Below are positions 1-64,000 of a stretch of DNA of 64,000 nucleotides, in pieces. Source of the stretch: an uncultured Desulfobacterales bacterium. GTDB lineage: Bacteria; Desulfobacterota; Desulfobacteria; Desulfobacterales; CAJINA01. The stretch's first letter is position 1; every line of letters begins with the position of its first letter. Made by a program: the position numbers and the translations under genes. Below the pieces are notes generated by a model. It ran no database searches and was not told the DNA's origin. It worked only from the letters and a program-made list of their open reading frames with translations. The DNA is taken from positions 7,241 through 71,240 of the forward strand of contig CAZWPX010000004.1 of NCBI GenBank assembly GCA_964636125.1, read 5' to 3'.

Positions 1-69
1 ACTGGAGGCAGGGGGCCAGTCAAGAAAACTGCCAGAAGCAGCAGGGGCTGCACGAATTTCAATAACTGT

Positions 70-831
70 CTACAGTGAGCCATGCATGATGTCCTTTTCT
101 AAGTATTCCATCAGCTGTTTGCCGATTTCAAGCCCCTGGTCTATAAATTCAGGGCCGTATTTTTGGCCGGTAGCGGTCCGGAAAGTTTGGCTGATGCCGG
201 CCAGGCGACGCATGGCGCCCGGGTATTTCCGCATAAAAGCCGTCAAGGGAATATGGGCAAACGAGACCATTTCCCAGACGGTATGGGTAAAGTTATCCGG
301 ACCCCAGCGAAATTTATCCGCGTCGTACAGGCATCCTGATATGAGGGTGCCCTCGGGGTCGGGGCATTCTGTCACCGGCTGGAAAGCTTCATGGTTCTGG
401 ATGGCCAGGCAGATAGCCGCGGTGCAGCCTTTGGGCAGGTCGTACGCTTTCAATATTTTTCTGGCGGTCACGGCCCCGCACTGCGCATGGTTTTTTTCCC
501 GACGACAGATATCGTGCAGCAAACCGGCACATTGCACGAGGACCAGCAGGTCGTCGGATGTTTTGGCAACACCACCTTCGCGTCCATATTCAACCAGCAT
601 GAGAGTGCCCGCATCCAGGGTCACCTTTTCGGCGTGCGGGAACCCGTGGCCAATGGCGTTGTCGGCATGGTTGCGCACAAATCGTTTTAAGCGGGAGACC
701 GTCGAGTCATTTTGTAAGCACTGGTGTGAACGCCGTGATTCTTCAGGGAAATCCCGGTAGAAGGCAGGCTGCGGCAGGCTGGCGGCGATTTGGCGGGCAC
801 GCTCCCGGATTCTCAAGTAGATGGGGTCCAT
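70..831 (-). CDS. HD-domain metal-dependent phosphohydrolase
   Basis: H...HD...D motifs (GHGFPHA, GLLHDI, IQNHE, LYDADK); ATG at 831 preferred over the ORF-track start at 918. Confidence 0.75.
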   Translation of the reverse strand: MDPIYLRIRERARQIAASLPQPAFYRDFPEESRRSHQCLQNDSTVSRLKRFVRNHADNAIGHGFPHAEKVTLDAGTLMLVEYGREGGVAKTSDDLLVLVQCAGLLHDICRREKNHAQCGAVTARKILKAYDLPKGCTAAICLAIQNHEAFQPVTECPDPEGTLISGCLYDADKFRWGPDNFTHTVWEMVSFAHIPLTAFMRKYPGAMRRLAGISQTFRTATGQKYGPEFIDQGLEIGKQLMEYLEKDIMHGSL

Positions 832-937
832 AGCAGCCGTTCCCTGGAGGCCGTATGCAAGGGCCTTTGATTTAACCAAAAACGCCGACTCTCCAGAGGG
901 CTGGAAGGATCGGCGCAATTTTTAAGCGGTCTGGAAA

Positions 938-1432
938 TTAAACAGCGTCAGCCAGGGAGAAAGGTTGTCCGCTGACTTTCCATTTGCCGTCTTCCTTAAC
1001 CAGGTTCAGGGTCTCTTCAACATCCGTGGGGCTCGTGATGAAGAAAATTTTCCCGACAAACCCGTACAGCGGGTTAATCGAATTCCGCGTGGTCCCGGTG
1101 AGGTGGACCGTGGCGGTGGAAGCATTCTGGACAATTGTCTTCGTATGGATGCTGGACAGCGAACGGCGTAGCCGGCTGATGTGATACCCCCGGGAAGCGG
1201 CCTCCATCTGCATGTTGTGGAGGTAGGCGTCGGCCACATCCACTTCCTCTTCGTTGAGTCCATTGTTGACCATGGTCTGGGCCAGGTCCGGGCTCAGGCC
1301 GAAATAGGCTTTGGAGAAGTTGATGGCCGCCCCGTAGGGTGTGTCCCGGCTATCGCTGGCGATAAAAATAATCTGCAATAGGGTTCCTATCAGGATCACG
1401 GTTACCAGAGCAGCTTTATTATCCTGTGACAT
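938..1432 (-). CDS. membrane-anchored hypothetical protein, possibly NTF2/DUF4878-like
   Basis: AGGAGG SD; N-terminal TM helix; C-terminal LVKEDGKWKV motif. Confidence 0.6.
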   Translation of the reverse strand: MSQDNKAALVTVILIGTLLQIIFIASDSRDTPYGAAINFSKAYFGLSPDLAQTMVNNGLNEEEVDVADAYLHNMQMEAASRGYHISRLRRSLSSIHTKTIVQNASTATVHLTGTTRNSINPLYGFVGKIFFITSPTDVEETLNLVKEDGKWKVSGQPFSLADAV

Positions 1433-1675
1433 CGAATGTCCTCCTTGTTACAAAATCAGGTGTAGATCCATCAGGCGCTTCAAATAGCATGGAATTTGAT
1501 TGGTTACAAGGCTTTTTCAACAGCTAGAGGCGGGGCCCGGCCAGACTTGCACCCGTACCAGTTGACCGCCGGTTCAAATTGAGGTATCTTCCAATTATCG
1601 GTAAATTCAGGTAAATAGCGCCTGCCCTCGACCGGCGGCCGCCCGAACCCGGTAAAGGAGGCTTTCCACACCTGT

Positions 1676-3970
1676 ATGAAGTCACTTCTAATGAAACTGC
1701 GCCACAGCCTGATGGCCAAATTAATCGTGACCGTCGGCATGATACTGCTGGCCTCCATGTCCGCCTGGGCGGTTTTAAACATCCAGTCCCAGCGGGAGAA
1801 GATGCGTAGCCAGTTGGTGGCGGGGGCCGACCGACTGGGCAATACCATCATCCTGGGCGCGCGCTACGCGATGATGCTCAACTCCCGGGAGGACATCAAT
1901 GAGATTATCAAAAACATTGGCAAACAGCGTGAAATAGAAGCCATCCGCATCTATAACAAAGACGGGACGATCAAATTCTCCAAAGTGATGCGGGAGGTGG
2001 ATACCACCACCAATATCAAGGCGGAGGCCTGTGATATCTGCCACCGTTCCGATCCGCCCATAGTCGACCTTACCATCGGTGAGTGCATTCGGATTATTAA
2101 ATCCGACGTGGGACACCGCCAGCTCGGTATTATCAAACCCATTTTCAACGACCCGGGCTGCTCAACCGGGGAGTGCCATTTTCACCCGGATGACAAGAAG
2201 GTCCTGGGAGCCTTGGATGTGGTGGTTTCGCTTGAAAAAGCGGACCGTGAAATTCTGCATTTTGAAAAAGAGATCATTGGCCTGGCGCTCTTTGTGTTCG
2301 TTTTAACGGCCGGGATGATTTTTGTCCTGTTTATCAAATTTGTCAATCGGCCGATCAGCCGGTTGGTTGAGGGCACCGGGCGAATCGCGGATGGTCGGTA
2401 TAACGAAAAAATCAGGATCGATACCAATGGCGAGTTCGGTATGCTGGCCGACTCCATCAATGAAATGGGCAGCTCCATCGATGCGAAACAGGTTGAACTG
2501 AACCGGCAAAAAGATGAGTATCAACGGCTGTTTGACCATGTTCCCTGCCTGATTACCGTCCAGGACCGGGACTACAAACTGATCGGCTACAACAAGGAGT
2601 TTGCCGAGAACTTTGACCCCCGCCCAGGTGATTATTGTTATTCCGCCTACAAAGGTAGAGACAGCAAGTGCAAAAGATGCCCGGTGGAAAAGACATTCAA
2701 CGACGGCCGATCGCATTACAGCGAAGAGTCCGGTACCGGCAAAGACGGCAAGCCGACCCACTGGATTGTGAAGACCTCTCCGGTGGAAAATGATACCGGG
2801 GACATTGTTGCGGCCATGGAAATCAGCCTGGACATTACCCATCGGCGGGTACTTGAGGAGCAGTTAAAAAAATCAGAGGAAAAGTACCGGGCCATTTTTG
2901 ATAATATTCCCAACCCGGTACTGGTCATGGACCAGGATTCGTTTGAGATCCTGGACTGTAACGACAGTGTTTACGCGGTCTACGGATTTACGCGAAAAGA
3001 GGCTATCGGCAAATCGTTTCTCGATTTTTTCATCGAGGAAGAGCGCGGTCACTATGCCGTAAAAATCATGACCGCCTCGGTACTCAACCAGGTCAGACAT
3101 TTGAGTAAAGATGGGAAAAATCTGTATGTAACCATCAGGGGCTCCGCATCCGAATATCCCGGGGGGAAAGTCCTGCTGGTGACCATCAGTGATATTACCA
3201 AACGTCTTGAAGCCGAGCAGCAACTCATCCAGGCCAGTAAAATGGCGACCCTGGGTGAAATGGCCACCGGTGTTGCCCACGAACTGAACCAGCCGTTGTC
3301 TGTTATAAAAACCGCCAGCAGTTTTTTCATGAAGAAGGTGTCCAGACAAGAGCCTATCAAGCCGGAAATCTTAAATGAACTGTCGTGTGAGATTGACAGC
3401 CATGTGGACAGGGCCACGAAAATTATCAATCACATGAGGCAGTTCGGGCGTAAATCGGATATCAACCTGGAGCCGGTATATGTCAATCAGGTCCTCAAAA
3501 ATGCATTTGAAATATTCAGTCAGCAGCTCAAGGTGAGAGGCATAACGGTTGAGTGGGAAATCGCAGACAAGCTGCCGCCGGTACTTGCTGATGCGGGCCG
3601 GCTGGAGCAGGTTTGCATCAACCTGTTGATCAATGCCCGGGATTCAATCGAAGAAAAGTGGGAACAACAGGCCGCCTCCCCGGGCACGGGAACCATAAGA
3701 CTCATGTCCGGCCTGGAAGAAGGGGCTGTGGAGGTCAGAGTGTCTGATTCCGGAAAAGGGATTCCGCCTGAAATTTTAGAAAAAGTATTTGAGCCCTTTT
3801 TTACGACCAAGAAAGTCGGGAAGGGCACCGGCCTGGGATTGTCCATCAGTTACGGCATTATTAAAGAGTGCGGAGGGACGATTCGGGTGCAGCCGGGTGA
3901 GCGGGAAGGGGCCTGTTTCGTGCTTACCTTCCCCATAGCTGATGCAGACTCTGAACGGGATGCCATCTGA
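1676..3970 (+). CDS. membrane sensor histidine kinase (periplasmic CxxCH domain, HAMP, 2 PAS, HisKA, HATPase)
   Basis: Two TM helices; CDICH and CSTGECH in the periplasmic part; GVAHELNQP H-box; N, G1, F, G2 boxes (DSGKGI, PFFTTK, GTGLGL). Confidence 0.92.
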   Translation: MKSLLMKLRHSLMAKLIVTVGMILLASMSAWAVLNIQSQREKMRSQLVAGADRLGNTIILGARYAMMLNSREDINEIIKNIGKQREIEAIRIYNKDGTIKFSKVMREVDTTTNIKAEACDICHRSDPPIVDLTIGECIRIIKSDVGHRQLGIIKPIFNDPGCSTGECHFHPDDKKVLGALDVVVSLEKADREILHFEKEIIGLALFVFVLTAGMIFVLFIKFVNRPISRLVEGTGRIADGRYNEKIRIDTNGEFGMLADSINEMGSSIDAKQVELNRQKDEYQRLFDHVPCLITVQDRDYKLIGYNKEFAENFDPRPGDYCYSAYKGRDSKCKRCPVEKTFNDGRSHYSEESGTGKDGKPTHWIVKTSPVENDTGDIVAAMEISLDITHRRVLEEQLKKSEEKYRAIFDNIPNPVLVMDQDSFEILDCNDSVYAVYGFTRKEAIGKSFLDFFIEEERGHYAVKIMTASVLNQVRHLSKDGKNLYVTIRGSASEYPGGKVLLVTISDITKRLEAEQQLIQASKMATLGEMATGVAHELNQPLSVIKTASSFFMKKVSRQEPIKPEILNELSCEIDSHVDRATKIINHMRQFGRKSDINLEPVYVNQVLKNAFEIFSQQLKVRGITVEWEIADKLPPVLADAGRLEQVCINLLINARDSIEEKWEQQAASPGTGTIRLMSGLEEGAVEVRVSDSGKGIPPEILEKVFEPFFTTKKVGKGTGLGLSISYGIIKECGGTIRVQPGEREGACFVLTFPIADADSERDAI

Positions 3971-4013
3971 GCTGGATGGATATGAAGCAACCCAAACGAT
4001 GCGGCGGATTGCT

Positions 4014-5165
4014 ATGCAAAGAGAAGTCCTGCTGGTTGACGACGAAGCCGGTATTCGCAAGGTTCTGCGGATATCTTTAGAAGACAGTGGTTATAAGGTG
4101 TATACTGCGGAAGATGCCGGCAGAGCCCTTGAACTGTTTAAAAAGTATTCCCCCCCCGTGGTGATGACCGACATCAAGATGCCGGGTATGGACGGGATAG
4201 GCCTGCTGAAAAAGCTCAAGGAAAAAAGTCCTGATGTTGAAGTCATCATGATCACCGGCCACGGGGACATCAATCTGGCCATCAAGAGCCTGAAGTTCGA
4301 GGCCACGGATTTTATCACGAAACCGATTCATGACGAAGCCCTCGACATTGCGATGAAAAGGGCCTGGGAACGTCTGACCCTGAAGCGGCAGCTGCGGGAG
4401 TATACGGAAAATCTCGAGCAGCTTGTCGAGGAAAAGACCCGGCGACTTGTGGACGCCGAACGGCTCGCTGCCGTGGGGGAAACCGTGGCGGGTCTGAGCC
4501 ACGCCATTAAGAATATTGCCGGTGGACTCAGCGGCGGTTCTTTTGTACTTGAGCAGGGCCTGGAACTGGACAATAAGGCGTATCTCCTTGATGGCTGGCA
4601 GATGCTGAAAAAGAACATTGACAAAATTACCGACCTTTCAATGGACTTGCTGGATTACGCCAAAGCCGACAGCCTGCAGTTTAAGCACTGCGATCCCAAC
4701 GGGCCTTTAGAGGATGTGGCCGAGTTAATGGCGGAAAAAGCGAGTGCGGCCGAAATTGCGCTCCATATCGAAGTGGCTGAAACCCTGTCCCCCGTGGTTT
4801 GCGATCCGGACGCCCTGCACCGATGCCTTCTGAACCTGGTTACAAACGCGCTGGAAGCCTGCCGGGAAGGCCGGCCATGCCCGGAACCCAAAATGATCAT
4901 GCTGCAGTCACGGCAAGTAGACGGGTGGGGCGTTGAGTATCGTGTCAAGGACAATTGCGGCGGTATGGACAGGCAGACGCGTGATAAAGTTTTCAGCCCC
5001 TTTTTCAGCACAAAGGGCCGGCTCGGTACAGGTATTGGACTGATGCTTACCAAAAAAATAGTCGACAAGCATGGCGGCATCATTGGCGTCGACTCCGCTC
5101 CGGGAGCAGCCACGCTTTTCACAATCAAGCTTCCCGCAGGTCCCCCGGAACCTACCACCAACTGA
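4014..5165 (+). CDS. hybrid response regulator/histidine kinase (REC-HisKA-HATPase)
   Basis: LLVDDE, TDIKMPGMDG, ITGHG, TKP receiver motifs; GLSHAIKN H-box; FFSTKG, GTGIGL. Confidence 0.9.
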   Translation: MQREVLLVDDEAGIRKVLRISLEDSGYKVYTAEDAGRALELFKKYSPPVVMTDIKMPGMDGIGLLKKLKEKSPDVEVIMITGHGDINLAIKSLKFEATDFITKPIHDEALDIAMKRAWERLTLKRQLREYTENLEQLVEEKTRRLVDAERLAAVGETVAGLSHAIKNIAGGLSGGSFVLEQGLELDNKAYLLDGWQMLKKNIDKITDLSMDLLDYAKADSLQFKHCDPNGPLEDVAELMAEKASAAEIALHIEVAETLSPVVCDPDALHRCLLNLVTNALEACREGRPCPEPKMIMLQSRQVDGWGVEYRVKDNCGGMDRQTRDKVFSPFFSTKGRLGTGIGLMLTKKIVDKHGGIIGVDSAPGAATLFTIKLPAGPPEPTTN

Positions 5166-5231
5166 AAAACTCCATAAAAACAAAGCCCTAAAAGTTTTTG
5201 CCCTTATTGACGGGTATGGCGTGAAAAAAGA

Positions 5232-5269
5232 TTGACAGGTATCACTTTCTTGACTTATAAAGTCGGGAA
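5232..5269 (+). promoter_or_regulatory. sigma70-like promoter with overlapping Rrf2/IscR-type inverted repeat
   Basis: TTGACA (5232)-N18-TATAAA; TTCTTGACT-tataa-AGTCGGGAA at 5247-5269, upstream of the Rrf2 gene. Confidence 0.55.
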
Positions 5270-5374
5270 TATTGTGCACCCTAAAGGTCGGGAAAGCGGT
5301 AGCCGCAGAGAATAAGACTGTTTATTATAGTTATATTCTTTGCCAGATTACTTCTAAACCAAGTAGGGATCCTC

Positions 5375-5818
5375 ATGCTGATTGCGCCTAAAAAACAGCA
5401 ATACGCCATTCGAGCCATGCTCGAACTTGCCCGGCACCAGGGAAAGGGCCCGATTAAAATATCCGATATAGCTGAAGCCCAGGCTATCCCCCGGCGTTTC
5501 CTTGAAGTTATCCTCAATCAGTTGAAGGGCAGTGGATTCATCGGCTCCAAAAGAGGTTATTCCGGCGGGTATCAACTGGTCATTTCGGCCAGCGATATCC
5601 GGGTGGGCGATATCATCAGGCACATTCAGGGCGATAAGGACCTGATTGAGTGCATTGCGTGCGTTGCCCAGGAGGAGTGCCCTTTTGAAGGCCGCTGCTC
5701 TCTGTTCCAGATGTGGAATAAAGTGAGGGATGCGATATTCAGTGTTTATGACGCCACGACCCTGCAGGATCTGCTCGAAGGCGGTGTAATCAGTGGGCGG
5801 GGCAAGTGTGAGTCATAG
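5375..5818 (+). CDS. rrf2: Rrf2-family transcriptional regulator, probably Fe-S binding
   Basis: YAIRAMLELA, IAEAQAIPRRFLEVIL, SKRGYSGGY; C-terminal C-x2-C-x5-C-x5-C; directly before hmcA. Confidence 0.9.
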   Translation: MLIAPKKQQYAIRAMLELARHQGKGPIKISDIAEAQAIPRRFLEVILNQLKGSGFIGSKRGYSGGYQLVISASDIRVGDIIRHIQGDKDLIECIACVAQEECPFEGRCSLFQMWNKVRDAIFSVYDATTLQDLLEGGVISGRGKCES

Positions 5819-5856
5819 TTATTAAATTCAGGCAAATTAAATCAAGGACTTGAACT

Positions 5857-7410
5857 ATGAACAAGGGACGTTCGCTGTTACGGTGGGGAGGATTGCTGTC
5901 GGCGGTTGCGGCGGTGTTGATATTTGGCACCCATGGGCTTGCCTCGCTGACCGGTAAGAAACAGGCAATGCGGCCGGATGTTATTCAAATTGAGGTGCTG
6001 AAGAAATACGGCGACCTTGAGCGGCCCGTGGTGACCTTTCTGCATGACAAACACTCCGAAGCCGTCCAGGAAATGGGCCAAGACTGCACCGCCTGCCATG
6101 AGAAAAATGACGGTAAGCTGGTGCTGCTGTACAAACGGGACGCGGACCTTTCCAAAAAAGCGGTCATGGATACCTACCATGACAACTGTATTGCCTGCCA
6201 CAAAGAGGCCACCGCCAAGAAGCTCAAGTCAGGTCCGGTGACGTGCAACGGGTGCCACGACCGGAAAAAAATAGTGGTGTCGTCCCGCATGCCGGCCGGG
6301 CTGGATAAAGCCCTTCACTATCGGCATGATAAAGCCTTTTCCGGCAAGTGTGAACAATGCCACCATGCTTACGATGAGAAGAAGAAAGAAATCTACTACG
6401 ACAAGGGCAAGGAGGCCAGCTGCCGCTATTGTCACGGTGAGCAGGCGGTGGACAACAAGGCTTCTTTCAGGACGGCGGCCCACAAGGACTGCCTGGGGTG
6501 TCATGTCAAACTGACTGCCAAGAAAAAAGACGCCGGGCCGATTCAGTGTGCCGGTTGTCATGGCGCTGCAGCTCAGGCCCAGGCGCCGCCTGCGGCGGAT
6601 ATCCCCAGAATGAAACGCAACCAGCCCGATGCCGCCATCATCAAGAAAGGCCCGGGTGGGACCATGAACCGGGTGGCCTTTAACCATCAGGGGCATGAGG
6701 GCTACGCCAATAATTGCCGGGTATGCCACCACAAAGAGATGACGGCCTGCAACGATTGCCACACAGTGGCCGGGAAAAAAGAGGGTGGTTTTGTGACCCT
6801 CGAATCGGCCATGCACCAATTCGACAAGGGCACCAGCTGCTTTGGCTGCCACACCAGCCAGAAGACGTCAAAGAACTGCGCCGGCTGTCATGCCTTGATG
6901 GAAACGCGCAAGCGCAAAGACAACGCGACCTGTCTGGGTTGCCATACGATCCCGGCGAAAGCTGTTGCGGCTGAGGCGGGGCCTGATGAGCTGGCGGCCG
7001 TTGCCATGCTTGAACTGCAGGGCCGCAACCTGGAAATCCCGACCTTCAACCAGAAAGATATCCCGGAAGAGGTCGAGATCAAGCAGATCGTAGATAAGTA
7101 CGAGCCGGTGAAATTTCCCCACCGCAAGATCATCAACAAATTGATGAGCAACATGCAGGGCAACAAACTGGCTGGCTATTTCCATGCCCAGCCGGGTACC
7201 ATGTGCCAGGGGTGTCACCACAACAGCCCGTCTGCTGCCAAGCCGCCCAAATGCGCGAGCTGCCATATGAAACCGGTTGACAAACAGGCGCTGCACCGGC
7301 CGGGCTTGATGGCTGCTTACCATCGGCAGTGCATGGGATGTCACACGGAAATGGGAATTGAAAAACCTTCAAATGTAGACTGTACCGGTTGCCATTTAGA
7401 GAAAAAATAG
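5857..7410 (+). CDS. hmcA: high-molecular-weight 16-heme cytochrome c HmcA
   Basis: Signal peptide; 16 CxxCH motifs counted; first structural gene of the operon. Confidence 0.95.
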   Translation: MNKGRSLLRWGGLLSAVAAVLIFGTHGLASLTGKKQAMRPDVIQIEVLKKYGDLERPVVTFLHDKHSEAVQEMGQDCTACHEKNDGKLVLLYKRDADLSKKAVMDTYHDNCIACHKEATAKKLKSGPVTCNGCHDRKKIVVSSRMPAGLDKALHYRHDKAFSGKCEQCHHAYDEKKKEIYYDKGKEASCRYCHGEQAVDNKASFRTAAHKDCLGCHVKLTAKKKDAGPIQCAGCHGAAAQAQAPPAADIPRMKRNQPDAAIIKKGPGGTMNRVAFNHQGHEGYANNCRVCHHKEMTACNDCHTVAGKKEGGFVTLESAMHQFDKGTSCFGCHTSQKTSKNCAGCHALMETRKRKDNATCLGCHTIPAKAVAAEAGPDELAAVAMLELQGRNLEIPTFNQKDIPEEVEIKQIVDKYEPVKFPHRKIINKLMSNMQGNKLAGYFHAQPGTMCQGCHHNSPSAAKPPKCASCHMKPVDKQALHRPGLMAAYHRQCMGCHTEMGIEKPSNVDCTGCHLEKK

Positions 7411-7452
7411 CGGCGACGGCGGGACTGTAATTTATTATTCGAGGTGCTTTAA

Positions 7453-8559
7453 ATGTCCATATCAAGAAGAAAATTTTTAGGATGGATCGGCGCGGCAGGG
7501 ATGGCCACTACTGTGGGGCGCCGTGCCGAAGCCGCAGGTGGCAAGCATTTCACAGGGTACTCTGACAGCGGTGGTGTGCTGCATGACGCAACCTTGTGCA
7601 TCGGCTGCCGGGTTTGTGAAGCGGCCTGCAATGCAGTCAACGAGCTGCCTGAACCCGACAAACCTTTTAAAGACCAGGCAGTTCTCGAAGAAAAGCGCAG
7701 AACTACCAGCAAAACCTATACAGTAGTTAACAGGTACATGACGGGTGGGGAAAAAGCGGGCCCGGTATTTCGCAAGGACCAGTGCAACCATTGCCTGGAG
7801 CCGGCCTGTGCGTCGGCCTGTTTCGTGGAAGCTTTCAAGAAGACACCCACGGGGGCGGTCACCTATGACGCCTCGGTCTGTGTGGGCTGCCGCTACTGTA
7901 TGATCGCCTGTCCCTTTGCAATACCGACCTATGAATATGATAACCCCACCACCCCGGTGGTGAGAAAATGTACCCTGTGCTACCCGCGTATCAATAAAGG
8001 GAAACTGCCCGGATGTGTGGAAAAATGTCCCACGGAAGCACTCGTTTTTGGTGAAAGAGAGGCGCTGATTAGGATTGCCAGGGAGAGAATCCGAAAACAT
8101 CCGGAGCGCTACGTGGATCATATTTACGGCGAGAACGAAATGGGCGGCACCAGCTGGCTCTACCTTTCCGGGGTTCCGTTTGAACAGCTGGGGTTGCGAG
8201 AAGATCTTGGAGTTACGCCGGCGCCCCAGCTTACCAAGGGCGCGCTTGGCGCGGTCCCCATGGTTGTGGGGTTGTGGCCGGTATTCCTGACCGGTGTCTG
8301 GGCCATGACCAAGCGGAAGGAAAAAATCGCCGAGGAGGAACAGGCGCAGGCGGTCGAGACCGCACTGGCCCAGGCGAGCGGTGAGGCAGCTGAAAAGCTC
8401 GCCGCGGCCATGGATAAAGCGGACAAGGACAAGAAAACCGCCATTGCCAAAGAAGTTAAACAAGCGGTTGAAGAGGCTGAAAAAGCCTGGGAAGAAAAAG
8501 CTGCATCGGATGGTGAAGAACCTGACACCGGGGCACAAGATGAAAAGGGAGAATCCTGA
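7453..8559 (+). CDS. hmcB: Hmc complex periplasmic polyferredoxin subunit
   Basis: Tat signal SRRKFL; [41 protein letters not shown]; TM anchor then charged tail. Confidence 0.93.
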
Positions 8560-9737
8560 TGTCTGAACATGTTGCCACAGACAGCAAATCATATCTCAGC
8601 ACGTTCAATGTCATGGCCGGAATTATCGTGATTGTCGGCCTGGTTGTCACCGCCATGCGTTTCATCGGTGGTCTGGGAACCGTGACCAATTTGTCGGATT
8701 ACAACCCCTGGGGGATCTGGATCGGGTTTGATCTGCTCTGCGGTGTTGCCCTGGCTGCCGGCGGTTACGTGACATCCGCCGCCTGCTATATTTTCGGCAT
8801 GAAAAGATACCACTCTGCGGTGCGCCCGGCTATCCTGACCGGTTTTCTGGGTTACGCACTTGTTTTTCTGGCCCTTTTGTACGATGTGGGGCGGCCGGTC
8901 AGGTTGGTTTTGGCCTACCCGTTTGTGGTCCAGCCGGGCACCTCTTCCCTGCTGTTTGAAGTAGGCCTGTGCGTCGCATTGTACCTCAACGTGCTTTTCC
9001 TTGAATTCTGCCCGGCAGCCCTGGAGTGGCTGGGTATCAGAAAACTGCGTGATATCCTGGTCAAGATTACGATGGTGCTGACCATCTTTGGCGTGGTGCT
9101 GAGTACGCTGCACCAGTCTTCCCTGGGAGCGCTTTTTCTCATCGCGCCCTCCAAGCTGCACCCGCTGTGGTATTCCCAGTATATTCCGGTCTACTTTTTT
9201 GTTTCCAGCGTGATTGCGGGCTTGTCCATGGTTCTTTTTGAAAGCACCCTGGCTCACAAATACTTTCATCACAAAATGGACGAAACGCATCTCGGTGAGA
9301 GTGACGGTTTAACCATGGGGTTTGGAAAAGCCGCTTCGATCGTACTGGCCGGCTACTTTGCAATCAAGGTGATCGGCATCGCGGCCGACAACAACTGGCA
9401 CCACCTCGTCACCGGATGGGGTGCCTGGTACCTGGTCGAGTTGATCGGGTTTGTGGCGCTGCCCTGCTTTCTGTTCGCTCTGGGTGTGCGCGACAGCAAC
9501 CTCAAGCTGATTCGTTACACGGCGGTCTGGAGTGTGCTGGGTATTATCATCAACCGGCTCAACGTGTCGGTGATTGCTTTTAACTGGCATCTGCCGGCTG
9601 CGGACCGTTATTTCCCTCATTTTTTGGAGATAGTTACCTCTGTATTTATCGTAACGGTAGGCATCATCGCCTACCGGTTTATCGTGAACAACATGCCGGT
9701 GCTTTACGAGCATCCGGACTATAAAGAAAAACATTGA
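8559..9737 (+). CDS. hmcC: Hmc complex NrfD/PsrC-type membrane subunit
   Basis: PWGIWIGFDLLCGVALAAGG, DVGRP, STLHQSSLG; about 10 TM helices. Confidence 0.93.
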   Translation: MSEHVATDSKSYLSTFNVMAGIIVIVGLVVTAMRFIGGLGTVTNLSDYNPWGIWIGFDLLCGVALAAGGYVTSAACYIFGMKRYHSAVRPAILTGFLGYALVFLALLYDVGRPVRLVLAYPFVVQPGTSSLLFEVGLCVALYLNVLFLEFCPAALEWLGIRKLRDILVKITMVLTIFGVVLSTLHQSSLGALFLIAPSKLHPLWYSQYIPVYFFVSSVIAGLSMVLFESTLAHKYFHHKMDETHLGESDGLTMGFGKAASIVLAGYFAIKVIGIAADNNWHHLVTGWGAWYLVELIGFVALPCFLFALGVRDSNLKLIRYTAVWSVLGIIINRLNVSVIAFNWHLPAADRYFPHFLEIVTSVFIVTVGIIAYRFIVNNMPVLYEHPDYKEKH

Positions 9738-9739
9738 TG

Positions 9740-9771
9740 AGAAGCCATCTCAAATTTTTGAGATAGCTTCT
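9740..9771. repeat. compact intergenic palindrome
   Basis: AGAAGCCATCTCAAA-tt-TTTGAGATAGCTTCT between hmcC and hmcD; GAGATAGCTTCT recurs at 42314-42325. Confidence 0.55.
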
Positions 9772-9792
9772 GCTACGCAAAGGACGTAACCA

Positions 9793-9924
9793 ATGGAACA
9801 GGCGTTTTATACACTTCAGGATTTTATGGTGCACACCAAGGCCGTTGTCTATGTACTGATGGGGCTATGGCTGATCGGAGTGGTTGGTTTCTGGCGATTT
9901 TTAACCGGAAGAGACGACGACTGA
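9793..9924 (+). CDS. hmcD: Hmc complex small membrane subunit HmcD (43 aa, below ORF-track cutoff)
   Basis: Translated by hand: MEQAFYTLQDFMVHTKAVVYVLMGLWLIGVVGFWRFLTGRDDD*; AAGGA SD; one TM helix; lies between hmcC and hmcE. Confidence 0.85.
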   Translation: MEQAFYTLQDFMVHTKAVVYVLMGLWLIGVVGFWRFLTGRDDD

Positions 9925-9990
9925 TTTGGCCGGCCGGTATTTCCAATCCAATTTATTGCGGCAGCATCTTGTTGATGTGAGGAGAAGAAA

Positions 9991-10668
9991 ATGTACGAAT
10001 TTGTAACCGGGCCGTTGGCATGGATTTCGTTTTTAGTCTTTTTCATCGGTGTGAGTGTAAGAAAGGTGATGTACATCAAAGGGCTCAGGTGGAATCTTGA
10101 CCGGGTGGCCTATCGGGAGTTTCCCATGTACGGCTTCAAGGGTGCCGTACGATCCATTGTGGCCTGGCTGATTCCTTTCGGCACCCGCGCCTGGCGGCAA
10201 AATCCGGGTTTTACGATTCTGGTGTTCGTTTTTCACATCGGACTGCTGATAACCCCCGTTTTTCTGCTGGCCCACAACTTGATTTTAAAAGAGCGCTGGG
10301 GCTTCAGTCTCTGGACCTTGCCCGAACCGGTCTCCGATATTCTGACCATCGCGATGCTGATTGCCGCCCTGTTTATATTGCTGCGGCGTTTTGCGCTCCC
10401 GGAAGTCAGGATTCTGACAACAGGCTATGACCTGTTGGTGCTGGCCATAGCGGTGGCCCCTTTTATCACCGGCCTGCTGGCCTATCACCATGTCGGCGAC
10501 TACCAGTTCTGGCTGATTCTCCATATCCTGAGCGGAGAGGTCTGGCTGATCGCCATTCCTTTTACAAAGCTGTCCCACTCCGTCCTGTTTTTCATGTCCC
10601 GGGCCCAGCTCGGCATGGATTTCGGTATCAAGCGCGGTGGTATGAAGGGCCGCGGGATGGCATGGTAA
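9991..10668 (+). CDS. hmcE: Hmc complex membrane cytochrome b subunit (NarI/DsrM-like)
   Basis: FVFHIG, LLAHN, ILHILSGE, IPFTKLSH heme b His residues; 5 TM helices. Confidence 0.92.
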   Translation: MYEFVTGPLAWISFLVFFIGVSVRKVMYIKGLRWNLDRVAYREFPMYGFKGAVRSIVAWLIPFGTRAWRQNPGFTILVFVFHIGLLITPVFLLAHNLILKERWGFSLWTLPEPVSDILTIAMLIAALFILLRRFALPEVRILTTGYDLLVLAIAVAPFITGLLAYHHVGDYQFWLILHILSGEVWLIAIPFTKLSHSVLFFMSRAQLGMDFGIKRGGMKGRGMAW

Positions 10669-10674
10669 ATATGT

Positions 10675-10846
10675 GTATCCGCTCACAAACGGCATTTTTT
10701 GGCCCAGGGCGGCGTTAGCGCTCTTTTGAAATCCTCAACATAGTCTCGACTATGCCTGCGGCTTCAAAATCGCTTAAGCCTTGCACCACGATAGGCACTT
10801 GCTTCGCGACGCTCTGAACCAAAAACTACCATTTGTGAGCGAATAC
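10675..10846. mobile_element. ERIC-like miniature inverted-repeat element with nested 26-bp insert
   Basis: About 28-bp imperfect terminal inverted repeats GTATCCGCTCACAAACGGCATTTTTTGG / CCAAAAACTACCATTTGTGAGCGAATAC; internal GCGTT...CATAGTC-TC-GACTATG...GCCTTG. Confidence 0.65.
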
Positions 10847-10869
10847 TTTAACAACTAAAAATTTCGGGA

Positions 10870-12264
10870 ATGAATCAAATGGCTGAAGGCACACTTTGCA
10901 ATAAAAAAACGGTTAATACCAAGGCAGAACTCCAGGCGCTTTTGAACGATAAAAGCGGGAAGATCTATTATGAAGAGATGACCCACCTTGATGTGGATCA
11001 TGTCAAAATTCAGACCGTTTTAAAAAACACGTTCAAGTCCCGTATGCAGACCTGGCTGGAAATTTGCGCCCATTGCGGTATGTGCGCGGAGAGTTGCTAT
11101 ATTTACATGGTGAACAACAAGGATCCCAAACAGGTGCCGTCATATAAAATCCAATCGACGCTGGGTGAAATCGTCAAGCGCGGCGGGAAGGTGAGCAACG
11201 AGTTCATGCTGATGTGCATGGACACGGCCTGGTCCAAATGTTCGTGCTGCAACCGTTGCGGAATGTACTGCCCTTTTGGCATCGATATGGGGATTATGTT
11301 CGGCTACCTCAGAGGGATCCTTTACGGCCAGGGATTCGTGCCCTGGGAGCTTAAGATCGGCGCCGGCATGCATCGCATCTACCGTGCCCAGATGGATGTG
11401 ACCACTGAAGACTGGGTGGAGACCTGCGAGTGGATGGCCGAGGAATACGAAGATGATTATCCAGGGCTGGAAATTCCCGTAGATAAAAAAGATGCGGATA
11501 TCATGTATACGGTCAATGCCCGGGAGCCGAAACATTACCCGGAGGATCTGGCCGAGGCCGCGATTTTATTTCATGCAGCCGGTGAGAACTGGACGGTACC
11601 GTCGGAAGGCTGGGAGGAAACCAGCCTGGCCATGTTTGCCGGTGACTGGGAAGCCTGTAAACTGCAGGTGGAGTCTGTCTATGCCGCCATGGAGCGACTC
11701 AAGCCCAAGAGCATGGTGGTGACCGAGTGCGGTCATGCTTACCGGGCTACTGTTATAGAGGGTCCTTACTGGGCCGGGATCAAGTCGGGCCAGACACCGG
11801 TGCCCAGTTTTCACTATGTCGAATGGGTGGCCGAAGCACTCCGGGAAGGTAAAATAAAAATAGATCCGGCCAAAAAGATCAAGGAGCCGGTTACCTACCA
11901 GGATTCCTGTAACTACATCCGTAATGCGGGATTGAAGGACGCGGCCCGGGAGATCATGAGCTACATCGCCGAGGATTTTCGTGAGATGACGCCCTGCAAA
12001 GAGCATAATTTTTGCTGCGGCGGCGGCGGCGGGATGAATGGTATTGGGCGCTATCGCCAGGAGCGCAATATCGGCTTGAAAATGAAGCGGGACCAGATTC
12101 TGGCCACGGGGTGTAAACTGGTGGTCTCACCGTGTCACAATTGCTGGGACGCGATACGCGACCTGGAGGAGGTTTACAACGTGGGGATCCGCTGGTCATT
12201 CTTGAAGCCGCTGTTGATCAAGATGATGATTGTCCCCGATCACATGAAGCCGTCCGAGGAATAA
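10870..12264 (+). CDS. hmcF: Hmc complex cytoplasmic HdrD/DsrK-like Fe-S subunit
   Basis: [43 protein letters not shown] (CCG domain); start may be 10879. Confidence 0.92.
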
Positions 12265-12380
12265 AGAGAGGGCACTGCCGGCTGTCATGCTAAATAGGCA
12301 GAGTGACAGGAAAAATAATAAGCGCCGGTAACCATGGCCACGGGTCTTGATGCTGGTTTTTTTTCAGGGTATTGGGGATC

Positions 12381-12911
12381 ATGAACACTATATTGCTGAA
12401 AGCAGACGGGTCACTGGAGGCCAACCGGAAAGATGTGGGTAAAGAGCCTCTCAGGTACCTCAGCGCAGGTATTGAGCTGGGGCGTGACTATTCGCTCAGA
12501 AGCTTCTTTCGGATGTTGAAAAAGTATCCTGAATTCCCGGAGCTCAACGAATTCAGTGCATTTCTCCTCGGGCAGTACAACCAGAGCCCGTCTAGCGGAT
12601 GCGAGTATGCTGGAATAGAAACCCTTGAGATGGGCAAGACGGTCGAGTTGATCGGTTTTCCAGGGAAGCCGCGCCTTGAAATATACACCACCTTTGAGGG
12701 TCAGAGCGGTGAAACCCATACTGAAATTCGATCCATCCGCGTGGAGCACCTGCTCGATGTGCCCGTTCGCCTGGGCAGGTTGCGGCATGTGATTTTCGGA
12801 GACAAGATGGACCTGCTCGAGTTTGAAACCGTTTATAACCTGTTTGAATTTATGGAAGCCATTATCTGGGAACTGAGCTTCCACGGGACACCAGAACAGT
12901 GCAGTATTTAG
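12381..12911 (+). CDS. hypothetical protein linked to the hmc/tmc cluster
   Basis: Clean ORF in the same orientation between hmcF and the USP gene; no recognisable motif. Confidence 0.65.
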   Translation: MNTILLKADGSLEANRKDVGKEPLRYLSAGIELGRDYSLRSFFRMLKKYPEFPELNEFSAFLLGQYNQSPSSGCEYAGIETLEMGKTVELIGFPGKPRLEIYTTFEGQSGETHTEIRSIRVEHLLDVPVRLGRLRHVIFGDKMDLLEFETVYNLFEFMEAIIWELSFHGTPEQCSI

Positions 12912-12971
12912 GGTAGCTACTTACCTATCCCGGCTGAAGTATTTTTTACCCAGGTTTTCAGGAGGTCATCC

Positions 12972-13889
12972 ATGTTTAAAAATTTATTGTTCGCCACCAC
13001 GGGCTCCCCGACATGTGACAACGCCGCCAAGGTCGCGTTTGATCTGGAGTTGAAATGGGATGCCAAGCTCCACATTTTTCATGTGCTTGGCCTGCCGAGT
13101 CGGGGGTTTAGCCCCTATGTCACAGACATCCGGACCGGTGAAACCGAACACGCTGATCCGGATTATATCGACTGGGTGAAGGAAGAGTTGAAAAACACCT
13201 ACGGCACCCTGCTGGAAGAGAGTGAAAACTCGGTTATTGACACCACCATCGGGGCCCCAGCGCGGGAAATTCTGAGAAAAGCCCGCAAGGAAGACATGGA
13301 TATGATTATCATGGGTGCGCACACCCGCCAGGAAGATGTCGGGGCGAGCCGCTATCGGGCCGTGGTGGGCAGTACCATGCGAAAAGTGGCCAAGGCCGCC
13401 CGCTGCCCGGTTATCATCATAAATCGCCCCTGTACGACCTGCTGGAAACTTTTTTCCAATATTGTCATCGGAACGGATTTTTCAAAAGCATCTGAATCGG
13501 CTTTTCTCTGGGCCGCAAAACTGGCCAGGACGGTGGGGGCCAAATTGCATATTTTTCATGCTGCAGATATTACCTTGGGGAGTGCCGGGCAGATGAAAAG
13601 CCAGACCGAGATTGAGGCCCTGATTGTTGCGGCCCGGGAAAAGATTGAAAAGAAATATGTGTCCCGGCTGGAAGGGTACGACAATTACGATATCGAAATC
13701 TGGGAAGGAACGCCCTACGTTGAAATTCTGAAATTTGCCCGCGACAAACAGGCCGACCTGATCGTCATGGCGCACCATGCCCGGGAAGTTGACCTTGAGG
13801 ACGCGGAACTCGGGAGTACCGTGGAGCAGGTAGTCCTGCGCGCCGCCTGCCCGGTGGCCAGCGTCAACCACCCGGACAAAGCAGTTTAG
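12972..13889 (+). CDS. universal stress protein with tandem USP domains
   Basis: MFKNLLFATTGS, MIIMGAH, GSTMRKVAKAARCPV; second domain IVIGTDFS...GSTVEQVVLRAACPV. Confidence 0.9.
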   Translation: MFKNLLFATTGSPTCDNAAKVAFDLELKWDAKLHIFHVLGLPSRGFSPYVTDIRTGETEHADPDYIDWVKEELKNTYGTLLEESENSVIDTTIGAPAREILRKARKEDMDMIIMGAHTRQEDVGASRYRAVVGSTMRKVAKAARCPVIIINRPCTTCWKLFSNIVIGTDFSKASESAFLWAAKLARTVGAKLHIFHAADITLGSAGQMKSQTEIEALIVAAREKIEKKYVSRLEGYDNYDIEIWEGTPYVEILKFARDKQADLIVMAHHAREVDLEDAELGSTVEQVVLRAACPVASVNHPDKAV

Positions 13890-13898
13890 GGGATAAAT

Positions 13899-14294
13899 AT
13901 GGAGAAAAAAAAGGTTCTCATCGTTGACGATGAGCTGGATATGAGAATCTTTCTGAAGACGCTGATTGAAACCAGCGGATATCAGCCGTTTGTTACCAGA
14001 GACGGCAGTGAAGGGCTGCAAAAGGCTATAGAAATTACCCCCGATCTCATTATTCTCGATGTAATGATGCCTGGTGAAGGGGGCCCCCAGACGTATCGCC
14101 AGCTTAAAACGGATCAAAAACTTTCAACAATTCCTGTCATAATGCTTTCAGGCGTAAAAAAAGATTCTTTTTTTCACTACCTCAAGATGCTGAACGCTGG
14201 TTCCGGCGGCAAAATTCTCCTGCCGACGGCCTATTTTGAGAAACCGGTTGATCATAAAGAATTGATACAGAAAATCCGGGCAATCCTGGATTGA
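13899..14294 (+). CDS. single-domain response regulator
   Basis: VLIVDDE, ILDVMMP, IPVIMLSG, FEKP. Confidence 0.9.
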   Translation: MEKKKVLIVDDELDMRIFLKTLIETSGYQPFVTRDGSEGLQKAIEITPDLIILDVMMPGEGGPQTYRQLKTDQKLSTIPVIMLSGVKKDSFFHYLKMLNAGSGGKILLPTAYFEKPVDHKELIQKIRAILD

Positions 14295-14327
14295 AGTGTA
14301 GAATACTACCTCGGAGTTTTTGCCAAA

Positions 14328-16256
14328 ATGGATAACAAAATCCTGCTGGTTGACGATGAAGAAGGCATTCGTAAGGTTCTCGGGATTTCTCTTGAAGACA
14401 GTGGCTACGATGTGCTCAAGGCGGAAAACGGGGTTACCGCCCTGGAACTGTTTCGCCGGCATCACCCCAGCATCGTCCTGACAGACATCAAAATGCCCGG
14501 CATGGACGGTATCACCCTGTTGAAAGCCATCAAGGCTGAAGACCCCGACACGGAAGTCATCATGATCACCGGGCACGGTGATATGGATCTCGCCATTGCC
14601 AGCCTGAAGCTGGAAGCCACCGATTTTGTCACCAAGCCCATCAATAACGATATCCTCGAGATTGCCCTTAAACGTGCCAACGACCGCCTTGCCATGCGCC
14701 GTCAGCTGCAGGCTTACACCGAAAACCTTGAAAACCTGGTAGCCGAGAAATCCGCACGCCTGGTGGAACTTGAACGCCTGGCCGCCCTGGGCCAGGCGGT
14801 GGATGGTCTGTCGGCCGCCTTTGTGGATATTGCCGGAGACCTTGAAGGGGGGATTCGCTATTTTAATGAAATGCCCTGCTTCGTCTCAATCCACAGCCCG
14901 CAGCTGAAAGTTCTGGCCGCCAACCAGTTGTATAAGAGCCGGTTGGGCGATATGACCGGGCATGCCAGTTGGGCCATCTACAGGGAGCCCGGGGAAGAAC
15001 ATAAGGGGTGCCCGGTGGCAAAAACGGTGGAGGCCGGCAGCGGTGTGCGGCGAAAAGAAACCATTCGCTACGCCGACGGCAGCCAGTACCCGGTAATGGT
15101 CCACACGGCCCCGATCAAAAACACAAGCGGAGACCTGGAACTGATCCTGGAAATCGCGGTTGACATTTCCGAGGTGCAGCGGCTCCAGGAGGAACTCCGG
15201 AGCACCCGCGAACGCTACCAGCAACTTTTTGACGAGGTGCCCTGCTATATATCCGTGCAGGATCGTGATCTAAATCTCACCGCAGTGAACCGCAAGTTCA
15301 AGGAGGCTTTTGGAGAGCGGCCCGGGGGGCATTGCTTCCAGGTATACAAAGGCCGGGACAGGGCCTGCCGTGATTGCCCGGTGAAAAAAACCTTCCAGGA
15401 TGGTCGCTCCCACCAGTCTGAAATGGTGGTGGCCGACAGTGGCGGTCGTCCGCTCCATCTGCTTGTTTCCACAGCCCCGATTTTGGATGTAGCCGGCGAT
15501 ATTGCACATGTGATGGAGATGGCCACGGACATTACCCAGATTCGAAAACTGCAGGATCACCTGGCCTCACTGGGGATGATGATCGGGTCCATTTCTCATG
15601 GCGTGAAAGGCATCCTGACCGGCCTGGATGCCGGCGTTTATCTGCTGACATCCGGTTTGAACAACCAGGATGACACAAAGGTCCTAGAAGGGGTGGCTGC
15701 TGTCCGGACCATGTCGGATCGAATCCGCAAGCTCTTTCTGGATATCCTCTATTATGTCAAAGACCGCTCCCTGCGGATCGAGGACGTTGACCTGGAAACC
15801 TTTGTGGCTGAGCTGACTGATATCGCATCTTCCAAATTCCACCGTTCTAAGGTCCGTTTTACGCACACGCTCACGGGCGTGCCCGGGCGTTTCCAGGTCG
15901 ATACAGTGGCGTTGCAATCCGCCCTGATCAGTATTATCGAAAACGGCCTGGATGCCTGCCAGGACGATGAGGCCAAGCAGGCCCATGCCGTCCGGCTGGA
16001 AGTCAGCCCCGGTCCCGACGGTGTGTCCCTGCGGGTTATTGATAACGGTACCGGTATTGACCCCGAAAACAAGGAAAAGATGTTCACCCTGTTTTTTTCA
16101 TCCAAGGGCCGGCGGGGTACCGGGTTCGGCCTCTACCTGGCCCGGGAGATTGTAGAACAACACGGTGGTTCCATCCGTGTGGATTCCATCCCGGGTGAAC
16201 AGACCATTTTTACCCTCAGCGTACCGCGTATTCCCCCCCTTTCTCACCCGGCCTGA
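14328..16256 (+). CDS. hybrid sensor kinase (REC-PAS-PAS-HisKA-HATPase)
   Basis: Receiver domain strongly similar to the protein at 4014; two PAS domains; ISHGVKG H-box; DNGTGI, FFSSKG, GTGFGL. Confidence 0.9.
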   Translation: MDNKILLVDDEEGIRKVLGISLEDSGYDVLKAENGVTALELFRRHHPSIVLTDIKMPGMDGITLLKAIKAEDPDTEVIMITGHGDMDLAIASLKLEATDFVTKPINNDILEIALKRANDRLAMRRQLQAYTENLENLVAEKSARLVELERLAALGQAVDGLSAAFVDIAGDLEGGIRYFNEMPCFVSIHSPQLKVLAANQLYKSRLGDMTGHASWAIYREPGEEHKGCPVAKTVEAGSGVRRKETIRYADGSQYPVMVHTAPIKNTSGDLELILEIAVDISEVQRLQEELRSTRERYQQLFDEVPCYISVQDRDLNLTAVNRKFKEAFGERPGGHCFQVYKGRDRACRDCPVKKTFQDGRSHQSEMVVADSGGRPLHLLVSTAPILDVAGDIAHVMEMATDITQIRKLQDHLASLGMMIGSISHGVKGILTGLDAGVYLLTSGLNNQDDTKVLEGVAAVRTMSDRIRKLFLDILYYVKDRSLRIEDVDLETFVAELTDIASSKFHRSKVRFTHTLTGVPGRFQVDTVALQSALISIIENGLDACQDDEAKQAHAVRLEVSPGPDGVSLRVIDNGTGIDPENKEKMFTLFFSSKGRRGTGFGLYLAREIVEQHGGSIRVDSIPGEQTIFTLSVPRIPPLSHPA

Positions 16257-16399
16257 TCTGTTTTTAAAGTCCAGGTAAAATTTTAACTTGACGGTATTGC
16301 AGTCTGTGGGGTAATTGGACTCATTGTTTGTTGCAAAAAATGGCGTTGACCAGTCCGGATGGTCAAAATGCTGGTTTGCCTATAGAAATTGGATGGTTA

Positions 16400-17125
16400 A
16401 TGGGGATTCCACAACAAATCCTGACCGTTGCACAGGTGGCGGCCATTTGCGGCGTCAACCGGAATACGGTCGGTCTCTGGATCCGATCCCGAAAATTGCA
16501 TGCCGCCAGGAAAGGCCGCAACTATTCAATTCCCATTTCGGAACTGATCTTCTTTCTCAAATCCACGGGTCGGGAAATTCCCGCGGAACTCGCCCAGGAT
16601 ACAACCCTGGCACCCCATTTTCGCCCCTTCCAACACTGCTGGGATTACTTTCAAAGCAGCAACCATATCAATGGCTGCCAGGGCTGTGCTGTTTTTAAAA
16701 ATAAGCTGGATAACTGTTTTACAGGCAAAGACTCATCTTCCACCGGCTGCAGGGGGCAATGTGGCGACTGCCGCTATTTTCAGGAGGCTTTTCTTCCCAG
16801 AATCCAACTTGTTTACCAGATAGATATCCCGGCTGCCGTCTACAAGGGCTTTTATCTATGGTGCGGGAATAAGCACTGGGCCCAGGTTGTCGGTCAAGTT
16901 GAAAAAGATCTCATCGGACTCGGCATTGAAAACGTCTTTCACCCGGATTCGCTTGGCGTGGTGATGGCCAGTTTTAAAAAAAGGGCTCTCGGTGACCCGT
17001 CCGTGCCCAGAACCGACACTGTCGCCGTAATGAACAATCACCGTGAAAAAATCGCCATGCTGATTTCCGTCTACCCATTGGCTGAGCCATCTGGCGCCTG
17101 GCTGCTACTGGGGGAAGTCTGTTAG
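16400..17125 (+). CDS. excisionase/MerR-like HTH regulator with Cys-rich and PAS-like domains
   Basis: ILTVAQVAAICGVNRNTVGLWIRSRKLHA HTH; CWDYF...CQGC...CF...CRGQCGDC; C-terminal PAS-like segment (LIGLGIENVFHPDS). Confidence 0.75.
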   Translation: MGIPQQILTVAQVAAICGVNRNTVGLWIRSRKLHAARKGRNYSIPISELIFFLKSTGREIPAELAQDTTLAPHFRPFQHCWDYFQSSNHINGCQGCAVFKNKLDNCFTGKDSSSTGCRGQCGDCRYFQEAFLPRIQLVYQIDIPAAVYKGFYLWCGNKHWAQVVGQVEKDLIGLGIENVFHPDSLGVVMASFKKRALGDPSVPRTDTVAVMNNHREKIAMLISVYPLAEPSGAWLLLGEVC

Positions 17126-17192
17126 GGGAGAAAAGGGTGTGACCGATCGGAAAGACGGAGCAGCATATAACGATACCCTTTAAGGAGGGGCT

Positions 17193-18455
17193 ATGACAGA
17201 TAAAGAGAACTGGGATTGGGAACTGGGTGAAAAAAAGATTTCACTTGCGGACTGGAAAGACAATTACACCTGGGTTGAGGAACCCCAGGCCAGTCCGGAC
17301 GGAGAGAAGGTGGCCGCCATCGTCAATATTGATGAGGGCGAATTCAAGGTCTGTGAAAACGGCACCGCCTGGGAAGAAACCTATGACAAGATCTGGTATC
17401 TGCGATTTTCTCCGGACGGCCGGCTTACTGCGATTGTGTCCGATATGGGCGAGTGGACCCTGGCCGTGGACAGTGTTCCCTGGGAGATGATGTTTGATTA
17501 CCTCTGGAATACCCAATTCAGTGCTGACGGTAAGAAGATTGCTGCGGCAGTTCAAAAAGAGATGTCCTACTGTATGGCTGTTGATGGGGTTTCCTGGGAA
17601 GAACAATACAGCAATATGAACCACTTCGCTTTCAATACGGCTGGTTCTGCCGCGGCTGCTTCTGTACAGGTTGAGAACTACGGAGAGGCTGACATCCAGA
17701 AATTCCAGGAGGGAGCATTTACGGCGACCCTCAATGGCAGGGCCTGGGATAACCGGTTTGTCAACGTCTGGAATATGGCCATCAGTGAAGATGGGCGCAG
17801 ACTGGCGGCAGAGGTGAGGACAAGCCTTTATGACTACACCATTGCGGTTGACGGGATTCCCTGGAAGCAGACTTACACCGGTGTCTGGGAACCGGTCTTC
17901 AATCCGTTGACAGGGGCCGTGGTTGCGCCGGTGCGGCTGGCCGGGAAATGGGCGCTGGCCACGGACGGCAATCTGCTTTGGGATCGCAAATTCGTCCAGT
18001 TGTGGCACCAGATTTTCAGCCCCGACGGGAAAAACATTGCGGCGGTTGTGGCCCCGGCGTTCGGGAAATGGACGGTTGCCGTTGACCAGGTACCCTGGGC
18101 GGTTACTTTTAATGATTTTGTGGATGATCTCGTGTTCAGCCAGGATTCACACAGGGTTGCAGCCCTGGGAAAAAACGGATCAAGTTGGCATGTGGCGGTT
18201 GATGGTGCCATATGGCAAAACAGCTTCGATATGGCCTGGCAACCGGTGTTCAGTCCGCAGGGGGAGACGGTGGCGGCCCGGGTCGAAAAGAACGGAAAGC
18301 ATACCCTTGTCATAAACGACAGCCTGTGGGAACAGGAGTGTGATACCCTCTGGGATCCGGTATTTAGTCCGGATGGCGACAAATTGTTGATACGGTCCGT
18401 GGAAGACGGCATCTATTACCGTCGGGTAGTACCTGTCGCTAAAGCAACACGCTAA
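17193..18455 (+). CDS. tmcD: Tmc complex subunit TmcD (Trp-rich beta-propeller)
   Basis: Repeated FSPDG / VDG..W units; Trp-rich; adjacent to tmcC. Confidence 0.88.
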   Translation: MTDKENWDWELGEKKISLADWKDNYTWVEEPQASPDGEKVAAIVNIDEGEFKVCENGTAWEETYDKIWYLRFSPDGRLTAIVSDMGEWTLAVDSVPWEMMFDYLWNTQFSADGKKIAAAVQKEMSYCMAVDGVSWEEQYSNMNHFAFNTAGSAAAASVQVENYGEADIQKFQEGAFTATLNGRAWDNRFVNVWNMAISEDGRRLAAEVRTSLYDYTIAVDGIPWKQTYTGVWEPVFNPLTGAVVAPVRLAGKWALATDGNLLWDRKFVQLWHQIFSPDGKNIAAVVAPAFGKWTVAVDQVPWAVTFNDFVDDLVFSQDSHRVAALGKNGSSWHVAVDGAIWQNSFDMAWQPVFSPQGETVAARVEKNGKHTLVINDSLWEQECDTLWDPVFSPDGDKLLIRSVEDGIYYRRVVPVAKATR

Positions 18456-18469
18456 TTGGGGAGGATAGC

Positions 18470-19129
18470 ATGCAGCAGATTTATAACATTGTCAGCGGAC
18501 CTCTGGTTTGGGTGGCCTTTATACTGTTTGTCGGGGGCAGCCTTTTCAGGATTGTCACTATGCTCCGGCTGGTCAAGGCCAAGGAGAAGTGGATTTTTAG
18601 CTACATGAGCTGGAAATACAGTCTCCGATCCATTTTACACTGGTTGACACCTTTTGCCACCGTCAACATGCGCAAGCACCCGGTGATGACAACAGTAACC
18701 TTCATTTTTCACCTTTGCCTGTTGATTACGCCGCTATTCCTGCTGGGACACATTGTCCTCGTGGATGAATCCTGGAACCTGAGCTGGGTTGCATTGCCAG
18801 ACGGCATGGCGGATATCATGACCCTGGCCGTGGTGGGAAGCTGCCTGTTTTTTCTGGTACGCCGTCTGGTGTTACCGGAAGTTCAGTACGTCACCTCGGC
18901 TTCAGATTACTTTATCCTGGCCATAGTGGCGGCACCTTTTGTCACGGGCTTCATCGCCTATCAGCAGTGGTTCAGCTACCCGGTGATGATGATTCTGCAT
19001 ATTGTATCCGGAGAAATCATGCTGGTGGCTATTCCCTTTACCCGTTTGAGCCACATGTTGTTTTCCCCGTTTACCAGGGCCTATATGGGCTCTGAATTCG
19101 GAGGGGTCAGACATGCGCGGGACTGGTGA
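18470..19129 (+). CDS. tmcC: Tmc complex membrane cytochrome b subunit
   Basis: Paralog of HmcE; FIFHLC, LLGHI, ILHIVSGE, IPFTRLSH. Confidence 0.9.
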   Translation: MQQIYNIVSGPLVWVAFILFVGGSLFRIVTMLRLVKAKEKWIFSYMSWKYSLRSILHWLTPFATVNMRKHPVMTTVTFIFHLCLLITPLFLLGHIVLVDESWNLSWVALPDGMADIMTLAVVGSCLFFLVRRLVLPEVQYVTSASDYFILAIVAAPFVTGFIAYQQWFSYPVMMILHIVSGEIMLVAIPFTRLSHMLFSPFTRAYMGSEFGGVRHARDW

Positions 19130-19229
19130 GATTTGACGGTGCCGACCGCCGCCGGGTATTGGCCGGTCTGTGACCGATTGTGGTCAAGGCAATTGAACCC
19201 TCTATCCACATGCTCATAAGGAGCTGAAA

Positions 19230-20567
19230 ATGACTGAATCAGAAAGCCAGGCAGAACAACAGATTTTTGACCAGGCGACCGAAGCCGGCCTTGCGAAACT
19301 GACCGAAGAAAAAATCCAGCAGGTAATCAATAATGTTTTGCAAGGGGAGACCGGCGCCAGGCTGAAGACATACGTTCAGACCTGCATCCATTGCGGGCTC
19401 TGTTCGGAGGCTTGTCACTACTACCTCTCCCATGATAATGACCCTGCGTTTTCACCGGTTGGAAAAGTCAAACAGACCCTGTGGGAAATCCTGAAAAAGA
19501 AAGGGCGGGTCAGTCGTGATTTTGTCAGGTGCATGACCAGAATTGCCCAGACCGAGTGCAATTTGTGTAAGCGCTGCGCCATGTATTGCCCCTTCGGTAT
19601 CGATATTGCCTATCTCATGCTTGTGGTCAGGCGCATGTGCCACCTGCTTGGTGTTACGCCACGCTACATCCAGGATACCGCCCACAGCCATTCAGTGACC
19701 ATGAACCAGATGTGGGTCAAACCGGATGAGTGGCCGGACACCTTGCAGTGGCAGGAAGAAGAAGCCCAGGCTGAAATTCCTACTTTGCGGATTCCCCTTG
19801 AAAAAGAAGGGGCGGATATCATGTATTCCGTTATCGGCCCCGAGCCCAAATTCCAGGCCCAGCTGATTTACCAGGCGGCCGTTATCATGGATGTGGCCGG
19901 GGTAAACTGGACCATGCCGGCTTCTTCGGGGTGGGACAACAGCGACATGGCCATGTTTACCGGGGATAATGAATTGATGGGGCGTATGAAGCGGCACCAT
20001 TTTGAAACCGCCGCCCGGTTGAAGGTCAAGAAAATTGTCATGGGAGAGTGCGGGCACGCTTTCCGGTCTGTATACGATGTGGGCAACCGCTGGCTGGGCT
20101 GGAAAATGCCGCCCATACCCATTGTGCATGCCATCGAGTTTTACTACGATCTTATCAAGTCCGGAAAAATCAAGATCAAAAAGAAATTCGAAAAACCGGT
20201 CACCCTGCACGACCCCTGTAATGTGGTGCGCGGGGGCGGGTTGCATGAGAAGGCCAGATACGTTGTCAGGGCGATTTGCGAAGAGTTGATTGAAATGCAT
20301 CCCAACCGGGAACACAATTATTGCTGCATCGCCGGGGGGGGGGTCATCAATTGCGGCCCGCCCTATAAAAAAACCCGGATGGAGGGCAACAAGGTGAAGG
20401 CGGAGCAGCTCTTTGAGGTGAAAACAAGAGGCGCAGATGTACTGATCGCCCCCTGTCATAACTGTCACAGCGGTCTTGAGGATATCAACCACCACTTTGG
20501 AATCGGGCAGGAAATCAAATTCATCGGTGATATCATTTATGAAGTCATGGAAAAACCGGAAGCATAA
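19230..20567 (+). CDS. tmcB: Tmc complex HdrD/DsrK-like Fe-S subunit
   Basis: CIHCGLCSEAC, CNLCKRCAMYCP, GECGH, HDPC, CCIAGGG, APCHNC. Confidence 0.9.
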   Translation: MTESESQAEQQIFDQATEAGLAKLTEEKIQQVINNVLQGETGARLKTYVQTCIHCGLCSEACHYYLSHDNDPAFSPVGKVKQTLWEILKKKGRVSRDFVRCMTRIAQTECNLCKRCAMYCPFGIDIAYLMLVVRRMCHLLGVTPRYIQDTAHSHSVTMNQMWVKPDEWPDTLQWQEEEAQAEIPTLRIPLEKEGADIMYSVIGPEPKFQAQLIYQAAVIMDVAGVNWTMPASSGWDNSDMAMFTGDNELMGRMKRHHFETAARLKVKKIVMGECGHAFRSVYDVGNRWLGWKMPPIPIVHAIEFYYDLIKSGKIKIKKKFEKPVTLHDPCNVVRGGGLHEKARYVVRAICEELIEMHPNREHNYCCIAGGGVINCGPPYKKTRMEGNKVKAEQLFEVKTRGADVLIAPCHNCHSGLEDINHHFGIGQEIKFIGDIIYEVMEKPEA

Positions 20568-20582
20568 CAGGAGGGGCGCCAA

Positions 20583-20963
20583 ATGGGAAACCGCATAATC
20601 ATTATCGCTTTGATCGGTCTGATTTCCGTGTCGCTGCTTACCACCGCGTTTTCCCAGGAAGAGATGGTGGTGGTGGACAATAGTGCGTTTGACGATGTCC
20701 GGCGGTCACCGGCCGCATTTGTACATGATGCGCATAACGAGAAGGCCGGGATTGAAGAGTGTTTTGAGTGCCACCATGTTTATGAAGATGGGAACCTGGT
20801 TGAAGATGAATCCTCAGAGGATCAGAGCTGCTCGGATTGTCATGAGCTTGAATCTTCAGGCAGCATGCCCGGCTTGATGAAGGCTTTTCATCAAAATTGC
20901 AAAGGGTGCCACCAGAGAGAAAAATCGGGTCCGGTGATGTGTGGCGAGTGTCATAAAAGATAA
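20583..20963 (+). CDS. tmcA: acidic tetraheme cytochrome c3 (type II) TmcA
   Basis: Signal peptide; four CxxCH motifs (CFECH, CSDCH, CKGCH, CGECH); strongly acidic. Confidence 0.92.
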
Positions 20964-20971
20964 GGGGGGCC

Positions 20972-21122
20972 AAGTTTGAAGTGATCTTGTAGAAAGTGAT
21001 AAAGTTAAGGAATCCTCCTGTTTATAGAAAACCAGGGGCGCGTAGCGACGCCATAACTTTAGGCGTCGCGAAGCAAGTGCCTTACGTGGTGCATTTTAGC
21101 TCACTTTAGTCACTTTCAACTT
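20972..21122. repeat. degenerate intergenic inverted repeat of short AAAGT/ACTTT units with nested 26-bp insert
   Basis: AAAGTGATAAAGTT on the left; ACTTTAGG..TTTTAGCTCACTTTAGTCACTTT on the right; insert at 21065-21090 is the reverse complement of 10785-10810. Confidence 0.5.
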
Positions 21123-21203
21123 GCTGGTGTAGGAACCAAGCCCCTTTCAGGGGCAATCCAAAGCCTGGTCATCTGGACCAGGATTCTTTACACGGGAGAC
21201 GTC

Positions 21204-21554
21204 ATGCCAAAAAAAATACTAATTATTGATGATGATCCGGTTATCGTGAAATATCTGCAGGCGGTTTTCAGTGATAACGGCTACGCGACTTGTACCGCAT
21301 CGAGCAGCATGGAAGGCCTTGAAACCGTCCGCAAAGAGAATCCGGACCTTATTACGCTTGATCTTGAGATGCCTGAAGAGTGGGGTGCGCGGTTTTACCG
21401 CCGACTACGAAAAGAAAAAGCCTTGAAGGATATTCCGGTAATTGTTATCAGCGGGATAGACGGGGATCATGCCGTAAAAGACGCGGTCACCTTTCTACGC
21501 AAACCGTTTGATCCTGAAAAGCTGATTGGTATCGTAAAAAACACCATCGGATAG
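21204..21554 (+). CDS. single-domain response regulator (DivK/DVU0259-like)
   Basis: ILIIDDD, ITLDLEMPEEWG, IPVIVISG, LRKPFD. Confidence 0.9.
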   Translation: MPKKILIIDDDPVIVKYLQAVFSDNGYATCTASSSMEGLETVRKENPDLITLDLEMPEEWGARFYRRLRKEKALKDIPVIVISGIDGDHAVKDAVTFLRKPFDPEKLIGIVKNTIG

Positions 21555-21612
21555 GTGCGTTCAGTAACAACGTCGTCGTTATCAAATGGGGCCATAAGCC
21601 ATATCAAAACAG

Positions 21613-21648
21613 ATGCCGGTGATTCTACAAGTGAATCACCGGCATTTT
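21613..21648. terminator. intrinsic terminator between convergent genes
   Basis: ATGCCGGTGATTC-tacaagt-GAATCACCGGCAT followed by TTT. Confidence 0.75.
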
Positions 21649-21676
21649 CTATTGATGAGCCGTTACCGGCTTTGGT

Positions 21677-23584
21677 TTACTCCTTCCTGGCACCCGCATA
21701 GCCGATACCTTCCAGGGCTTCTTCCATCTCACCCAGAATTGAATGATCGTCTATTGTGGCCGGTACCTTGTATTCCTTGTTGTCGGCAATACTCTGGATG
21801 GTACCGCGCAGGATCTTGCCGGACCTGGTTTTCGGAAGTCGTTTGACAACCGTGGCGGTCTTGAATGCGGCCACCGGTCCGATCCGGTTCCTGACACTCT
21901 GGATGACCTCTTTCACGATCTCGGCATTGTCACGATCGACCCCGGCGTTGAGGACTACGAATCCCACGGGGACCTGCCCCTTGAGCTTGTCGTCGACACC
22001 GAGGACCGCACATTCGGCCACATCCGGATGGTCGGCCAGAACCTCTTCCATGGCCCCGGTGGAGAGCCTGTGGCCGGCGACGTTGATGATGTCATCGGTA
22101 CGGGACATAACAAAAACGTAGCCGTCCGCATCGATAAAACCGGCATCCGCTGTCTTGTAGTAGCCCGGGAATTCATCCAGATAGGATTCCAGGAAGCGGG
22201 CATCGTTCTGCCACAGGGTCGGCAGGGTTCCGGGAGGCAGCGGGAGCTTGACCACGAGGGCCCCGATTTCACCCGGGGCAACCTGTTTGTTGTCGGCGTC
22301 AACCACCTGGACATTCCAGCCGGGCGCCGCTTTGGTCGGGGTGCCTTCCTTGACTTCAAACTGATGGATGCCCATGCAGTTCGCGCAGATGGCCCAGCCG
22401 GTCTCCGTCTGCCACCAGTGGTCAATCACCGGGATGCCCAGGCTGTTTTCGGCCCAGTGGAGGGTGTCCGGATCCAGGCGCTCGCCGGCCAGGAACAGGG
22501 TCTTGAAATCAGAAAGGTCATATTTTTTCAACAACTCGGCTTTGGGGTCTTCGCGCTTAATGGCGCGGAAGGCGGTGGGAGCAGTGAACATGGTCTTGAC
22601 CTTGTGGTCGGCAATCACGCGCCAGAAGACGCCGGCATCCGGGGTGCCCACCGGTTTGCCTTCAAAAAGAATCGTGGTGCAGCCTTTGAGCAGCGGTCCG
22701 TAGACAATATAGGAGTGCCCGACTACCCAGCCAACATCCGAGGCGGCCCAGTAAACGTCGCCGGCATCTACATTGTAGATGTTTTTCATGGTCCATTTGA
22801 GTGCAACCACATGGCCACCGTTATCACGGACCACACCCTTGGGCTGTCCGGTGGTGCCGGAGGTGTAAAGGATGTACAGCGGATCGGTTGCCGCCAAAGG
22901 CACACAGTCCGCCGGGGCGGCTGCGGACACTTCTGTTTCCCAGTCAAGGTCCCGGCCGTCAATCATCTCGGCTTTTTCCATGGGGCGCTGAATGATGAGG
23001 CATTTTTCGGGTTTGGAATCGGAGAGATTAATGGCTTCATCCAGCAGGGGTTTATAGGCAATCACCTTGGCAACTTCAATACCGCAGGAGGCAGACATGA
23101 TGACCTTGGGTTTGGCATCATTGATGCGGGTTGCCAGCTCGGCAGCGGCAAATCCGCCGAACACAACCGAATGGACGGCACCAATCCTGGCACAGGCCAG
23201 CATCGCCATGGCAGCCTCTGCGATCATGGGCATGTAGATCAACACGCGATCGCCTTTGGTTACGCCCTGACTGACCAGGACGCCGGCGACTTTAGCAACT
23301 TCGTCCCGCAGTTCATTATACGTATATTTTGTGATGGTATCGGTCACCGGGCTGTCGTAGATCAGGGCATCCTGGTCTCCCCGGCCGTTATCAATGTGAA
23401 AGTCCAGGGCATTGTAACAGGTATTGATTTCACCACCGGTGAACCAGCGGTAAAACGGTTTGTTGGAATCATCAAGAACCTTGTCCCATTTTTTGTACCA
23501 GTGGCAGTCTTCAGCGGCGGCAGCCCAGAATTCATTGGGGTTGTTGATAGACTGTGCATGGGCCTCATCATACGGGTTGGTCAT
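21677..23584 (-). CDS. prpE: propionyl-CoA synthetase (acetate/propionate-CoA ligase)
   Basis: YILYTSGTTGQPKG, DHWWQTETG, NVAGHRLSTGAMEE, LPKTRSGKILR. Confidence 0.9.
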   Translation of the reverse strand: MTNPYDEAHAQSINNPNEFWAAAAEDCHWYKKWDKVLDDSNKPFYRWFTGGEINTCYNALDFHIDNGRGDQDALIYDSPVTDTITKYTYNELRDEVAKVAGVLVSQGVTKGDRVLIYMPMIAEAAMAMLACARIGAVHSVVFGGFAAAELATRINDAKPKVIMSASCGIEVAKVIAYKPLLDEAINLSDSKPEKCLIIQRPMEKAEMIDGRDLDWETEVSAAAPADCVPLAATDPLYILYTSGTTGQPKGVVRDNGGHVVALKWTMKNIYNVDAGDVYWAASDVGWVVGHSYIVYGPLLKGCTTILFEGKPVGTPDAGVFWRVIADHKVKTMFTAPTAFRAIKREDPKAELLKKYDLSDFKTLFLAGERLDPDTLHWAENSLGIPVIDHWWQTETGWAICANCMGIHQFEVKEGTPTKAAPGWNVQVVDADNKQVAPGEIGALVVKLPLPPGTLPTLWQNDARFLESYLDEFPGYYKTADAGFIDADGYVFVMSRTDDIINVAGHRLSTGAMEEVLADHPDVAECAVLGVDDKLKGQVPVGFVVLNAGVDRDNAEIVKEVIQSVRNRIGPVAAFKTATVVKRLPKTRSGKILRGTIQSIADNKEYKVPATIDDHSILGEMEEALEGIGYAGARKE

Positions 23585-23810
23585 GGTATATCCTCCCTAT
23601 GGTTGAAATTTTTGTCCATGGCGGACAACATAAATTCAGGCACCTGATCGCGGTTAGGTTTCCGGAAAACCGGGCGCATTTGGGCCGGATTGGATCGGGT
23701 TTTCGAAAATTCAGAAAATTTTACCTTAAGGAATTGACCACATGGGTGTCAAGACAAAAGTGAATGGCATACAGTATGTGAATGCTGTGTAATGTTTGGG
23801 GGGAGACCAT

Positions 23811-24554
23811 TTATCGCAGGAGGCACTCTGTGACCAGAGGGGCGACTTTTTTGTGCATCTTTTCCAGGTCGAGCATGTCCGGTTGAACCCGATGGCGCTT
23901 GAAAAAATCAGGGTTCAGCACCCTGGACGGATTAAACATCTGCAGGACGTATTTTCGGGCGCCCTGGATACTGTTTGCAATATCGACGATGGTGTCGGGA
24001 CCGGCGAGGGGCTGCATGCAGGTGGTCCTGAATTCGTAGGCCAGGCCGGAGGACATGATCAGCCGGATACTGGCTTTGATTTGTGTGCTGACATCCCGGG
24101 CCGTGATCACCGGGTTGTACCGGGAGAGGGGCGCTTTCACATCCATGGCCACATAATCCACACAACCGGTGCTGATGAGCCGGGACAGGACTTCTGGCCG
24201 GCTGCCGTTGGTGTCGAGCTTGATCGGGTAGCCCAGCTGTTTGATACGGCTGCAAATTTCACCAATGGCGTTGTGCAAAGTGGGTTCACCGCCGGATAGG
24301 ACCACACCTTCGAGCAGTCCCCGACGGCTTTCAAGAAAGGTATATACCGTTTCAAACGGGATCCGGTCAGCGCGCGGGGGTGTGCCCCGGGCCAGGTTCG
24401 GGTTGTGGCAGTAGGGGCATGCAAAATTACACCCGGTCAGGAAAAGGACACAGCTGACTTTCCCGGGGTAGTCAATGAGGGAGTTTTTCTGGATACCGCC
24501 AAAAAACGGCTCGCCGGTGTCTAAAGGGACTGAAAAGTTGAGATCACTGCTCAT
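23811..24554 (-). CDS. nrdG: anaerobic ribonucleotide reductase activating enzyme (radical SAM)
   Basis: SLIDYPG, CNFACPYCHN, SGGEPT, KLDTNGS; overlaps the end of nrdD. Confidence 0.92.
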   Translation of the reverse strand: MSSDLNFSVPLDTGEPFFGGIQKNSLIDYPGKVSCVLFLTGCNFACPYCHNPNLARGTPPRADRIPFETVYTFLESRRGLLEGVVLSGGEPTLHNAIGEICSRIKQLGYPIKLDTNGSRPEVLSRLISTGCVDYVAMDVKAPLSRYNPVITARDVSTQIKASIRLIMSSGLAYEFRTTCMQPLAGPDTIVDIANSIQGARKYVLQMFNPSRVLNPDFFKRHRVQPDMLDLEKMHKKVAPLVTECLLR

Positions 24555-26691
24555 TCGCGCTGATCTTTAAAGGTTCGTCGCGGTCATCCCGGGCTGTATC
24601 TGCAGCATTGGCGTACGTTTTGCGCAGGCTGTATTCGGCCTGTTTGCCGTTGTTCCATTGTTTGACCGGGCGCAGGTACCCGACCACGCGTGAATAGACC
24701 TCCGTTTCCTGGCTGCAGTTCCCGCACGTGTGGTGCTCTCCGGCCAGGTACCCGTGGGTCGGGCAGACACTGAATGTGGGCGTGATGGTAAAATAGGGCA
24801 GTCGGTAGTTGGTGGCGACCTTCTTGATCAGCGATTTCAGCACCGTGGTGTCACTTACTTTTTCGCCCAGGAATATGTGTAAAACAGTACCGCCGGTATA
24901 CTTGGTCTGCAGTTCATCCTGCAGGGCCAGGGTCTCAAAGATGTCATCGGTGTAATTCACGGGCAGCTGGGTCGAGTTGGTATAATAGGGGGCCGCCCCT
25001 TTCTGGTAGTTGTTTTCGTTGGCACACCTGATATCCGGATACTGGTTTTTATCCAGCATGCACAACCGGTAGGAGGTTCCTTCGGCCGGGGTCGCTTCCA
25101 GGTTGAAGATGTCTCCGGTGGTGTCCTGGACCTCGGCCATAATATCCCGAATAAAGTCCATGGTTTCGGCTGCAAAGGCCTGGCCGTGCGGGCTGGCGAT
25201 ATCCTGCCCCAGGAAGTTGAGGCAGGCTTCATTCATGCCGATGATCCCGATCGTCGAGAAATGATTCTTCCAGTATAGCCCCCCGTTTTTCTTGATGTCC
25301 CGCAGGTAGAATTTTGAGTAGGGGTAGAGGTTCTTTTCTGTGAATTTTTCCAGGATTTTTCTTTTGATAGTCAGACTCTCCACCGCCAGGCGGATCTGTT
25401 TCTCAAGCCGCGCCAGAAATGCCGCCCGGTCATTTGCCAGGTAGCCGATGCGGGGCAGATTAAGGGTGACAACCCCGATGGACCCGGTCAGCGGGTTGGC
25501 TCCGAAAAGTCCGCCACCGCGTTTGAGCAGCTCACGGTTGTCCAGCCGCAGGCGGCAGCACATGGAGCGGGCGTCATCCGGGGACATGTCTGAATTTACA
25601 AAGTTTGAAAAGTAGGGGATGCCGTATTTTCCGGTCATTTTCCACAGGGGCTCTAACTCGGGGTTGTCCCAGTCGAAGTCCGGCGTGATGTTGTAAGTCG
25701 GAATCGGAAAGGTAAAAACCCGGCCTTTGGCGTCGCCGTCCATCATCACCTCGGCAAAAGCCTGGTTGATCATGTTCATCTCTTTCTGGAATTCGGCATA
25801 GGTTGCGTCAAGGCCCTGGCCACCTACGATCACAGGGGAATGTTTCAGGGTCTGGGGCACGTACAGATCCATGGTGATATTGGTGAACGGGGTTTGAAAA
25901 CCGACGCGGGTAGGGATGTTGATGTTGAAAACAAATTCCTGCAGCGCCTGTTTGACCTCCTGCTGGTCCAGGTTGTCATAGCGGACGAAAGGTGCCAGGA
26001 GTGTGTCGAAGTTGGAGACGGCCTGGGCACCGGCCGCTTCCCCCTGAAGGGTATAAAAGAAGTTGACGATCTGGCCCAGGGCGGACCGCAGGTGTTTGGG
26101 TGGGGCGCTTTCGACTTTGCCTTCCACGCCTTTGAAGCCATTGCACAGTAAATCCTGCAGGTCCCAGCCCACGCAGTAGACCGAGAGCAGGCTTAAATCG
26201 TGAATGTGCAGGTCGCCGTCTTTATGCGCCTGGCGAATCTCCGGGGGATAGATGCTGTTGAGCCAGTATTCTGAGGTGACATCCGAGGAGATATAATTGT
26301 TCAGGCCCTGGAGCGAGTAGCACATATTGCTGTTTTCTTTTATTTTCCAGTCCAGTTTCTGGATATAATGGTCCACGAGATCTACATTTGCCCGGGTAAC
26401 CATCTGTCTGATTCGGGCGTGCTGGTCCCGGTATAAAATGTAGGCTTTGGCGGCTTCGTGGTAGGGTGAATCGAGTAAAACTCTTTCAACAATATCCTGG
26501 ATCTCTTCGACTTCAGGTACAGGCCCCAGGCGCAGTTCGTGTGCGAGCGTCAATACGCGCAGGGTGAGCTTGCGGGCTTCGCGCTCCTCATAAGCTTCGG
26601 TGGCTTTGCCTGCTTCTGCGATTGCAACGGTAATTTTTGAGGATTCAAATTCAACCGTTCTACCGTTTCGTTTTTTAATTTGCTCGAACAA
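24544..26691 (-). CDS. nrdD: class III anaerobic ribonucleoside-triphosphate reductase
   Basis: N-terminal ATP cone (IKKRNG); SMCCRL; zinc-site CPTH/CGNC; glycyl-radical motif YSRVVGYLRPV; TTG start. Confidence 0.95.
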   Translation of the reverse strand: MFEQIKKRNGRTVEFESSKITVAIAEAGKATEAYEEREARKLTLRVLTLAHELRLGPVPEVEEIQDIVERVLLDSPYHEAAKAYILYRDQHARIRQMVTRANVDLVDHYIQKLDWKIKENSNMCYSLQGLNNYISSDVTSEYWLNSIYPPEIRQAHKDGDLHIHDLSLLSVYCVGWDLQDLLCNGFKGVEGKVESAPPKHLRSALGQIVNFFYTLQGEAAGAQAVSNFDTLLAPFVRYDNLDQQEVKQALQEFVFNINIPTRVGFQTPFTNITMDLYVPQTLKHSPVIVGGQGLDATYAEFQKEMNMINQAFAEVMMDGDAKGRVFTFPIPTYNITPDFDWDNPELEPLWKMTGKYGIPYFSNFVNSDMSPDDARSMCCRLRLDNRELLKRGGGLFGANPLTGSIGVVTLNLPRIGYLANDRAAFLARLEKQIRLAVESLTIKRKILEKFTEKNLYPYSKFYLRDIKKNGGLYWKNHFSTIGIIGMNEACLNFLGQDIASPHGQAFAAETMDFIRDIMAEVQDTTGDIFNLEATPAEGTSYRLCMLDKNQYPDIRCANENNYQKGAAPYYTNSTQLPVNYTDDIFETLALQDELQTKYTGGTVLHIFLGEKVSDTTVLKSLIKKVATNYRLPYFTITPTFSVCPTHGYLAGEHHTCGNCSQETEVYSRVVGYLRPVKQWNNGKQAEYSLRKTYANAADTARDDRDEPLKISANEQ

Positions 26692-26846
26692 GGGGTCACC
26701 TCTGTCAATTTACGTTGATGTTTCAACGGGCTGTTTACTTATGAGTTAATTACTGGTAGTGCAGGCCAGAAGCGATCTTGAGTCAGAATTCTGTTTCGAG
26801 ATGGCTTCATACGAAGTATCGCAACTTGCAGGTGCGAACATTTTTA

Positions 26847-26893
26847 TTACAACATGTTGTTGTGTGTCAACAGGAAAAGTCAACATGTTGTGG
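26847..26893. promoter_or_regulatory. tandem NrdR boxes
   Basis: TTACAACATGTTGTTG (26847-26862) and AGTCAACATGTTGTGG (26878-26893), 31 bp apart, upstream of nrdD. Confidence 0.85.
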
Positions 26894-26928
26894 CTTGTAG
26901 GGTTTCGGCGGATGTTTGCGGGAGGTAT

Positions 26929-27198
26929 ATGCGACTGGAATCAAAACCGGTATATCGAAGGGTCATCTCACCCTGGTATGATTCCGAAACGGTCTGTTTC
27001 GGTGTCATTATATTGATGCTGATAGTCCTTGTTTTTGCCATCACGGGGATCTCCGTGGCCGGAAGTCATCCGGTCTGGGGTACCCATATGTGGGTTCCGG
27101 GATTGCTCGCCGGCCTGAGCACCTGGGTCCTGATTACGACTTCCCTGCGGCTGGTCCGGCGGTTGCTGGACAGGCATTCGGATGAATCCAGCCTTTAG
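26929..27198 (+). CDS. small two-TM membrane protein
   Basis: GGAGG SD before ATG 26929; MRLESKPVYRRVISPWYDS followed by two hydrophobic helices. Confidence 0.7.
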   Translation: MRLESKPVYRRVISPWYDSETVCFGVIILMLIVLVFAITGISVAGSHPVWGTHMWVPGLLAGLSTWVLITTSLRLVRRLLDRHSDESSL

Positions 27199-27355
27199 GG
27201 CCGCGGGAAAAAAATAATTACACATCTTGCTTGTCTTTTGGTCCGTCTGCTGCGTTACATCCACCGGTACATATCCTGATATGCACCGGTGGATCTGCCT
27301 TGCTGACGAACCAAAATCCGGCGCAATCTTGCGCAATTATTTTTTTCCGAGGCCC
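27198..27355. mobile_element. 158-bp ERIC-like MITE, copy A
   Basis: Terminal inverted repeats GGGCCGCGGGAAAAAAATAATT / AATTATTTTTTTCCGAGGCCC; TTA on both flanks; near-identical inverted copy at 55109-55265. Confidence 0.85.
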
Positions 27356-27406
27356 TTAGTTCCTAACTCGTGTCCATTGAGAGAGCCAATTATAAATAAG
27401 ACCTGC

Positions 27407-27817
27407 CTACTGCGGGAGGAAAGAGAGAATTTTCAGAAACATGTCGGGGGGAATGTAACCGGACCGGTTTCCAAAAGGCTTGCCGTCCGGTTGTATGAAC
27501 CAGGTGGTCGGCAGGTAGTAGACCTTGTACATGGCGGCGATCTGCCGTTCTGAGTCCACGTTCACTTTGACGGGGATGTACTGGTTGTTAAGGGCTGTGA
27601 CCACCCGGGTGTCTTTCCAGGTGCTTTTTTTCATCTCTGCGCAGGCCGGGCAGGTGTCGGAATAAAAATAGATCACCAGGGGTTTGCCTGCCTGTTTACT
27701 ACGGGCCAGGCCGTCATTGAATTTCAGCCACCGAATGGTTTCCGGCGGATTGGTCCCGGAGGCTGCGGCCGCCCAGAAAAGGGCGATCAGGAGAATGGAC
27801 AGGCCGATCTTTTGCAT
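27407..27817 (-). CDS. exported thioredoxin-fold protein (SoxW/DsbD-gamma-like)
   Basis: Signal peptide; CPAC; cis-Pro motif YLPTTWF. Confidence 0.85.
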   Translation of the reverse strand: MQKIGLSILLIALFWAAAASGTNPPETIRWLKFNDGLARSKQAGKPLVIYFYSDTCPACAEMKKSTWKDTRVVTALNNQYIPVKVNVDSERQIAAMYKVYYLPTTWFIQPDGKPFGNRSGYIPPDMFLKILSFLPQ

Positions 27818-27824
27818 TTGAAGT

Positions 27825-28529
27825 TTACCCCGCTGTCATCAGGAGACTTAATTTGTTGGTCAGTAAAAGGATACCCATGGCCATGAGCAGTATGCCGGCG
27901 GCTATGTTGACGACCCTGACTGCTTTTCTGGCCTTTTGCAGGAACTTTAGTAGATAATTGATAAAAAAGGAAAGGGCTAAAAAAGGGATGGCCAGGCCCG
28001 TGGAATATACAGCCAGCAGGGCGGCCCCCTGCCAGAGGGTCTCGCGGCTGCCGGCAAGAATCAGGATTGATCCGAGCTGTGGTCCCATGCACGGACTCCA
28101 CCCGGCGGCAAAAGCCATGCCGATGAGGAAAGCACCCAGGACGTGCAGGGGCTTTTTCTGCAGGTGTATGCGGCCTTCGTAATTCAATATGGAAAAGCTG
28201 TAGAGGCCGCTGGTGTGGATACCGAAAAGCAGGATCAGGATGCCGCCGGTAATCCGAATGATGTCTCTGTAGTTGTGGGCCAGGCTGCCGATCAGGGAGG
28301 CCGAGGTGCCCAGGGCAATAAACACGGTTGAGAACCCGAGTACGAAGGCCGCCGTGGAAAAGACGACCTTGCGACGGACTGCCAGGCTGCTGCGGGCCGT
28401 AAGTTCTTCCGTTGAATAGCCGGTTATAAAACTGAAGTAGGCCGGCAGCAGCGGCAGGATGCACGGAGAAAAAAAGGAGAGCAGGCCGAAAAGAAAGGCC
28501 GCTGGATAGGGAACATTTTCAACCAGCAT
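27825..28529 (-). CDS. ccdA: cytochrome c biogenesis protein CcdA
   Basis: GLLSFFSPCILPL and GWSPCMGP; about 6 TM helices. Confidence 0.92.
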   Translation of the reverse strand: MLVENVPYPAAFLFGLLSFFSPCILPLLPAYFSFITGYSTEELTARSSLAVRRKVVFSTAAFVLGFSTVFIALGTSASLIGSLAHNYRDIIRITGGILILLFGIHTSGLYSFSILNYEGRIHLQKKPLHVLGAFLIGMAFAAGWSPCMGPQLGSILILAGSRETLWQGAALLAVYSTGLAIPFLALSFFINYLLKFLQKARKAVRVVNIAAGILLMAMGILLLTNKLSLLMTAG

Positions 28530-29004
28530 TTCTCAATACCCCGTTTGGTGGCAGTTTTTGGTTCTGGGCCGGCCGGCCCGCTTCAATCCAGAACAGCCAG
28601 AGGCCGGCGGCCAGCAGACCGAAGTTGCGTACAAAGGAGATGGCCGCATTCCGGCCGGCATCCGGAGACATCGAAAAACATCCGCAATTGACATCCAGCC
28701 CTCGAAAATAGTTTAAACCGGCGGCCAGCAAAAAGACAATCAGGAGCAGATCGACGGTGAGCACCGCGCCGGGGACCAGGCGGCCGCACAGCAGCAGCAG
28801 GCCGCACAGGCATTCGACCCAGGGCAGTATCAAGGCAACTGCATTCACGGCTCCCCGGGGAAGTATGTCATAGTTGTCTACAATTACGGCAAAATCTGCT
28901 GGGTTCAGCAGTTTGTCCCAACTGGCCCATATGAAAATCAGGCCCAGTCCGGTTCGCACCAGCAGGTAACAGGTTTTTTGGATTGATACAAGGGTCGGTT
29001 TCAC
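28519..29004 (-). CDS. MauE/DoxX-family membrane protein
   Basis: FIWASWDK, LPWVE, GLDVNCGCF. Confidence 0.85.
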   Translation of the reverse strand: MKPTLVSIQKTCYLLVRTGLGLIFIWASWDKLLNPADFAVIVDNYDILPRGAVNAVALILPWVECLCGLLLLCGRLVPGAVLTVDLLLIVFLLAAGLNYFRGLDVNCGCFSMSPDAGRNAAISFVRNFGLLAAGLWLFWIEAGRPAQNQKLPPNGVLRNAG

Positions 29005-29009
29005 TGGGA

Positions 29010-29858
29010 TTACTTCCCGTTTTCACCAAAATGTTTAATCATCAGGTCACCCAGTTCCTTGGACCGCAGGGTGGCGGCTTCCACAGCATTTATCATGGTC
29101 GTGCGCAGGCCGCCCTTTTCAAGGGTATGCAGGCCGGCGATGGCTGTCCCGCCCGGTGAGGTAACCGAATCCTTGAGCGGCCCGGGATGCTCTCCGGTTT
29201 CCAGAAGCAGTTTAGCGGCACCATAGATGGTCTGGGAAGCCAGCAGCAATGCATCCTGCCGGGCCAATCCCACCTTGACACCGGCATCTGCAAGGGCGTC
29301 CACAATCATGAAGATATAGGCGGGTCCGCTGCCGCTTAAACCGGTAATCGCATCCATCAGGTTGTTTTCTTTTAAGAAGATACATTTTCCGACAGAGTTG
29401 AAAATGGCCATGGCCAGATCAATATCCTCTTTTTTGGTGTGCTCCCCGGCGGCAATGGCTGCGGCGCCCTCGCGAACCGCCACGGCCACATTAGGCATTA
29501 CGCGAATGAGGCGCAGGTCCTTGTTCAGGCAGGCTTCGATGGCGGCCAGGGGAACACCGGCGGCAATGGAGATGACAATTTTTGATAGATCGAGGCACTC
29601 TTTGATTTCCTGCAGGACCGGCACCATGATCTGGGGCTTGATGGCCAGAATGACAATGTCCGTCTGGGTGGCGACTTCTGTGTTGCTGGTGGAGACCTGT
29701 ACACCGAATTTCGTGTTGATTTCCTGCAGCGTGTCCTCGCGGACATCGGAACAGTAGATGTTCTCTGGTTTGGAAGCGCCCGAGTTGATCAGGCCACTGA
29801 TCATCGCTTCGCCCATGTTGCCGGAGCCGATAAAACCGATTTTCTTGTCATTTAGCAT
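29010..29858 (-). CDS. proC: pyrroline-5-carboxylate reductase
   Basis: GFIGSGNMG, AIKPQ, RVMPN, GLSGSGPAY, VTSPGGTAI. Confidence 0.96.
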   Translation of the reverse strand: MLNDKKIGFIGSGNMGEAMISGLINSGASKPENIYCSDVREDTLQEINTKFGVQVSTSNTEVATQTDIVILAIKPQIMVPVLQEIKECLDLSKIVISIAAGVPLAAIEACLNKDLRLIRVMPNVAVAVREGAAAIAAGEHTKKEDIDLAMAIFNSVGKCIFLKENNLMDAITGLSGSGPAYIFMIVDALADAGVKVGLARQDALLLASQTIYGAAKLLLETGEHPGPLKDSVTSPGGTAIAGLHTLEKGGLRTTMINAVEAATLRSKELGDLMIKHFGENGK

Positions 29859-29988
29859 TAAAGTGCCTCCCCGCATCCTGCAAATTATATGATTCTATTT
29901 ATCCTGCTAATAATTCCAAACAGTTAAATTAAGAACCCCATGCAATTTAGTCAAGGAAATAATGCTGCCCTCCGTGTAAAAAACGGTC

Positions 29989-30036
29989 TTGACAGTTGAT
30001 TTAAAATGAGATTTATAATGGTTTAACCATTATAAA
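29989..30036 (+). promoter_or_regulatory. promoter with perfect palindromic operator (FadR/GntR-like)
   Basis: TTGACA at 29989 and TATAAT at 30014 (19-bp spacer, long); perfect 12-1-12 palindrome TTTATAATGGTT-T-AACCATTATAAA at 30012-30036. Confidence 0.75.
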
Positions 30037-30135
30037 AGAACAGCCGTGCCGGGCCGTGTCCATCGGGGCGTCTTTGCGCCGCCTGCGGGCCTGCTCCGGG
30101 TGCATTTACCGAAACAGCAAGCGTGGATGTCTTAT

Positions 30136-32235
30136 ATGAACCAGAAGCGAATTGAGCATCATCCGGTTTTAGCGCAGCCGGAGCGAAAATCAGTGACTTT
30201 CAGCTGGAACGGGCGGGATCTTAGCGGGTTTGAAGGTGAAATGATCTCCTCGGCCCTGTTTGCCAACGGTGTCCAGGTTTTTGGCCGCCACCACAAGGAC
30301 CGCAGCCCCCAGGGGATGTTTTGCGCCAATGGGCAGTGTTCGCAATGCCTGGTAATTGTCGACGGCCTGCCGGTGAAATCCTGCATGACCCCTCTGGCCG
30401 CGGGGGCGCAGGTTGAGCCCGTGGACGGTCTTCCGCAGATACCGGCCCAGGACGATCAGATTGAATTGGGTGACGTGTTGACCCGGACGACGGATGTACT
30501 CATCATTGGGGGCGGACCGGCGGGACTTTCAGCGGCCGTTGAGCTCGGCAAGCTGGGCATCGAAACCCTGGTCGTGGATGACAAGGATCGCCTGGGGGGC
30601 AAACTGGTTTTGCAGACCCACAAGTTTTTTGGTTCCGTTGAAGATTCGTATGCCGGTACCCGGGGCTACCGGATTGCCCAACTGCTGGAAGAGCAGCTCG
30701 AGCACTATCCGTGCGTGCGGGTCTGGCTCGAAGCCACCGCGGTGGGTGTGTTTTCCGACCGGATTGTCGGTATTGTGAAAGGCAGCCGGTACCACAAGAT
30801 CAGGTCCCGGAAACTGCTGGTGGCCACCGGCGCCAGGGAGAAGATGCTCTCTTTTCCCGGAAACACCCTGCCGGGCGTATACGGCGCCGGTGCTTTCCAG
30901 ACCCTGGTGAATCGTGATCTGGTTAAGTGTTCGGATCGGGTCTTAATTGTCGGCGGAGGCAACGTCGGGTTGATTGCCGGTTATCACGCGATCCAGGCGG
31001 GCATAGAGGTTGCCGCCCTGATTGAAGCCCTGCCGGCGGTAGGGGGGTACAAGGTCCATGCTGATAAACTGTTGCGGTTGGGAGTCCCCATTTATACCGG
31101 GCACACTGTGGTGTCGGCCAACGGTTCCGACCGGGTGGAATCGGTCACCATCGCGAAACTGGACAGTGACTGGCGCCAGGTCCCCGGCACCCGGCGTACG
31201 TTTGAAGTCGATACGGTCTTGATTGCCGTCGGCCTGTCCAGGGTAGATGAATTTTACTTCAAGGCCAGGCAGTGGGGCATGGATGTCTACGCTGCCGGGG
31301 ATGCACAGGAAATTGCCGAGGCCTCCGCCGCCATGTTTACCGGAAAAATAGAGGGCCTGAAAATTGCAAAAGCCCTCGGTCGGTTCGGTGGCGAAATTCC
31401 GCCCCAGTGGGATGAGAAAGCCCGGGTCCTCAAGTCAAAGCCGGGCGTTCCGGTGACCAGAGAGCTGGGCGGACCCGAAAATGGGGTGCGGCCGGTGTTT
31501 CACTGTTTTCAGGAAGTGCCCTGCAACCCTTGTACATCAGTTTGTCCTGAAAATATCATCAAAACGGACCAAGATGAGATCACCGGGCTGCCCTATTGCA
31601 GTGATGCCGACGCCTGCCAGGGCTGTATGGCGTGTGCCGCCATATGCCCGGGGCTGGCCATTACCATGGTGGACTACCGCAAGGATCCTGAGCACCCGGT
31701 GGTGACGCTGCCCTACGAAATCTGGCGGGACCGGGTTGAGAAGGGGCAGACCATCGAGGTGACCGACGATGGCGGGGCGGTGCTCGCCGCGGTTCCGGTT
31801 AAGCGGGTGGTGGCCAACCGGAAAAAATATCCGGGTACCCTGCTGGTCCAGGTCCGGGTGCCCGTGGCGATTGCCACGCGGGTTATCGGTATTCGCATAC
31901 AGGCGGAACTTGCAGCTGAACCGGCGGAACTGTACACCCGCGAGCCGCTGCCGGATGAAGCCGTGATCTGCCGGTGTGAGCGGATAACGGCTGGAGAAAT
32001 ACGGGCGGCCATTGCCGGCGGCGTCCGGGACATGAATCAGCTCAAGGCCCTGAATCGGGCCGGAATGGGGGCCTGCGGGTCGAAAACATGCCGGACCATG
32101 ATCTGGCGGATTTTTCAGGAAGAGGGCGTTGACTTTGGTGAAGTGACCGACCGGGTGGACCGGCCGCTCTTTGTGGAAGTGCCCATGGGAATCCTGGCTG
32201 GTGCGGGTGGAGGTGCAGATGATGGATGCATATGA
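30136..32235 (+). CDS. multidomain FAD/Fe-S oxidoreductase (sarcosine oxidase alpha / proline dehydrogenase / HcnAB-like fusion)
   Basis: [2Fe-2S] FCANGQCSQC...KSC; GGGPAG and GGGNVG Rossmann motifs; 2x[4Fe-4S] CNPCTSVCP and CQGCMACAAICP; BFD-like ICRCE...GACGSKTC. Confidence 0.85.
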   Translation: MNQKRIEHHPVLAQPERKSVTFSWNGRDLSGFEGEMISSALFANGVQVFGRHHKDRSPQGMFCANGQCSQCLVIVDGLPVKSCMTPLAAGAQVEPVDGLPQIPAQDDQIELGDVLTRTTDVLIIGGGPAGLSAAVELGKLGIETLVVDDKDRLGGKLVLQTHKFFGSVEDSYAGTRGYRIAQLLEEQLEHYPCVRVWLEATAVGVFSDRIVGIVKGSRYHKIRSRKLLVATGAREKMLSFPGNTLPGVYGAGAFQTLVNRDLVKCSDRVLIVGGGNVGLIAGYHAIQAGIEVAALIEALPAVGGYKVHADKLLRLGVPIYTGHTVVSANGSDRVESVTIAKLDSDWRQVPGTRRTFEVDTVLIAVGLSRVDEFYFKARQWGMDVYAAGDAQEIAEASAAMFTGKIEGLKIAKALGRFGGEIPPQWDEKARVLKSKPGVPVTRELGGPENGVRPVFHCFQEVPCNPCTSVCPENIIKTDQDEITGLPYCSDADACQGCMACAAICPGLAITMVDYRKDPEHPVVTLPYEIWRDRVEKGQTIEVTDDGGAVLAAVPVKRVVANRKKYPGTLLVQVRVPVAIATRVIGIRIQAELAAEPAELYTREPLPDEAVICRCERITAGEIRAAIAGGVRDMNQLKALNRAGMGACGSKTCRTMIWRIFQEEGVDFGEVTDRVDRPLFVEVPMGILAGAGGGADDGCI

Positions 32236-33373
32236 TGTCATAATAGTGGGTGCCGGTTCCCTGGGGGTCCCTACTGCGATGGCCCTTGGGCAGGTCGGGG
32301 CCCGGGTACTGGTGGTGGATGCCAAGCCATCTCCCGGCCAGGGCGAAAACAAACACGCTATCGGCGGTATCCGGGCCACTCATTCCACCCCGGGCAAAAT
32401 CCTTTGCGGACTGCGATCACTGGAAATCTTTTCTACCTGGCAGCCTGCCCATGGCGATGACATCGAGTGGCAAAAAGGCGGCTACCTCTTCCCGGTTTAT
32501 CGACCCCAGGAGGAAAATGCCTTGAAGCGCATCCTGCCCATCCAAAAACAATACGGCCTCAAGATTAAGTATGTCGGGCCCGAGGTGGTTGTTGCGCAGA
32601 TACCGGGGATCGTGACCACCGGCCTGAAAGGCGGAACCTTTTCCCCGGACGATGGTTCCGCCTCACCCCTGCTGGCCATCAACGCGTTTTACCGCCAGGC
32701 CCTGGTGCATGGGGTCACCTTCCGGTTCAAAGAGAAGATACACAGGCTGATCACCCGCCGCGGTCGGGTGACCGGGATTGAAACTGACCTTGGCAAAGTT
32801 GAGGCCCCGGTGGTTGTGGATGCCGCGGGCGCCTATTCAAGGCCATTGGGAAAAACGGCCGGGATCGACATACCAGTTATTCCGGATTCCCACGAAGGCG
32901 CTATCACCGAGCCGGTGCAGCCCTTTTTTAAAACCATGGTGGTGGACTTGCGCCCCGGTGAAGGTTCCTTGAACTACTATTTTTACCAGAACCGGCATGG
33001 ACAGGTGGTTTTCTGCATCACGCCCGATCCGCCAATCGTAGGCACCGATCACCGGGAGACCTCGGTCTTTTTACCCCAGGTTTGCCGACGGATGGTGTCC
33101 CTGGTCCCCCGGCTGAAAAATATCAGGGTACGTCGGGTCTGGCGAGGTCTTTACCCCATGTCACCGGACGGGGCTCCGCTGGTGGGCTGGAACGGTCGCA
33201 TCAACGGTCTTTTTCATGTGACCGGCATGTGTGGACAGGGCTATATGCTCGGACCCGGGATCGGTGAGGTAGCCGCCCGGGAGATCACAGGCAGTCCCCG
33301 TGACGGGGATGAGGTGATTCTGAAAGAGTTCTCTCCGGAGCGGCACTTTGGCGGGGAGGAAGCACTCAAGTAG
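32219..33373 (+). CDS. DAO-family FAD-dependent amino-acid oxidoreductase (sarcosine oxidase beta / proline dehydrogenase beta-like)
   Basis: IIVGAGSLG, VVDAAGAYS, WRGLYPMSPDG, GMCGQGYMLGP; overlaps the upstream gene; GGAGG SD. Confidence 0.85.
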   Translation: MMDAYDVIIVGAGSLGVPTAMALGQVGARVLVVDAKPSPGQGENKHAIGGIRATHSTPGKILCGLRSLEIFSTWQPAHGDDIEWQKGGYLFPVYRPQEENALKRILPIQKQYGLKIKYVGPEVVVAQIPGIVTTGLKGGTFSPDDGSASPLLAINAFYRQALVHGVTFRFKEKIHRLITRRGRVTGIETDLGKVEAPVVVDAAGAYSRPLGKTAGIDIPVIPDSHEGAITEPVQPFFKTMVVDLRPGEGSLNYYFYQNRHGQVVFCITPDPPIVGTDHRETSVFLPQVCRRMVSLVPRLKNIRVRRVWRGLYPMSPDGAPLVGWNGRINGLFHVTGMCGQGYMLGPGIGEVAAREITGSPRDGDEVILKEFSPERHFGGEEALK

Positions 33374-33468
33374 CCCCGGGCAGCATGTACGGCGCTGGCT
33401 GGACACAGAAATCGCGGCAGGTGCCATTTTTTCGTACCGGGCGGCGGGCGTTCGTGGTATGGAATGAA

Positions 33469-33540
33469 CTATGTTCAGCGTTCCCCGTTCAGAGGTTAAA
33501 CTCAGGAACCAGAACACTGAACACGGAACGCCGAACATAG
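33469..33540. repeat. hairpin built from heptamer repeats
   Basis: CTATGTTCAGCGTTCCCCGTTCAG pairs with CTGAACACGGAACGCCGAACATAG; 7-nt periodic GTTC/GAAC units. Confidence 0.7.
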
Positions 33541-33565
33541 ACCTAACTTTCAAGGAGTAGATAAT

Positions 33566-35707
33566 ATGGCAGAATTAGAAACAACCACCCTGAAAAAACT
33601 GACTTACCAGCGGCCGACGATTGCAAAGGGTTACGCCAACCAGACCCTGCATGTCAATCTTTCCGATGCGGCCATAGCCATCGAACCCATATCCGCAGAT
33701 ATGAAAAACCTGTTTGTGGGCGGCAAAGGCTTCGACTTGTGGCTCTTATGGAATGCGGTCACCGGCAATACCCGCTGGAACGACCCTGAAAATGCCGTCT
33801 GTATCGCCAGCGGCCCCATGGGCGGTACGCCGGGGTATCCCGGTTCGGGGAAAAGTATTGTAACCGCCCTGTCGCCCCTGACCGGTTCCGTGGTGGATTC
33901 CAATGTCGGCGGGTATTTCGGTCCTTATCTCAAGTTTGCCGGGTTTGATGCCCTGGAGATTACCGGCAAGGCCGCCGGAGACACCGTTGTCCTGATTGAT
34001 GGCATCGCTGAAAAAATCGAAATTCTTGAGATGCCGGGCCTGACCGACGATTCCTACGCACTCTCCGCCCTCTTGACGGATCATTTCGGGCAGGGACAAA
34101 ATAGCCATATTTCAGTGGTTTCCAGCGGTCCCGGTGCAAAAAACACCCGATTCGGATGCCTGAATTTTACCTGGTATGACGGCAAGCGCAAGATGAGCCG
34201 TTACAAGCAGGCCGGCCGCGGCGGGCTCGGTTCGGTGTTTGCGGACAAGGGCATCAAGGCTGTCGTTGCACGCTGGGATTCGGTTTCCCTGAAAACCAAT
34301 AATCCGGATAATTTCGAAAACTTGAAAACAGTGCAGAAACTGTACGCCAAAGAGATCGTCACCCTGGATCCCAAACAGAACAAGATGGCGTCGATCGGGA
34401 CCACGCACCTTGTGCCGATTATGAATGATTTTGACCTGCTGCCCACCCATAATTTCAAATTCGGCCAGCATGTCGGCGGCAACCTCATCGGCAGTGAAGT
34501 TTTTCAGCACCTTTTTGACAAGGGGTTTGACGGGTGCTGGCGCGGCTGCACGGTGGCCTGTTCCCACGGCGTCAGGGATTTTGTACCGTTTACCGGTTCT
34601 TACCGGGGCCAGAAGGTATTCGTGGATGGGCCCGAGTATGAAACCATTGCCGGTTGCGGTTCAAACCTGGGCATTTTTGATCCTTCCACGATCCTGGAAA
34701 TGAATTTTTACTGTGACACCTATGGGCTGGATACCATTTCGGTGGGAACTTCCATTGCGTTTGTCATGGAGTGTTTCGAGATGGGGCAGATCACTACCGA
34801 ACATACCGGCGGCATGCAGCTGTACTTCGGCAATCGCCTGGAGGCCCTGGAACTGGTTCACCAGATGGCCCGGGGCGAGGGCTTCGGCGCCCTGGTGGGG
34901 CAAGGCATCCGGCGCATGAAAACACATTTTGCCCGGGAGTTCGGAGCAGCCGCAGATGTCCTCCAGGATATCGGTATGGAATCCAAAGGCCTCGAATTTT
35001 CAGAATATATGACCAAAGAGTCCCTGGCCCAGCAAGGTGGTTACGGGATGGCACTCAAAGGCGCCCAGCATGATGAGGCCTGGCTGATATTCCTGGATAT
35101 GGTTCATAACTTTATGCCCTCTTTTGAGCAGAAAGCGGAGGCGCTGCACTGGTTTCCCATGTTCCGGACCTGGTTCAGCCTCTGCGGTCTCTGCAAACTG
35201 CCCTGGAACGACATCGTACCCGAAGACAACAAGGACACGCCTGAGCCGGCCAAGGTAATGAAGCATGTAGATTGGTATGCGGACTATTTCACGGCGGTTA
35301 CCGGACGGCAGGTGGGAGCGGACGACCTGGTCGGTATGAGTGAATCGGTCTATAACTTCCAGCGTGTGTTTAACCTGAGAATGGGTTTCGGCCGCCGGCA
35401 GCACGACACGCTGCCTTACCGGGCGATGGGCCCGGTGACCGTTGAAGAATACGAATCCCGGGTGGAACGTTACGACAAGCAGCTGTTGGAAAAGCACGAT
35501 TTTGACCCCGCCGGCCTGCCCGTGGAAGAGCGGATGGCAGCTCTTAGAAAGTTTCGTGAGGACCAGTACGAGCAGCTCAAAGTGGCTGTTTATAAACGGC
35601 GCGGGTGGACTGAGGATGGTATTCCGACAGTGGCCACGGTGAAACGCCTGGGAATCGATTTCCCGGAAGTGCTGGCGGTGTTAGCTGAAAATGGGATCGA
35701 TGCATGA
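33566..35707 (+). CDS. aldehyde:ferredoxin oxidoreductase family (W/Mo-pterin)
   Basis: FVGGKG, SPLTG...DSNVGG, AGRGGLG, CWRGCTVAC, EYET, DTYGLDTIS, SLCGLC, YKRRGW. Confidence 0.9.
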   Translation: MAELETTTLKKLTYQRPTIAKGYANQTLHVNLSDAAIAIEPISADMKNLFVGGKGFDLWLLWNAVTGNTRWNDPENAVCIASGPMGGTPGYPGSGKSIVTALSPLTGSVVDSNVGGYFGPYLKFAGFDALEITGKAAGDTVVLIDGIAEKIEILEMPGLTDDSYALSALLTDHFGQGQNSHISVVSSGPGAKNTRFGCLNFTWYDGKRKMSRYKQAGRGGLGSVFADKGIKAVVARWDSVSLKTNNPDNFENLKTVQKLYAKEIVTLDPKQNKMASIGTTHLVPIMNDFDLLPTHNFKFGQHVGGNLIGSEVFQHLFDKGFDGCWRGCTVACSHGVRDFVPFTGSYRGQKVFVDGPEYETIAGCGSNLGIFDPSTILEMNFYCDTYGLDTISVGTSIAFVMECFEMGQITTEHTGGMQLYFGNRLEALELVHQMARGEGFGALVGQGIRRMKTHFAREFGAAADVLQDIGMESKGLEFSEYMTKESLAQQGGYGMALKGAQHDEAWLIFLDMVHNFMPSFEQKAEALHWFPMFRTWFSLCGLCKLPWNDIVPEDNKDTPEPAKVMKHVDWYADYFTAVTGRQVGADDLVGMSESVYNFQRVFNLRMGFGRRQHDTLPYRAMGPVTVEEYESRVERYDKQLLEKHDFDPAGLPVEERMAALRKFREDQYEQLKVAVYKRRGWTEDGIPTVATVKRLGIDFPEVLAVLAENGIDA

Positions 35708-35901
35708 TCACCGTGGACGGTAAAAAGCTAGCCTGGGAGCCTGAGATGACCGTTGCCAAACTGCTGGAACAGGTTGAAAAACCAGAGCAGTACGCGGTAA
35801 TACGACTCAACGGCAAGTTGGTTTCCCGGCCGAATTTCAAGGGTACGCCGGTTCCCGCCGGGGCTGAGGTAGTCCTGATTCCCATGATCGCCGGGGGTTG
35901 A
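35704..35901 (+). CDS. ThiS/MoaD-like sulfur carrier
   Basis: 65 aa, ubiquitin-like, ends IAGG; ATGA overlap with the AOR gene. Confidence 0.88.
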   Translation: MITVDGKKLAWEPEMTVAKLLEQVEKPEQYAVIRLNGKLVSRPNFKGTPVPAGAEVVLIPMIAGG

Positions 35902-35942
35902 TACCCCGGGCAGCGCCCGCATAACCGCGTTCACCCAGTCTG

Positions 35943-35986
35943 AAAAAGCCTTTCCGGGCAGCCGCCTGCTCCCGTAAAGGCTTTTT
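35943..35986 (+). terminator. intrinsic terminator
   Basis: AAAAAGCCTTT...AAAGGCTTTTT hairpin after the thiS-like gene. Confidence 0.7.
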
Positions 35987-36079
35987 GCCCCTGCGCTATA
36001 ACTGGTGAAAATCCTTGACTTACCTGCGAGAATTACTTAGTTTTTTAAACCAAGGAAACAGATAGAAGGATCATTTTAT

Positions 36080-36379
36080 ATGTTCGTTATTGGTAATTTT
36101 CTTTACGCGCTGGCTGTGGTTGTTGATTATGCACTGACAATTTACCTGTGGGTTGTGATTGCCCGGGCCGTTCTTTCCTGGGTGAGCCCGGACCCATACA
36201 ACCCAATTGTCCGGTTTATTCACAATGTGACCGAACCGGTGCTCTATCGGATTCGTCGCTTGCTGCCTTTCGATTTAGGCGGTATCGACATTTCTCCTAT
36301 CATTGTGATGATGGCAGTGATTTTCCTTCAAAAGTTTCTGGTCGGCAGTTTGGTGGGCCTGTCCCGTACAATGATGTGA
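36080..36379 (+). CDS. yggT: YggT-family membrane protein
   Basis: LSWVSPDPYNPIV, TEPVL, GGIDISPI. Confidence 0.93.
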   Translation: MFVIGNFLYALAVVVDYALTIYLWVVIARAVLSWVSPDPYNPIVRFIHNVTEPVLYRIRRLLPFDLGGIDISPIIVMMAVIFLQKFLVGSLVGLSRTMM

Positions 36380-36407
36380 CCGCTTGCCGGTCCAAAAGGT
36401 GCCTTAC

Positions 36408-36911
36408 ATGGATATCACCCCGCTTGACATACAGAATCGACAGTTTAAGGTTAAGTTCAGGGGCTTTGATGTAAAAGAGGTGGATGCTTTCCTGGAGCAG
36501 GTGGCGGAGACCGTCGGAACACTGGCGGAAAATGTTCAGCGCCTGGATCGGGCTCTTGAGCGCAGCCAGCGGGAAGTGAGCGCTTACCGGGAGCGCGAGG
36601 AGACCTTCAAAACCGCACTGGTAAATTCACAGACCGTCATGGAGCAGATGAAAGGTAATGCCAAGAAATCGGCGGACCTGATCATTGCAGATGCGGAGGT
36701 GAAAGCCGAAAAGCTGTTGCAGCGCGCACACAAAAGACTTTCTCAACTGCATGAAGACATCTCCGAACTCAAGCGGCAGCGGCAGCAGATTGAGTCGCAG
36801 ATACAGTCGATTATCGAAACACACACCAAAATCCTGGAAACCGGCAAAGAAGAAATGAAAGCTCATGACGAGCAGGATGATAGACTGCAGTTGTTAAATT
36901 TTCCAAGATAA
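36408..36911 (+). CDS. divIVA: DivIVA-domain protein
   Basis: ITPLDIQNRQFKVKFRGFDVKEVDAFL followed by coiled coil. Confidence 0.9.
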   Translation: MDITPLDIQNRQFKVKFRGFDVKEVDAFLEQVAETVGTLAENVQRLDRALERSQREVSAYREREETFKTALVNSQTVMEQMKGNAKKSADLIIADAEVKAEKLLQRAHKRLSQLHEDISELKRQRQQIESQIQSIIETHTKILETGKEEMKAHDEQDDRLQLLNFPR

Positions 36912-36923
36912 GCCTTTCCCGCA

Positions 36924-37111
36924 GAGGCTGTGTCAGAATGCCCAAATTGGTCTCAGGCTAAGGAAAGCGCAAATTTTCCCGAAGCGGGACTTCCCGCCTG
37001 ATTGATTACATTTGGTGGGTCGTATCCGAAGGAATACATTGAGTATTTCGAGGGTTTAAATTTCCGCCTGACCCCGGGATGGGGCCAAAGGGGGGATTGT
37101 GACACGGTCTC
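36924..37111. mobile_element. degenerate miniature inverted-repeat element
   Basis: Imperfect terminal inverted repeats GAGGCTGTGTCAGAAT / ATTGTGACACGGTCTC; GCA on both flanks; internal AATAC-attga-GTATT hairpin. Confidence 0.55.
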
Positions 37112-37225
37112 GCAGGACCCGTACAAAACAGAGTTGCCAGAAAGTGCCCGCCTTGCGTGCGGCCATGGTCAATACACATGCGTGGTCAACCCTTAAACCT
37201 TTCGGTTGAATTTGGGAGAATTTAA

Positions 37226-38308
37226 ATGGCAAAAATAGATGCGTTTTTCAAGCTGATGAATGAGCAGGGGGCTTCCGACCTCCACATGGTTTCCGGTCAG
37301 CCCCCCGCACTCCGGCTGATGGGAGAGATTGAAAGAATTAAATACAAGACCCTGACCAACGATGAACTCAAAGCCATGCTCTACGAAATCGCGCCGGAAG
37401 ACAAGGTCAAGGTTTTTGAAGAAACCGGGGATGTGGATTTTGGTTACGAGATTCCAGGCCTGGCCCGGTACCGGGCCAACTTTTTCATGCAAAAGTATGG
37501 CGTGGCCGCGGTTTTCAGGGAAATCCCCAGTACGATCCTGACGGCCGAGCAGCTCGGCCTGCCGCCAGTTATCTCCAAACTGGCCAGCCTGCCCAGGGGG
37601 CTTTGTGTGGTGACCGGTCCCACGGGCAGCGGCAAATCGACCACCCTGGCGGCGATCATAGACGTGGCCAATAAAACCCGCAAGGACCACATCATTACCG
37701 TTGAAGACCCGGTCGAATTTGTGCACAAGAGCCAGGCCTGCATCATCAACCACCGGGAAGTGGGGATGCACACGAAAACCTTCAGCGCGGCTTTAAAAGG
37801 GGCTCTGCGTGAAGACCCCGATGTTATTCTGGTGGGCGAAATGCGTGACCTGGAAACTATCTCCCTGGCCATTGAAGCCGCCTCCACCGGTCATCTGGTT
37901 TTCGGCACCCTGCATACCTCCAGCGCCATGAAAACCGTGGACCGGATTATCGAAGTCTTCCCGTCCAGCGAGCAGGCCCAGATTCGCAGCACCCTTTCCG
38001 ACGGCATCCGGGCGGTTGTGGCCCAGGTACTGTTTAAACGGATCGACAAGAAGGGCCGCGTACCGGCCATGGAAATCATGATTGCCACCTCGGCTGTCCG
38101 GAACCTGATCCGGGAAGGTAAAACCCACCAGATATCGTCATCGATTCAGACCGGGAAAAAATATGGTATGCAGCTGCTGGATGATGCCATTATGGATCAT
38201 TTGAATGCCGGCCGGATCGATCCGGATGAAGCCTATATGAAATCCAATGAGAAGGGACGCTTCAGGCCGTTTTTGAAAAACCCGCCCACGGATTTTACCG
38301 ACGCATAA
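37226..38308 (+). CDS. pilT: type IV pilus retraction ATPase PilT
   Basis: GASDLH, GPTGSGKSTT, TVEDPVE, ALREDPDVILVGEMRD, GTLHT, AVRNLIREGK. Confidence 0.93.
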   Translation: MAKIDAFFKLMNEQGASDLHMVSGQPPALRLMGEIERIKYKTLTNDELKAMLYEIAPEDKVKVFEETGDVDFGYEIPGLARYRANFFMQKYGVAAVFREIPSTILTAEQLGLPPVISKLASLPRGLCVVTGPTGSGKSTTLAAIIDVANKTRKDHIITVEDPVEFVHKSQACIINHREVGMHTKTFSAALKGALREDPDVILVGEMRDLETISLAIEAASTGHLVFGTLHTSSAMKTVDRIIEVFPSSEQAQIRSTLSDGIRAVVAQVLFKRIDKKGRVPAMEIMIATSAVRNLIREGKTHQISSSIQTGKKYGMQLLDDAIMDHLNAGRIDPDEAYMKSNEKGRFRPFLKNPPTDFTDA

Positions 38309-38359
38309 TATCCGGATGCCGCACAACCTGCCGGACCACCGGAGCAAAGGGGTACGACC

Positions 38360-39526
38360 ATGAGAAAACAGGAAGTTGATCACATACTGGCCCGCATGCT
38401 GGATTCCTTTGACAATGTGTCAGACCTGAATATCACCGCAGGCAAGGCTTTTCAGGTGGAAAGTTCGGGGCAATTGACACCGGTGGACATGCAGCCGGCG
38501 TTCACCGAATTGACCCCCTTCCAGACAGAAATTTTCTCCCTCAACCTGGTCAACCAGGATCGGCGGCTCACCGAGACCCTGCTGATCGAAGGGTCCTGCG
38601 ACTGCAGCTATGACCTGCCGGGCAAGGCCCGCTTTAGGGTCAATATCTTTTCCCAGTTGAGCAATTATTCGATTGTCCTTAGAAAACTTGAAAGCAAGAT
38701 TCCCACCATTACGGATATGCAGCTGCCGGGGCCGTTTTTGCAGATGGCCGAGGAGAAAAACGGGATTATTTTCATTACCGGTTCAACCGGCAGCGGTAAA
38801 ACAACCTCCCTGGCGGCGGTTTTAAATGAAGTCAATGAAACGAAATCCGTTCATATCGTGACTCTGGAAGATCCGGTGGAATACCAGCACCCGCACAAGA
38901 AATCCACCTTCAACCAGCGGGAAATGGGCAATGATTTTGACACTTTTGCCAGCGGTTTGCGGGCTGCCCTGCGCCAGGCGCCCAAGGTGATCCTGGTGGG
39001 GGAGATGCGTGACCGGGAGACGGTTGAAATCGGGCTCAGCGCCGCCGAGACCGGGCACCTGGTTTTAAGCACCCTGCATACCGTGGATGCCGGGCAGACC
39101 ATCAACCGTATCCTCGGCATGTTCCCTACAGAGGAGGAAAACCAGATCCGGATCAGGCTTGCCGACACGGTGCGCTGGATTGTGTGCCAGCGTCTGCTGC
39201 CCAAAGTGGGCGGCGGGCGGGCGGCTGCTTTTGAAATCATGGGCACCAATCTGCGGGTCAAGGACACCATTTTGCAGGGAGAATCGGAAGGCAAAACCTT
39301 TTATGAGATTATCGACGCCGGTGAAGCCTTCGGGATGACAACCTTTGATAAACATATTGTTGGGCTGTACAGAAAGGAATTGATTACCGAAGAGACAGCC
39401 ATGGCCTATGCGTCACGCCAGGGCATTGTGGGCCGGGGCCTGGATATGGTCAAGGCTGATCGCGGTGAAGCGACCACTGATATCGAAGACCTCCAGGTGG
39501 ATCGCACCTATGGCAAGAAAAAATGA
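38360..39526 (+). CDS. PilT/PilU-family ATPase paralog
   Basis: GSTGSGKTT, TLEDPVE, ALRQAPKVILVGEMRD, STLHT. Confidence 0.88.
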   Translation: MRKQEVDHILARMLDSFDNVSDLNITAGKAFQVESSGQLTPVDMQPAFTELTPFQTEIFSLNLVNQDRRLTETLLIEGSCDCSYDLPGKARFRVNIFSQLSNYSIVLRKLESKIPTITDMQLPGPFLQMAEEKNGIIFITGSTGSGKTTSLAAVLNEVNETKSVHIVTLEDPVEYQHPHKKSTFNQREMGNDFDTFASGLRAALRQAPKVILVGEMRDRETVEIGLSAAETGHLVLSTLHTVDAGQTINRILGMFPTEEENQIRIRLADTVRWIVCQRLLPKVGGGRAAAFEIMGTNLRVKDTILQGESEGKTFYEIIDAGEAFGMTTFDKHIVGLYRKELITEETAMAYASRQGIVGRGLDMVKADRGEATTDIEDLQVDRTYGKKK

Positions 39527-39544
39527 TAACCCGAGGAGCTGCTG

Positions 39545-40219
39545 ATGGATGTATCCTGTGATAAATGCCAGGCGAGTTTCAAGATTCCGGATGGAAAAGT
39601 TCCCAAGGGGAAATCCTTTTCCCTGAAATGCCCCAAGTGTAAAGAAAAGATTAAAGTATCTCCTACGGGTAAAAAGGCAGCCGCCGCTGCCCCAGCCGCA
39701 GCTGAGCAGCCCTCCCAGGCCATGTTTGACGAGGTGGGCTCAGATGGTTATGATGCCAACGAACGCCCCTTTGACTTCCTGGAGGAGGGGGTGCAAACAG
39801 CCTTGATCTGCGAAGGTGATCCGGTCTACCGGGGCAAGATCCAGGCTGCCCTGGAGACCCTGGGGTATCAGGTCACCTATCCTCCCAACGCGCGTGATGC
39901 GCTGAAGCAGATGCGGTTTCATGTGTTTGACATGGTGGTGATCAATGAGAAATTCGATACCCCCGATCCGGACCAGAACAATGTGCTGCGTTACCTGGAA
40001 ACACTGGGTATGAGCGTTCGCCGCAATATTTTCGTGGCCCTGATCTCCGACCGGTTTCGGACCGGCGACAACATGGCGGCTTTTCACAAGAGTGTCAACA
40101 TCGTTGTGGGCGTGGACCGCATGGATGACGTGGAGAAAATTTTGAAAAACGGAATCAATGACAACGAACTTTTCTACCGGGTATACAAAGAGTCCCTGGT
40201 GAAAACGGGGCGGGTGTAG
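39545..40219 (+). CDS. zinc-ribbon (MJ0042-type) protein with receiver-like C-terminal domain
   Basis: CDKC...CPKC at the N-terminus; degenerate REC-like domain; follows the pilT genes. Confidence 0.75.
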   Translation: MDVSCDKCQASFKIPDGKVPKGKSFSLKCPKCKEKIKVSPTGKKAAAAAPAAAEQPSQAMFDEVGSDGYDANERPFDFLEEGVQTALICEGDPVYRGKIQAALETLGYQVTYPPNARDALKQMRFHVFDMVVINEKFDTPDPDQNNVLRYLETLGMSVRRNIFVALISDRFRTGDNMAAFHKSVNIVVGVDRMDDVEKILKNGINDNELFYRVYKESLVKTGRV

Positions 40220-40263
40220 CCTGGCCCCCTTTGAACCGCCAGCAACTGGGACCACGAGCCAAC

Positions 40264-40434
40264 ATGGGAACAGACCGTAACAACACCAACACATACACCT
40301 GTATGGATTACCGCGCCGAGATGATCCTGCTGGGCCTCACACGCCGGCTTCAACAAGAGGGGCTCGACAGCTGTCAGGCTTCCGAAATCCGTCGGCAGAT
40401 CGCTGCGCTGGAAGCTGAAATGGGAATGGATTGA
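40264..40434 (+). CDS. small hypothetical protein
   Basis: YTCMDYRAEMILLGL...LEAEMGMD; stop overlaps the next start; start uncertain. Confidence 0.5.
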   Translation: MGTDRNNTNTYTCMDYRAEMILLGLTRRLQQEGLDSCQASEIRRQIAALEAEMGMD

Positions 40435-41345
40435 CCCAAAGCCCCTTCATAAATTATGGTTCCGGTCTTTACCTTATCCCGCTCCCCCAGGACCTGCCCG
40501 GTTTTGACCGTTTTATCAGTGCCTGGCTTGTGACCGGTGAACGCAACTACCTCATCGATCCCGGGCCGACCGTGACCATCCCCAAACTCGTCGCTGCCCT
40601 CCAGGCCTTGAATGTCCACCACCTGGATGCCATTTTACTGACCCATATCCATATCGATCACTCCGGCGGGATCGGAGATTTCCTGAAATTCTTCCCCGAC
40701 ACCCCGGTGGTTTGTCATGCCAAAGCAGCCGACCATCTGGTCGACCCTGCCCGGTTGTGGGCGGGCAGCCTGAAAACGCTGGGTGATACAGCCCGGGCTT
40801 ACGGCCCCATCCGCCCGGTGCCCCGTGACAACGTGCACACGGCCCAGGCATCCCTGGAGGCACCCTTTGAAATCGTATTGACACCCGGTCACGCCGCGCA
40901 TCACGTGAGTTACCTCATAAACGGGGACCTGTTTGCCGGAGAGGCCGGGGGCGTTTACTGGGAAGTGCCGGATGGCTTCTACCTGCGGCCGGCGACCCCG
41001 CCGAAGTTCTATCTCGAAACCAGCCTGGCCAGTATCACCGCGCTGGAACAAGTCGCATGCCGGCGTCTGTGCTACGGGCATTTCGGGTTGACCACAAGCC
41101 CTGCACAAATGCTCAGGGCCCATCAACAGCAGCTCCAATGGTGGGCTGGTGAGATTCAGAGCCTCATTTCAGATTCAGAAGATGAAGATCCTGTCGATGC
41201 TTGCCTGGAAACCCTTTTGCAAAAAGACCCCCTGCTGGCAGGCTGGTCCAGCTTCTCCCGGCAGGAGCAAATGCGGGAGCGGCAATTCATGGCCAACAGT
41301 GTGCGGGGGTTTCTGGGGTATCTGAAGCAAGGCCAGCCATTGTAG
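40431..41345 (+). CDS. MBL-fold metallo-hydrolase
   Basis: LTHIHIDHSGG, TPGHAAHH, YGHFG. Confidence 0.9.
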   Translation: MTQSPFINYGSGLYLIPLPQDLPGFDRFISAWLVTGERNYLIDPGPTVTIPKLVAALQALNVHHLDAILLTHIHIDHSGGIGDFLKFFPDTPVVCHAKAADHLVDPARLWAGSLKTLGDTARAYGPIRPVPRDNVHTAQASLEAPFEIVLTPGHAAHHVSYLINGDLFAGEAGGVYWEVPDGFYLRPATPPKFYLETSLASITALEQVACRRLCYGHFGLTTSPAQMLRAHQQQLQWWAGEIQSLISDSEDEDPVDACLETLLQKDPLLAGWSSFSRQEQMRERQFMANSVRGFLGYLKQGQPL

Positions 41346-41465
41346 GATGCTGAATACATCGAATTTCCAGGTCACTAACGGTTTTACCTACAGCCCATCT
41401 GCCTGGAAACGGTCACCTCAAATTCATCGGTAAACCCCTTCCTTGAGGTACCACAAAGCCTGTGA

Positions 41466-42266
41466 CTATGACACAGGCTCTATGCTCGGCGACTTATCGG
41501 CGGTGGCTTTTGCCTGGATCAGGCGCAGGCCCTCCAGGGTCAGCAGCGGTTCGACCGCCTCGATGGTCCCGGAGACGTGCCGCATTAAAGGGGCCAGTCC
41601 CCCGGTCGCAATGACCCTCGGCCGGCTTTCCATTTCCGCGGCCATCCGTTCAACCATCCCATCTACCAGGCCGGCGTACCCAAAGATCAAGCCGGATTTA
41701 ATGCTCCCGGCCGTATCTTTGCCGATGACCGTATCAGGCTGTTCAAAGAGTTCAACCCGGGGCAGTTTCGAGGCTTTCATAAAAAGCGCCTCGGCTGCTA
41801 TGTGAATTCCCGGGCTGATCGCACCGCCCAGGTACTCCCCCCGGGGTGAAATGGCGTCAAAGGTAGTGGCCGTTCCAAAATCAATGACGATAAGGCTGCT
41901 CTGGTATTTATCATATGCGGCCACAGCATTGACAATTCTGTCTGCTCCGACCTCCATGGGGTTGCTGTACAAAATTGGCATAATCCCGGCACACTTTGCG
42001 TCTACCCATTGGGGCGGGTGCCCGAGATAGCGGGTGCAGAAAGCGTTCAGGATGGTGACCATGGGCGGTACCACGCAGGAAATAATGGTCTGGTCGATGT
42101 CCTGGCGCGCAATGCCGCCATCGGCGAACAGGCTGGTTGCCAGGAGGTTGAATTCATCCTCGGTTGTGTTACGTTCCGTACGCACGCGCCAGTCCTGGAC
42201 CAGTTTGTCTTTCTTGAAAATCCCCAGGACAATGTTGGTGTTGCCGACATCAATAACCAGAAGCAT
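41466..42266 (-). CDS. coaX: type III pantothenate kinase
   Basis: IDVGNTN, EVGADR, IDFGTATT, GGAISPG, ATGG. Confidence 0.95.
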   Translation of the reverse strand: MLLVIDVGNTNIVLGIFKKDKLVQDWRVRTERNTTEDEFNLLATSLFADGGIARQDIDQTIISCVVPPMVTILNAFCTRYLGHPPQWVDAKCAGIMPILYSNPMEVGADRIVNAVAAYDKYQSSLIVIDFGTATTFDAISPRGEYLGGAISPGIHIAAEALFMKASKLPRVELFEQPDTVIGKDTAGSIKSGLIFGYAGLVDGMVERMAAEMESRPRVIATGGLAPLMRHVSGTIEAVEPLLTLEGLRLIQAKATADKSPSIEPVS

Positions 42267-42323
42267 TACTTTTCTCCCTTATTTCGAATTCATCAAGCCT
42301 TAAGTGTCTGTTCGAGATAGCTT

Positions 42324-43277
42324 CTACCCATCACGACTGGGTTGGCCCACTGTCACGGTAAATAGTTCCGGGTTTGCTTTTATAAGCGTGATGCCCAGCG
42401 GCAAGGAGATGGACGCCCTGCGAACATACACCCCCGGTTTGAGTCCATCCAGATCTACGAAGACATTGATATCACCGGTGTGGTCCAATTTGGCCAGCAT
42501 ATTGGCCGGGCCCTCAATTTCAAGGGCAATAAGCGGCGGTGATAAAATGGCCGGGTGGTCGGAACCCCGGGCACTGACCGGTATTTCGGTCAAGGTGCGC
42601 CGTCCCATCTTCGCTGCGATGCGGATATCGGCGACGAGCGCCTTTTCTATCACGGCCGCTTTCACCCCACCGGGCAGGTCAAGGGCGGTTTCTTTACGGA
42701 TGGATTCAGCAATCCCCTCAATTGCAATGGGTTTTGTCATCACCCGATCCATACCGGCCAGCAGGTTTTCAGGCCCTGAAACCGTTACGGTACCCGGCAC
42801 GGCGAAGGCATCAATGACTGTAAAACCGGCTGCCGGTTTACCGGCCAGGGCAATGTACACCGGAAGTTTTTTCTGGTCGGAGGGTTTTATTTTCAGGGCA
42901 ATCGTTTCTGGTTCCACGTCTGTTACCCGGATGGTTTCCGGGAGTCCGAAATGTTTGGCGGAGAGGGTGAAGATTTGATGCCCCGGGGTGGACGCGGCCA
43001 GGTTTAAGCGATACGTGAGTCGTGCATTGGTGAGGCTCTCAACCTGCTCGGCCGGACCGCTCACCCGGGCCCGTATGAATTTAACCGGGGGGGTTGCGGT
43101 GGTAAGACCGGCCGGAAGGTTTATAAAGGTCAGTTCGGCGGAAATCTCTTTTTCGGCCGTTCTACTTTCGGGTGGAGTTTTGAGGATTCCAAAAACCGCT
43201 CCAGCGGCACAGATACAGGCCAATATCCAGAGGCTCTGTTTACGGGTATTTGAAGGTGACCTGTTTTGTTTGGGCAT
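42324..43277 (-). CDS. cdaR: YbbR/CdaR-family protein
   Basis: N-terminal TM helix; three YbbR-like repeats (VSGP, VTVSGPEN, EIEGPAN...DLDGLKPG). Confidence 0.75.
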   Translation of the reverse strand: MPKQNRSPSNTRKQSLWILACICAAGAVFGILKTPPESRTAEKEISAELTFINLPAGLTTATPPVKFIRARVSGPAEQVESLTNARLTYRLNLAASTPGHQIFTLSAKHFGLPETIRVTDVEPETIALKIKPSDQKKLPVYIALAGKPAAGFTVIDAFAVPGTVTVSGPENLLAGMDRVMTKPIAIEGIAESIRKETALDLPGGVKAAVIEKALVADIRIAAKMGRRTLTEIPVSARGSDHPAILSPPLIALEIEGPANMLAKLDHTGDINVFVDLDGLKPGVYVRRASISLPLGITLIKANPELFTVTVGQPSRDG

Positions 43278-43385
43278 GATGAGATCGGGTGTAGTCTGTA
43301 TGCGACTTCAAAAACGAGTCCTCAGGACCAAACCGGGTCCAACATTCTGGGATCGGGATTACTGGCGTTGCCATCTGCCATCTGG

Positions 43386-44270
43386 TCAGCCTGGGCCGTT
43401 GGCCGGGCTGCTCTTGATCGCATCCACGATGGTCGCTGTTGCGCGTGTCTGGGCGACATCATGGACCCTGACAATATGGGCGCCATTTAATATGGCGGCC
43501 GCCACAGCGGCCTGGGTTCCGATTTCAACAATGGGCATATCCGGTGTCATCTCACGTGTTGAAGGCCCTTTGAGCAGGGTGCGGATAAAGGCTTTGCGTG
43601 ACGGTCCGATTAGAAGGGGCACCCCCAGTCTGTCCAGGGTATCCAGCTGCTTAATAAGGGACAGGTTGTGATCCAGGGTTTTTCCAAAACCAATCCCGGG
43701 ATCGGCAATGATCAGGTTCCGGCTTACGCCTTGTTTTACCGCCTGCTCTATGGCGGATTCAAGGAAACTGCAGATTTCACCGCACAGGTCGGCATAAACC
43801 GGATCCACCTGCATGGTCCGGGGGGTGCCGAGCATGTGCATCAGTATGAGCGGTACTTTGCAGGCGGCGGCGACAGGGGCCATTTCCGGGTCAAGGCGCA
43901 GGGCGCTGACATCGTTGATGATGGCTGCCCCGGCCGCCACGGCTCTTCGGGCCACAGCCGCCTTGGTGGTGTCGATGGAGATGGGTACGGGGATCCGGGG
44001 GGCGAGTTTTTCGATAACCGGGATGACCCGGCGGGTTTCCTCCTCCCCGGTGACTCCCTTTGAAAAGGGCCGGGTAGATTCTCCGCCGATATCCAGGATG
44101 TCTGCGCCCGCGGCAACGAGTTTTTCCCCCTGGGCCAGGGCATTATCGAGGCTGAAAAACCGACCGCCATCTGAAAAAGAGTCGGGGGTGATATTCAGGA
44201 TTCCCATGATGCAGGTCCTGTCGCCCAGTTCAAGGGTGTACCCATCCCAATTCAAGCTATAGGGTTTCAT
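43386..44270 (-). CDS. folP: dihydropteroate synthase
   Basis: GILNITPDSFSDGG, DIGGESTRP, DPGIGFGKT, SRK, VRVHDV. Confidence 0.96.
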   Translation of the reverse strand: MKPYSLNWDGYTLELGDRTCIMGILNITPDSFSDGGRFFSLDNALAQGEKLVAAGADILDIGGESTRPFSKGVTGEEETRRVIPVIEKLAPRIPVPISIDTTKAAVARRAVAAGAAIINDVSALRLDPEMAPVAAACKVPLILMHMLGTPRTMQVDPVYADLCGEICSFLESAIEQAVKQGVSRNLIIADPGIGFGKTLDHNLSLIKQLDTLDRLGVPLLIGPSRKAFIRTLLKGPSTREMTPDMPIVEIGTQAAVAAAILNGAHIVRVHDVAQTRATATIVDAIKSSPANGPG

Positions 44271-44276
44271 AGGCGG

Positions 44277-46229
44277 TTACTCTTCGGTTTTCTCTGCTTC
44301 GGCATTATCACTCACCGGTTTTTCATCTTCCGGTTGAGTCGGGGGCGAGTCTTCAGGGGTCCCTTTCTCTTTACTGTCTGTGGGATCAGCGGCCGGTTTC
44401 CGGATCAGGTCTGCATCAAGCTTGGAAGTGAACTCAAAATCCGGCTTTTTTTCAAGGATAAGGTCGTCCAGTTCATTCCCCTGGACAGTTTCCCTCTCAA
44501 GCAGCAGGTCGGCCAGCTTGTGCAGCAGGTCCATATTGTCATCCAGGACCTGTTTTGCGCGATTATACCCGTCACTGATCAGCTTTGAAACCTCTTTGTC
44601 AATTGTTCTGGCTGTTTCATCCGAATAGTCCCGGTGCTGGGCGATTTCTCTTCCCAGGAAAACCTGTTCTTCTCCCTGGGCATAAGACATGGGGCCAAGT
44701 GCTTCACTCATGCCCCATGTTTTGACCATCAACTGGGCGAGATCCGTGGCCTGCTTTATATCATTGGAAGCCCCGGTACTGATCCTGTGGAAGACCACTT
44801 CTTCTGCTACCCGGCCGCCAAAAGCCACCGCCAGTTCACTTTCCAATTGGTCCTTATACTTGAAATCCCTTTCTTCAGGCAGAAACCAGGTGACCCCCGC
44901 GGCGCGGCCACGCGGAATGATGGTGATTTTGTTGACCGGGTCGGTGTTTGGCAAAAACCGGGCCACCAGGGCATGTCCCGCCTCATGGTAGGCGGTGGTT
45001 TTGCGGTCGTCTTCCCGAATTACTTTGGATTTGCGTTCCAGTCCCATATAGACTTTGTCTTTGGCGTCTTCAAGATCCTCCATGCCCACCTTTTCCTTGT
45101 CGCGCTTGGCGGCCATTAGAGCGGCTTCGTTTACCAGGTTTTCAAGATCAGCCCCTGAAAACCCTGGGGTACCCTTGGCCAGGATGAGCGGTTTGACGTC
45201 ATCTCCCACCGGGGTCTTTTTCATATGTACCCGTAAAATCTTTTCCCGGCCTTTGATATCCGGCAGGGGCACCATAACCTGGCGGTCAAACCGGCCGGGG
45301 CGCAACAGCGCAGGATCTAGGACATCCGGTCGATTTGTGGCTGAAATCAGAATGACCCCTTCGTTGGATTCGAACCCATCCATTTCCACCAGCAACTGGT
45401 TCAGGGTCTGTTCGCGTTCGTCATGGCCGCCGCCGAGCCCGGCACCCCGGTGTCGTCCCACGGCATCGATTTCATCGATAAAGATGATGCAGGGTGCGTT
45501 CTTTTTGCCCTGTACGAAAAGATCCCTTACCCGGGAAGCGCCCACCCCCACAAACATCTCCACAAAATCCGAGCCGCTGATGCTGAAAAAAGGAACATCC
45601 GCTTCTCCTGCAATGGCCCTGGACAGCAGGGTTTTGCCGGTGCCCGGTGACCCCATCAACAGCACGCCCTTGGGAATCCGCCCGCCGAGACGTGTAAATT
45701 TCTTGGGTTCGCGGAGAAACTCAACGATTTCGCCCAACTCCGCCTTGGCTTCATCAATGCCGGCCACATCCTCAAAGGTTACCTTGGCAAGTTGGTCAGT
45801 CTGCAGGCGCGCGCGGCTTTTTCCAAATGACATGGCTTTACCGCCGCCGGACTGCATCTGGCGCATGAAAAAGACCCACACCCCGATCAGTATAAGAATC
45901 GGGAACCAGGAAATCAGCATGGACATGTACCAGGGATTCTCCCGGGGCGGCTTGGCATTTATCATAACGCCTTTTTGCCGGAGGTTGGCAATCAGGTTAC
46001 TGTCCTGGGGGGTATAGACCTTGTAGTGTTTTTTGTTAATGTCCGTCACGTAGAGTTCCTGCCCCTGCATGACCACGTCGGCCACCCTTTCATCATCCAC
46101 CATGGCGAGGAAATCGGTATAGCTGATGCTGGTTTCGGCAATATTCTGCGGGTTGAAAAGACTGTAAAGCATCAGCATCATCAGGACAATGACGATCCAC
46201 AAGGCCATGTTCTTATAAAAAGGATTCAA
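44277..46229 (-). CDS. ftsH: ATP-dependent zinc metalloprotease FtsH
   Basis: [30 protein letters not shown]; TTG start after GAGGAGG. Confidence 0.97.
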
Positions 46230-46362
46230 AAGTCGGTTCCTCCTCAGGGTTGGGGTCAAGTTTCGGCAGACTGGATGGTTCTTTTAACAACAGTCGCCGG
46301 CATATTTACGGGCAGCTTGTGTATCAGAAAGCCCGAAATTGTTCCAATAGCAAAAATAAGCA

Positions 46363-47826
46363 CTATTTTTCATCTGGCAAAACAAATTTTACCTCCAAGA
46401 CCTGCCGGGTCCGGTCCGTAACGCTGCAGTCCCGGGCGCGCTGATACCCGACGACCCAGAGGATCCTGTCATCACTGACAAGCACCGGGCACCGCCCTCT
46501 CTCTGGTTGGGGCACCCTGCGTTCATTGAAGAGTTTTTTTACCTTTTTTGATCCTTGCATGCCAAAGGGTGTAAAGCGATCCCCCGGCTGATAGTTGCGG
46601 ACGATCAACGGGAACTTGAGTCGGTCTATATCAAAAAACGCGCTGTGCTGTCCAGAACCGCCTACTTCTATTGCTGCCGGCAGCTCCTTGCAGCTAAAAA
46701 TAAGACTGGCACCGCTGGTTGGCAGTGCCTGGTTAAAGAGACCTGCAACCGGTATGCTGTCCGCTTCGATCAGGTAGTGGTAGGCGGCGGCAGGGGGGTG
46801 CGGCGCCAACGGTTTACGCGGGCGGTCCATGACGGCCAGTACCAGCTGGTCGCCTTGTTTCACCGCTGCTATGAGCCCGGGTAGATCCACCCGGGCGTTC
46901 TCCGGGCCGCTGGTTACAAGCTGATGGAGTGCTTCAATATGGCCAAACGTAACCCGCCTCAGGCTGCCCCGGAGCAGGGTAATGGCCCGGCGGAGAATTC
47001 GCCTGAAAGGGGCTATGTCAAATTCACCGAGCGCGGCAATATCGAGGCTCAGCTGCCGGGGGCTCCGGGCGGTGATAACGGACTCGCACAGGGGGTCGGT
47101 CAGCGAAGACAGCCACTGATTTTCATCTCCGGTAATCCGGGCGGTGCGGTGCAGGGTTGCGACGATGTTGGCGTTGAAATTGTTTTTGAGCATTGGCAGC
47201 AGCTGGTGCCTTATACGGTTGCGGGTAAAGCGCATGTCCAGATTGGAGAGGTCGTTTACGTATTCAAGCTGCCGCCGGTTAAGGTAGTTGAGAAGGCGGT
47301 CCCGGGTCAGATTGATCAGGGGGCGTACGATCCATCCGTCCCGAACCGGCGGAATGCCGGAAAGTCCCAGCGGTCCGGAACCTCTCAATATATTCATCAG
47401 GACCAATTCCGCACTGTCTTCACTGTGGTGACCAAGGGCCAGTTTCTGGCAGCCGGCCGTGCGCATGACACGCTTATAAAAGGTATACCGGACTTCCCTG
47501 GCCGCCTCTTCTATAGAAAGGCCCTGTTCCCGGCGATAGGCGGCTACATCCTGCTTTGCAAAGTGAAACGGCAGGTCCCGTTGTACGGCCAGGGTTTTCA
47601 CAAACCGGGCCTCCTGTGCGGCCTCCGGGCGGAGGCCATGGTCCAGGTGGGCGACGGCCAGGGTAATGCTGAAGCGATGGGCCAGTTCATTGAGGATGTT
47701 CAGCAGGGCGACTGAATCCGGTCCTCCGGACACCCCCACCAGAACCCTGTCGCCGGCGGCGAGCATATCGTGTTCCGCTACGTCTGCCGCAACGGTTTCA
47801 AGGATAGTCTGCCCGGTCACTTTCAC
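46363..47826 (-). CDS. tilS: tRNA(Ile)-lysidine synthetase
   Basis: VSGGPDS, HLDHGLR, EEAAREVRY, LGHHSED, RNRIRH; C-terminal KKVKKLF; GTG start overlapping the upstream stop. Confidence 0.93.
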   Translation of the reverse strand: MKVTGQTILETVAADVAEHDMLAAGDRVLVGVSGGPDSVALLNILNELAHRFSITLAVAHLDHGLRPEAAQEARFVKTLAVQRDLPFHFAKQDVAAYRREQGLSIEEAAREVRYTFYKRVMRTAGCQKLALGHHSEDSAELVLMNILRGSGPLGLSGIPPVRDGWIVRPLINLTRDRLLNYLNRRQLEYVNDLSNLDMRFTRNRIRHQLLPMLKNNFNANIVATLHRTARITGDENQWLSSLTDPLCESVITARSPRQLSLDIAALGEFDIAPFRRILRRAITLLRGSLRRVTFGHIEALHQLVTSGPENARVDLPGLIAAVKQGDQLVLAVMDRPRKPLAPHPPAAAYHYLIEADSIPVAGLFNQALPTSGASLIFSCKELPAAIEVGGSGQHSAFFDIDRLKFPLIVRNYQPGDRFTPFGMQGSKKVKKLFNERRVPQPERGRCPVLVSDDRILWVVGYQRARDCSVTDRTRQVLEVKFVLPDEK

Positions 47827-48209
47827 AGCAGCCTGTTTGCGATGTGAGCCTGTACGAGCTCGGAAACCTTTTTGTCCCAATATCCGAACACGCCGGTGCG
47901 GACCGACACTTCAGTCATGTCAGGACCCACGATGGTGACGGTGGTTGTAACAGGTGTTTCATCGGATTTTTTAGCAGTGATGGTCGTTGTGATACCGCTG
48001 GATTCCTTTTTAACAACTATCATCTTGAGGCTTTGCAACGCCTCAAGGCTGGCCGTAACTGTTTTGTCGAAAGGGGCCTGGTAGGTTCTTTTTAATTCAC
48101 CGGCGACATAGGTATAGACCCCGGCACCGGCGCCGGCCACCAGCGCGGCACAGCCCGAGCAGGTGATAAGGCCAAGAAGCATACAGGCTGCAGCTATTTG
48201 TTTGATCAT
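47823..48209 (-). CDS. DUF3568-like lipoprotein
   Basis: Lipobox CSGC followed by AALVAGAGAGVYTY; VSVRTGVFG. Confidence 0.7.
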   Translation of the reverse strand: MIKQIAAACMLLGLITCSGCAALVAGAGAGVYTYVAGELKRTYQAPFDKTVTASLEALQSLKMIVVKKESSGITTTITAKKSDETPVTTTVTIVGPDMTEVSVRTGVFGYWDKKVSELVQAHIANRLL

Positions 48210-48344
48210 TTTGAGGTCTCCCTTCATCGGAATGGTCCGGCCGTGTTTCTCTGTAAACGACCGTCTGGAACGGTATGACAGCATTTTGCATAAGTCAACC
48301 AAAATCAAAATGGATAAAATAACAGACCGCGGTCACTTTTTTGC

Positions 48345-48372
48345 TTGAAAAAATGGTTTTATGACGTATATT
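48345..48372 (+). promoter_or_regulatory. sigma70-like promoter of the SRP RNA
   Basis: TTGAAA-N16-TATATT ending 7 nt before the RNA 5' end. Confidence 0.55.
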
Positions 48373-48379
48373 CACTGCC

Positions 48380-48627
48380 GGTTGCGCTAGGCGGGGCGCT
48401 AGCGGTGCCCTTTGCCCGAAATCCGCTTATGCGGGGCTGAATTCCTCCTTGAGGATCACCTCTCTGGAGGCATCCGATAGCTGGCCGGCCCCCACGCAAC
48501 AGACGGTTACGAACCTCGTCAGGTCCGGAAGGAAGCAGCGATAAGTAATGCGGTTTGTGTCGTGGTCAGGTCCCGGTCATGTGAAGAGTGCTTTCAACGG
48601 AAACGATTCGAGGGGAGGTGCGCAGCC
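48380..48627 (+). ncRNA. ffs: large (Alu-domain) bacterial SRP RNA
   Basis: Helix-8 motif TCAGGTCCGGAAGGAAGCAGC; Alu-like GCGGTGCCC...AATCCGC...GGGCTGAATTCC; ends pair (GGTTGCGC / GCGCAGCC). Confidence 0.9.
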
Positions 48628-48635
48628 ATCTTCCT

Positions 48636-48675
48636 TGTCTCTCAGTGTCTCACCATGATCCTGAGAGACATTTTT
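48636..48675 (+). terminator. intrinsic terminator after the SRP RNA
   Basis: TGTCTCTCAG...CTGAGAGACA followed by TTTTT. Confidence 0.7.
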
Positions 48676-48807
48676 GCCTGTCTAAAACTCTGCCTTTAAT
48701 GTGTCAAATCCTGTGTTTATCATCTTGACATCTGTCCATATCGTCTTATTTTCTTTCAAAACTTTTTTGTTCGGATTTTTAAATCAAGCGGGAGATAAAA
48801 CTGGGGT

Positions 48808-49440
48808 ATGAGCCATAAAAATGAAGCGGGACAGGCCGCCGGCGACCAGGCCGTTGACCCATCGGCGGAGCTGTCCGAAAAAGCAGGTCCAGACGCTGAG
48901 GTGTCTGCAGAGACAAAGACGAAATCAGAAAAGAAACCCGGGAAGAAAAAAAGCCGCGGGGCCGCTGACGATAAGGCCGCCAAACTCGAGAGCGCTGAGA
49001 AAAAGGCCGTTGAGAATTATGACCGGTTTCTGAGAATTTCAGCCGAGTTTGAAAATTTTAAAAAACGCAAGGAGCGTGAGGCCGCAGATTTCAGGAAATA
49101 CGCAAATGAGACCCTGGTCAAGGACCTGTTGCCGGTGGTTGATAACCTGCAGCGGGCCATTGAGACCACATCCGAAAACGAGGATGCCGTCAACAGTATT
49201 CTGGAAGGCGTCGACATGACCCTCAAGGAAATCTTCAAGGTGCTGGAAAAGTTTGCGGTAAAAGCGGTGGATGCCGTGGGGAATCCCTTCGATCCGGTTT
49301 ACCATCAGGCTGTTATGCAGGAAGAGACGGCCGAGCACCCTGAGAACACCGTTTTGAAGGAGTTGCAAAAAGGCTATACCATGCATGACCGGCTTCTGCG
49401 CCCGTCCATGGTGGTTGTATCCAAAGCGGCTCCTGAGTAA
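48808..49440 (+). CDS. grpE: nucleotide exchange factor GrpE
   Basis: AEFENFKKR, LLPVVDNLQRA, FDPVYHQA, GYTMHDRLLRPSMV. Confidence 0.96.
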   Translation: MSHKNEAGQAAGDQAVDPSAELSEKAGPDAEVSAETKTKSEKKPGKKKSRGAADDKAAKLESAEKKAVENYDRFLRISAEFENFKKRKEREAADFRKYANETLVKDLLPVVDNLQRAIETTSENEDAVNSILEGVDMTLKEIFKVLEKFAVKAVDAVGNPFDPVYHQAVMQEETAEHPENTVLKELQKGYTMHDRLLRPSMVVVSKAAPE

Positions 49441-49516
49441 GATTATAAAAAACACTAACGTATTAAGAAAATAAACAGATAGATACTATTTTTTCGAAAG
49501 GCAAGGAGGACATAAG

Positions 49517-51454
49517 ATGGGTAAAATCATCGGAATCGATCTTGGCACCACCAACTCATGTGTCGCGGTTATGGAAGGCGGCGATGCCAATGTGATCACC
49601 AATCCTGAAGGCGGTCGGACAACCCCTTCCAGCGTGGCTATTTCCGAAAGTGATGAGAGATTGGTGGGGCAGATTGCCAAACGCCAGGCGATTACAAACC
49701 CCGAAAACACGGTGTTTGGTGTGAAGCGGCTGATAGGCAGGAAATATTCATCCGCAGAGGTGCAAAGTGACAAGAAGATACTGCCTTACAAGATAGAAGA
49801 AGCCTCCAATGGCGACACCCGGATTAATCTCAGGGGCAAGCAGTACAGCCCGGCCGAGATTTCCGCATTCATCCTTTCCAACATCAAGAAAACCGCAGAG
49901 GAATACCTGGGCGAGAAGATCACCGATGCTGTTGTGACGGTTCCGGCGTATTTTAATGACAGCCAGCGCCAGGCAACCAAAGACGCCGGCAAGATTGCCG
50001 GTCTCAACATCCTGCGAATTATCAATGAACCCACCGCAGCCTCTCTGGCCTATGGCCTGGACAAGAAAAGTGAAGAAAAGATTGCCGTGTTTGACCTGGG
50101 CGGCGGTACGTTTGACGTCAGCGTCCTCGAGATAGGCGAAGGTGTCTTTGAAGTAAAATCCACCAATGGCGACACCCATCTCGGTGGAGAGGATTTTGAC
50201 CTGCGCCTGATCGATTACCTGGCCGACGAGTTCCACAAAGACCAGGGGATAAATCTGCGCGGCGACAAGATGGCCCTGCAGCGTTTGAAAGAGGCGGCCG
50301 AGAAGGCCAAAATGGAACTTTCAACCTCCATGGAGTCCGAAGTCAACCTGCCTTTTATTACCGCGGATGCCAGTGGCCCCAAGCACCTGAATATCAAAAT
50401 TACGCGGGCGAAACTCGAATCCCTGATTGATGACCTGCTGGCCAAACTGGAAGGCCCCTGTCGAACCGCCATGCGTGATGCCGGTTTCAGTGCCGGAGAG
50501 ATTAATGAGGTGATTCTCGTGGGCGGCATGACCCGGATGCCTGCGGTTCAGAGTATGGTCAAAAGAATTTTTGGTAAAGAGCCCAACAAAACTGTCAATC
50601 CCGACGAAGTGGTAGCTCTGGGAGCGGCTATCCAGGGCGGTGTTCTGGGTGGAGATGTCAAAGATGTTCTGCTGCTTGATGTAACCCCCTTGTCTCTTGG
50701 GATTGAGACCCTGGGCGGGGTGATGACCCGGCTGATCGAAAAGAACACCACAATTCCCACCAAGAAGAGCCAAATCTTCTCAACTGCGGCTGACAGCCAG
50801 CCTGCTGTGTCCATTCATGTCCTCCAGGGGGAGCGTGAAATGGCTGGCGGCAACAAGACCCTGGGCCGTTTTGAACTGGTCGGCATACCGCCAGCGCCGC
50901 GTGGGGTTCCCCAGATCGAAGTCGCTTTTGATATCGATGCCAACGGGATCGTGAATGTGTCCGCCAAGGACCAGGCCACCGGCAAAGAACAATCCATCCA
51001 GATTACAGCGTCCTCCGGTTTGACCAAGGAGGAGATTGAGGCCGCCGAAAAAGAAGCTGAAATGCATGCGGACGAGGACCGTAAGAAAAAGGAACTCGTA
51101 GAAGCCCGCAACACGGCTGACAGCCTGATTTATTCCACTGAAAAATCGATCAAAGACCTCGGGGACAAGGTTGATGAAGAAACGAAAAGCAAGGTTGCCG
51201 CCGCCACCGAACCGCTCAGAAAAGCGATGGAAGGTGATGACGTTGAAGAAATTAAAAAACTCAGTGAAGAACTGACCCAGGCATCCCATAAACTTGCTGA
51301 AGCCATGTACCAGCAGGCTTCCGCAGAAGGCGCGCAGCCCGGTGCAGAAGGGGCCGGTCCCGGACCTGAAGGCCCTGGGCAGGCTGCTGCCGGTGCACCT
51401 GACGATGATGTTGTGGATGCTGATTTTGAAGAGGTCAAAGACGAAAAGAAGTAG
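49517..51454 (+). CDS. dnaK: chaperone DnaK
   Basis: [25 protein letters not shown], ends DADFEEV. Confidence 0.98.
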
Positions 51455-51482
51455 TGGACCGGCCTGTTCCGGATAAAAATTT

Positions 51483-51522
51483 AAAGCCCGTGGTCAGATC
51501 GCCGCGGGCTTTGTTTTTGGTT
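51483..51522 (+). terminator. intrinsic terminator after dnaK
   Basis: AAAGCCCGTGG...CCGCGGGCTTT followed by a T-rich tail. Confidence 0.75.
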
Positions 51523-51765
51523 TTCCGGGTCAGGAAAGGACTTACCCAGGCTTCGGATTACGCGCAAATTGTGTAGTTCCAATTTGCGGGGGCGGCAAAT
51601 TAGGATTTTGTTTCAAGGTTGGGAAAGGGGCACGGTGCCGTGACGGGAACCATCGTAAACACCATTGCAATTTAATCGTTGGTATTGGCGTGAATCTTTT
51701 GGAATTGAGGGAAATTAGCGTTGTGAATATGCTGCCGGCCATATTCCTCCCGCTCATCTATTTCA

Positions 51766-52365
51766 TCATCCGGCATTGGCTTTCAGCAATTTACTGACCG
51801 CCTGCCCACGCCATTTGCCCCTTCCTGAAGCCGTTGGAACCTTTTTGGCTTCCAGTTCCCGGGCTATCTTCTCAAATGAGGCCCCGCTGCTGCGCAGGGA
51901 TACGATGGTTTCCATCAGGTCTGTCTCCGAGCCGACCGGTGGGGGCGGGGCAGTTTCAAGCGTCTGCTCTAAATCTACGGGCTTCGGGTCTACGGGCTTC
52001 GGATCGGCAGGTTTCGGAGCGGCAGGTTCCGGGACTGGTGGCGCCTGGCTGTCCAATGGCTCTGTCGAGTTTGCCGGCTCGATTCCGGCGGTGGCTTCAA
52101 ATGCGGCCGCAATACGCTCCAGTGCGGCGGCTGCTTTGTCCTGGGCCTTAAGGCTTTTTTCGCTAATCTGGACCATCAGTTCGATATGTTTTTTGATATC
52201 CTGCAGCTGGTCACCAGTATGGACCTTTTTGTGGTAGTTGCCTTTGCGGTCCTTGTGGTGCTGGCGGTCGTGCTGATGACGATGCTGCGGATTGTCGTAG
52301 TTTTTGCGGGGGCGGTCAAACCGTTTCAGGTTGCCGGTTCGCAGGTTGTGCAGAAAATCACTCAT
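51766..52365 (-). CDS. hypothetical protein with C-terminal recombinase-type winged helix
   Basis: AAGGAG SD; basic/His-rich N-terminus, coiled coil, Pro-rich repeats, SFEKIARELEAKKVPTASGRGKW. Confidence 0.75.
   Translation of the reverse strand: MSDFLHNLRTGNLKRFDRPRKNYDNPQHRHQHDRQHHKDRKGNYHKKVHTGDQLQDIKKHIELMVQISEKSLKAQDKAAAALERIAAAFEATAGIEPANSTEPLDSQAPPVPEPAAPKPADPKPVDPKPVDLEQTLETAPPPPVGSETDLMETIVSLRSSGASFEKIARELEAKKVPTASGRGKWRGQAVSKLLKANAG
51974..52033. repeat. four imperfect 15-bp tandem repeats coding a Pro-rich linker
   Basis: TCTACGGGCTTCGGG / TCTACGGGCTTCGGA / TCGGCAGGTTTCGGA / GCGGCAGGTTCCGGG. Confidence 0.75.
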
Positions 52366-53036
52366 GTGGTTGCTCCTTTGACATAATATCTAAACGCTAT
52401 AAGTTTCAGGTCTATTCCTGTTTATCAGCACAATCCGGATGTTACCGCAGTCTGCTGGCAGGCCCTGCCCGACCCCCGATGAGGATGTTGGCCTCCAAAG
52501 ATGCCTGGCAGGGACAGCGTCCCTGGCGGGATCAAAATCAATTCCCGGAAACAGCTACTGTTTTTCTGCGGATAAGAATTTCGCCGACTTTAATCTGCGC
52601 CGATATCAGGAATTTACAGGCGCCCGGTTCTTTTACAGTCAGATTCACGTGTCATTGGGTGCGGTCAATAGAGAGAAATCTATCGGGCTGAATCGTCAAC
52701 TGAAGGCAAAAGACAGACTATAATATTGTTGAACAGCCAAATGTCAAGCCTATTATTTAAATATAAGCATGTTGGGATGAAAAGCACGTTATTAATATTT
52801 TGCGATATTTAAAAGGGTGTGTTAGGACCCTCGATTTCCGGGGCAGCATCTGGTAAGACTTTGGGCAGGGGGCCGGCTCCGGAAAAGGAGGCTCAACCGA
52901 ACAGGATGATGGGGACGGTTACTGAAACGATTGGCATCCCGGTGAGAGGCTGGTTGTCAGCCACAGGGTTACACCATGAGCTGTTTTCAGAAACAGGCCG
53001 GCCTGATTCTAAAAAACATGGAAAAGGATACCATTG

Positions 53037-53291
53037 ATGAAAGATGACAAAGGGTTATATTACTACCCGTTTCCACAGAACAAGCGGGTGCGCATGTATG
53101 TAAGCCAGGTGGCGGATGACATCTGTTTCAGGATGTGGAATACGGATCAGCCCAAGCTCTGGGATGAGCATGGGTGGGTCCCTTATGACGCCATTCGACA
53201 GGCCATGGGTATCTATTCCGGCAAAGGGTTTGACCCCGGTAAAGCCTATGACCTGGATGCGGCCCGGGCGCTTATTGCTGGAGATCGGTAA
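53037..53291 (+). CDS. small hypothetical protein
   Basis: AAGGA SD; globular aromatic-rich sequence (GLYYYPFPQNKRVRMYV, LWDEHGWVPY). Confidence 0.7.
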   Translation: MKDDKGLYYYPFPQNKRVRMYVSQVADDICFRMWNTDQPKLWDEHGWVPYDAIRQAMGIYSGKGFDPGKAYDLDAARALIAGDR

Positions 53292-53387
53292 GATCTGTCT
53301 TTAGCGGGATTCCCTGCCAGCGGGCCTCTTAAAGAGCAGCCCCCGTCGCGCCTTATGCCACCGGCGAGATTCCCCGGCACCCGGTTA

Positions 53388-53545
53388 GGGCTCGCGCAAA
53401 AACAACTTCACATTTTCAAAGCCCAACCATCTCAATCAGCGGCGTTGCAAAAATACGAAATATGCCCGATAGTTCTTAATTTTTGCGCCTTGCTGATTGA
53501 GTGCTTGAACCCTGAAAATTTGCGAACTTATTTTTGCGCGAACCC
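53388..53545. mobile_element. 158-bp ERIC-like MITE, divergent subfamily
   Basis: Terminal inverted repeats GGGCTCGCGCAAAAACAACTTC / GAACTTATTTTTGCGCGAACCC; TTA on both flanks; internal GGCGTTGC...GCCTTGCTG. Confidence 0.75.
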
Positions 53546-53728
53546 TTAGCTGGCCGTGAACAGTCCACCCGTGTGCCCCGGGGCCGAGCGGATGGTCACC
53601 AGCACCTGGTGCCACCAGGTCTGCAGGCCGCCATCGGCCCGGTCTACAAAAAACTTGGCCCGGGAGATAGCCATATCCCGGCCATAATCGGCCACAAGCT
53701 GCCTGGCTTTTTTTTCCACGGTTGTCAT
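53546..53728 (-). CDS. small hypothetical protein (60 aa)
   Basis: AAGGAG SD before ATG; MTTVEKKARQLVADYGRD...; its TAA stop is the MITE flank. Confidence 0.55.
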   Translation of the reverse strand: MTTVEKKARQLVADYGRDMAISRAKFFVDRADGGLQTWWHQVLVTIRSAPGHTGGLFTAS

Positions 53729-53899
53729 GGGCGACTCCTTTCTTGTTAAAAGATGGGTGTGCAAAAGAGATCCAGCCTTAAATTAAAAACAAGTTTAACA
53801 GACCTGTTTGACAGATACGGTCACAGCTGCCGGCCCGGTCGGAATTTCAGTTGTGATTCCGCGTATGATTCCGGCTCAGGGTTTTTTTGGGATATTTTC

Positions 53900-53929
53900 T
53901 TGACAAAAGGGACGTTTATGCAATAAAAT
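53900..53929 (+). promoter_or_regulatory. sigma70-like promoter
   Basis: TTGACA-N18-TAAAAT upstream of the IHF gene. Confidence 0.6.
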
Positions 53930-53977
53930 CAGCGATGTTGAAATTAACGGGCCTTTATCCAAAGGAGTGGATGAGCA

Positions 53978-54262
53978 ATGACACTTACAAAAGCACAGAT
54001 CATTGAGTCCTTTCAGAACAACCTTGGTTTCACCAAAAACCAGTCTTCCGATATTATTGAGTCGATTCTGTCAATTATGAAAGGCGCTCTGGCAGAGAGT
54101 GAGGATGTCCTCATCAGCGGTTTCGGCAAGTTTTGCGTGAATGTGAAAAAGGAACGGCGTGGACGAAATCCAGCGACCGGGGACGATATGATGCTGGCAC
54201 CCCGCAAGGTGGTTACTTTCAAGTGTTCGGGCAAACTCAGGGAAAAGCTGAACGGTTCGTAG
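53978..54262 (+). CDS. ihfA: integration host factor subunit alpha-like
   Basis: MTLTKA, VLISGFGKF, RRGRNPATG, RKVVTFK. Confidence 0.9.
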   Translation: MTLTKAQIIESFQNNLGFTKNQSSDIIESILSIMKGALAESEDVLISGFGKFCVNVKKERRGRNPATGDDMMLAPRKVVTFKCSGKLREKLNGS

Positions 54263-54342
54263 AACACCTGCAACCGGCGCAACAAAAAACCTGCAGCCGC
54301 AGGCGTGGACCGGGCACCGCCCGGGATCAGAATTGACAAGAT

Positions 54343-54371
54343 GGCCGCTGTGAAAGCACAGCGGCCTTTTT
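54343..54371 (+). terminator. intrinsic terminator
   Basis: GGCCGCTGTG-aaag-CACAGCGGCC-TTTTT. Confidence 0.8.
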
Positions 54372-54377
54372 ACACTT

Positions 54378-55109
54378 ATGGACCTAATTTACGAAACCAG
54401 GGGGAAAGCACAGGAGTATGCACCCCTGTCCGCCGAACTTTACCGAGGGTGTGTGCACCGCTGTAAGTACTGCTATGCCCCGGGCGCCAGGCAAGTTCAG
54501 GCAGATCGTTTTCACCAACACAGCCTGCCCCTTGAAGACGTGCTGCCCCGATTAAGTGCGGACCTGGATGAGTTGGAAAGCAGGCGTGATGATCGGCTGC
54601 TGCTCCTTAGTTTTGAATGCGACCCTTATCCGCCGGCACCCTATGACAGCAGCTTGACCAGGGCGGTCATCAAACGCCTGCTTTCCCGGAATCGCCGCTT
54701 TACCCTGTTGACCAAAGGCGGCCGCAGGGCCTGTCGGGATTTTGACCTGCTGGCAAGTTCAAAACAGGCTTCTTTCGGCAGCACCATCATCTTTACCCGG
54801 CAGCAGGATGCGGATATCTGGGAGCCGGGCGCGGCCCGGCTGTCCGACCGGATGGCGGCGGTCCAGGAGGCGCATGCCCGTGGCATTGCCACCTGGGTAA
54901 GTATCGAACCGGTCATCTCTCCCGCACAGGCCATCGCACTTGTGAGAGCGCAGCATGCCATTGTCGATCACTGGAAGGTCGGCAAGATCAACTATCAGCC
55001 GGAGATCGAAAACCGTGTGGACTGGCCCCGTTTTCGGGAGGAGATTACCGCAACTTTCAAGTCCCTGGGCGCCGATTTCTACCTGAAAAAGAGCCTGCGC
55101 CAGTGTTAG
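54378..55109 (+). CDS. radical SAM protein (SPL-like family)
   Basis: GCVHRCKYCY, CDPY, LLTKG, WEPGA, WVSIEPV. Confidence 0.8.
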   Translation: MDLIYETRGKAQEYAPLSAELYRGCVHRCKYCYAPGARQVQADRFHQHSLPLEDVLPRLSADLDELESRRDDRLLLLSFECDPYPPAPYDSSLTRAVIKRLLSRNRRFTLLTKGGRRACRDFDLLASSKQASFGSTIIFTRQQDADIWEPGAARLSDRMAAVQEAHARGIATWVSIEPVISPAQAIALVRAQHAIVDHWKVGKINYQPEIENRVDWPRFREEITATFKSLGADFYLKKSLRQC

Positions 55110-55265
55110 GGCCTCGGAAAAAAATAATTGCGCAAACTTGCGCCGGATTTTGGTTTGTCAGCAAGGCAGATCCGCCGGTGCATATCAGGATATGTACCGG
55201 TGGATGTAACGCAGCAGACGGGCCAAAAGACAAGCAAGATGTGTAATTATTTTTTTCCGCGGCCC
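55109..55265. mobile_element. 157-bp ERIC-like MITE, copy B (inverted relative to copy A)
   Basis: Reverse complement of 27198-27355 with few substitutions; TA on both flanks; first G completes the TAG stop of the radical SAM gene. Confidence 0.85.
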
Positions 55266-55538
55266 TAAGCCCCAAAGTGGTTGCAGGGGCGGGACTCATT
55301 TCAAACAGGCACTTGTTAATTATCGGTCAGGGCGGTATACTCTGTTTTAAATCAGAGAAAATTGACCACGCCGTGAAAATTTGCGGCCGGGCTAAAGTGA
55401 AGGTACTCTGCTGATTGTCAGGGAACTCGTTGCGCTCGCACCCTGACCTGCGGTGAATACGTCCAGTTTCCAGGCCACGAACGGTTTGGCATGCAGCCGG
55501 CACACACGGTCGTTCACTCAAACGAGCAGGACACGCCC

Positions 55539-56027
55539 ATGAATGCTGAAAAGCACATCATCACCATGCTGGTGGACAACGAGCCGGGTGTCACCGCCCG
55601 GGTCTCCGGGCTGTTTGCCAGCCGCGGATATAACATAGAAACGATCTGCGGGGCACCGACCGCGAACCCGGATATGTCGCGAATAACGATCACCACCAAA
55701 ACGAATCCTGAGAAATTTGAACAGATCCTGAAGCATGTCCGCCGTTTGATCAACGTCATCAAGGTGCGGGACATGACGGGCGAAGACGCGGTCAAACGGG
55801 AAAGTGCCCTGATCTGCGTGCAGGCGGTATCTGAAAACCGTTCAGAAATTTTCAGGATCGCAGAAACTTTTCGGGCCAAAATCGTGGATTCCGGTCGGAC
55901 ACATTACATTCTGGAGGTTTCCGGCCGCCAGGAGAAGGTGGATGCCCTGATTCGGACACTGGAGCCCCTGGGTATTAAGAAGGTAGCCCGCTCAGGCATC
56001 CTGGCCCTTTACCGTGAGCCCGAGTAA
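55539..56027 (+). CDS. ilvN: acetolactate synthase small (regulatory) subunit
   Basis: LVDNEPGVTARVSGLFASRGYNIE, SRITI, LINVIKV, VARSG. Confidence 0.85.
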   Translation: MNAEKHIITMLVDNEPGVTARVSGLFASRGYNIETICGAPTANPDMSRITITTKTNPEKFEQILKHVRRLINVIKVRDMTGEDAVKRESALICVQAVSENRSEIFRIAETFRAKIVDSGRTHYILEVSGRQEKVDALIRTLEPLGIKKVARSGILALYREPE

Positions 56028-56066
56028 ACTGATAAGTGTAAAGTGACCTAATCGGAGAAAAATTGT

Positions 56067-56732
56067 ATGCGACAACTGACTATCCGGCGGCAGCCGACAA
56101 CTGTTGGGATCCTTTTCATAATGGTAGCCGTTCTGGGCGGGTGTTCCAAAACCTACTATGATGCCATGGAAAAGGTCGGCATTCATAAGCGTGATATCCT
56201 GGTGGACCGGGTGGAGAGTGCCCGGGATGCCCAATCCGATGCGCAGCATCAGTTCAAATCGGCCCTGGAGCAGTTTGGCGCGGTGATCAAGATTGAGAAC
56301 AGCGACCTCAAGCAGGCCTATGAAAAGCTGAAAACAGAATATGAAGAGAGCCGGGATGCCGCCGAAACGGTTTCGGCCCGGATTGAGAAAGTGGAATCGG
56401 TTGCCGAGGCTCTTTTTAAAGAGTGGGCGGATGAACTGAAGCTCTACAAGAGTGCGGATTTGCGCAAATCCAGTCAGCGCAAGCTGCGCGAGACGCAGTC
56501 CCGATACCGCCAGATGCTTACCAGCATGCACCGGGCGGAAAAAAGCATGGAACCCGTTTTGCGATCCTTCCAGGACAATGTCCTGTTTCTCAAACACAAC
56601 CTTAATGCCCAGGCCATCGGCTCTTTACGGGCGGAGTTCTCAACGCTGCAGGGCGAGATTGACGGCCTGATCAAGAACATGAACGACGCGATTCAAACCT
56701 CTAATAAATTCATCGCCACGATCAAACCATAG
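56067..56732 (+). CDS. DUF2959-like coiled-coil lipoprotein
   Basis: Lipobox LGGC; YYDAMEKVGIHKRDILVDRV; LFLKHNLNAQAI. Confidence 0.75.
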   Translation: MRQLTIRRQPTTVGILFIMVAVLGGCSKTYYDAMEKVGIHKRDILVDRVESARDAQSDAQHQFKSALEQFGAVIKIENSDLKQAYEKLKTEYEESRDAAETVSARIEKVESVAEALFKEWADELKLYKSADLRKSSQRKLRETQSRYRQMLTSMHRAEKSMEPVLRSFQDNVLFLKHNLNAQAIGSLRAEFSTLQGEIDGLIKNMNDAIQTSNKFIATIKP

Positions 56733-56914
56733 CCGCCGGGGACCCCACCGGCAGTTACATATGGCTTGACTCGTCCTCGGATATTCCTTATGTTCCGCCT
56801 TTATGGCGTTTGCCCTAACAGTATATAAAACAACGGTAAACGAAGCGTCGGCCACGCCCGCACGGGAGGTATCCGCGGCAAGGTTTATACCCTGCAGCTG
56901 CCAGAGGAAATAAA

Positions 56915-58342
56915 ATGGAAGTCAATGAAATTGAGTTGTTGAGTGTGGGGGTGGACGTCGGCAGTTCGACCAGCCACCTGGTTTTTTCCAAATTGCTGCT
57001 GAAAAAGGATGAGCGTTCCACTACTCGCCGATTCCTGATCGAAGGGCGCGAGGTTATTTATGAAGGGCGCATCATCGATACTCCCCTGCTGGGCGATGAC
57101 ACTATTGATATCGATACCTTAACCGGTTTTCTAAAAGAGGAGTATGCCCGGGCGGGGATTGACCCGGATGACATCCAGACGGGGGCAGTCATTATAACCG
57201 GGGAGACCGCCCGTAAGCACAACGCGGAGCAGATTGTGAATGTGCTTTCCAATGATGCCGGAAAATTTGTGGCGGCCACCGCCGGGCCGAACTTTGAAAG
57301 CGTGATCGCGGCCCTGGGATCCGGCGCCGCCCGCAGATCCCAGGGGACTTCCCGGACTGTCCTGTCGTGCGATATCGGGGGCGGCACGTCCAACAGCGCC
57401 ATTTCCGTAAACGGTGAAATTGTATCGACAAGCTGTGTGGCGGTCGGTGGGCGGCTGCTGGCGGTCAAGCCGGACGGCAGGATCTGGCGGCTCGGTGAGC
57501 CCGCTAAAAAGGTGATGGGCACCCTTGGGATGCATTATAAAGCTGGGGACCAGATTCCCCCAGAGGCGGTTGATACCATTGCCAGCCGGTTGGCCGAGGT
57601 CCTTCTGGAAGTCATTACCCGGCCGGCTGGTTCCGACCTGGCCCGGATGTTAATGGTTACCGGGGACCTGGATTTTTCAAGAAAGATTGATGAGTACACG
57701 TTTTCAGGCGGAGTTGCCGAGTTGATTTACGGTGGAAATGGCCAGCACCACGACATCGGGCCATTGCTCGCCCGGAAGATCAACGGGTTGATTGCCGGGC
57801 TTCCATCACCGGTTGTGGAACCCGACAACAAGATCAGGGCCACGGTCATCGGCGCCGGCGCGCACACCCTGTCAATTTCGGGCTCTTCAGGGTTTATGGA
57901 TGACAGCCTGACCTTTCCCATAAAGAACATACCGGTTCTGCGAGTGGATGTTGAACAGTCAAAATTGAGTGCCAGCCATGTGGTCAGCGAAATAAATGCG
58001 GCCTTTGACAGGTTCGACCTGACCGAAGGGGATGACACCGTCGCCCTCTATTTCAAAGATCCCATGCGGAACTCTTACCCCAAGCTGGAACTGTTTGCCA
58101 AATCCATAGAGGCCGCCCTCTGTCGTTCCATTGAAAACAAAATTCCCATCATCCTGATTTTCGGAGGGGACATTGCGTGCAGCGTGGGCAATGTCATCCG
58201 GCGGGAAACCGATTTGAAGTCCAACCTGCTGACCCTGGATGAACTTGAACTTAGAGAAGGTGATTGGATAGATATCGGCAAACCCCTGGTGGCCGATCAG
58301 GTGTTTCCAGTCACGGTGAAATCCCTGGTTTTTCATCGTTGA
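56915..58342 (+). CDS. eutA: EutA-family reactivating ATPase
   Basis: SVGVDVGSSTSHLVFS, GAVIITGETA, FVAATAGP, DIGGGTSN, FSGGVA, IRATVIGAG, GDWIDIG, PVTVKSLVF. Confidence 0.85.
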   Translation: MEVNEIELLSVGVDVGSSTSHLVFSKLLLKKDERSTTRRFLIEGREVIYEGRIIDTPLLGDDTIDIDTLTGFLKEEYARAGIDPDDIQTGAVIITGETARKHNAEQIVNVLSNDAGKFVAATAGPNFESVIAALGSGAARRSQGTSRTVLSCDIGGGTSNSAISVNGEIVSTSCVAVGGRLLAVKPDGRIWRLGEPAKKVMGTLGMHYKAGDQIPPEAVDTIASRLAEVLLEVITRPAGSDLARMLMVTGDLDFSRKIDEYTFSGGVAELIYGGNGQHHDIGPLLARKINGLIAGLPSPVVEPDNKIRATVIGAGAHTLSISGSSGFMDDSLTFPIKNIPVLRVDVEQSKLSASHVVSEINAAFDRFDLTEGDDTVALYFKDPMRNSYPKLELFAKSIEAALCRSIENKIPIILIFGGDIACSVGNVIRRETDLKSNLLTLDELELREGDWIDIGKPLVADQVFPVTVKSLVFHR

Positions 58343-58539
58343 TCGCATATTGTTTACGCCTGTCATTCTGAGGAGCAGAGCGACGCAGAATCTCGTCCCG
58401 CCATATAGCTCACCGGTCCCAGCCATCTTATAGCGCACCTTTCCCCCCATTGGACATCATCCGCAGGGTTTGGTATGGTGAAGATCAACGGAACCCAGCC
58501 TGCTTTACTTCAGGGATGCTCAATACCGGAAAGGGCAGC

Positions 58540-59541
58540 ATGCCATACAGTCACCTTGCGACGGCAACCAACATCTTGTGGAAATTGCTGGAGGCCTACG
58601 GTCACTCCGCCGAAGATGTTTTCCAGGCGGCCGGGATTCCACGGGAGTTGTTGCAGCGGCCCGGGGCCCGGATACGCTACAAGGCCGTGAATCGGGCCTG
58701 GCAGATGGCCTCTGAACGCATCGACAATGAATGCTTTGGGCTGCAGGGCCCCAGGTTCTGGCACCCTTCCTACCTGTACGCCCTCGGTTACGCCTGGCTG
58801 GCCAGCCACTCGTTGCGGGAGTCCTTTCAACGCTTCATCCTTTACCTGGACATTCTCTCCGAGGGCAAAAGCATCCGCCTTCAGGAACGCCCGGGGCAGT
58901 TCAGGGTTTGTTTCGACCTGCAGGCGAACGGTCTGCGGGTATCCCCACAAATCGACTGCCTGCTGGCGGTTGTTTACCACATGTGCCGATTGAATTACGG
59001 TGAAGCGCTGGTGCCGCTCTCGGTCGATTTCCAGCACGCTCCACCGGCCTGTGAAGATGCGTATAGAGATTTTTTTAATACGCCGGTTGTTTTCGGGGCG
59101 GATCTGGACAGCATTACCTTTGCGCAGGATGTGATCGACCATCCCCTGCCGGGCACCAATCCCCATCTGGCCATGATACACGACAAGCTCAATGTGGACT
59201 ACCTTGCCCGGCTCAGGAAGGGCGATCTGGTGCACCGGGTCAAAGCCGGTATCATCGATGCTTTCCCATCGGGGACGGTGGCCCACGAGAAAGTTGCGCA
59301 AAGTCTGGGGATGAGTGTTCGCAGCCTGCAGCGCAGGCTCAGTGAATCGGGAACCACATTCCGGGATCTGCTGGATACCTCTCGGCGTGAAATGGCGCTG
59401 GGCTATATTCGGGACCCGGGCGTTGAACTGGCCGAGGTGGCTTTTCTGCTGGGTTTTTCCGATCAGAGTGCTTTTTCACGGGCTTTTAAGCGCTGGACCG
59501 GCAATACGCCCAACGAAGTTCGCAAATCAAAGGTGCAATAG
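58540..59541 (+). CDS. AraC-family transcriptional regulator (OruR/ArgR-like)
   Basis: ALGYAWLAS N-terminal domain; LGMSVRSLQRRL, VAFLLGFSDQSAFSRAFKRWTG. Confidence 0.9.
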   Translation: MPYSHLATATNILWKLLEAYGHSAEDVFQAAGIPRELLQRPGARIRYKAVNRAWQMASERIDNECFGLQGPRFWHPSYLYALGYAWLASHSLRESFQRFILYLDILSEGKSIRLQERPGQFRVCFDLQANGLRVSPQIDCLLAVVYHMCRLNYGEALVPLSVDFQHAPPACEDAYRDFFNTPVVFGADLDSITFAQDVIDHPLPGTNPHLAMIHDKLNVDYLARLRKGDLVHRVKAGIIDAFPSGTVAHEKVAQSLGMSVRSLQRRLSESGTTFRDLLDTSRREMALGYIRDPGVELAEVAFLLGFSDQSAFSRAFKRWTGNTPNEVRKSKVQ

Positions 59542-59552
59542 GAGGAATTATC

Positions 59553-60089
59553 ATGCCACTGGGTCTCAACCGGAACCTGGTATATCTTTTTGCGGCGGCG
59601 ACTGTCGCCGGGATCAGGAATCGCCTGCACGCGAAAAAGGCCGTCCGCGCCGGGAAATTAGACCTGGCGGGCCTGCTGGACGCCCTGGAAGCTTCTGAAT
59701 CTGCACACACCCGACGGTTTTTGATGTACCTGCGTGGCAAAACCAGCGACACCGACACTTACTTGGAAGACTATCAGGCGAGTAAAATTAACGATATTGC
59801 GCCACGCTATGCGGATATGGCCGCGCAGTATGCACAGGACGGTCAGGCCGGCAAGGCTGAAAACTTAAATCAATTCAAAAGCGTGGTCACCGCCCAGGCC
59901 CAATTGCTGGCCCGCTATCGAAATCCAGACGAAGCCCTGCCAAAGGCTGTTTACACCTGCCGAATTTGTGGTTTTGTGACCACCGCCAAACAGGAGGCCA
60001 ACTGCCCGGTCTGTAACGCGGTCAAAGAGAAGTTTGACCGCTTCGGACTCTCTCCGGCGGAAGGTGACGCTACTTCGCATTCCGGGTGA
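59553..60089 (+). CDS. rubrerythrin-like protein with C-terminal rubredoxin domain
   Basis: AGGAGG SD; four-helix ferritin-like pattern with one ExxH (ESAH); YTCRICG...CPVCNA. Confidence 0.75.
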   Translation: MPLGLNRNLVYLFAAATVAGIRNRLHAKKAVRAGKLDLAGLLDALEASESAHTRRFLMYLRGKTSDTDTYLEDYQASKINDIAPRYADMAAQYAQDGQAGKAENLNQFKSVVTAQAQLLARYRNPDEALPKAVYTCRICGFVTTAKQEANCPVCNAVKEKFDRFGLSPAEGDATSHSG

Positions 60090-60140
60090 CCTGATGCTAT
60101 TATAAAAGCGGCCAGACCCAATTTACAGGCTCGGAGGCTG

Positions 60141-60308
60141 CTATGACAGATCCAGAGTGTCCGTCGAGGTGTTGAGCATTTCCTGCTGGAACGCATGGGT
60201 CTGCTTCAGTTGTTCGGCCAGGGCCTGTTGTTTCAATTTGATTCGTTTACGGGACTGGGCTTCGGATTCACGGGTGACGGAGAATAGCAAGCGAAGTTTT
60301 TTCCACAT
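60141..60308 (-). CDS. possible small protein (55 aa)
   Basis: Hand-translated MWKKLRLLFSVTRESEAQSRKRIKLKQQALAEQLKQTHAFQQEMLNTSTDTLDLS*; AGGA SD; helical composition. Confidence 0.4.
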   Translation of the reverse strand: MWKKLRLLFSVTRESEAQSRKRIKLKQQALAEQLKQTHAFQQEMLNTSTDTLDLS

Positions 60309-60512
60309 ATCAAATTCCTAACTTCGCCCATTTGACGCTCGTTGCTGTAAGGCCTCATCCGATTGTCGGGGATCGGATTGCTCCTGGAGATACCAGGGAG
60401 CAGGAAAGCCGCCGGTTTGTTTCATTGCCACCGACGATACATCTGTATAGCACAATCGGCCTTTTTTTCAAACCCGGGTGGCAGGTTGAAGGTTATTTGT
60501 CGATCCTGGAGC

Positions 60513-60548
60513 AAAAAAGGGCTGCAGATTAGCTGCACGCCCTTTTTT
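60513..60548. terminator. intrinsic terminator, possibly bidirectional
   Basis: AAAAAAGGGCTGCAG...CTGCACGCCCTTTTTT downstream of the ORF at 60583-60768. Confidence 0.7.
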
Positions 60549-60582
60549 GATTTCATGTTTACTCAATCCGTTTGACCCACTC

Positions 60583-60768
60583 TCAACCTGGTTTCGACTT
60601 ACACGCCGTCACGCGGGTTTTACTTGCTTCCATAGCGCTGTCATAGCAGGCTTCCCGGACATCCCCTGGCTCAAATTCGGCATCGCATTTGGCCAGTTCA
60701 ACACTTAAATGGGTTCTTTCTTTAACGCTGCAATGATGGTCGTCCGTGAGTGTATTATCTTTTCCCAT
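60583..60768 (-). CDS. small Cys-containing hypothetical protein (61 aa)
   Basis: AAGGGAG SD; own terminator; four Cys. Confidence 0.5.
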   Translation of the reverse strand: MGKDNTLTDDHHCSVKERTHLSVELAKCDAEFEPGDVREACYDSAMEASKTRVTACKSKPG

Positions 60769-61084
60769 GACTGTTACTCCCTTCGTTCAGTACGATAGCA
60801 TTTCAGGTAGAGTTTTCCAGAGGCTGATGATCGCTTTTGCTCAGCGTGCCTTCATGATTTAAAATTAATTCCGGATGGGCCAATGTCAATATCAGGAGCC
60901 TGCCGAAAAACGTTTGAAAAACGCCCAGATGAGCCTGGCGGTGTCAAAATTATGTAGGGGATCTTCGGGCGGCAAGGCTGCCGTGAAGTAGGGGCCCGGC
61001 CATATATGTCCCCACTGCCTGTTTCAAAAACCAAATGTTGACGGCGGTATCTTGATAGGTGATTTTTCGTCTTGTTACGCATGT

Positions 61085-62461
61085 TTAGAAAAGTTTCAGA
61101 ATACGTTTGCGATCGTATTTTCCCGCAGCGGTGACCGGCATTTTTTCGATTGCCCGGATGATGCGCGGCCGGGCATAGGGCGCAAGGTTGATACTGATTG
61201 TCCGGCTGATCCTGTCAACCTGTAAATCTGTTTCCAACAATGCCAGAATCTCATTGCCGCGGCCGGTTTCAGTTGGTCTTGAAAAAACCAGGACATCCCG
61301 GATGCCGGCTATTTTTAACAGTGTGGTTTTGACCTCTTCCAAATCCACCCGTTTCCCGCCGACTTTGATGACGCCATCAGTGCGCCCGAGCAAGGTGAAA
61401 CGGCCGGATTCGCACGCGGCCACCCGGTCGGCCATCTCAAAATATCCGTGTTGATTGAGGGGTAGTTGCGGAGAGAGGAAACTCGAACGGACCCACAGCC
61501 GCTCATTTTTTATGCGCAGGTCAACACAGGCAAAGGGCGTGTGTCCGGTTTCGCCGGCTGCCAGACATTGAACGGCAATCCCTCCGGTTTCGGTTGACCC
61601 GTAGACGTCGTAGATGGGGACCCCGGTTTTCCGGGTAAACGTTTCCGCATCCGAAGCAAAAAGGGGGCTTGCGGAGGAAAAGGCCATGCGCAGCCGGGTT
61701 TTATGCGGGAGGTGATTGCGTATAGCCCGGTAGAGCGCGGGGACGGTCACGAGGACCGTAGCCTGGTTTTCTTCTATAGCGGTGATCATTTCACCCGGAA
61801 AAGAGGGCGTGGCCCTGATTATGCCCGCATTGGCCAGCAAAGGAACCAGGACCGAGTAGAGCAGTCCGTAAATGTGATAGGGCGGAGAGGTGGTCAGGAT
61901 ACGGTCGTCGGACGATATGGAAAATGCTTTTATCAGGTAGCCCGCTTCGCCAAGCAGGTTGCGGACTGTTTTAGTCCACAGCTGGGGGGTCCCCGTGGAG
62001 CCCCCTGTAAAAAGGTGTACCCAGGGTCTGTCCGGATCGATGGGGGGCTGTGGGGCTGGTATTGGGCTTTCCGGATCAAGTCGGGATATCTTGAGCGGGC
62101 GTGTGCCGGGTGGCAGTGGGTAGTCGGCGTCCACAACCGCCAGTTCGAAAGCGGTCAAACGATGCAGTTGACTCAGCACAGCTTTTGAATACGCATGCGG
62201 CATGACCAGGGATGGGCCCCCCTCCAGCGTTGCCAGCAGCGTGGCTGCTGCAAGGGTGCGATCCACGGTGCACAGGCAGATTGGGGGCGAAGTCCGGCTG
62301 GTCGCAACCGAAGCGTTCATGGTTGCCTTTAGGCGTCTTGACAGGGTGTAGAGGTCACCGTAACTGGTCCCCGGCAGGCTGAAGATCCGCTGCGCGGTGG
62401 CTGGACCCGCCACCAGTCGTGATGCAAGCTGGCTGATATTATTGGGGTGGTCAGATATCAT
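61085..62461 (-). CDS. AMP-binding acyl-CoA/acyl-ACP ligase
   Basis: LFTGGSTGTPQ, HIYG, YGSTETGG, GRTDGVIKVGGKRV, TAAGK. Confidence 0.88.
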   Translation of the reverse strand: MISDHPNNISQLASRLVAGPATAQRIFSLPGTSYGDLYTLSRRLKATMNASVATSRTSPPICLCTVDRTLAAATLLATLEGGPSLVMPHAYSKAVLSQLHRLTAFELAVVDADYPLPPGTRPLKISRLDPESPIPAPQPPIDPDRPWVHLFTGGSTGTPQLWTKTVRNLLGEAGYLIKAFSISSDDRILTTSPPYHIYGLLYSVLVPLLANAGIIRATPSFPGEMITAIEENQATVLVTVPALYRAIRNHLPHKTRLRMAFSSASPLFASDAETFTRKTGVPIYDVYGSTETGGIAVQCLAAGETGHTPFACVDLRIKNERLWVRSSFLSPQLPLNQHGYFEMADRVAACESGRFTLLGRTDGVIKVGGKRVDLEEVKTTLLKIAGIRDVLVFSRPTETGRGNEILALLETDLQVDRISRTISINLAPYARPRIIRAIEKMPVTAAGKYDRKRILKLF

Positions 62462-63276
62462 GGATTTTGAACCGCCTGCATTACAGGGCGTTTGATTACG
62501 GTTTCCAGCGGTGCGACGGCCAGACCCTTTTTACCGAGGCCGACAATGATGCGCTCCACTTCAATGAGCCAGCGGCCCGGTTCCTGCCCCCTGGACGGCA
62601 TCAGGTCATGCAGCACCAGGATGTCGTCAGGTCTGACGCGATCCAGGGTATACCGGGCCAGGTTTCGCAGGCGGCGGTTGCCCCCGTCAAAAGATCTGAA
62701 CCTGAAATTGACCGCGTACATGCCGAGCCGCGCCAGCACCAGTCCCAGGCCGGGTGTTGTTATCCCCACGGGAGGGCGAAACGCTATGGGCACAACCCCC
62801 AGGTTTTTAAGAACAGCCTGGGTGCGGGTGATTTCAGTTTGAATGGCATCCGGGCCGCGCAACATGGTAAAGGTGCTGTGGTGGTAAGAGTGATTGCCGA
62901 CGGTATGCCCATTATTGAGTATATCCGCTACTAATTCATGGTGTTCTGCCGCTTTTCGACCGGTTACAAAAAAAGTTGCCGGAAGATTGTTGCGTTTGAG
63001 AAGTGCCAGCAGAAGCGGGGTTGAACCGGGGTCGGGACCATCGTCAAAGGTCAGTGCCACGACCGGTTTCCCGGATGTCCCTTTACTGATCACCGGCAGA
63101 AAGAAACCCCCTGCAGGCAGAAAAGGGGCAACCAGGCAGGCGATCAGGAACATTGCCAGGGGAACTGTGGCCAGGTGAATATCGATGGCGCCCAGCAGGA
63201 CCGCCGCGGCAAAAGCCGCACCGCCGAACCATTCGGCCGGGGCCGGTGAGCGGGGGGGTACAGTTGTGATCATCAT
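62458..63276 (-). CDS. membrane-anchored polysaccharide deacetylase (NodB family)
   Basis: ALTFDDGP, ATFFV, GNHSYHH, FRPPVG, LVLHD. Confidence 0.88.
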   Translation of the reverse strand: MMITTVPPRSPAPAEWFGGAAFAAAVLLGAIDIHLATVPLAMFLIACLVAPFLPAGGFFLPVISKGTSGKPVVALTFDDGPDPGSTPLLLALLKRNNLPATFFVTGRKAAEHHELVADILNNGHTVGNHSYHHSTFTMLRGPDAIQTEITRTQAVLKNLGVVPIAFRPPVGITTPGLGLVLARLGMYAVNFRFRSFDGGNRRLRNLARYTLDRVRPDDILVLHDLMPSRGQEPGRWLIEVERIIVGLGKKGLAVAPLETVIKRPVMQAVQNP

Positions 63277-63286
63277 ATACGCACTT

Positions 63287-64000
63287 TCAACATTCTGGTT
63301 GCTTCGGCTGGGCGATGAACCAGTGCAGTTCTCCATGCCTTCCGGATGGCGAATGCTTTGCCAGGTTATATCCGGACACTGACAGGGTTGCGATCATCCG
63401 GTCCACACCCCGGTAATATGCGTGTGCCCGGCCAAGTCTCATCTTCAAATTTTCGAACCACCAGGCCCAGGGCCTGGGACGGACCGGCACCATGACAGAA
63501 CGAACGATCAGGCGGCCGCCCGGAGCAAGCTTATTCCGGATATTCCTGAAAGTCTGGCCCAGCGCTTCATCATCCAGAAAGTGATTCATGTCGAGCATAA
63601 CCGCCAGATCAGCTTTTCCCGGCGGGTTCGGTATCTGGGGCGCAGCCCCCTGGACGATACAGCCTTGAGCAGCCAGGGCAATGGCGGCCACGCGTACCCT
63701 GCCCGGGTCTGGTTCAATTCCAAAAACCCTGGCCGCCGGGTAGCGGCTCAAGAGCCAACTGGCCGGGACACCATAGCCGCATCCGACATCAATGATTGTA
63801 CCAATGCCTCCGTGGGGCGGCAGCAATTGATCCAATTCAGAGAACATAGGGTCGCAGCGCAGCTTAAACCGGGCGAACATCCGGGGGTAGGCTTCCATAT
63901 TCCGATAGCGTTGCGCTGGGTCTGTGATCGGTTCGGCCGCACTGGCGGCCGGGGTTTCAAATTTATTTTTTAACAGCGGCGGAAGGATAAAAAATGCGCC
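63287..64000 (-). CDS. C-terminal part of a large protein ending in a SAM-dependent methyltransferase domain; probable MMPL fusion, runs off the window
   Basis: IDVGCGYG SAM motif; frame stays open to 64000 (GAFFILPPLL..., resembling the last TM helix of MMPL/RND exporters). Confidence 0.7.
   Translation of the reverse strand, partial: GAFFILPPLLKNKFETPAASAAEPITDPAQRYRNMEAYPRMFARFKLRCDPMFSELDQLLPPHGGIGTIIDVGCGYGVPASWLLSRYPAARVFGIEPDPGRVRVAAIALAAQGCIVQGAAPQIPNPPGKADLAVMLDMNHFLDDEALGQTFRNIRNKLAPGGRLIVRSVMVPVRPRPWAWWFENLKMRLGRAHAYYRGVDRMIATLSVSGYNLAKHSPSGRHGELHWFIAQPKQPEC

Follow-up and report, generated by a model that had tools for sequence, protein, structure and literature searches.

The described systems that lie closest to the locus considered here are the archaeal L-proline dehydrogenases (L-ProDHs) and the aldehyde:ferredoxin oxidoreductases (AORs). 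According to the available part of PMC4141209, the L-ProDH clusters of Thermococcales are associated with racemase- and OCD-type genes, L-pipecolate is a further substrate of the archaeal enzyme, and for such clusters routes from D-proline have been proposed. The accessible sections of PMC4575208 define the motifs of the family and report that a type-2 opine dehydrogenase, near the archaeal L-ProDH subfamily, is inactive on L-proline. For the AORs, the excerpt of PMC6365974 at hand proposes aorD and aorE as MoaD-like cofactor maturation factors.

The locus lies in the genome of an uncultured, sulfate-reducer-type Desulfobacterales bacterium, within a 64-kb stretch of DNA that was analysed as a whole (the window). 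Four co-oriented genes stand between a palindrome and a terminator hairpin and encode, in order, a fused Fe-S/FAD alpha subunit, a DAO-family beta subunit, an AOR-family enzyme and a ThiS/MoaD-like protein; genes 1 and 2 overlap by 17 nt and genes 3 and 4 by 4 nt. The first-pass annotation had described this anatomy, with its two overlapping pairs, operator, terminator and divergent proC, and analysis of open reading frames with Pfam and NCBIfam models bears it out with small corrections only, along with the domain calls. On balance, we lean towards reading the locus as a repressor-controlled proline-catabolic operon, in which an Fe-S flavoprotein and an AOR would together convert proline to glutamate.

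Gene 1 (30127..32235, + strand; Pfam and translation) likely starts at ATG 30127 or 30136, in a reading frame that is open from 30046. Its product, the alpha-type subunit, carries an N-terminal [2Fe-2S] domain (Fer2_4, 85 bits; C-x4-C-x2-C-x11-C), an FAD fold and a second dinucleotide Rossmann fold (Pyr_redox_2 and Pyr_redox), a 2x[4Fe-4S] insert, a stretch at about residues 540-610 without domain assignment, and, at the C-terminus, a BFD-like [2Fe-2S] domain (Fer2_BFD, 43.6 bits). The dicluster match to Fer4_7 is weak (24.1 bits, under the Pfam cut-off of 27) and is backed by the invariance of its eight cysteines, C460/466/469/473 and C497/500/503/507, in 42 gene 1 orthologues; the same holds for the two GxGxxG motifs and for the full set of 16 cluster cysteines.

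Gene 2 (32219..33373, + strand), with the ribosome-binding site GGAGGTG, encodes the catalytic beta-type subunit, a DAO-family flavoprotein (Pfam DAO, 188.5 bits) with an N-terminal GAGSLG and an R-V-W (Arg-X-Trp) motif; the family motifs, as defined in PMC4575208, are present. Among solved structures it is closest to the Pyrococcus horikoshii L-ProDH beta subunit (1Y56_B, E 1.9e-42), with the runner-up far behind (E 4.8e-18). L-proline is the most likely substrate of the pair of genes 1 and 2, but closeness to the archaeal enzyme does not in itself fix the substrate, because the opine dehydrogenase mentioned above is also close and is inactive on L-proline.

Gene 3 (33566..35707, + strand) encodes an AOR-family, tungstopterin-type oxidoreductase of 713 aa (AFOR_N 165 bits, AFOR_C 335 bits), which in alignment to 1AOR retains the Cys motif C324-x3-C328-x3-C332, GPEYE and GLDTIS. 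Mean column identity is 81% across 42 orthologues. About 10 AOR-family copies are present in the genome in all (13 match pieces in 11 places); nine paralogue places can be aligned with gene 3, at 25-29% identity (29% at most). More distant AORs, at 36-46% identity, show no proline context, a point against the proline-catabolic reading. Between genes 2 and 3 lies a 192-nt spacer (fold of the spacer: z -2.28, 4 of 200 shuffles as stable) with a long imperfect hairpin (33469..33540, + strand), which may serve RNA stability or processing, or may be a repeat that was inserted.

Gene 4 (35704..35901, + strand; 65 aa, C-terminal Gly-Gly; PF02597, 38.9 bits) is translationally coupled to the AOR gene through an ATGA overlap, and follows the AOR in 27 of the 42 full-flank loci, that is, those with at least 5 kb on both sides. 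The family identity of the ThiS/MoaD carrier named at first pass stands; considering the aorD/aorE precedent (again from the partly available PMC6365974), gene 4 is probably a MoaD-like tungstopterin maturation factor, outside the pathway chemistry. The operon closes with a terminator-like hairpin ending in a U-run (35943..35986, + strand; -36 kcal/mol, z -2.9, 0 of 200 shuffles as stable), which a simple terminator scan missed because the loop exceeds the length that it allows.

Upstream of gene 1, direct reading of the sequence finds the promoter-like elements TTGACA (29989-29994) and TATAAT (30014-30019) on the + strand, with a 19-nt spacer; a simple scan, confined to spacers of 16-18 nt, did not call them. 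The -10 box is overlapped by a perfect 12-1-12 palindrome, TTTATAATGGTT-T-AACCATTATAAA (30012..30036), with 12-nt arms that are 100% complementary. The core of this operator, AATGGT-N3-ACCATT, occurs once in the window; with one mismatch permitted, 20 of 100 shuffled sequences also match it, and by itself it is weak evidence. The operator can be counted as real because it is conserved upstream of the homologous operon, where 51 of 54 related loci keep the core 5' of a GntR/FCD regulator gene that precedes gene 1. A GntR/FCD regulator of the FadR type is predicted to bind the palindrome; as a repressor, it would sit across the -10 box and be released by a presumed ligand. In the window's genome the regulator gene sits elsewhere, and the strongest candidate is the first gene of an ABC operon for amino-acid uptake on a different contig.

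The connection of the AOR to proline emerges from the distribution of this operator. A search for exact AATGGT-N3-ACCATT sites in 15 related genomes, with the reversed pattern as control, gave 31 sites versus 8. Sixteen of the 31 lie directly 5' of five gene types: AOR (genomes G418, G422, G372 and G367), gene 1 (G372 and G367), gntR (G451, G576, G548 and G565), Pro_dh-type proline dehydrogenase (G422, G553, G558 and G565) and a putP-like symporter (G558 and G553). The proteins encoded by these last genes are 77-78% identical to the symporter of locus L041, which scores above the cut-off of the PutP equivalog model (552 bits, cut-off 515.5) and whose gene begins the order putP - AOR - Pro_dh - gntR - gene 1 - gene 2 - ABC transporter. 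G422 has only two sites, one before the AOR and one before the Pro_dh gene, while G367 and G372 carry the identical site at both the AOR and genes 1-2, which stand apart from each other in these two genomes. G418, of the same genus as the window's genome, is without genes 1-2, and its AOR is preceded, at a distance of about 150 nt, by the same promoter and operator, in the arrangement TTGA(C/T)A...TATAATGG; its AOR leader is homologous to the window's gene 2-AOR spacer and, by alignment, is without the spacer hairpin. Since the operator is common to the genes for the AOR, gene 1, Pro_dh, PutP and the regulator, the AOR is a member of a proline-utilisation regulon.

At first pass it had been proposed that the flavoenzyme feeds the AOR, with three possible routes; this pathway is partly supported, and the likeness to 1Y56_B and the shared operator favour proline -> P5C/glutamate semialdehyde -> glutamate among them. 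Genes 1 and 2 would encode the subunits of a heteromeric Fe-S flavoprotein in the family that includes archaeal L-proline dehydrogenase, D-hydroxyproline dehydrogenase, opine dehydrogenase and HCN synthase. The beta subunit would oxidise an imino acid, most likely L-proline to P5C, and the electrons would pass through FAD (and perhaps FMN) and the fused alpha subunit with its four Fe-S clusters, and from there to a presumed acceptor. P5C would then open spontaneously to glutamate-gamma-semialdehyde. The most likely job of the AOR, presumably a tungsten enzyme working in the oxidative direction, would be to convert glutamate semialdehyde/P5C to glutamate with reduction of ferredoxin, taking over from P5C dehydrogenase, with the ThiS/MoaD-like protein serving maturation of the pterin cofactor.

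A gap in the pathway speaks for this role. Several P5C-making enzymes are encoded in the window's genome: HypD (1274 bits, cut-off 1100), ornithine aminotransferase (557 bits, cut-off 378) and a stand-alone 303-aa Pro_dh-family protein. Two dedicated model searches recognised no P5C dehydrogenase there; none of the four catabolic-type aldehyde dehydrogenases reaches the P5C dehydrogenase cut-off, and the fifth Aldedh match is proA. The earlier description of the pathway as PutA-independent is correct in that neither a PutA fusion nor a P5C dehydrogenase equivalog was found in this genome, and wrong in that the stand-alone Pro_dh is present. The AOR is not a plain substitute for P5C dehydrogenase, because in one family the two coexist (TIGR01236 cut-off exceeded) in 25 of 45 AOR-positive genomes, compared with 10 of 16 AOR-negative ones with P5C dehydrogenase; in other families, PutA-length fusions coexist with the AOR.

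Pro_dh and genes 1-2 occur together both at L041 and in the window's genome, and genes 1-2 might therefore use another compound. An alternative that we consider unlikely keeps the same regulon and logic: L-proline would be left to Pro_dh alone, genes 1-2 would oxidise a different imino or amino acid (D-proline, cis-4-hydroxy-D-proline, L-pipecolate, sarcosine or an opine-like N-alkyl compound), and for the AOR the matching aldehyde would be alpha-aminoadipate semialdehyde, alpha-ketoglutarate semialdehyde or formaldehyde. In four relatives' loci gene 2 is followed by proline racemase-family genes, and OCD/Pyr2C-reductase-family genes flank genes 1-2 in L024 and L053 (with weaker matches in L060 and L080); this is the neighbour association described for the L-ProDH clusters of Thermococcales, and it counts for the main reading as well. 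The properties of the archaeal and opine enzymes (see above) fit the alternative too, as do the NCBIfam matches of gene 2, all sub-threshold (D-amino-acid dehydrogenase 102 bits, ThiO 97.5, SoxB 87). However, D-proline oxidation yields a keto acid and not an aldehyde, the hydroxyproline route requires an epimerase and a deaminase that are both missing from the block, a folate-binding domain is lacking in the alpha subunit, and the regulon's transporter is PutP, with no other transporter family. Moreover, the regulon partner of the AOR is Pro_dh in G422 and genes 1-2 in G367 and G372, an exchange that makes sense if Pro_dh and genes 1-2 supply the AOR with one and the same substrate.

Returning to the proline-catabolic reading, how much weight can the neighbouring proC bear? 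This gene, for pyrroline-5-carboxylate reductase (29010..29876, - strand; TIGR00112 291.5 bits, cut-off 196.75), is divergent from the operon and is the sole copy in the genome (one match by whole-genome tblastn). Adjacency alone proves little, because the whole neighbourhood of pilT, divIVA, yggT, proC and dsbD is syntenic across the order. The link to proC drawn at first pass reflects mostly a conserved backbone (proC / yggT-divIVA-pilT), yet it does recur in other arrangements: 8 of the 20 AOR loci without adjacent genes 1-2 are co-oriented, tightly spaced proC-AOR-thiS arrays (L150-L156 and L168), and, in other contexts, L147 has the order AOR-thiS-proC and L053 has AOR-proC. The operator, with one mismatch allowed, lies 5' of the AOR in only 5 of those 20 loci, and the proC-AOR-thiS arrays suit biosynthesis better than catabolism.

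These arrays argue for a second alternative, which we judge decidedly unlikely, namely that the AOR works mainly in reverse with ProC, using ferredoxin to drive glutamate -> glutamate semialdehyde/P5C -> proline as an ATP-free bypass of ProB/ProA, genes 1-2 being a later insertion with a separate role. Of the 15 genomes that have neither proB nor a full-length proA, 11 carry this AOR, compared with 96 of 301 overall (remnants of proA persist in G357 and G557), and some AOR-subfamily enzymes reduce acids, the Aromatoleum enzyme very slowly and under forcing conditions (PMC6365974, in the excerpt at hand). Against it, proA is found in 277 of 301 genomes, including the window's own and 13 of 15 in the family with proC-AOR operons. 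Several apparent proBA losses are contig-edge artefacts, as the two genes are adjacent and one assembly gap removes both; ornithine routes (OAT, OCD) might explain proBA loss equally well, and related genomes are non-independent samples. Furthermore, the window's AOR lies behind a catabolic-type operator common to putP and Pro_dh genes.

The AOR-thiS pair is an older and wider unit than genes 1-2, which occur in 58 of the 301 genomes; 41 of the 96 AOR-positive genomes are without gene 1. The pilT-divIVA-yggT / proC / dsbD backbone flanks the AOR with or without genes 1-2, and it is then conceivable, if very doubtful, that AOR-thiS is a general aldehyde scavenger in a stable block by proC and that its adjacency to genes 1-2 has no pathway meaning. 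The AOR copy number of the genome, the gap and hairpin ahead of the AOR, and the 12 of 42 full-flank gene 1-2 loci without an adjacent AOR all fit such a view. Conservation of the genes 1-2-AOR block does not: the AOR is present in the other 30 of those loci and in 55 of 58 gene 1-positive genomes, and the block moves as a unit, appearing in six 18-kb loci without proC, yggT, divIVA or pilT (L012, L029, L033, L056, L060 and L063). The operator sharing in G367, G372 and G422 and the placement of the AOR between putP and Pro_dh in L041 also oppose the scavenger view. A point against the proline-catabolic reading, on the other hand, is that in L014, L016 and L026 genes 1-2 have the opposite orientation to the AOR. 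Desulfosarcina alkanivorans PL12 (locus L010) is a cultured carrier. A role of genes 2 and 4 in thiazole (thiamine) synthesis, as an anaerobic ThiO/ThiS pair, is barely credible: gene 4 narrowly passes TIGR01683 (thiS; 40.8 bits, cut-off 37.45), but the ThiO score of gene 2 is far under the cut-off of 250.8, gene 4 is translationally coupled to the AOR rather than to gene 2 and still comes after the AOR at loci that have no genes 1-2, a second AOR paralogue, on contig C49, has a ThiS-family gene of its own nearby, and neither thiG nor thiF is among the window's open reading frames of at least 110 aa.

The first-pass statement that no characterised version was known in sulfate reducers holds, in that no described ferredoxin-linked proline operon was found in the literature searched. 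Measured against the known systems, gene 1 matches both SoxA (2GAG_A, E 2.7e-24) and PH1363 (1Y56_A, E 5.4e-21). If the proline-catabolic reading is true, the breakdown of proline to glutamate would be finished in an undescribed, ferredoxin-linked way, by a tungsten-type AOR.

The four co-oriented genes described in the first-pass annotation, with their two overlapping pairs, their operator and terminator bounds and a divergent proC, are confirmed by the ORFs, domains and folds. All four lie on the forward strand. Gene 1, which encodes the fused Fe-S/FAD alpha subunit, has an open frame running from 30046 to its end at 32235; since Fer2_4 begins only at residue 48 of this long ORF, translation probably starts at ATG 30127 or ATG 30136. 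Gene 2 (32219-33373), encoding a DAO-family flavoprotein and preceded by the ribosome-binding site GGAGGTG, overlaps gene 1 by 17 nt, and a 192-nt spacer separates it from gene 3 (33566-35707), the AOR, with its AFOR_N and AFOR_C domains. Gene 4 (35704-35901), a ThiS-family gene whose product ends in Gly-Gly, overlaps gene 3 by 4 nt. Ahead of the block stands a perfect 12-1-12 palindrome (30012-30036); it shares bases with a TATAAT box that has TTGACA 19 nt before it. On the 3' side of gene 4 lies a U-run hairpin (35943-35986) whose fold none of 200 shuffles equalled. The divergent proC is the only copy in the genome.

A simple promoter and terminator scan called neither the promoter, with its 19-nt spacer, nor the terminator, with its long loop, and its counts were close to those expected from shuffles. 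The leader between operator and gene 1 has no structure beyond that of shuffled sequence (z +0.91), and an Rfam scan over 27000-39000 with E-values up to 1 returned two matches in all, both chance eukaryotic ones, and no riboswitch (e.g. Moco) ahead of the AOR. Within the spacer that separates gene 2 from the AOR is a hairpin of about 70 nt (33469-33540; arms 8+7+6 bp) that is missing from the homologous leader of the same-genus genome G418 and could be an inserted repeat or an element for RNA processing or stability. Elsewhere in the window (5857-12264 and 19230-20963) lie two sets of multihaem cytochrome c3-family, NrfD-like and HdrD-like (Fer4_8/CCG) genes, interspersed with sensor kinases and response regulators, that are typical of sulfate-reducer membrane redox complexes.

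What kind of enzyme do genes 1 and 2 encode? Gene 1 consists, in order, of a Fer2_4 [2Fe-2S] domain, Pyr_redox_2 with a second dinucleotide fold, a 2x[4Fe-4S] insert and a Fer2_BFD [2Fe-2S] domain. The Pfam match of the dicluster insert is below threshold (24.1 bits against a cut-off of 27); across 42 orthologues there is no variation in its eight cysteines, in the eight that make up the two [2Fe-2S] motifs or in either GxGxxG motif. The first [2Fe-2S] motif is C66-x4-C71-x2-C74-x11-C86, the second C615-x-C617...C650-x4-C655; the C-terminal cluster region matches Fer2_BFD at 43.6 bits, and the second dinucleotide site is intact and invariant (GGGNVG...E300). Such a chain of clusters would permit either ferredoxin or NAD(P) to serve as acceptor for the two-subunit enzyme. 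Matches of gene 1 in the PDB are SoxA and the 1Y56 alpha chain. Gene 2 matches PF01266 (DAO) over residues 22-370 of its long ORF (188.5 bits), has the ADP-binding Gly-X-Gly-X2-Gly motif as VGAGSLG near the N-terminus, and has Arg-X-Trp, the putative FMN site, as R-V-W inside ...IRVRRVWRGLYP..., recognised as a motif string. Kinship of genes 2 and 3 was judged by E-values against solved chains. For gene 2, the nearest is chain 1Y56_B (1.9e-42), which is the beta subunit of L-proline dehydrogenase from Pyrococcus horikoshii; the next matches, dimethylglycine dehydrogenases and glycine oxidases, are no stronger than 5e-18, and SoxB stands at 3e-11.

These subunits belong to a heteromeric family that, according to excerpts of a paper on the group (PMC4575208), comprises L-proline dehydrogenase (L-ProDH), D-hydroxyproline dehydrogenase, opine dehydrogenase and HCN synthase, and is defined by the motifs C-x4-C-x2-C-x11-12-C and C-x-C-x15-20-C-x4-C, two ADP-binding motifs and Arg-X-Trp. 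The first cluster motif, both ADP-binding motifs and Arg-X-Trp occur in genes 1 and 2; of the second cluster motif the four cysteines are there, with a middle spacer of 32 residues against the 15-20 of the family definition. We infer that genes 1 and 2 probably encode a proline dehydrogenase that would supply the AOR.

Gene 3 has the AFOR_N plus AFOR_C architecture (PF02730, 165.2 bits; PF01314, 334.6 bits). It matches P. furiosus AOR at 1e-51, FOR at 6e-46 and Aromatoleum AorB at 3e-40, and more weakly WOR5 (6e-29) and BamB (3e-22); judged from these comparisons, it appears to fall within no characterised clade of the family. Its Cys-rich segment, GPEYE and GLDTIS align to 1AOR and are invariant in 42 orthologues, and the fourth Cys ligand sits in an unaligned stretch of that alignment. 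From their roles in P. furiosus AOR, we take these three elements to be the [4Fe-4S] ligands, the catalytic Glu and the pterin motifs. The AOR family is represented in this genome by 13 match pieces at 11 places, nine of which align to gene 3 at 25-29% identity. Gene 4 matches PF02597 at 38.9 bits and ends in ...MIAGG; it is one of three ThiS-family genes in the genome, one of them near another AOR paralogue. A reading of genes 2 and 4 as ThiO/ThiS of thiamine synthesis was rejected. MoaD-like genes of an aor operon have been proposed as maturation factors for the tungsten cofactor (excerpts of PMC6365974).

The decisive evidence for the role proposed for the AOR is the operator and its predicted regulon. 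Among the best 80 of at least 582 gene 1 loci, a GntR/FCD regulator gene (gntR) directly precedes gene 1 in 54; none is adjacent in the window. Upstream of gntR, TGGT-N3-ACCA occurs in 51 of the 54 loci, each time within AATGGT-N3-ACCATT, the core of the operator, which is predicted to be a GntR/FCD binding site. The best regulator homologue in the genome of the window (50% identity, contig C2) heads a LIV-type amino-acid ABC transporter operon and has a one-mismatch site upstream, following TTGACA; the only exact site in this genome is that of the window.

An exact-pattern search of 15 related genomes found 31 sites, compared with eight for the reversed pattern used as control, and 16 of the 31 lie directly upstream of just five gene types: the AOR (in genomes G418, G422, G372 and G367), gene 1 (G372, G367), gntR (G451, G576, G548, G565), a 303-aa proline dehydrogenase of the ordinary Pro_dh family (G422, G553, G558, G565) and a PutP-like symporter (G558, G553). 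The last two symporters are 77-78% identical to a protein of locus L041 that passes the PutP equivalog (552 bits against 515.5), and the order at that locus is putP - AOR - Pro_dh - gntR - gene 1 - gene 2 - ABC transporter. Three cases are especially informative. G422 has only two sites, before the AOR and before the Pro_dh gene, and no gene 1 was found in it at E 1e-150. G367 and G372 have the AOR on one contig and genes 1-2 on another, each with AATGGTTTAACCATT. In G548 a site precedes gntR, and a PutA-length ORF comes next. The predicted regulon is one for proline utilisation.

Control of the AOR itself is illustrated by G418, of the same genus, which has no genes 1-2; there this promoter and operator stand some 150 nt ahead of the AOR. 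In an alignment, the G418 leader corresponds to the 5' half of the gene 2-AOR spacer of the window, in which the hairpin is extra sequence. This homology implies that within the genus AOR-thiS is operator-controlled, and that genes 1-2 were inserted into its leader or deleted from it. For the AOR of the window there is no sign that a separate promoter is needed. More widely, with one mismatch allowed, the operator was found at five of 20 AOR loci lacking adjacent genes 1-2. One-mismatch sites at C30:28321 and 28390 (locus L186) were set aside because they belong to a GlcD/LdhH-type lactate-utilisation cluster with an LldR-like GntR, and another at C77:22454 because it is inside an ORF. Half-sites are very similar among the related FadR-type regulators here.

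Glutamate-gamma-semialdehyde (GSA), the open form of P5C, is the sole aldehyde of proline catabolism. A place in a proline regulon thus leads to a reading of the AOR as a glutamate semialdehyde (P5C):ferredoxin oxidoreductase: it would oxidise GSA/P5C and reduce ferredoxin, genes 1-2 would supply this substrate from proline, and in G422 Pro_dh would do likewise. Perhaps the two steps are coupled by confurcation, which is speculation. A pathway hole also favours this reading of the AOR. Besides genes 1-2, the genome of the window encodes three P5C-forming enzymes, namely HypD (1274 bits; cut-off 1100), ornithine aminotransferase (557 bits; cut-off 378) and Pro_dh, yet has no P5C dehydrogenase at model cut-offs (NF002852 and TIGR01236 gave no match at E 1e-90). 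The best of its four catabolic-type Aldedh proteins scores 274.5 bits, where the cut-offs are 648-660, and the fifth Aldedh is proA; the AOR is not of the Aldedh fold.

Two further clusters of this genome deserve description. At C2:60076-65476 (L099), the equivalog of the HypD glycyl-radical trans-4-hydroxy-L-proline dehydratase is accompanied by GntR/FCD, OCD-family and proline racemase-family genes, making up a second proline/hydroxyproline cluster that yields P5C. At C30:11678-18170 (L097), a paralogous GntR/FCD gene with the variant palindrome AATGGGTGACCCATT upstream heads an operon with ornithine aminotransferase, two carbamoyltransferases, a carbamate-kinase-like gene and a 445-aa ORF of unknown kind; from its gene content, this is probably an ornithine/citrulline catabolic unit, also yielding GSA.

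Does the four-gene arrangement persist elsewhere? With one genome per species scanned, gene 1 has at least 582 relatives, and the best 80 loci (53-73% identity) come mostly from Desulfobacterales MAGs, along with Desulfosarcina alkanivorans PL12 and Desulfocicer vacuolatum. Of these 80 loci, 73 have gene 2 after gene 1; five of the seven exceptions are at a contig edge, and L046 and L054 are not. Of this set, 42 loci extend for 5 kb or more on each side; 40 of them contain gene 2, 30 the AOR (in 28 downstream on the same strand), 27 ThiS, 23 proC and 34 the GntR/FCD regulator gene. Genes 1-2 are inverted relative to AOR-thiS in L014, L016 and L026. The block of genes 1-2 and the AOR also occurs in six 18-kb loci (L012, L029, L033, L056, L060, L063) that lack proC, yggT, divIVA and pilT, which argues that it moves as a unit. 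A class sample of 301 genomes, with AOR orthologues taken at 68% identity or more, contains the AOR in 96 and gene 1 in 58, of which 55 also have the AOR; co-occurrence statistics are given no weight because related genomes are not independent. In 41 genomes of the sample the AOR is found without gene 1.

Eight of 20 AOR loci without genes 1-2 have co-oriented proC-AOR-thiS-dsbD with gaps of tens of bases (L150-L156 and L168, in G570, G396, G343, G504, G465, G458, G509 and G501; AOR identity 71-74%, two related families). The others are two with AOR-thiS divergent from proC, six divergent from yggT-divIVA-pilT, three with the AOR alone and one with AOR-thiS alone. The backbone of pilT-divIVA-yggT / proC / dsbD is syntenic throughout, so proC adjacency by itself is weak evidence. 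AOR-proC adjacency does recur at L053 (OCD - gntR - gene 1 - gene 2 - second DAO - AOR - proC, off the backbone) and L147 (AOR - thiS - proC - HD - yggS-like). More distant AORs, at 36-46% identity (15 loci), have no proline-related neighbours. The second DAO-family gene of L053 (11573-12787, Desulfatiglandales), about 25% identical to gene 2 and divergent from it, brings to mind opine dehydrogenases, for which a 'subunit exchange' between two beta subunits has been described. On three contigs binned as Thermoplasmatota (L059, L066, L069), genes 1-2 are 68-70% identical to the bacterial ones, adjoin an amino-acid-kinase gene and have no AOR; this reflects either recent transfer or mis-binning.

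Several alternatives concern the substrate or the direction of these reactions. The first is that genes 1-2 may act on a different substrate, for which the presence of Pro_dh together with genes 1-2 in the genome of the window and at L041 leaves room. Neighbours of the proline racemase and OCD families point to D-proline, hydroxyproline or pipecolate as possible alternatives; the same alternative substrates are discussed for the Thermococcales clusters in excerpts of PMC4141209, and in one subfamily near the archaeal L-ProDH, L-proline is not a substrate (excerpts of PMC4575208).

Another possibility is that the AOR works reductively, with ferredoxin driving glutamate through P5C to proline, and the proC-AOR-thiS arrays would be a better fit to such a biosynthetic role. 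Complementarity across relatives between the AOR and P5C dehydrogenase or PutA was sought and not found: in one family, 25 of 45 genomes with the AOR have a TIGR01236-level P5C dehydrogenase, as do 10 of 16 without it, and in other families the AOR is found together with PutA-length ORFs. Whereas proA is present in 277 of the 301 genomes, 15 lack proB and full proA, and 11 of the 15 carry the AOR. These may be true losses of proBA, for which ornithine routes could also compensate; proB adjoins proA, so a single assembly gap removes both, and gap artefacts are possible among them. Remnants of proA are visible at G357:C26:3154-3369 (72 aa) and G557:C157:6827-6925 (34 aa, two stops).

The oxidative and reductive roles can be joined in one reading, which we consider unlikely as a whole. 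The AOR clade would be a tungsten-dependent, reversible glutamate/glutamate-gamma-semialdehyde:ferredoxin oxidoreductase; as step 2 of proline oxidation, after two unrelated kinds of proline dehydrogenase, it would yield low-potential electrons, which might drive the energetically awkward step 1 via the cluster-rich alpha subunit; and, reversed in the proC-AOR-thiS operons, it would convert glutamate to proline free of ATP, letting some lineages lose proBA. The sarcosine to formaldehyde and glycine to glyoxylate routes, earlier listed as candidates, are dropped, neither having supporting context in any locus examined.

The first-pass annotation knew of no characterised version in sulfate reducers, and excerpts of the open-access literature on AOR or tungsten with proline catabolism and sulfate reducers likewise contained no description of an AOR-linked proline pathway. 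The new elements are the AOR in a proline regulon, the fused cluster-rich alpha subunit and the GntR/FCD proline operator; the families of the parts are known. If the proposed oxidative role of the AOR is true, this is an unrecognised anaerobic version of the textbook proline pathway, in which a tungsten-pterin enzyme does the P5C dehydrogenase step and yields reduced ferredoxin. AOR-family enzymes, most bacterial copies of which have, to our knowledge, no assigned role, would gain a defined amino-acid substrate. Proline is a common osmolyte, and its use by abundant marine Desulfobacterales would be explained. A GntR-type proline regulon with a well-defined operator would be new, and studies of mechanism would gain a bacterial relative of the archaeal proline dehydrogenases that is fused and rich in clusters. 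The idea can be tested directly, since D. alkanivorans PL12 (L010) carries the full block and is in culture.

Among known systems, the dehydrogenase most resembles the Thermococcales L-ProDH complexes (P. horikoshii PDH1 alpha4beta4, 1Y56; T. profundus alpha-beta-gamma-delta), whose beta subunit is nearest to gene 2 and whose alpha subunit PH1363 matches gene 1. In the four-subunit archaeal enzyme the ferredoxin-like protein is a separate gamma subunit, whereas the alpha subunit here (702 aa) is fused and has the extra 2x[4Fe-4S] insert between flavin domain and BFD-like end. Unlike the archaeal systems, this one is bacterial, presumably mesophilic, and has a GntR-type operator; no description of an archaeal L-ProDH coupled to an AOR-family gene was found in the literature search. 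The [2Fe-2S], ADP-binding and Arg-X-Trp motifs are common to both (excerpts of PMC4575208), as are overlapping genes, and the archaeal genes cluster with proline racemase- and OCD-family genes, as in relatives here (excerpts of PMC4141209).

In D-hydroxyproline dehydrogenase (D-HypDH), opine (OdhABC/Oox/Nox) and HCN (HcnABC) systems, the downstream aldehyde step, where there is any, is by an NAD(P) aldehyde dehydrogenase. D-HypDH (alpha4beta4gamma4) and the opine and HCN enzymes are of the same heteromeric family, with FAD, FMN and [2Fe-2S] (excerpts of PMC4575208); their separate gamma [2Fe-2S] subunit corresponds to the gene 1 N-terminus, and they have no 2x[4Fe-4S] insert. With the tungsten AORs (1AOR, FOR 1B25, Aromatoleum AorABC 8C0Z), gene 3 shares the AFOR_N/AFOR_C domains and the putative cluster and pterin motifs; relative to 1AOR it has some 100 additional residues, part of the chain between residues 482 and 569 does not align, and its context is amino-acid catabolism rather than aromatic or sugar metabolism. 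The Aromatoleum aor operon likewise includes a MoaD-like gene, as aorD/aorE (excerpts of PMC6365974). Genes for the AorA polyferredoxin and the AorC FAD subunit are absent from the four-gene block, where gene 1, with analogous cofactors and of another family, may recall these electron modules.

With PutA, or PRODH plus P5C dehydrogenase, the proposed chemistry is shared, from proline through P5C/GSA to glutamate, and in related genomes Pro_dh-type genes, putP and, in G548, a gntR-putA pair have the same operator. Neither enzyme here is homologous to the PutA domains: a DAO-family/Fe-S flavoprotein is proposed for step 1, and in step 2 a pterin (tungsten-type), ferredoxin-reducing enzyme would replace the NAD-dependent aldehyde dehydrogenase.
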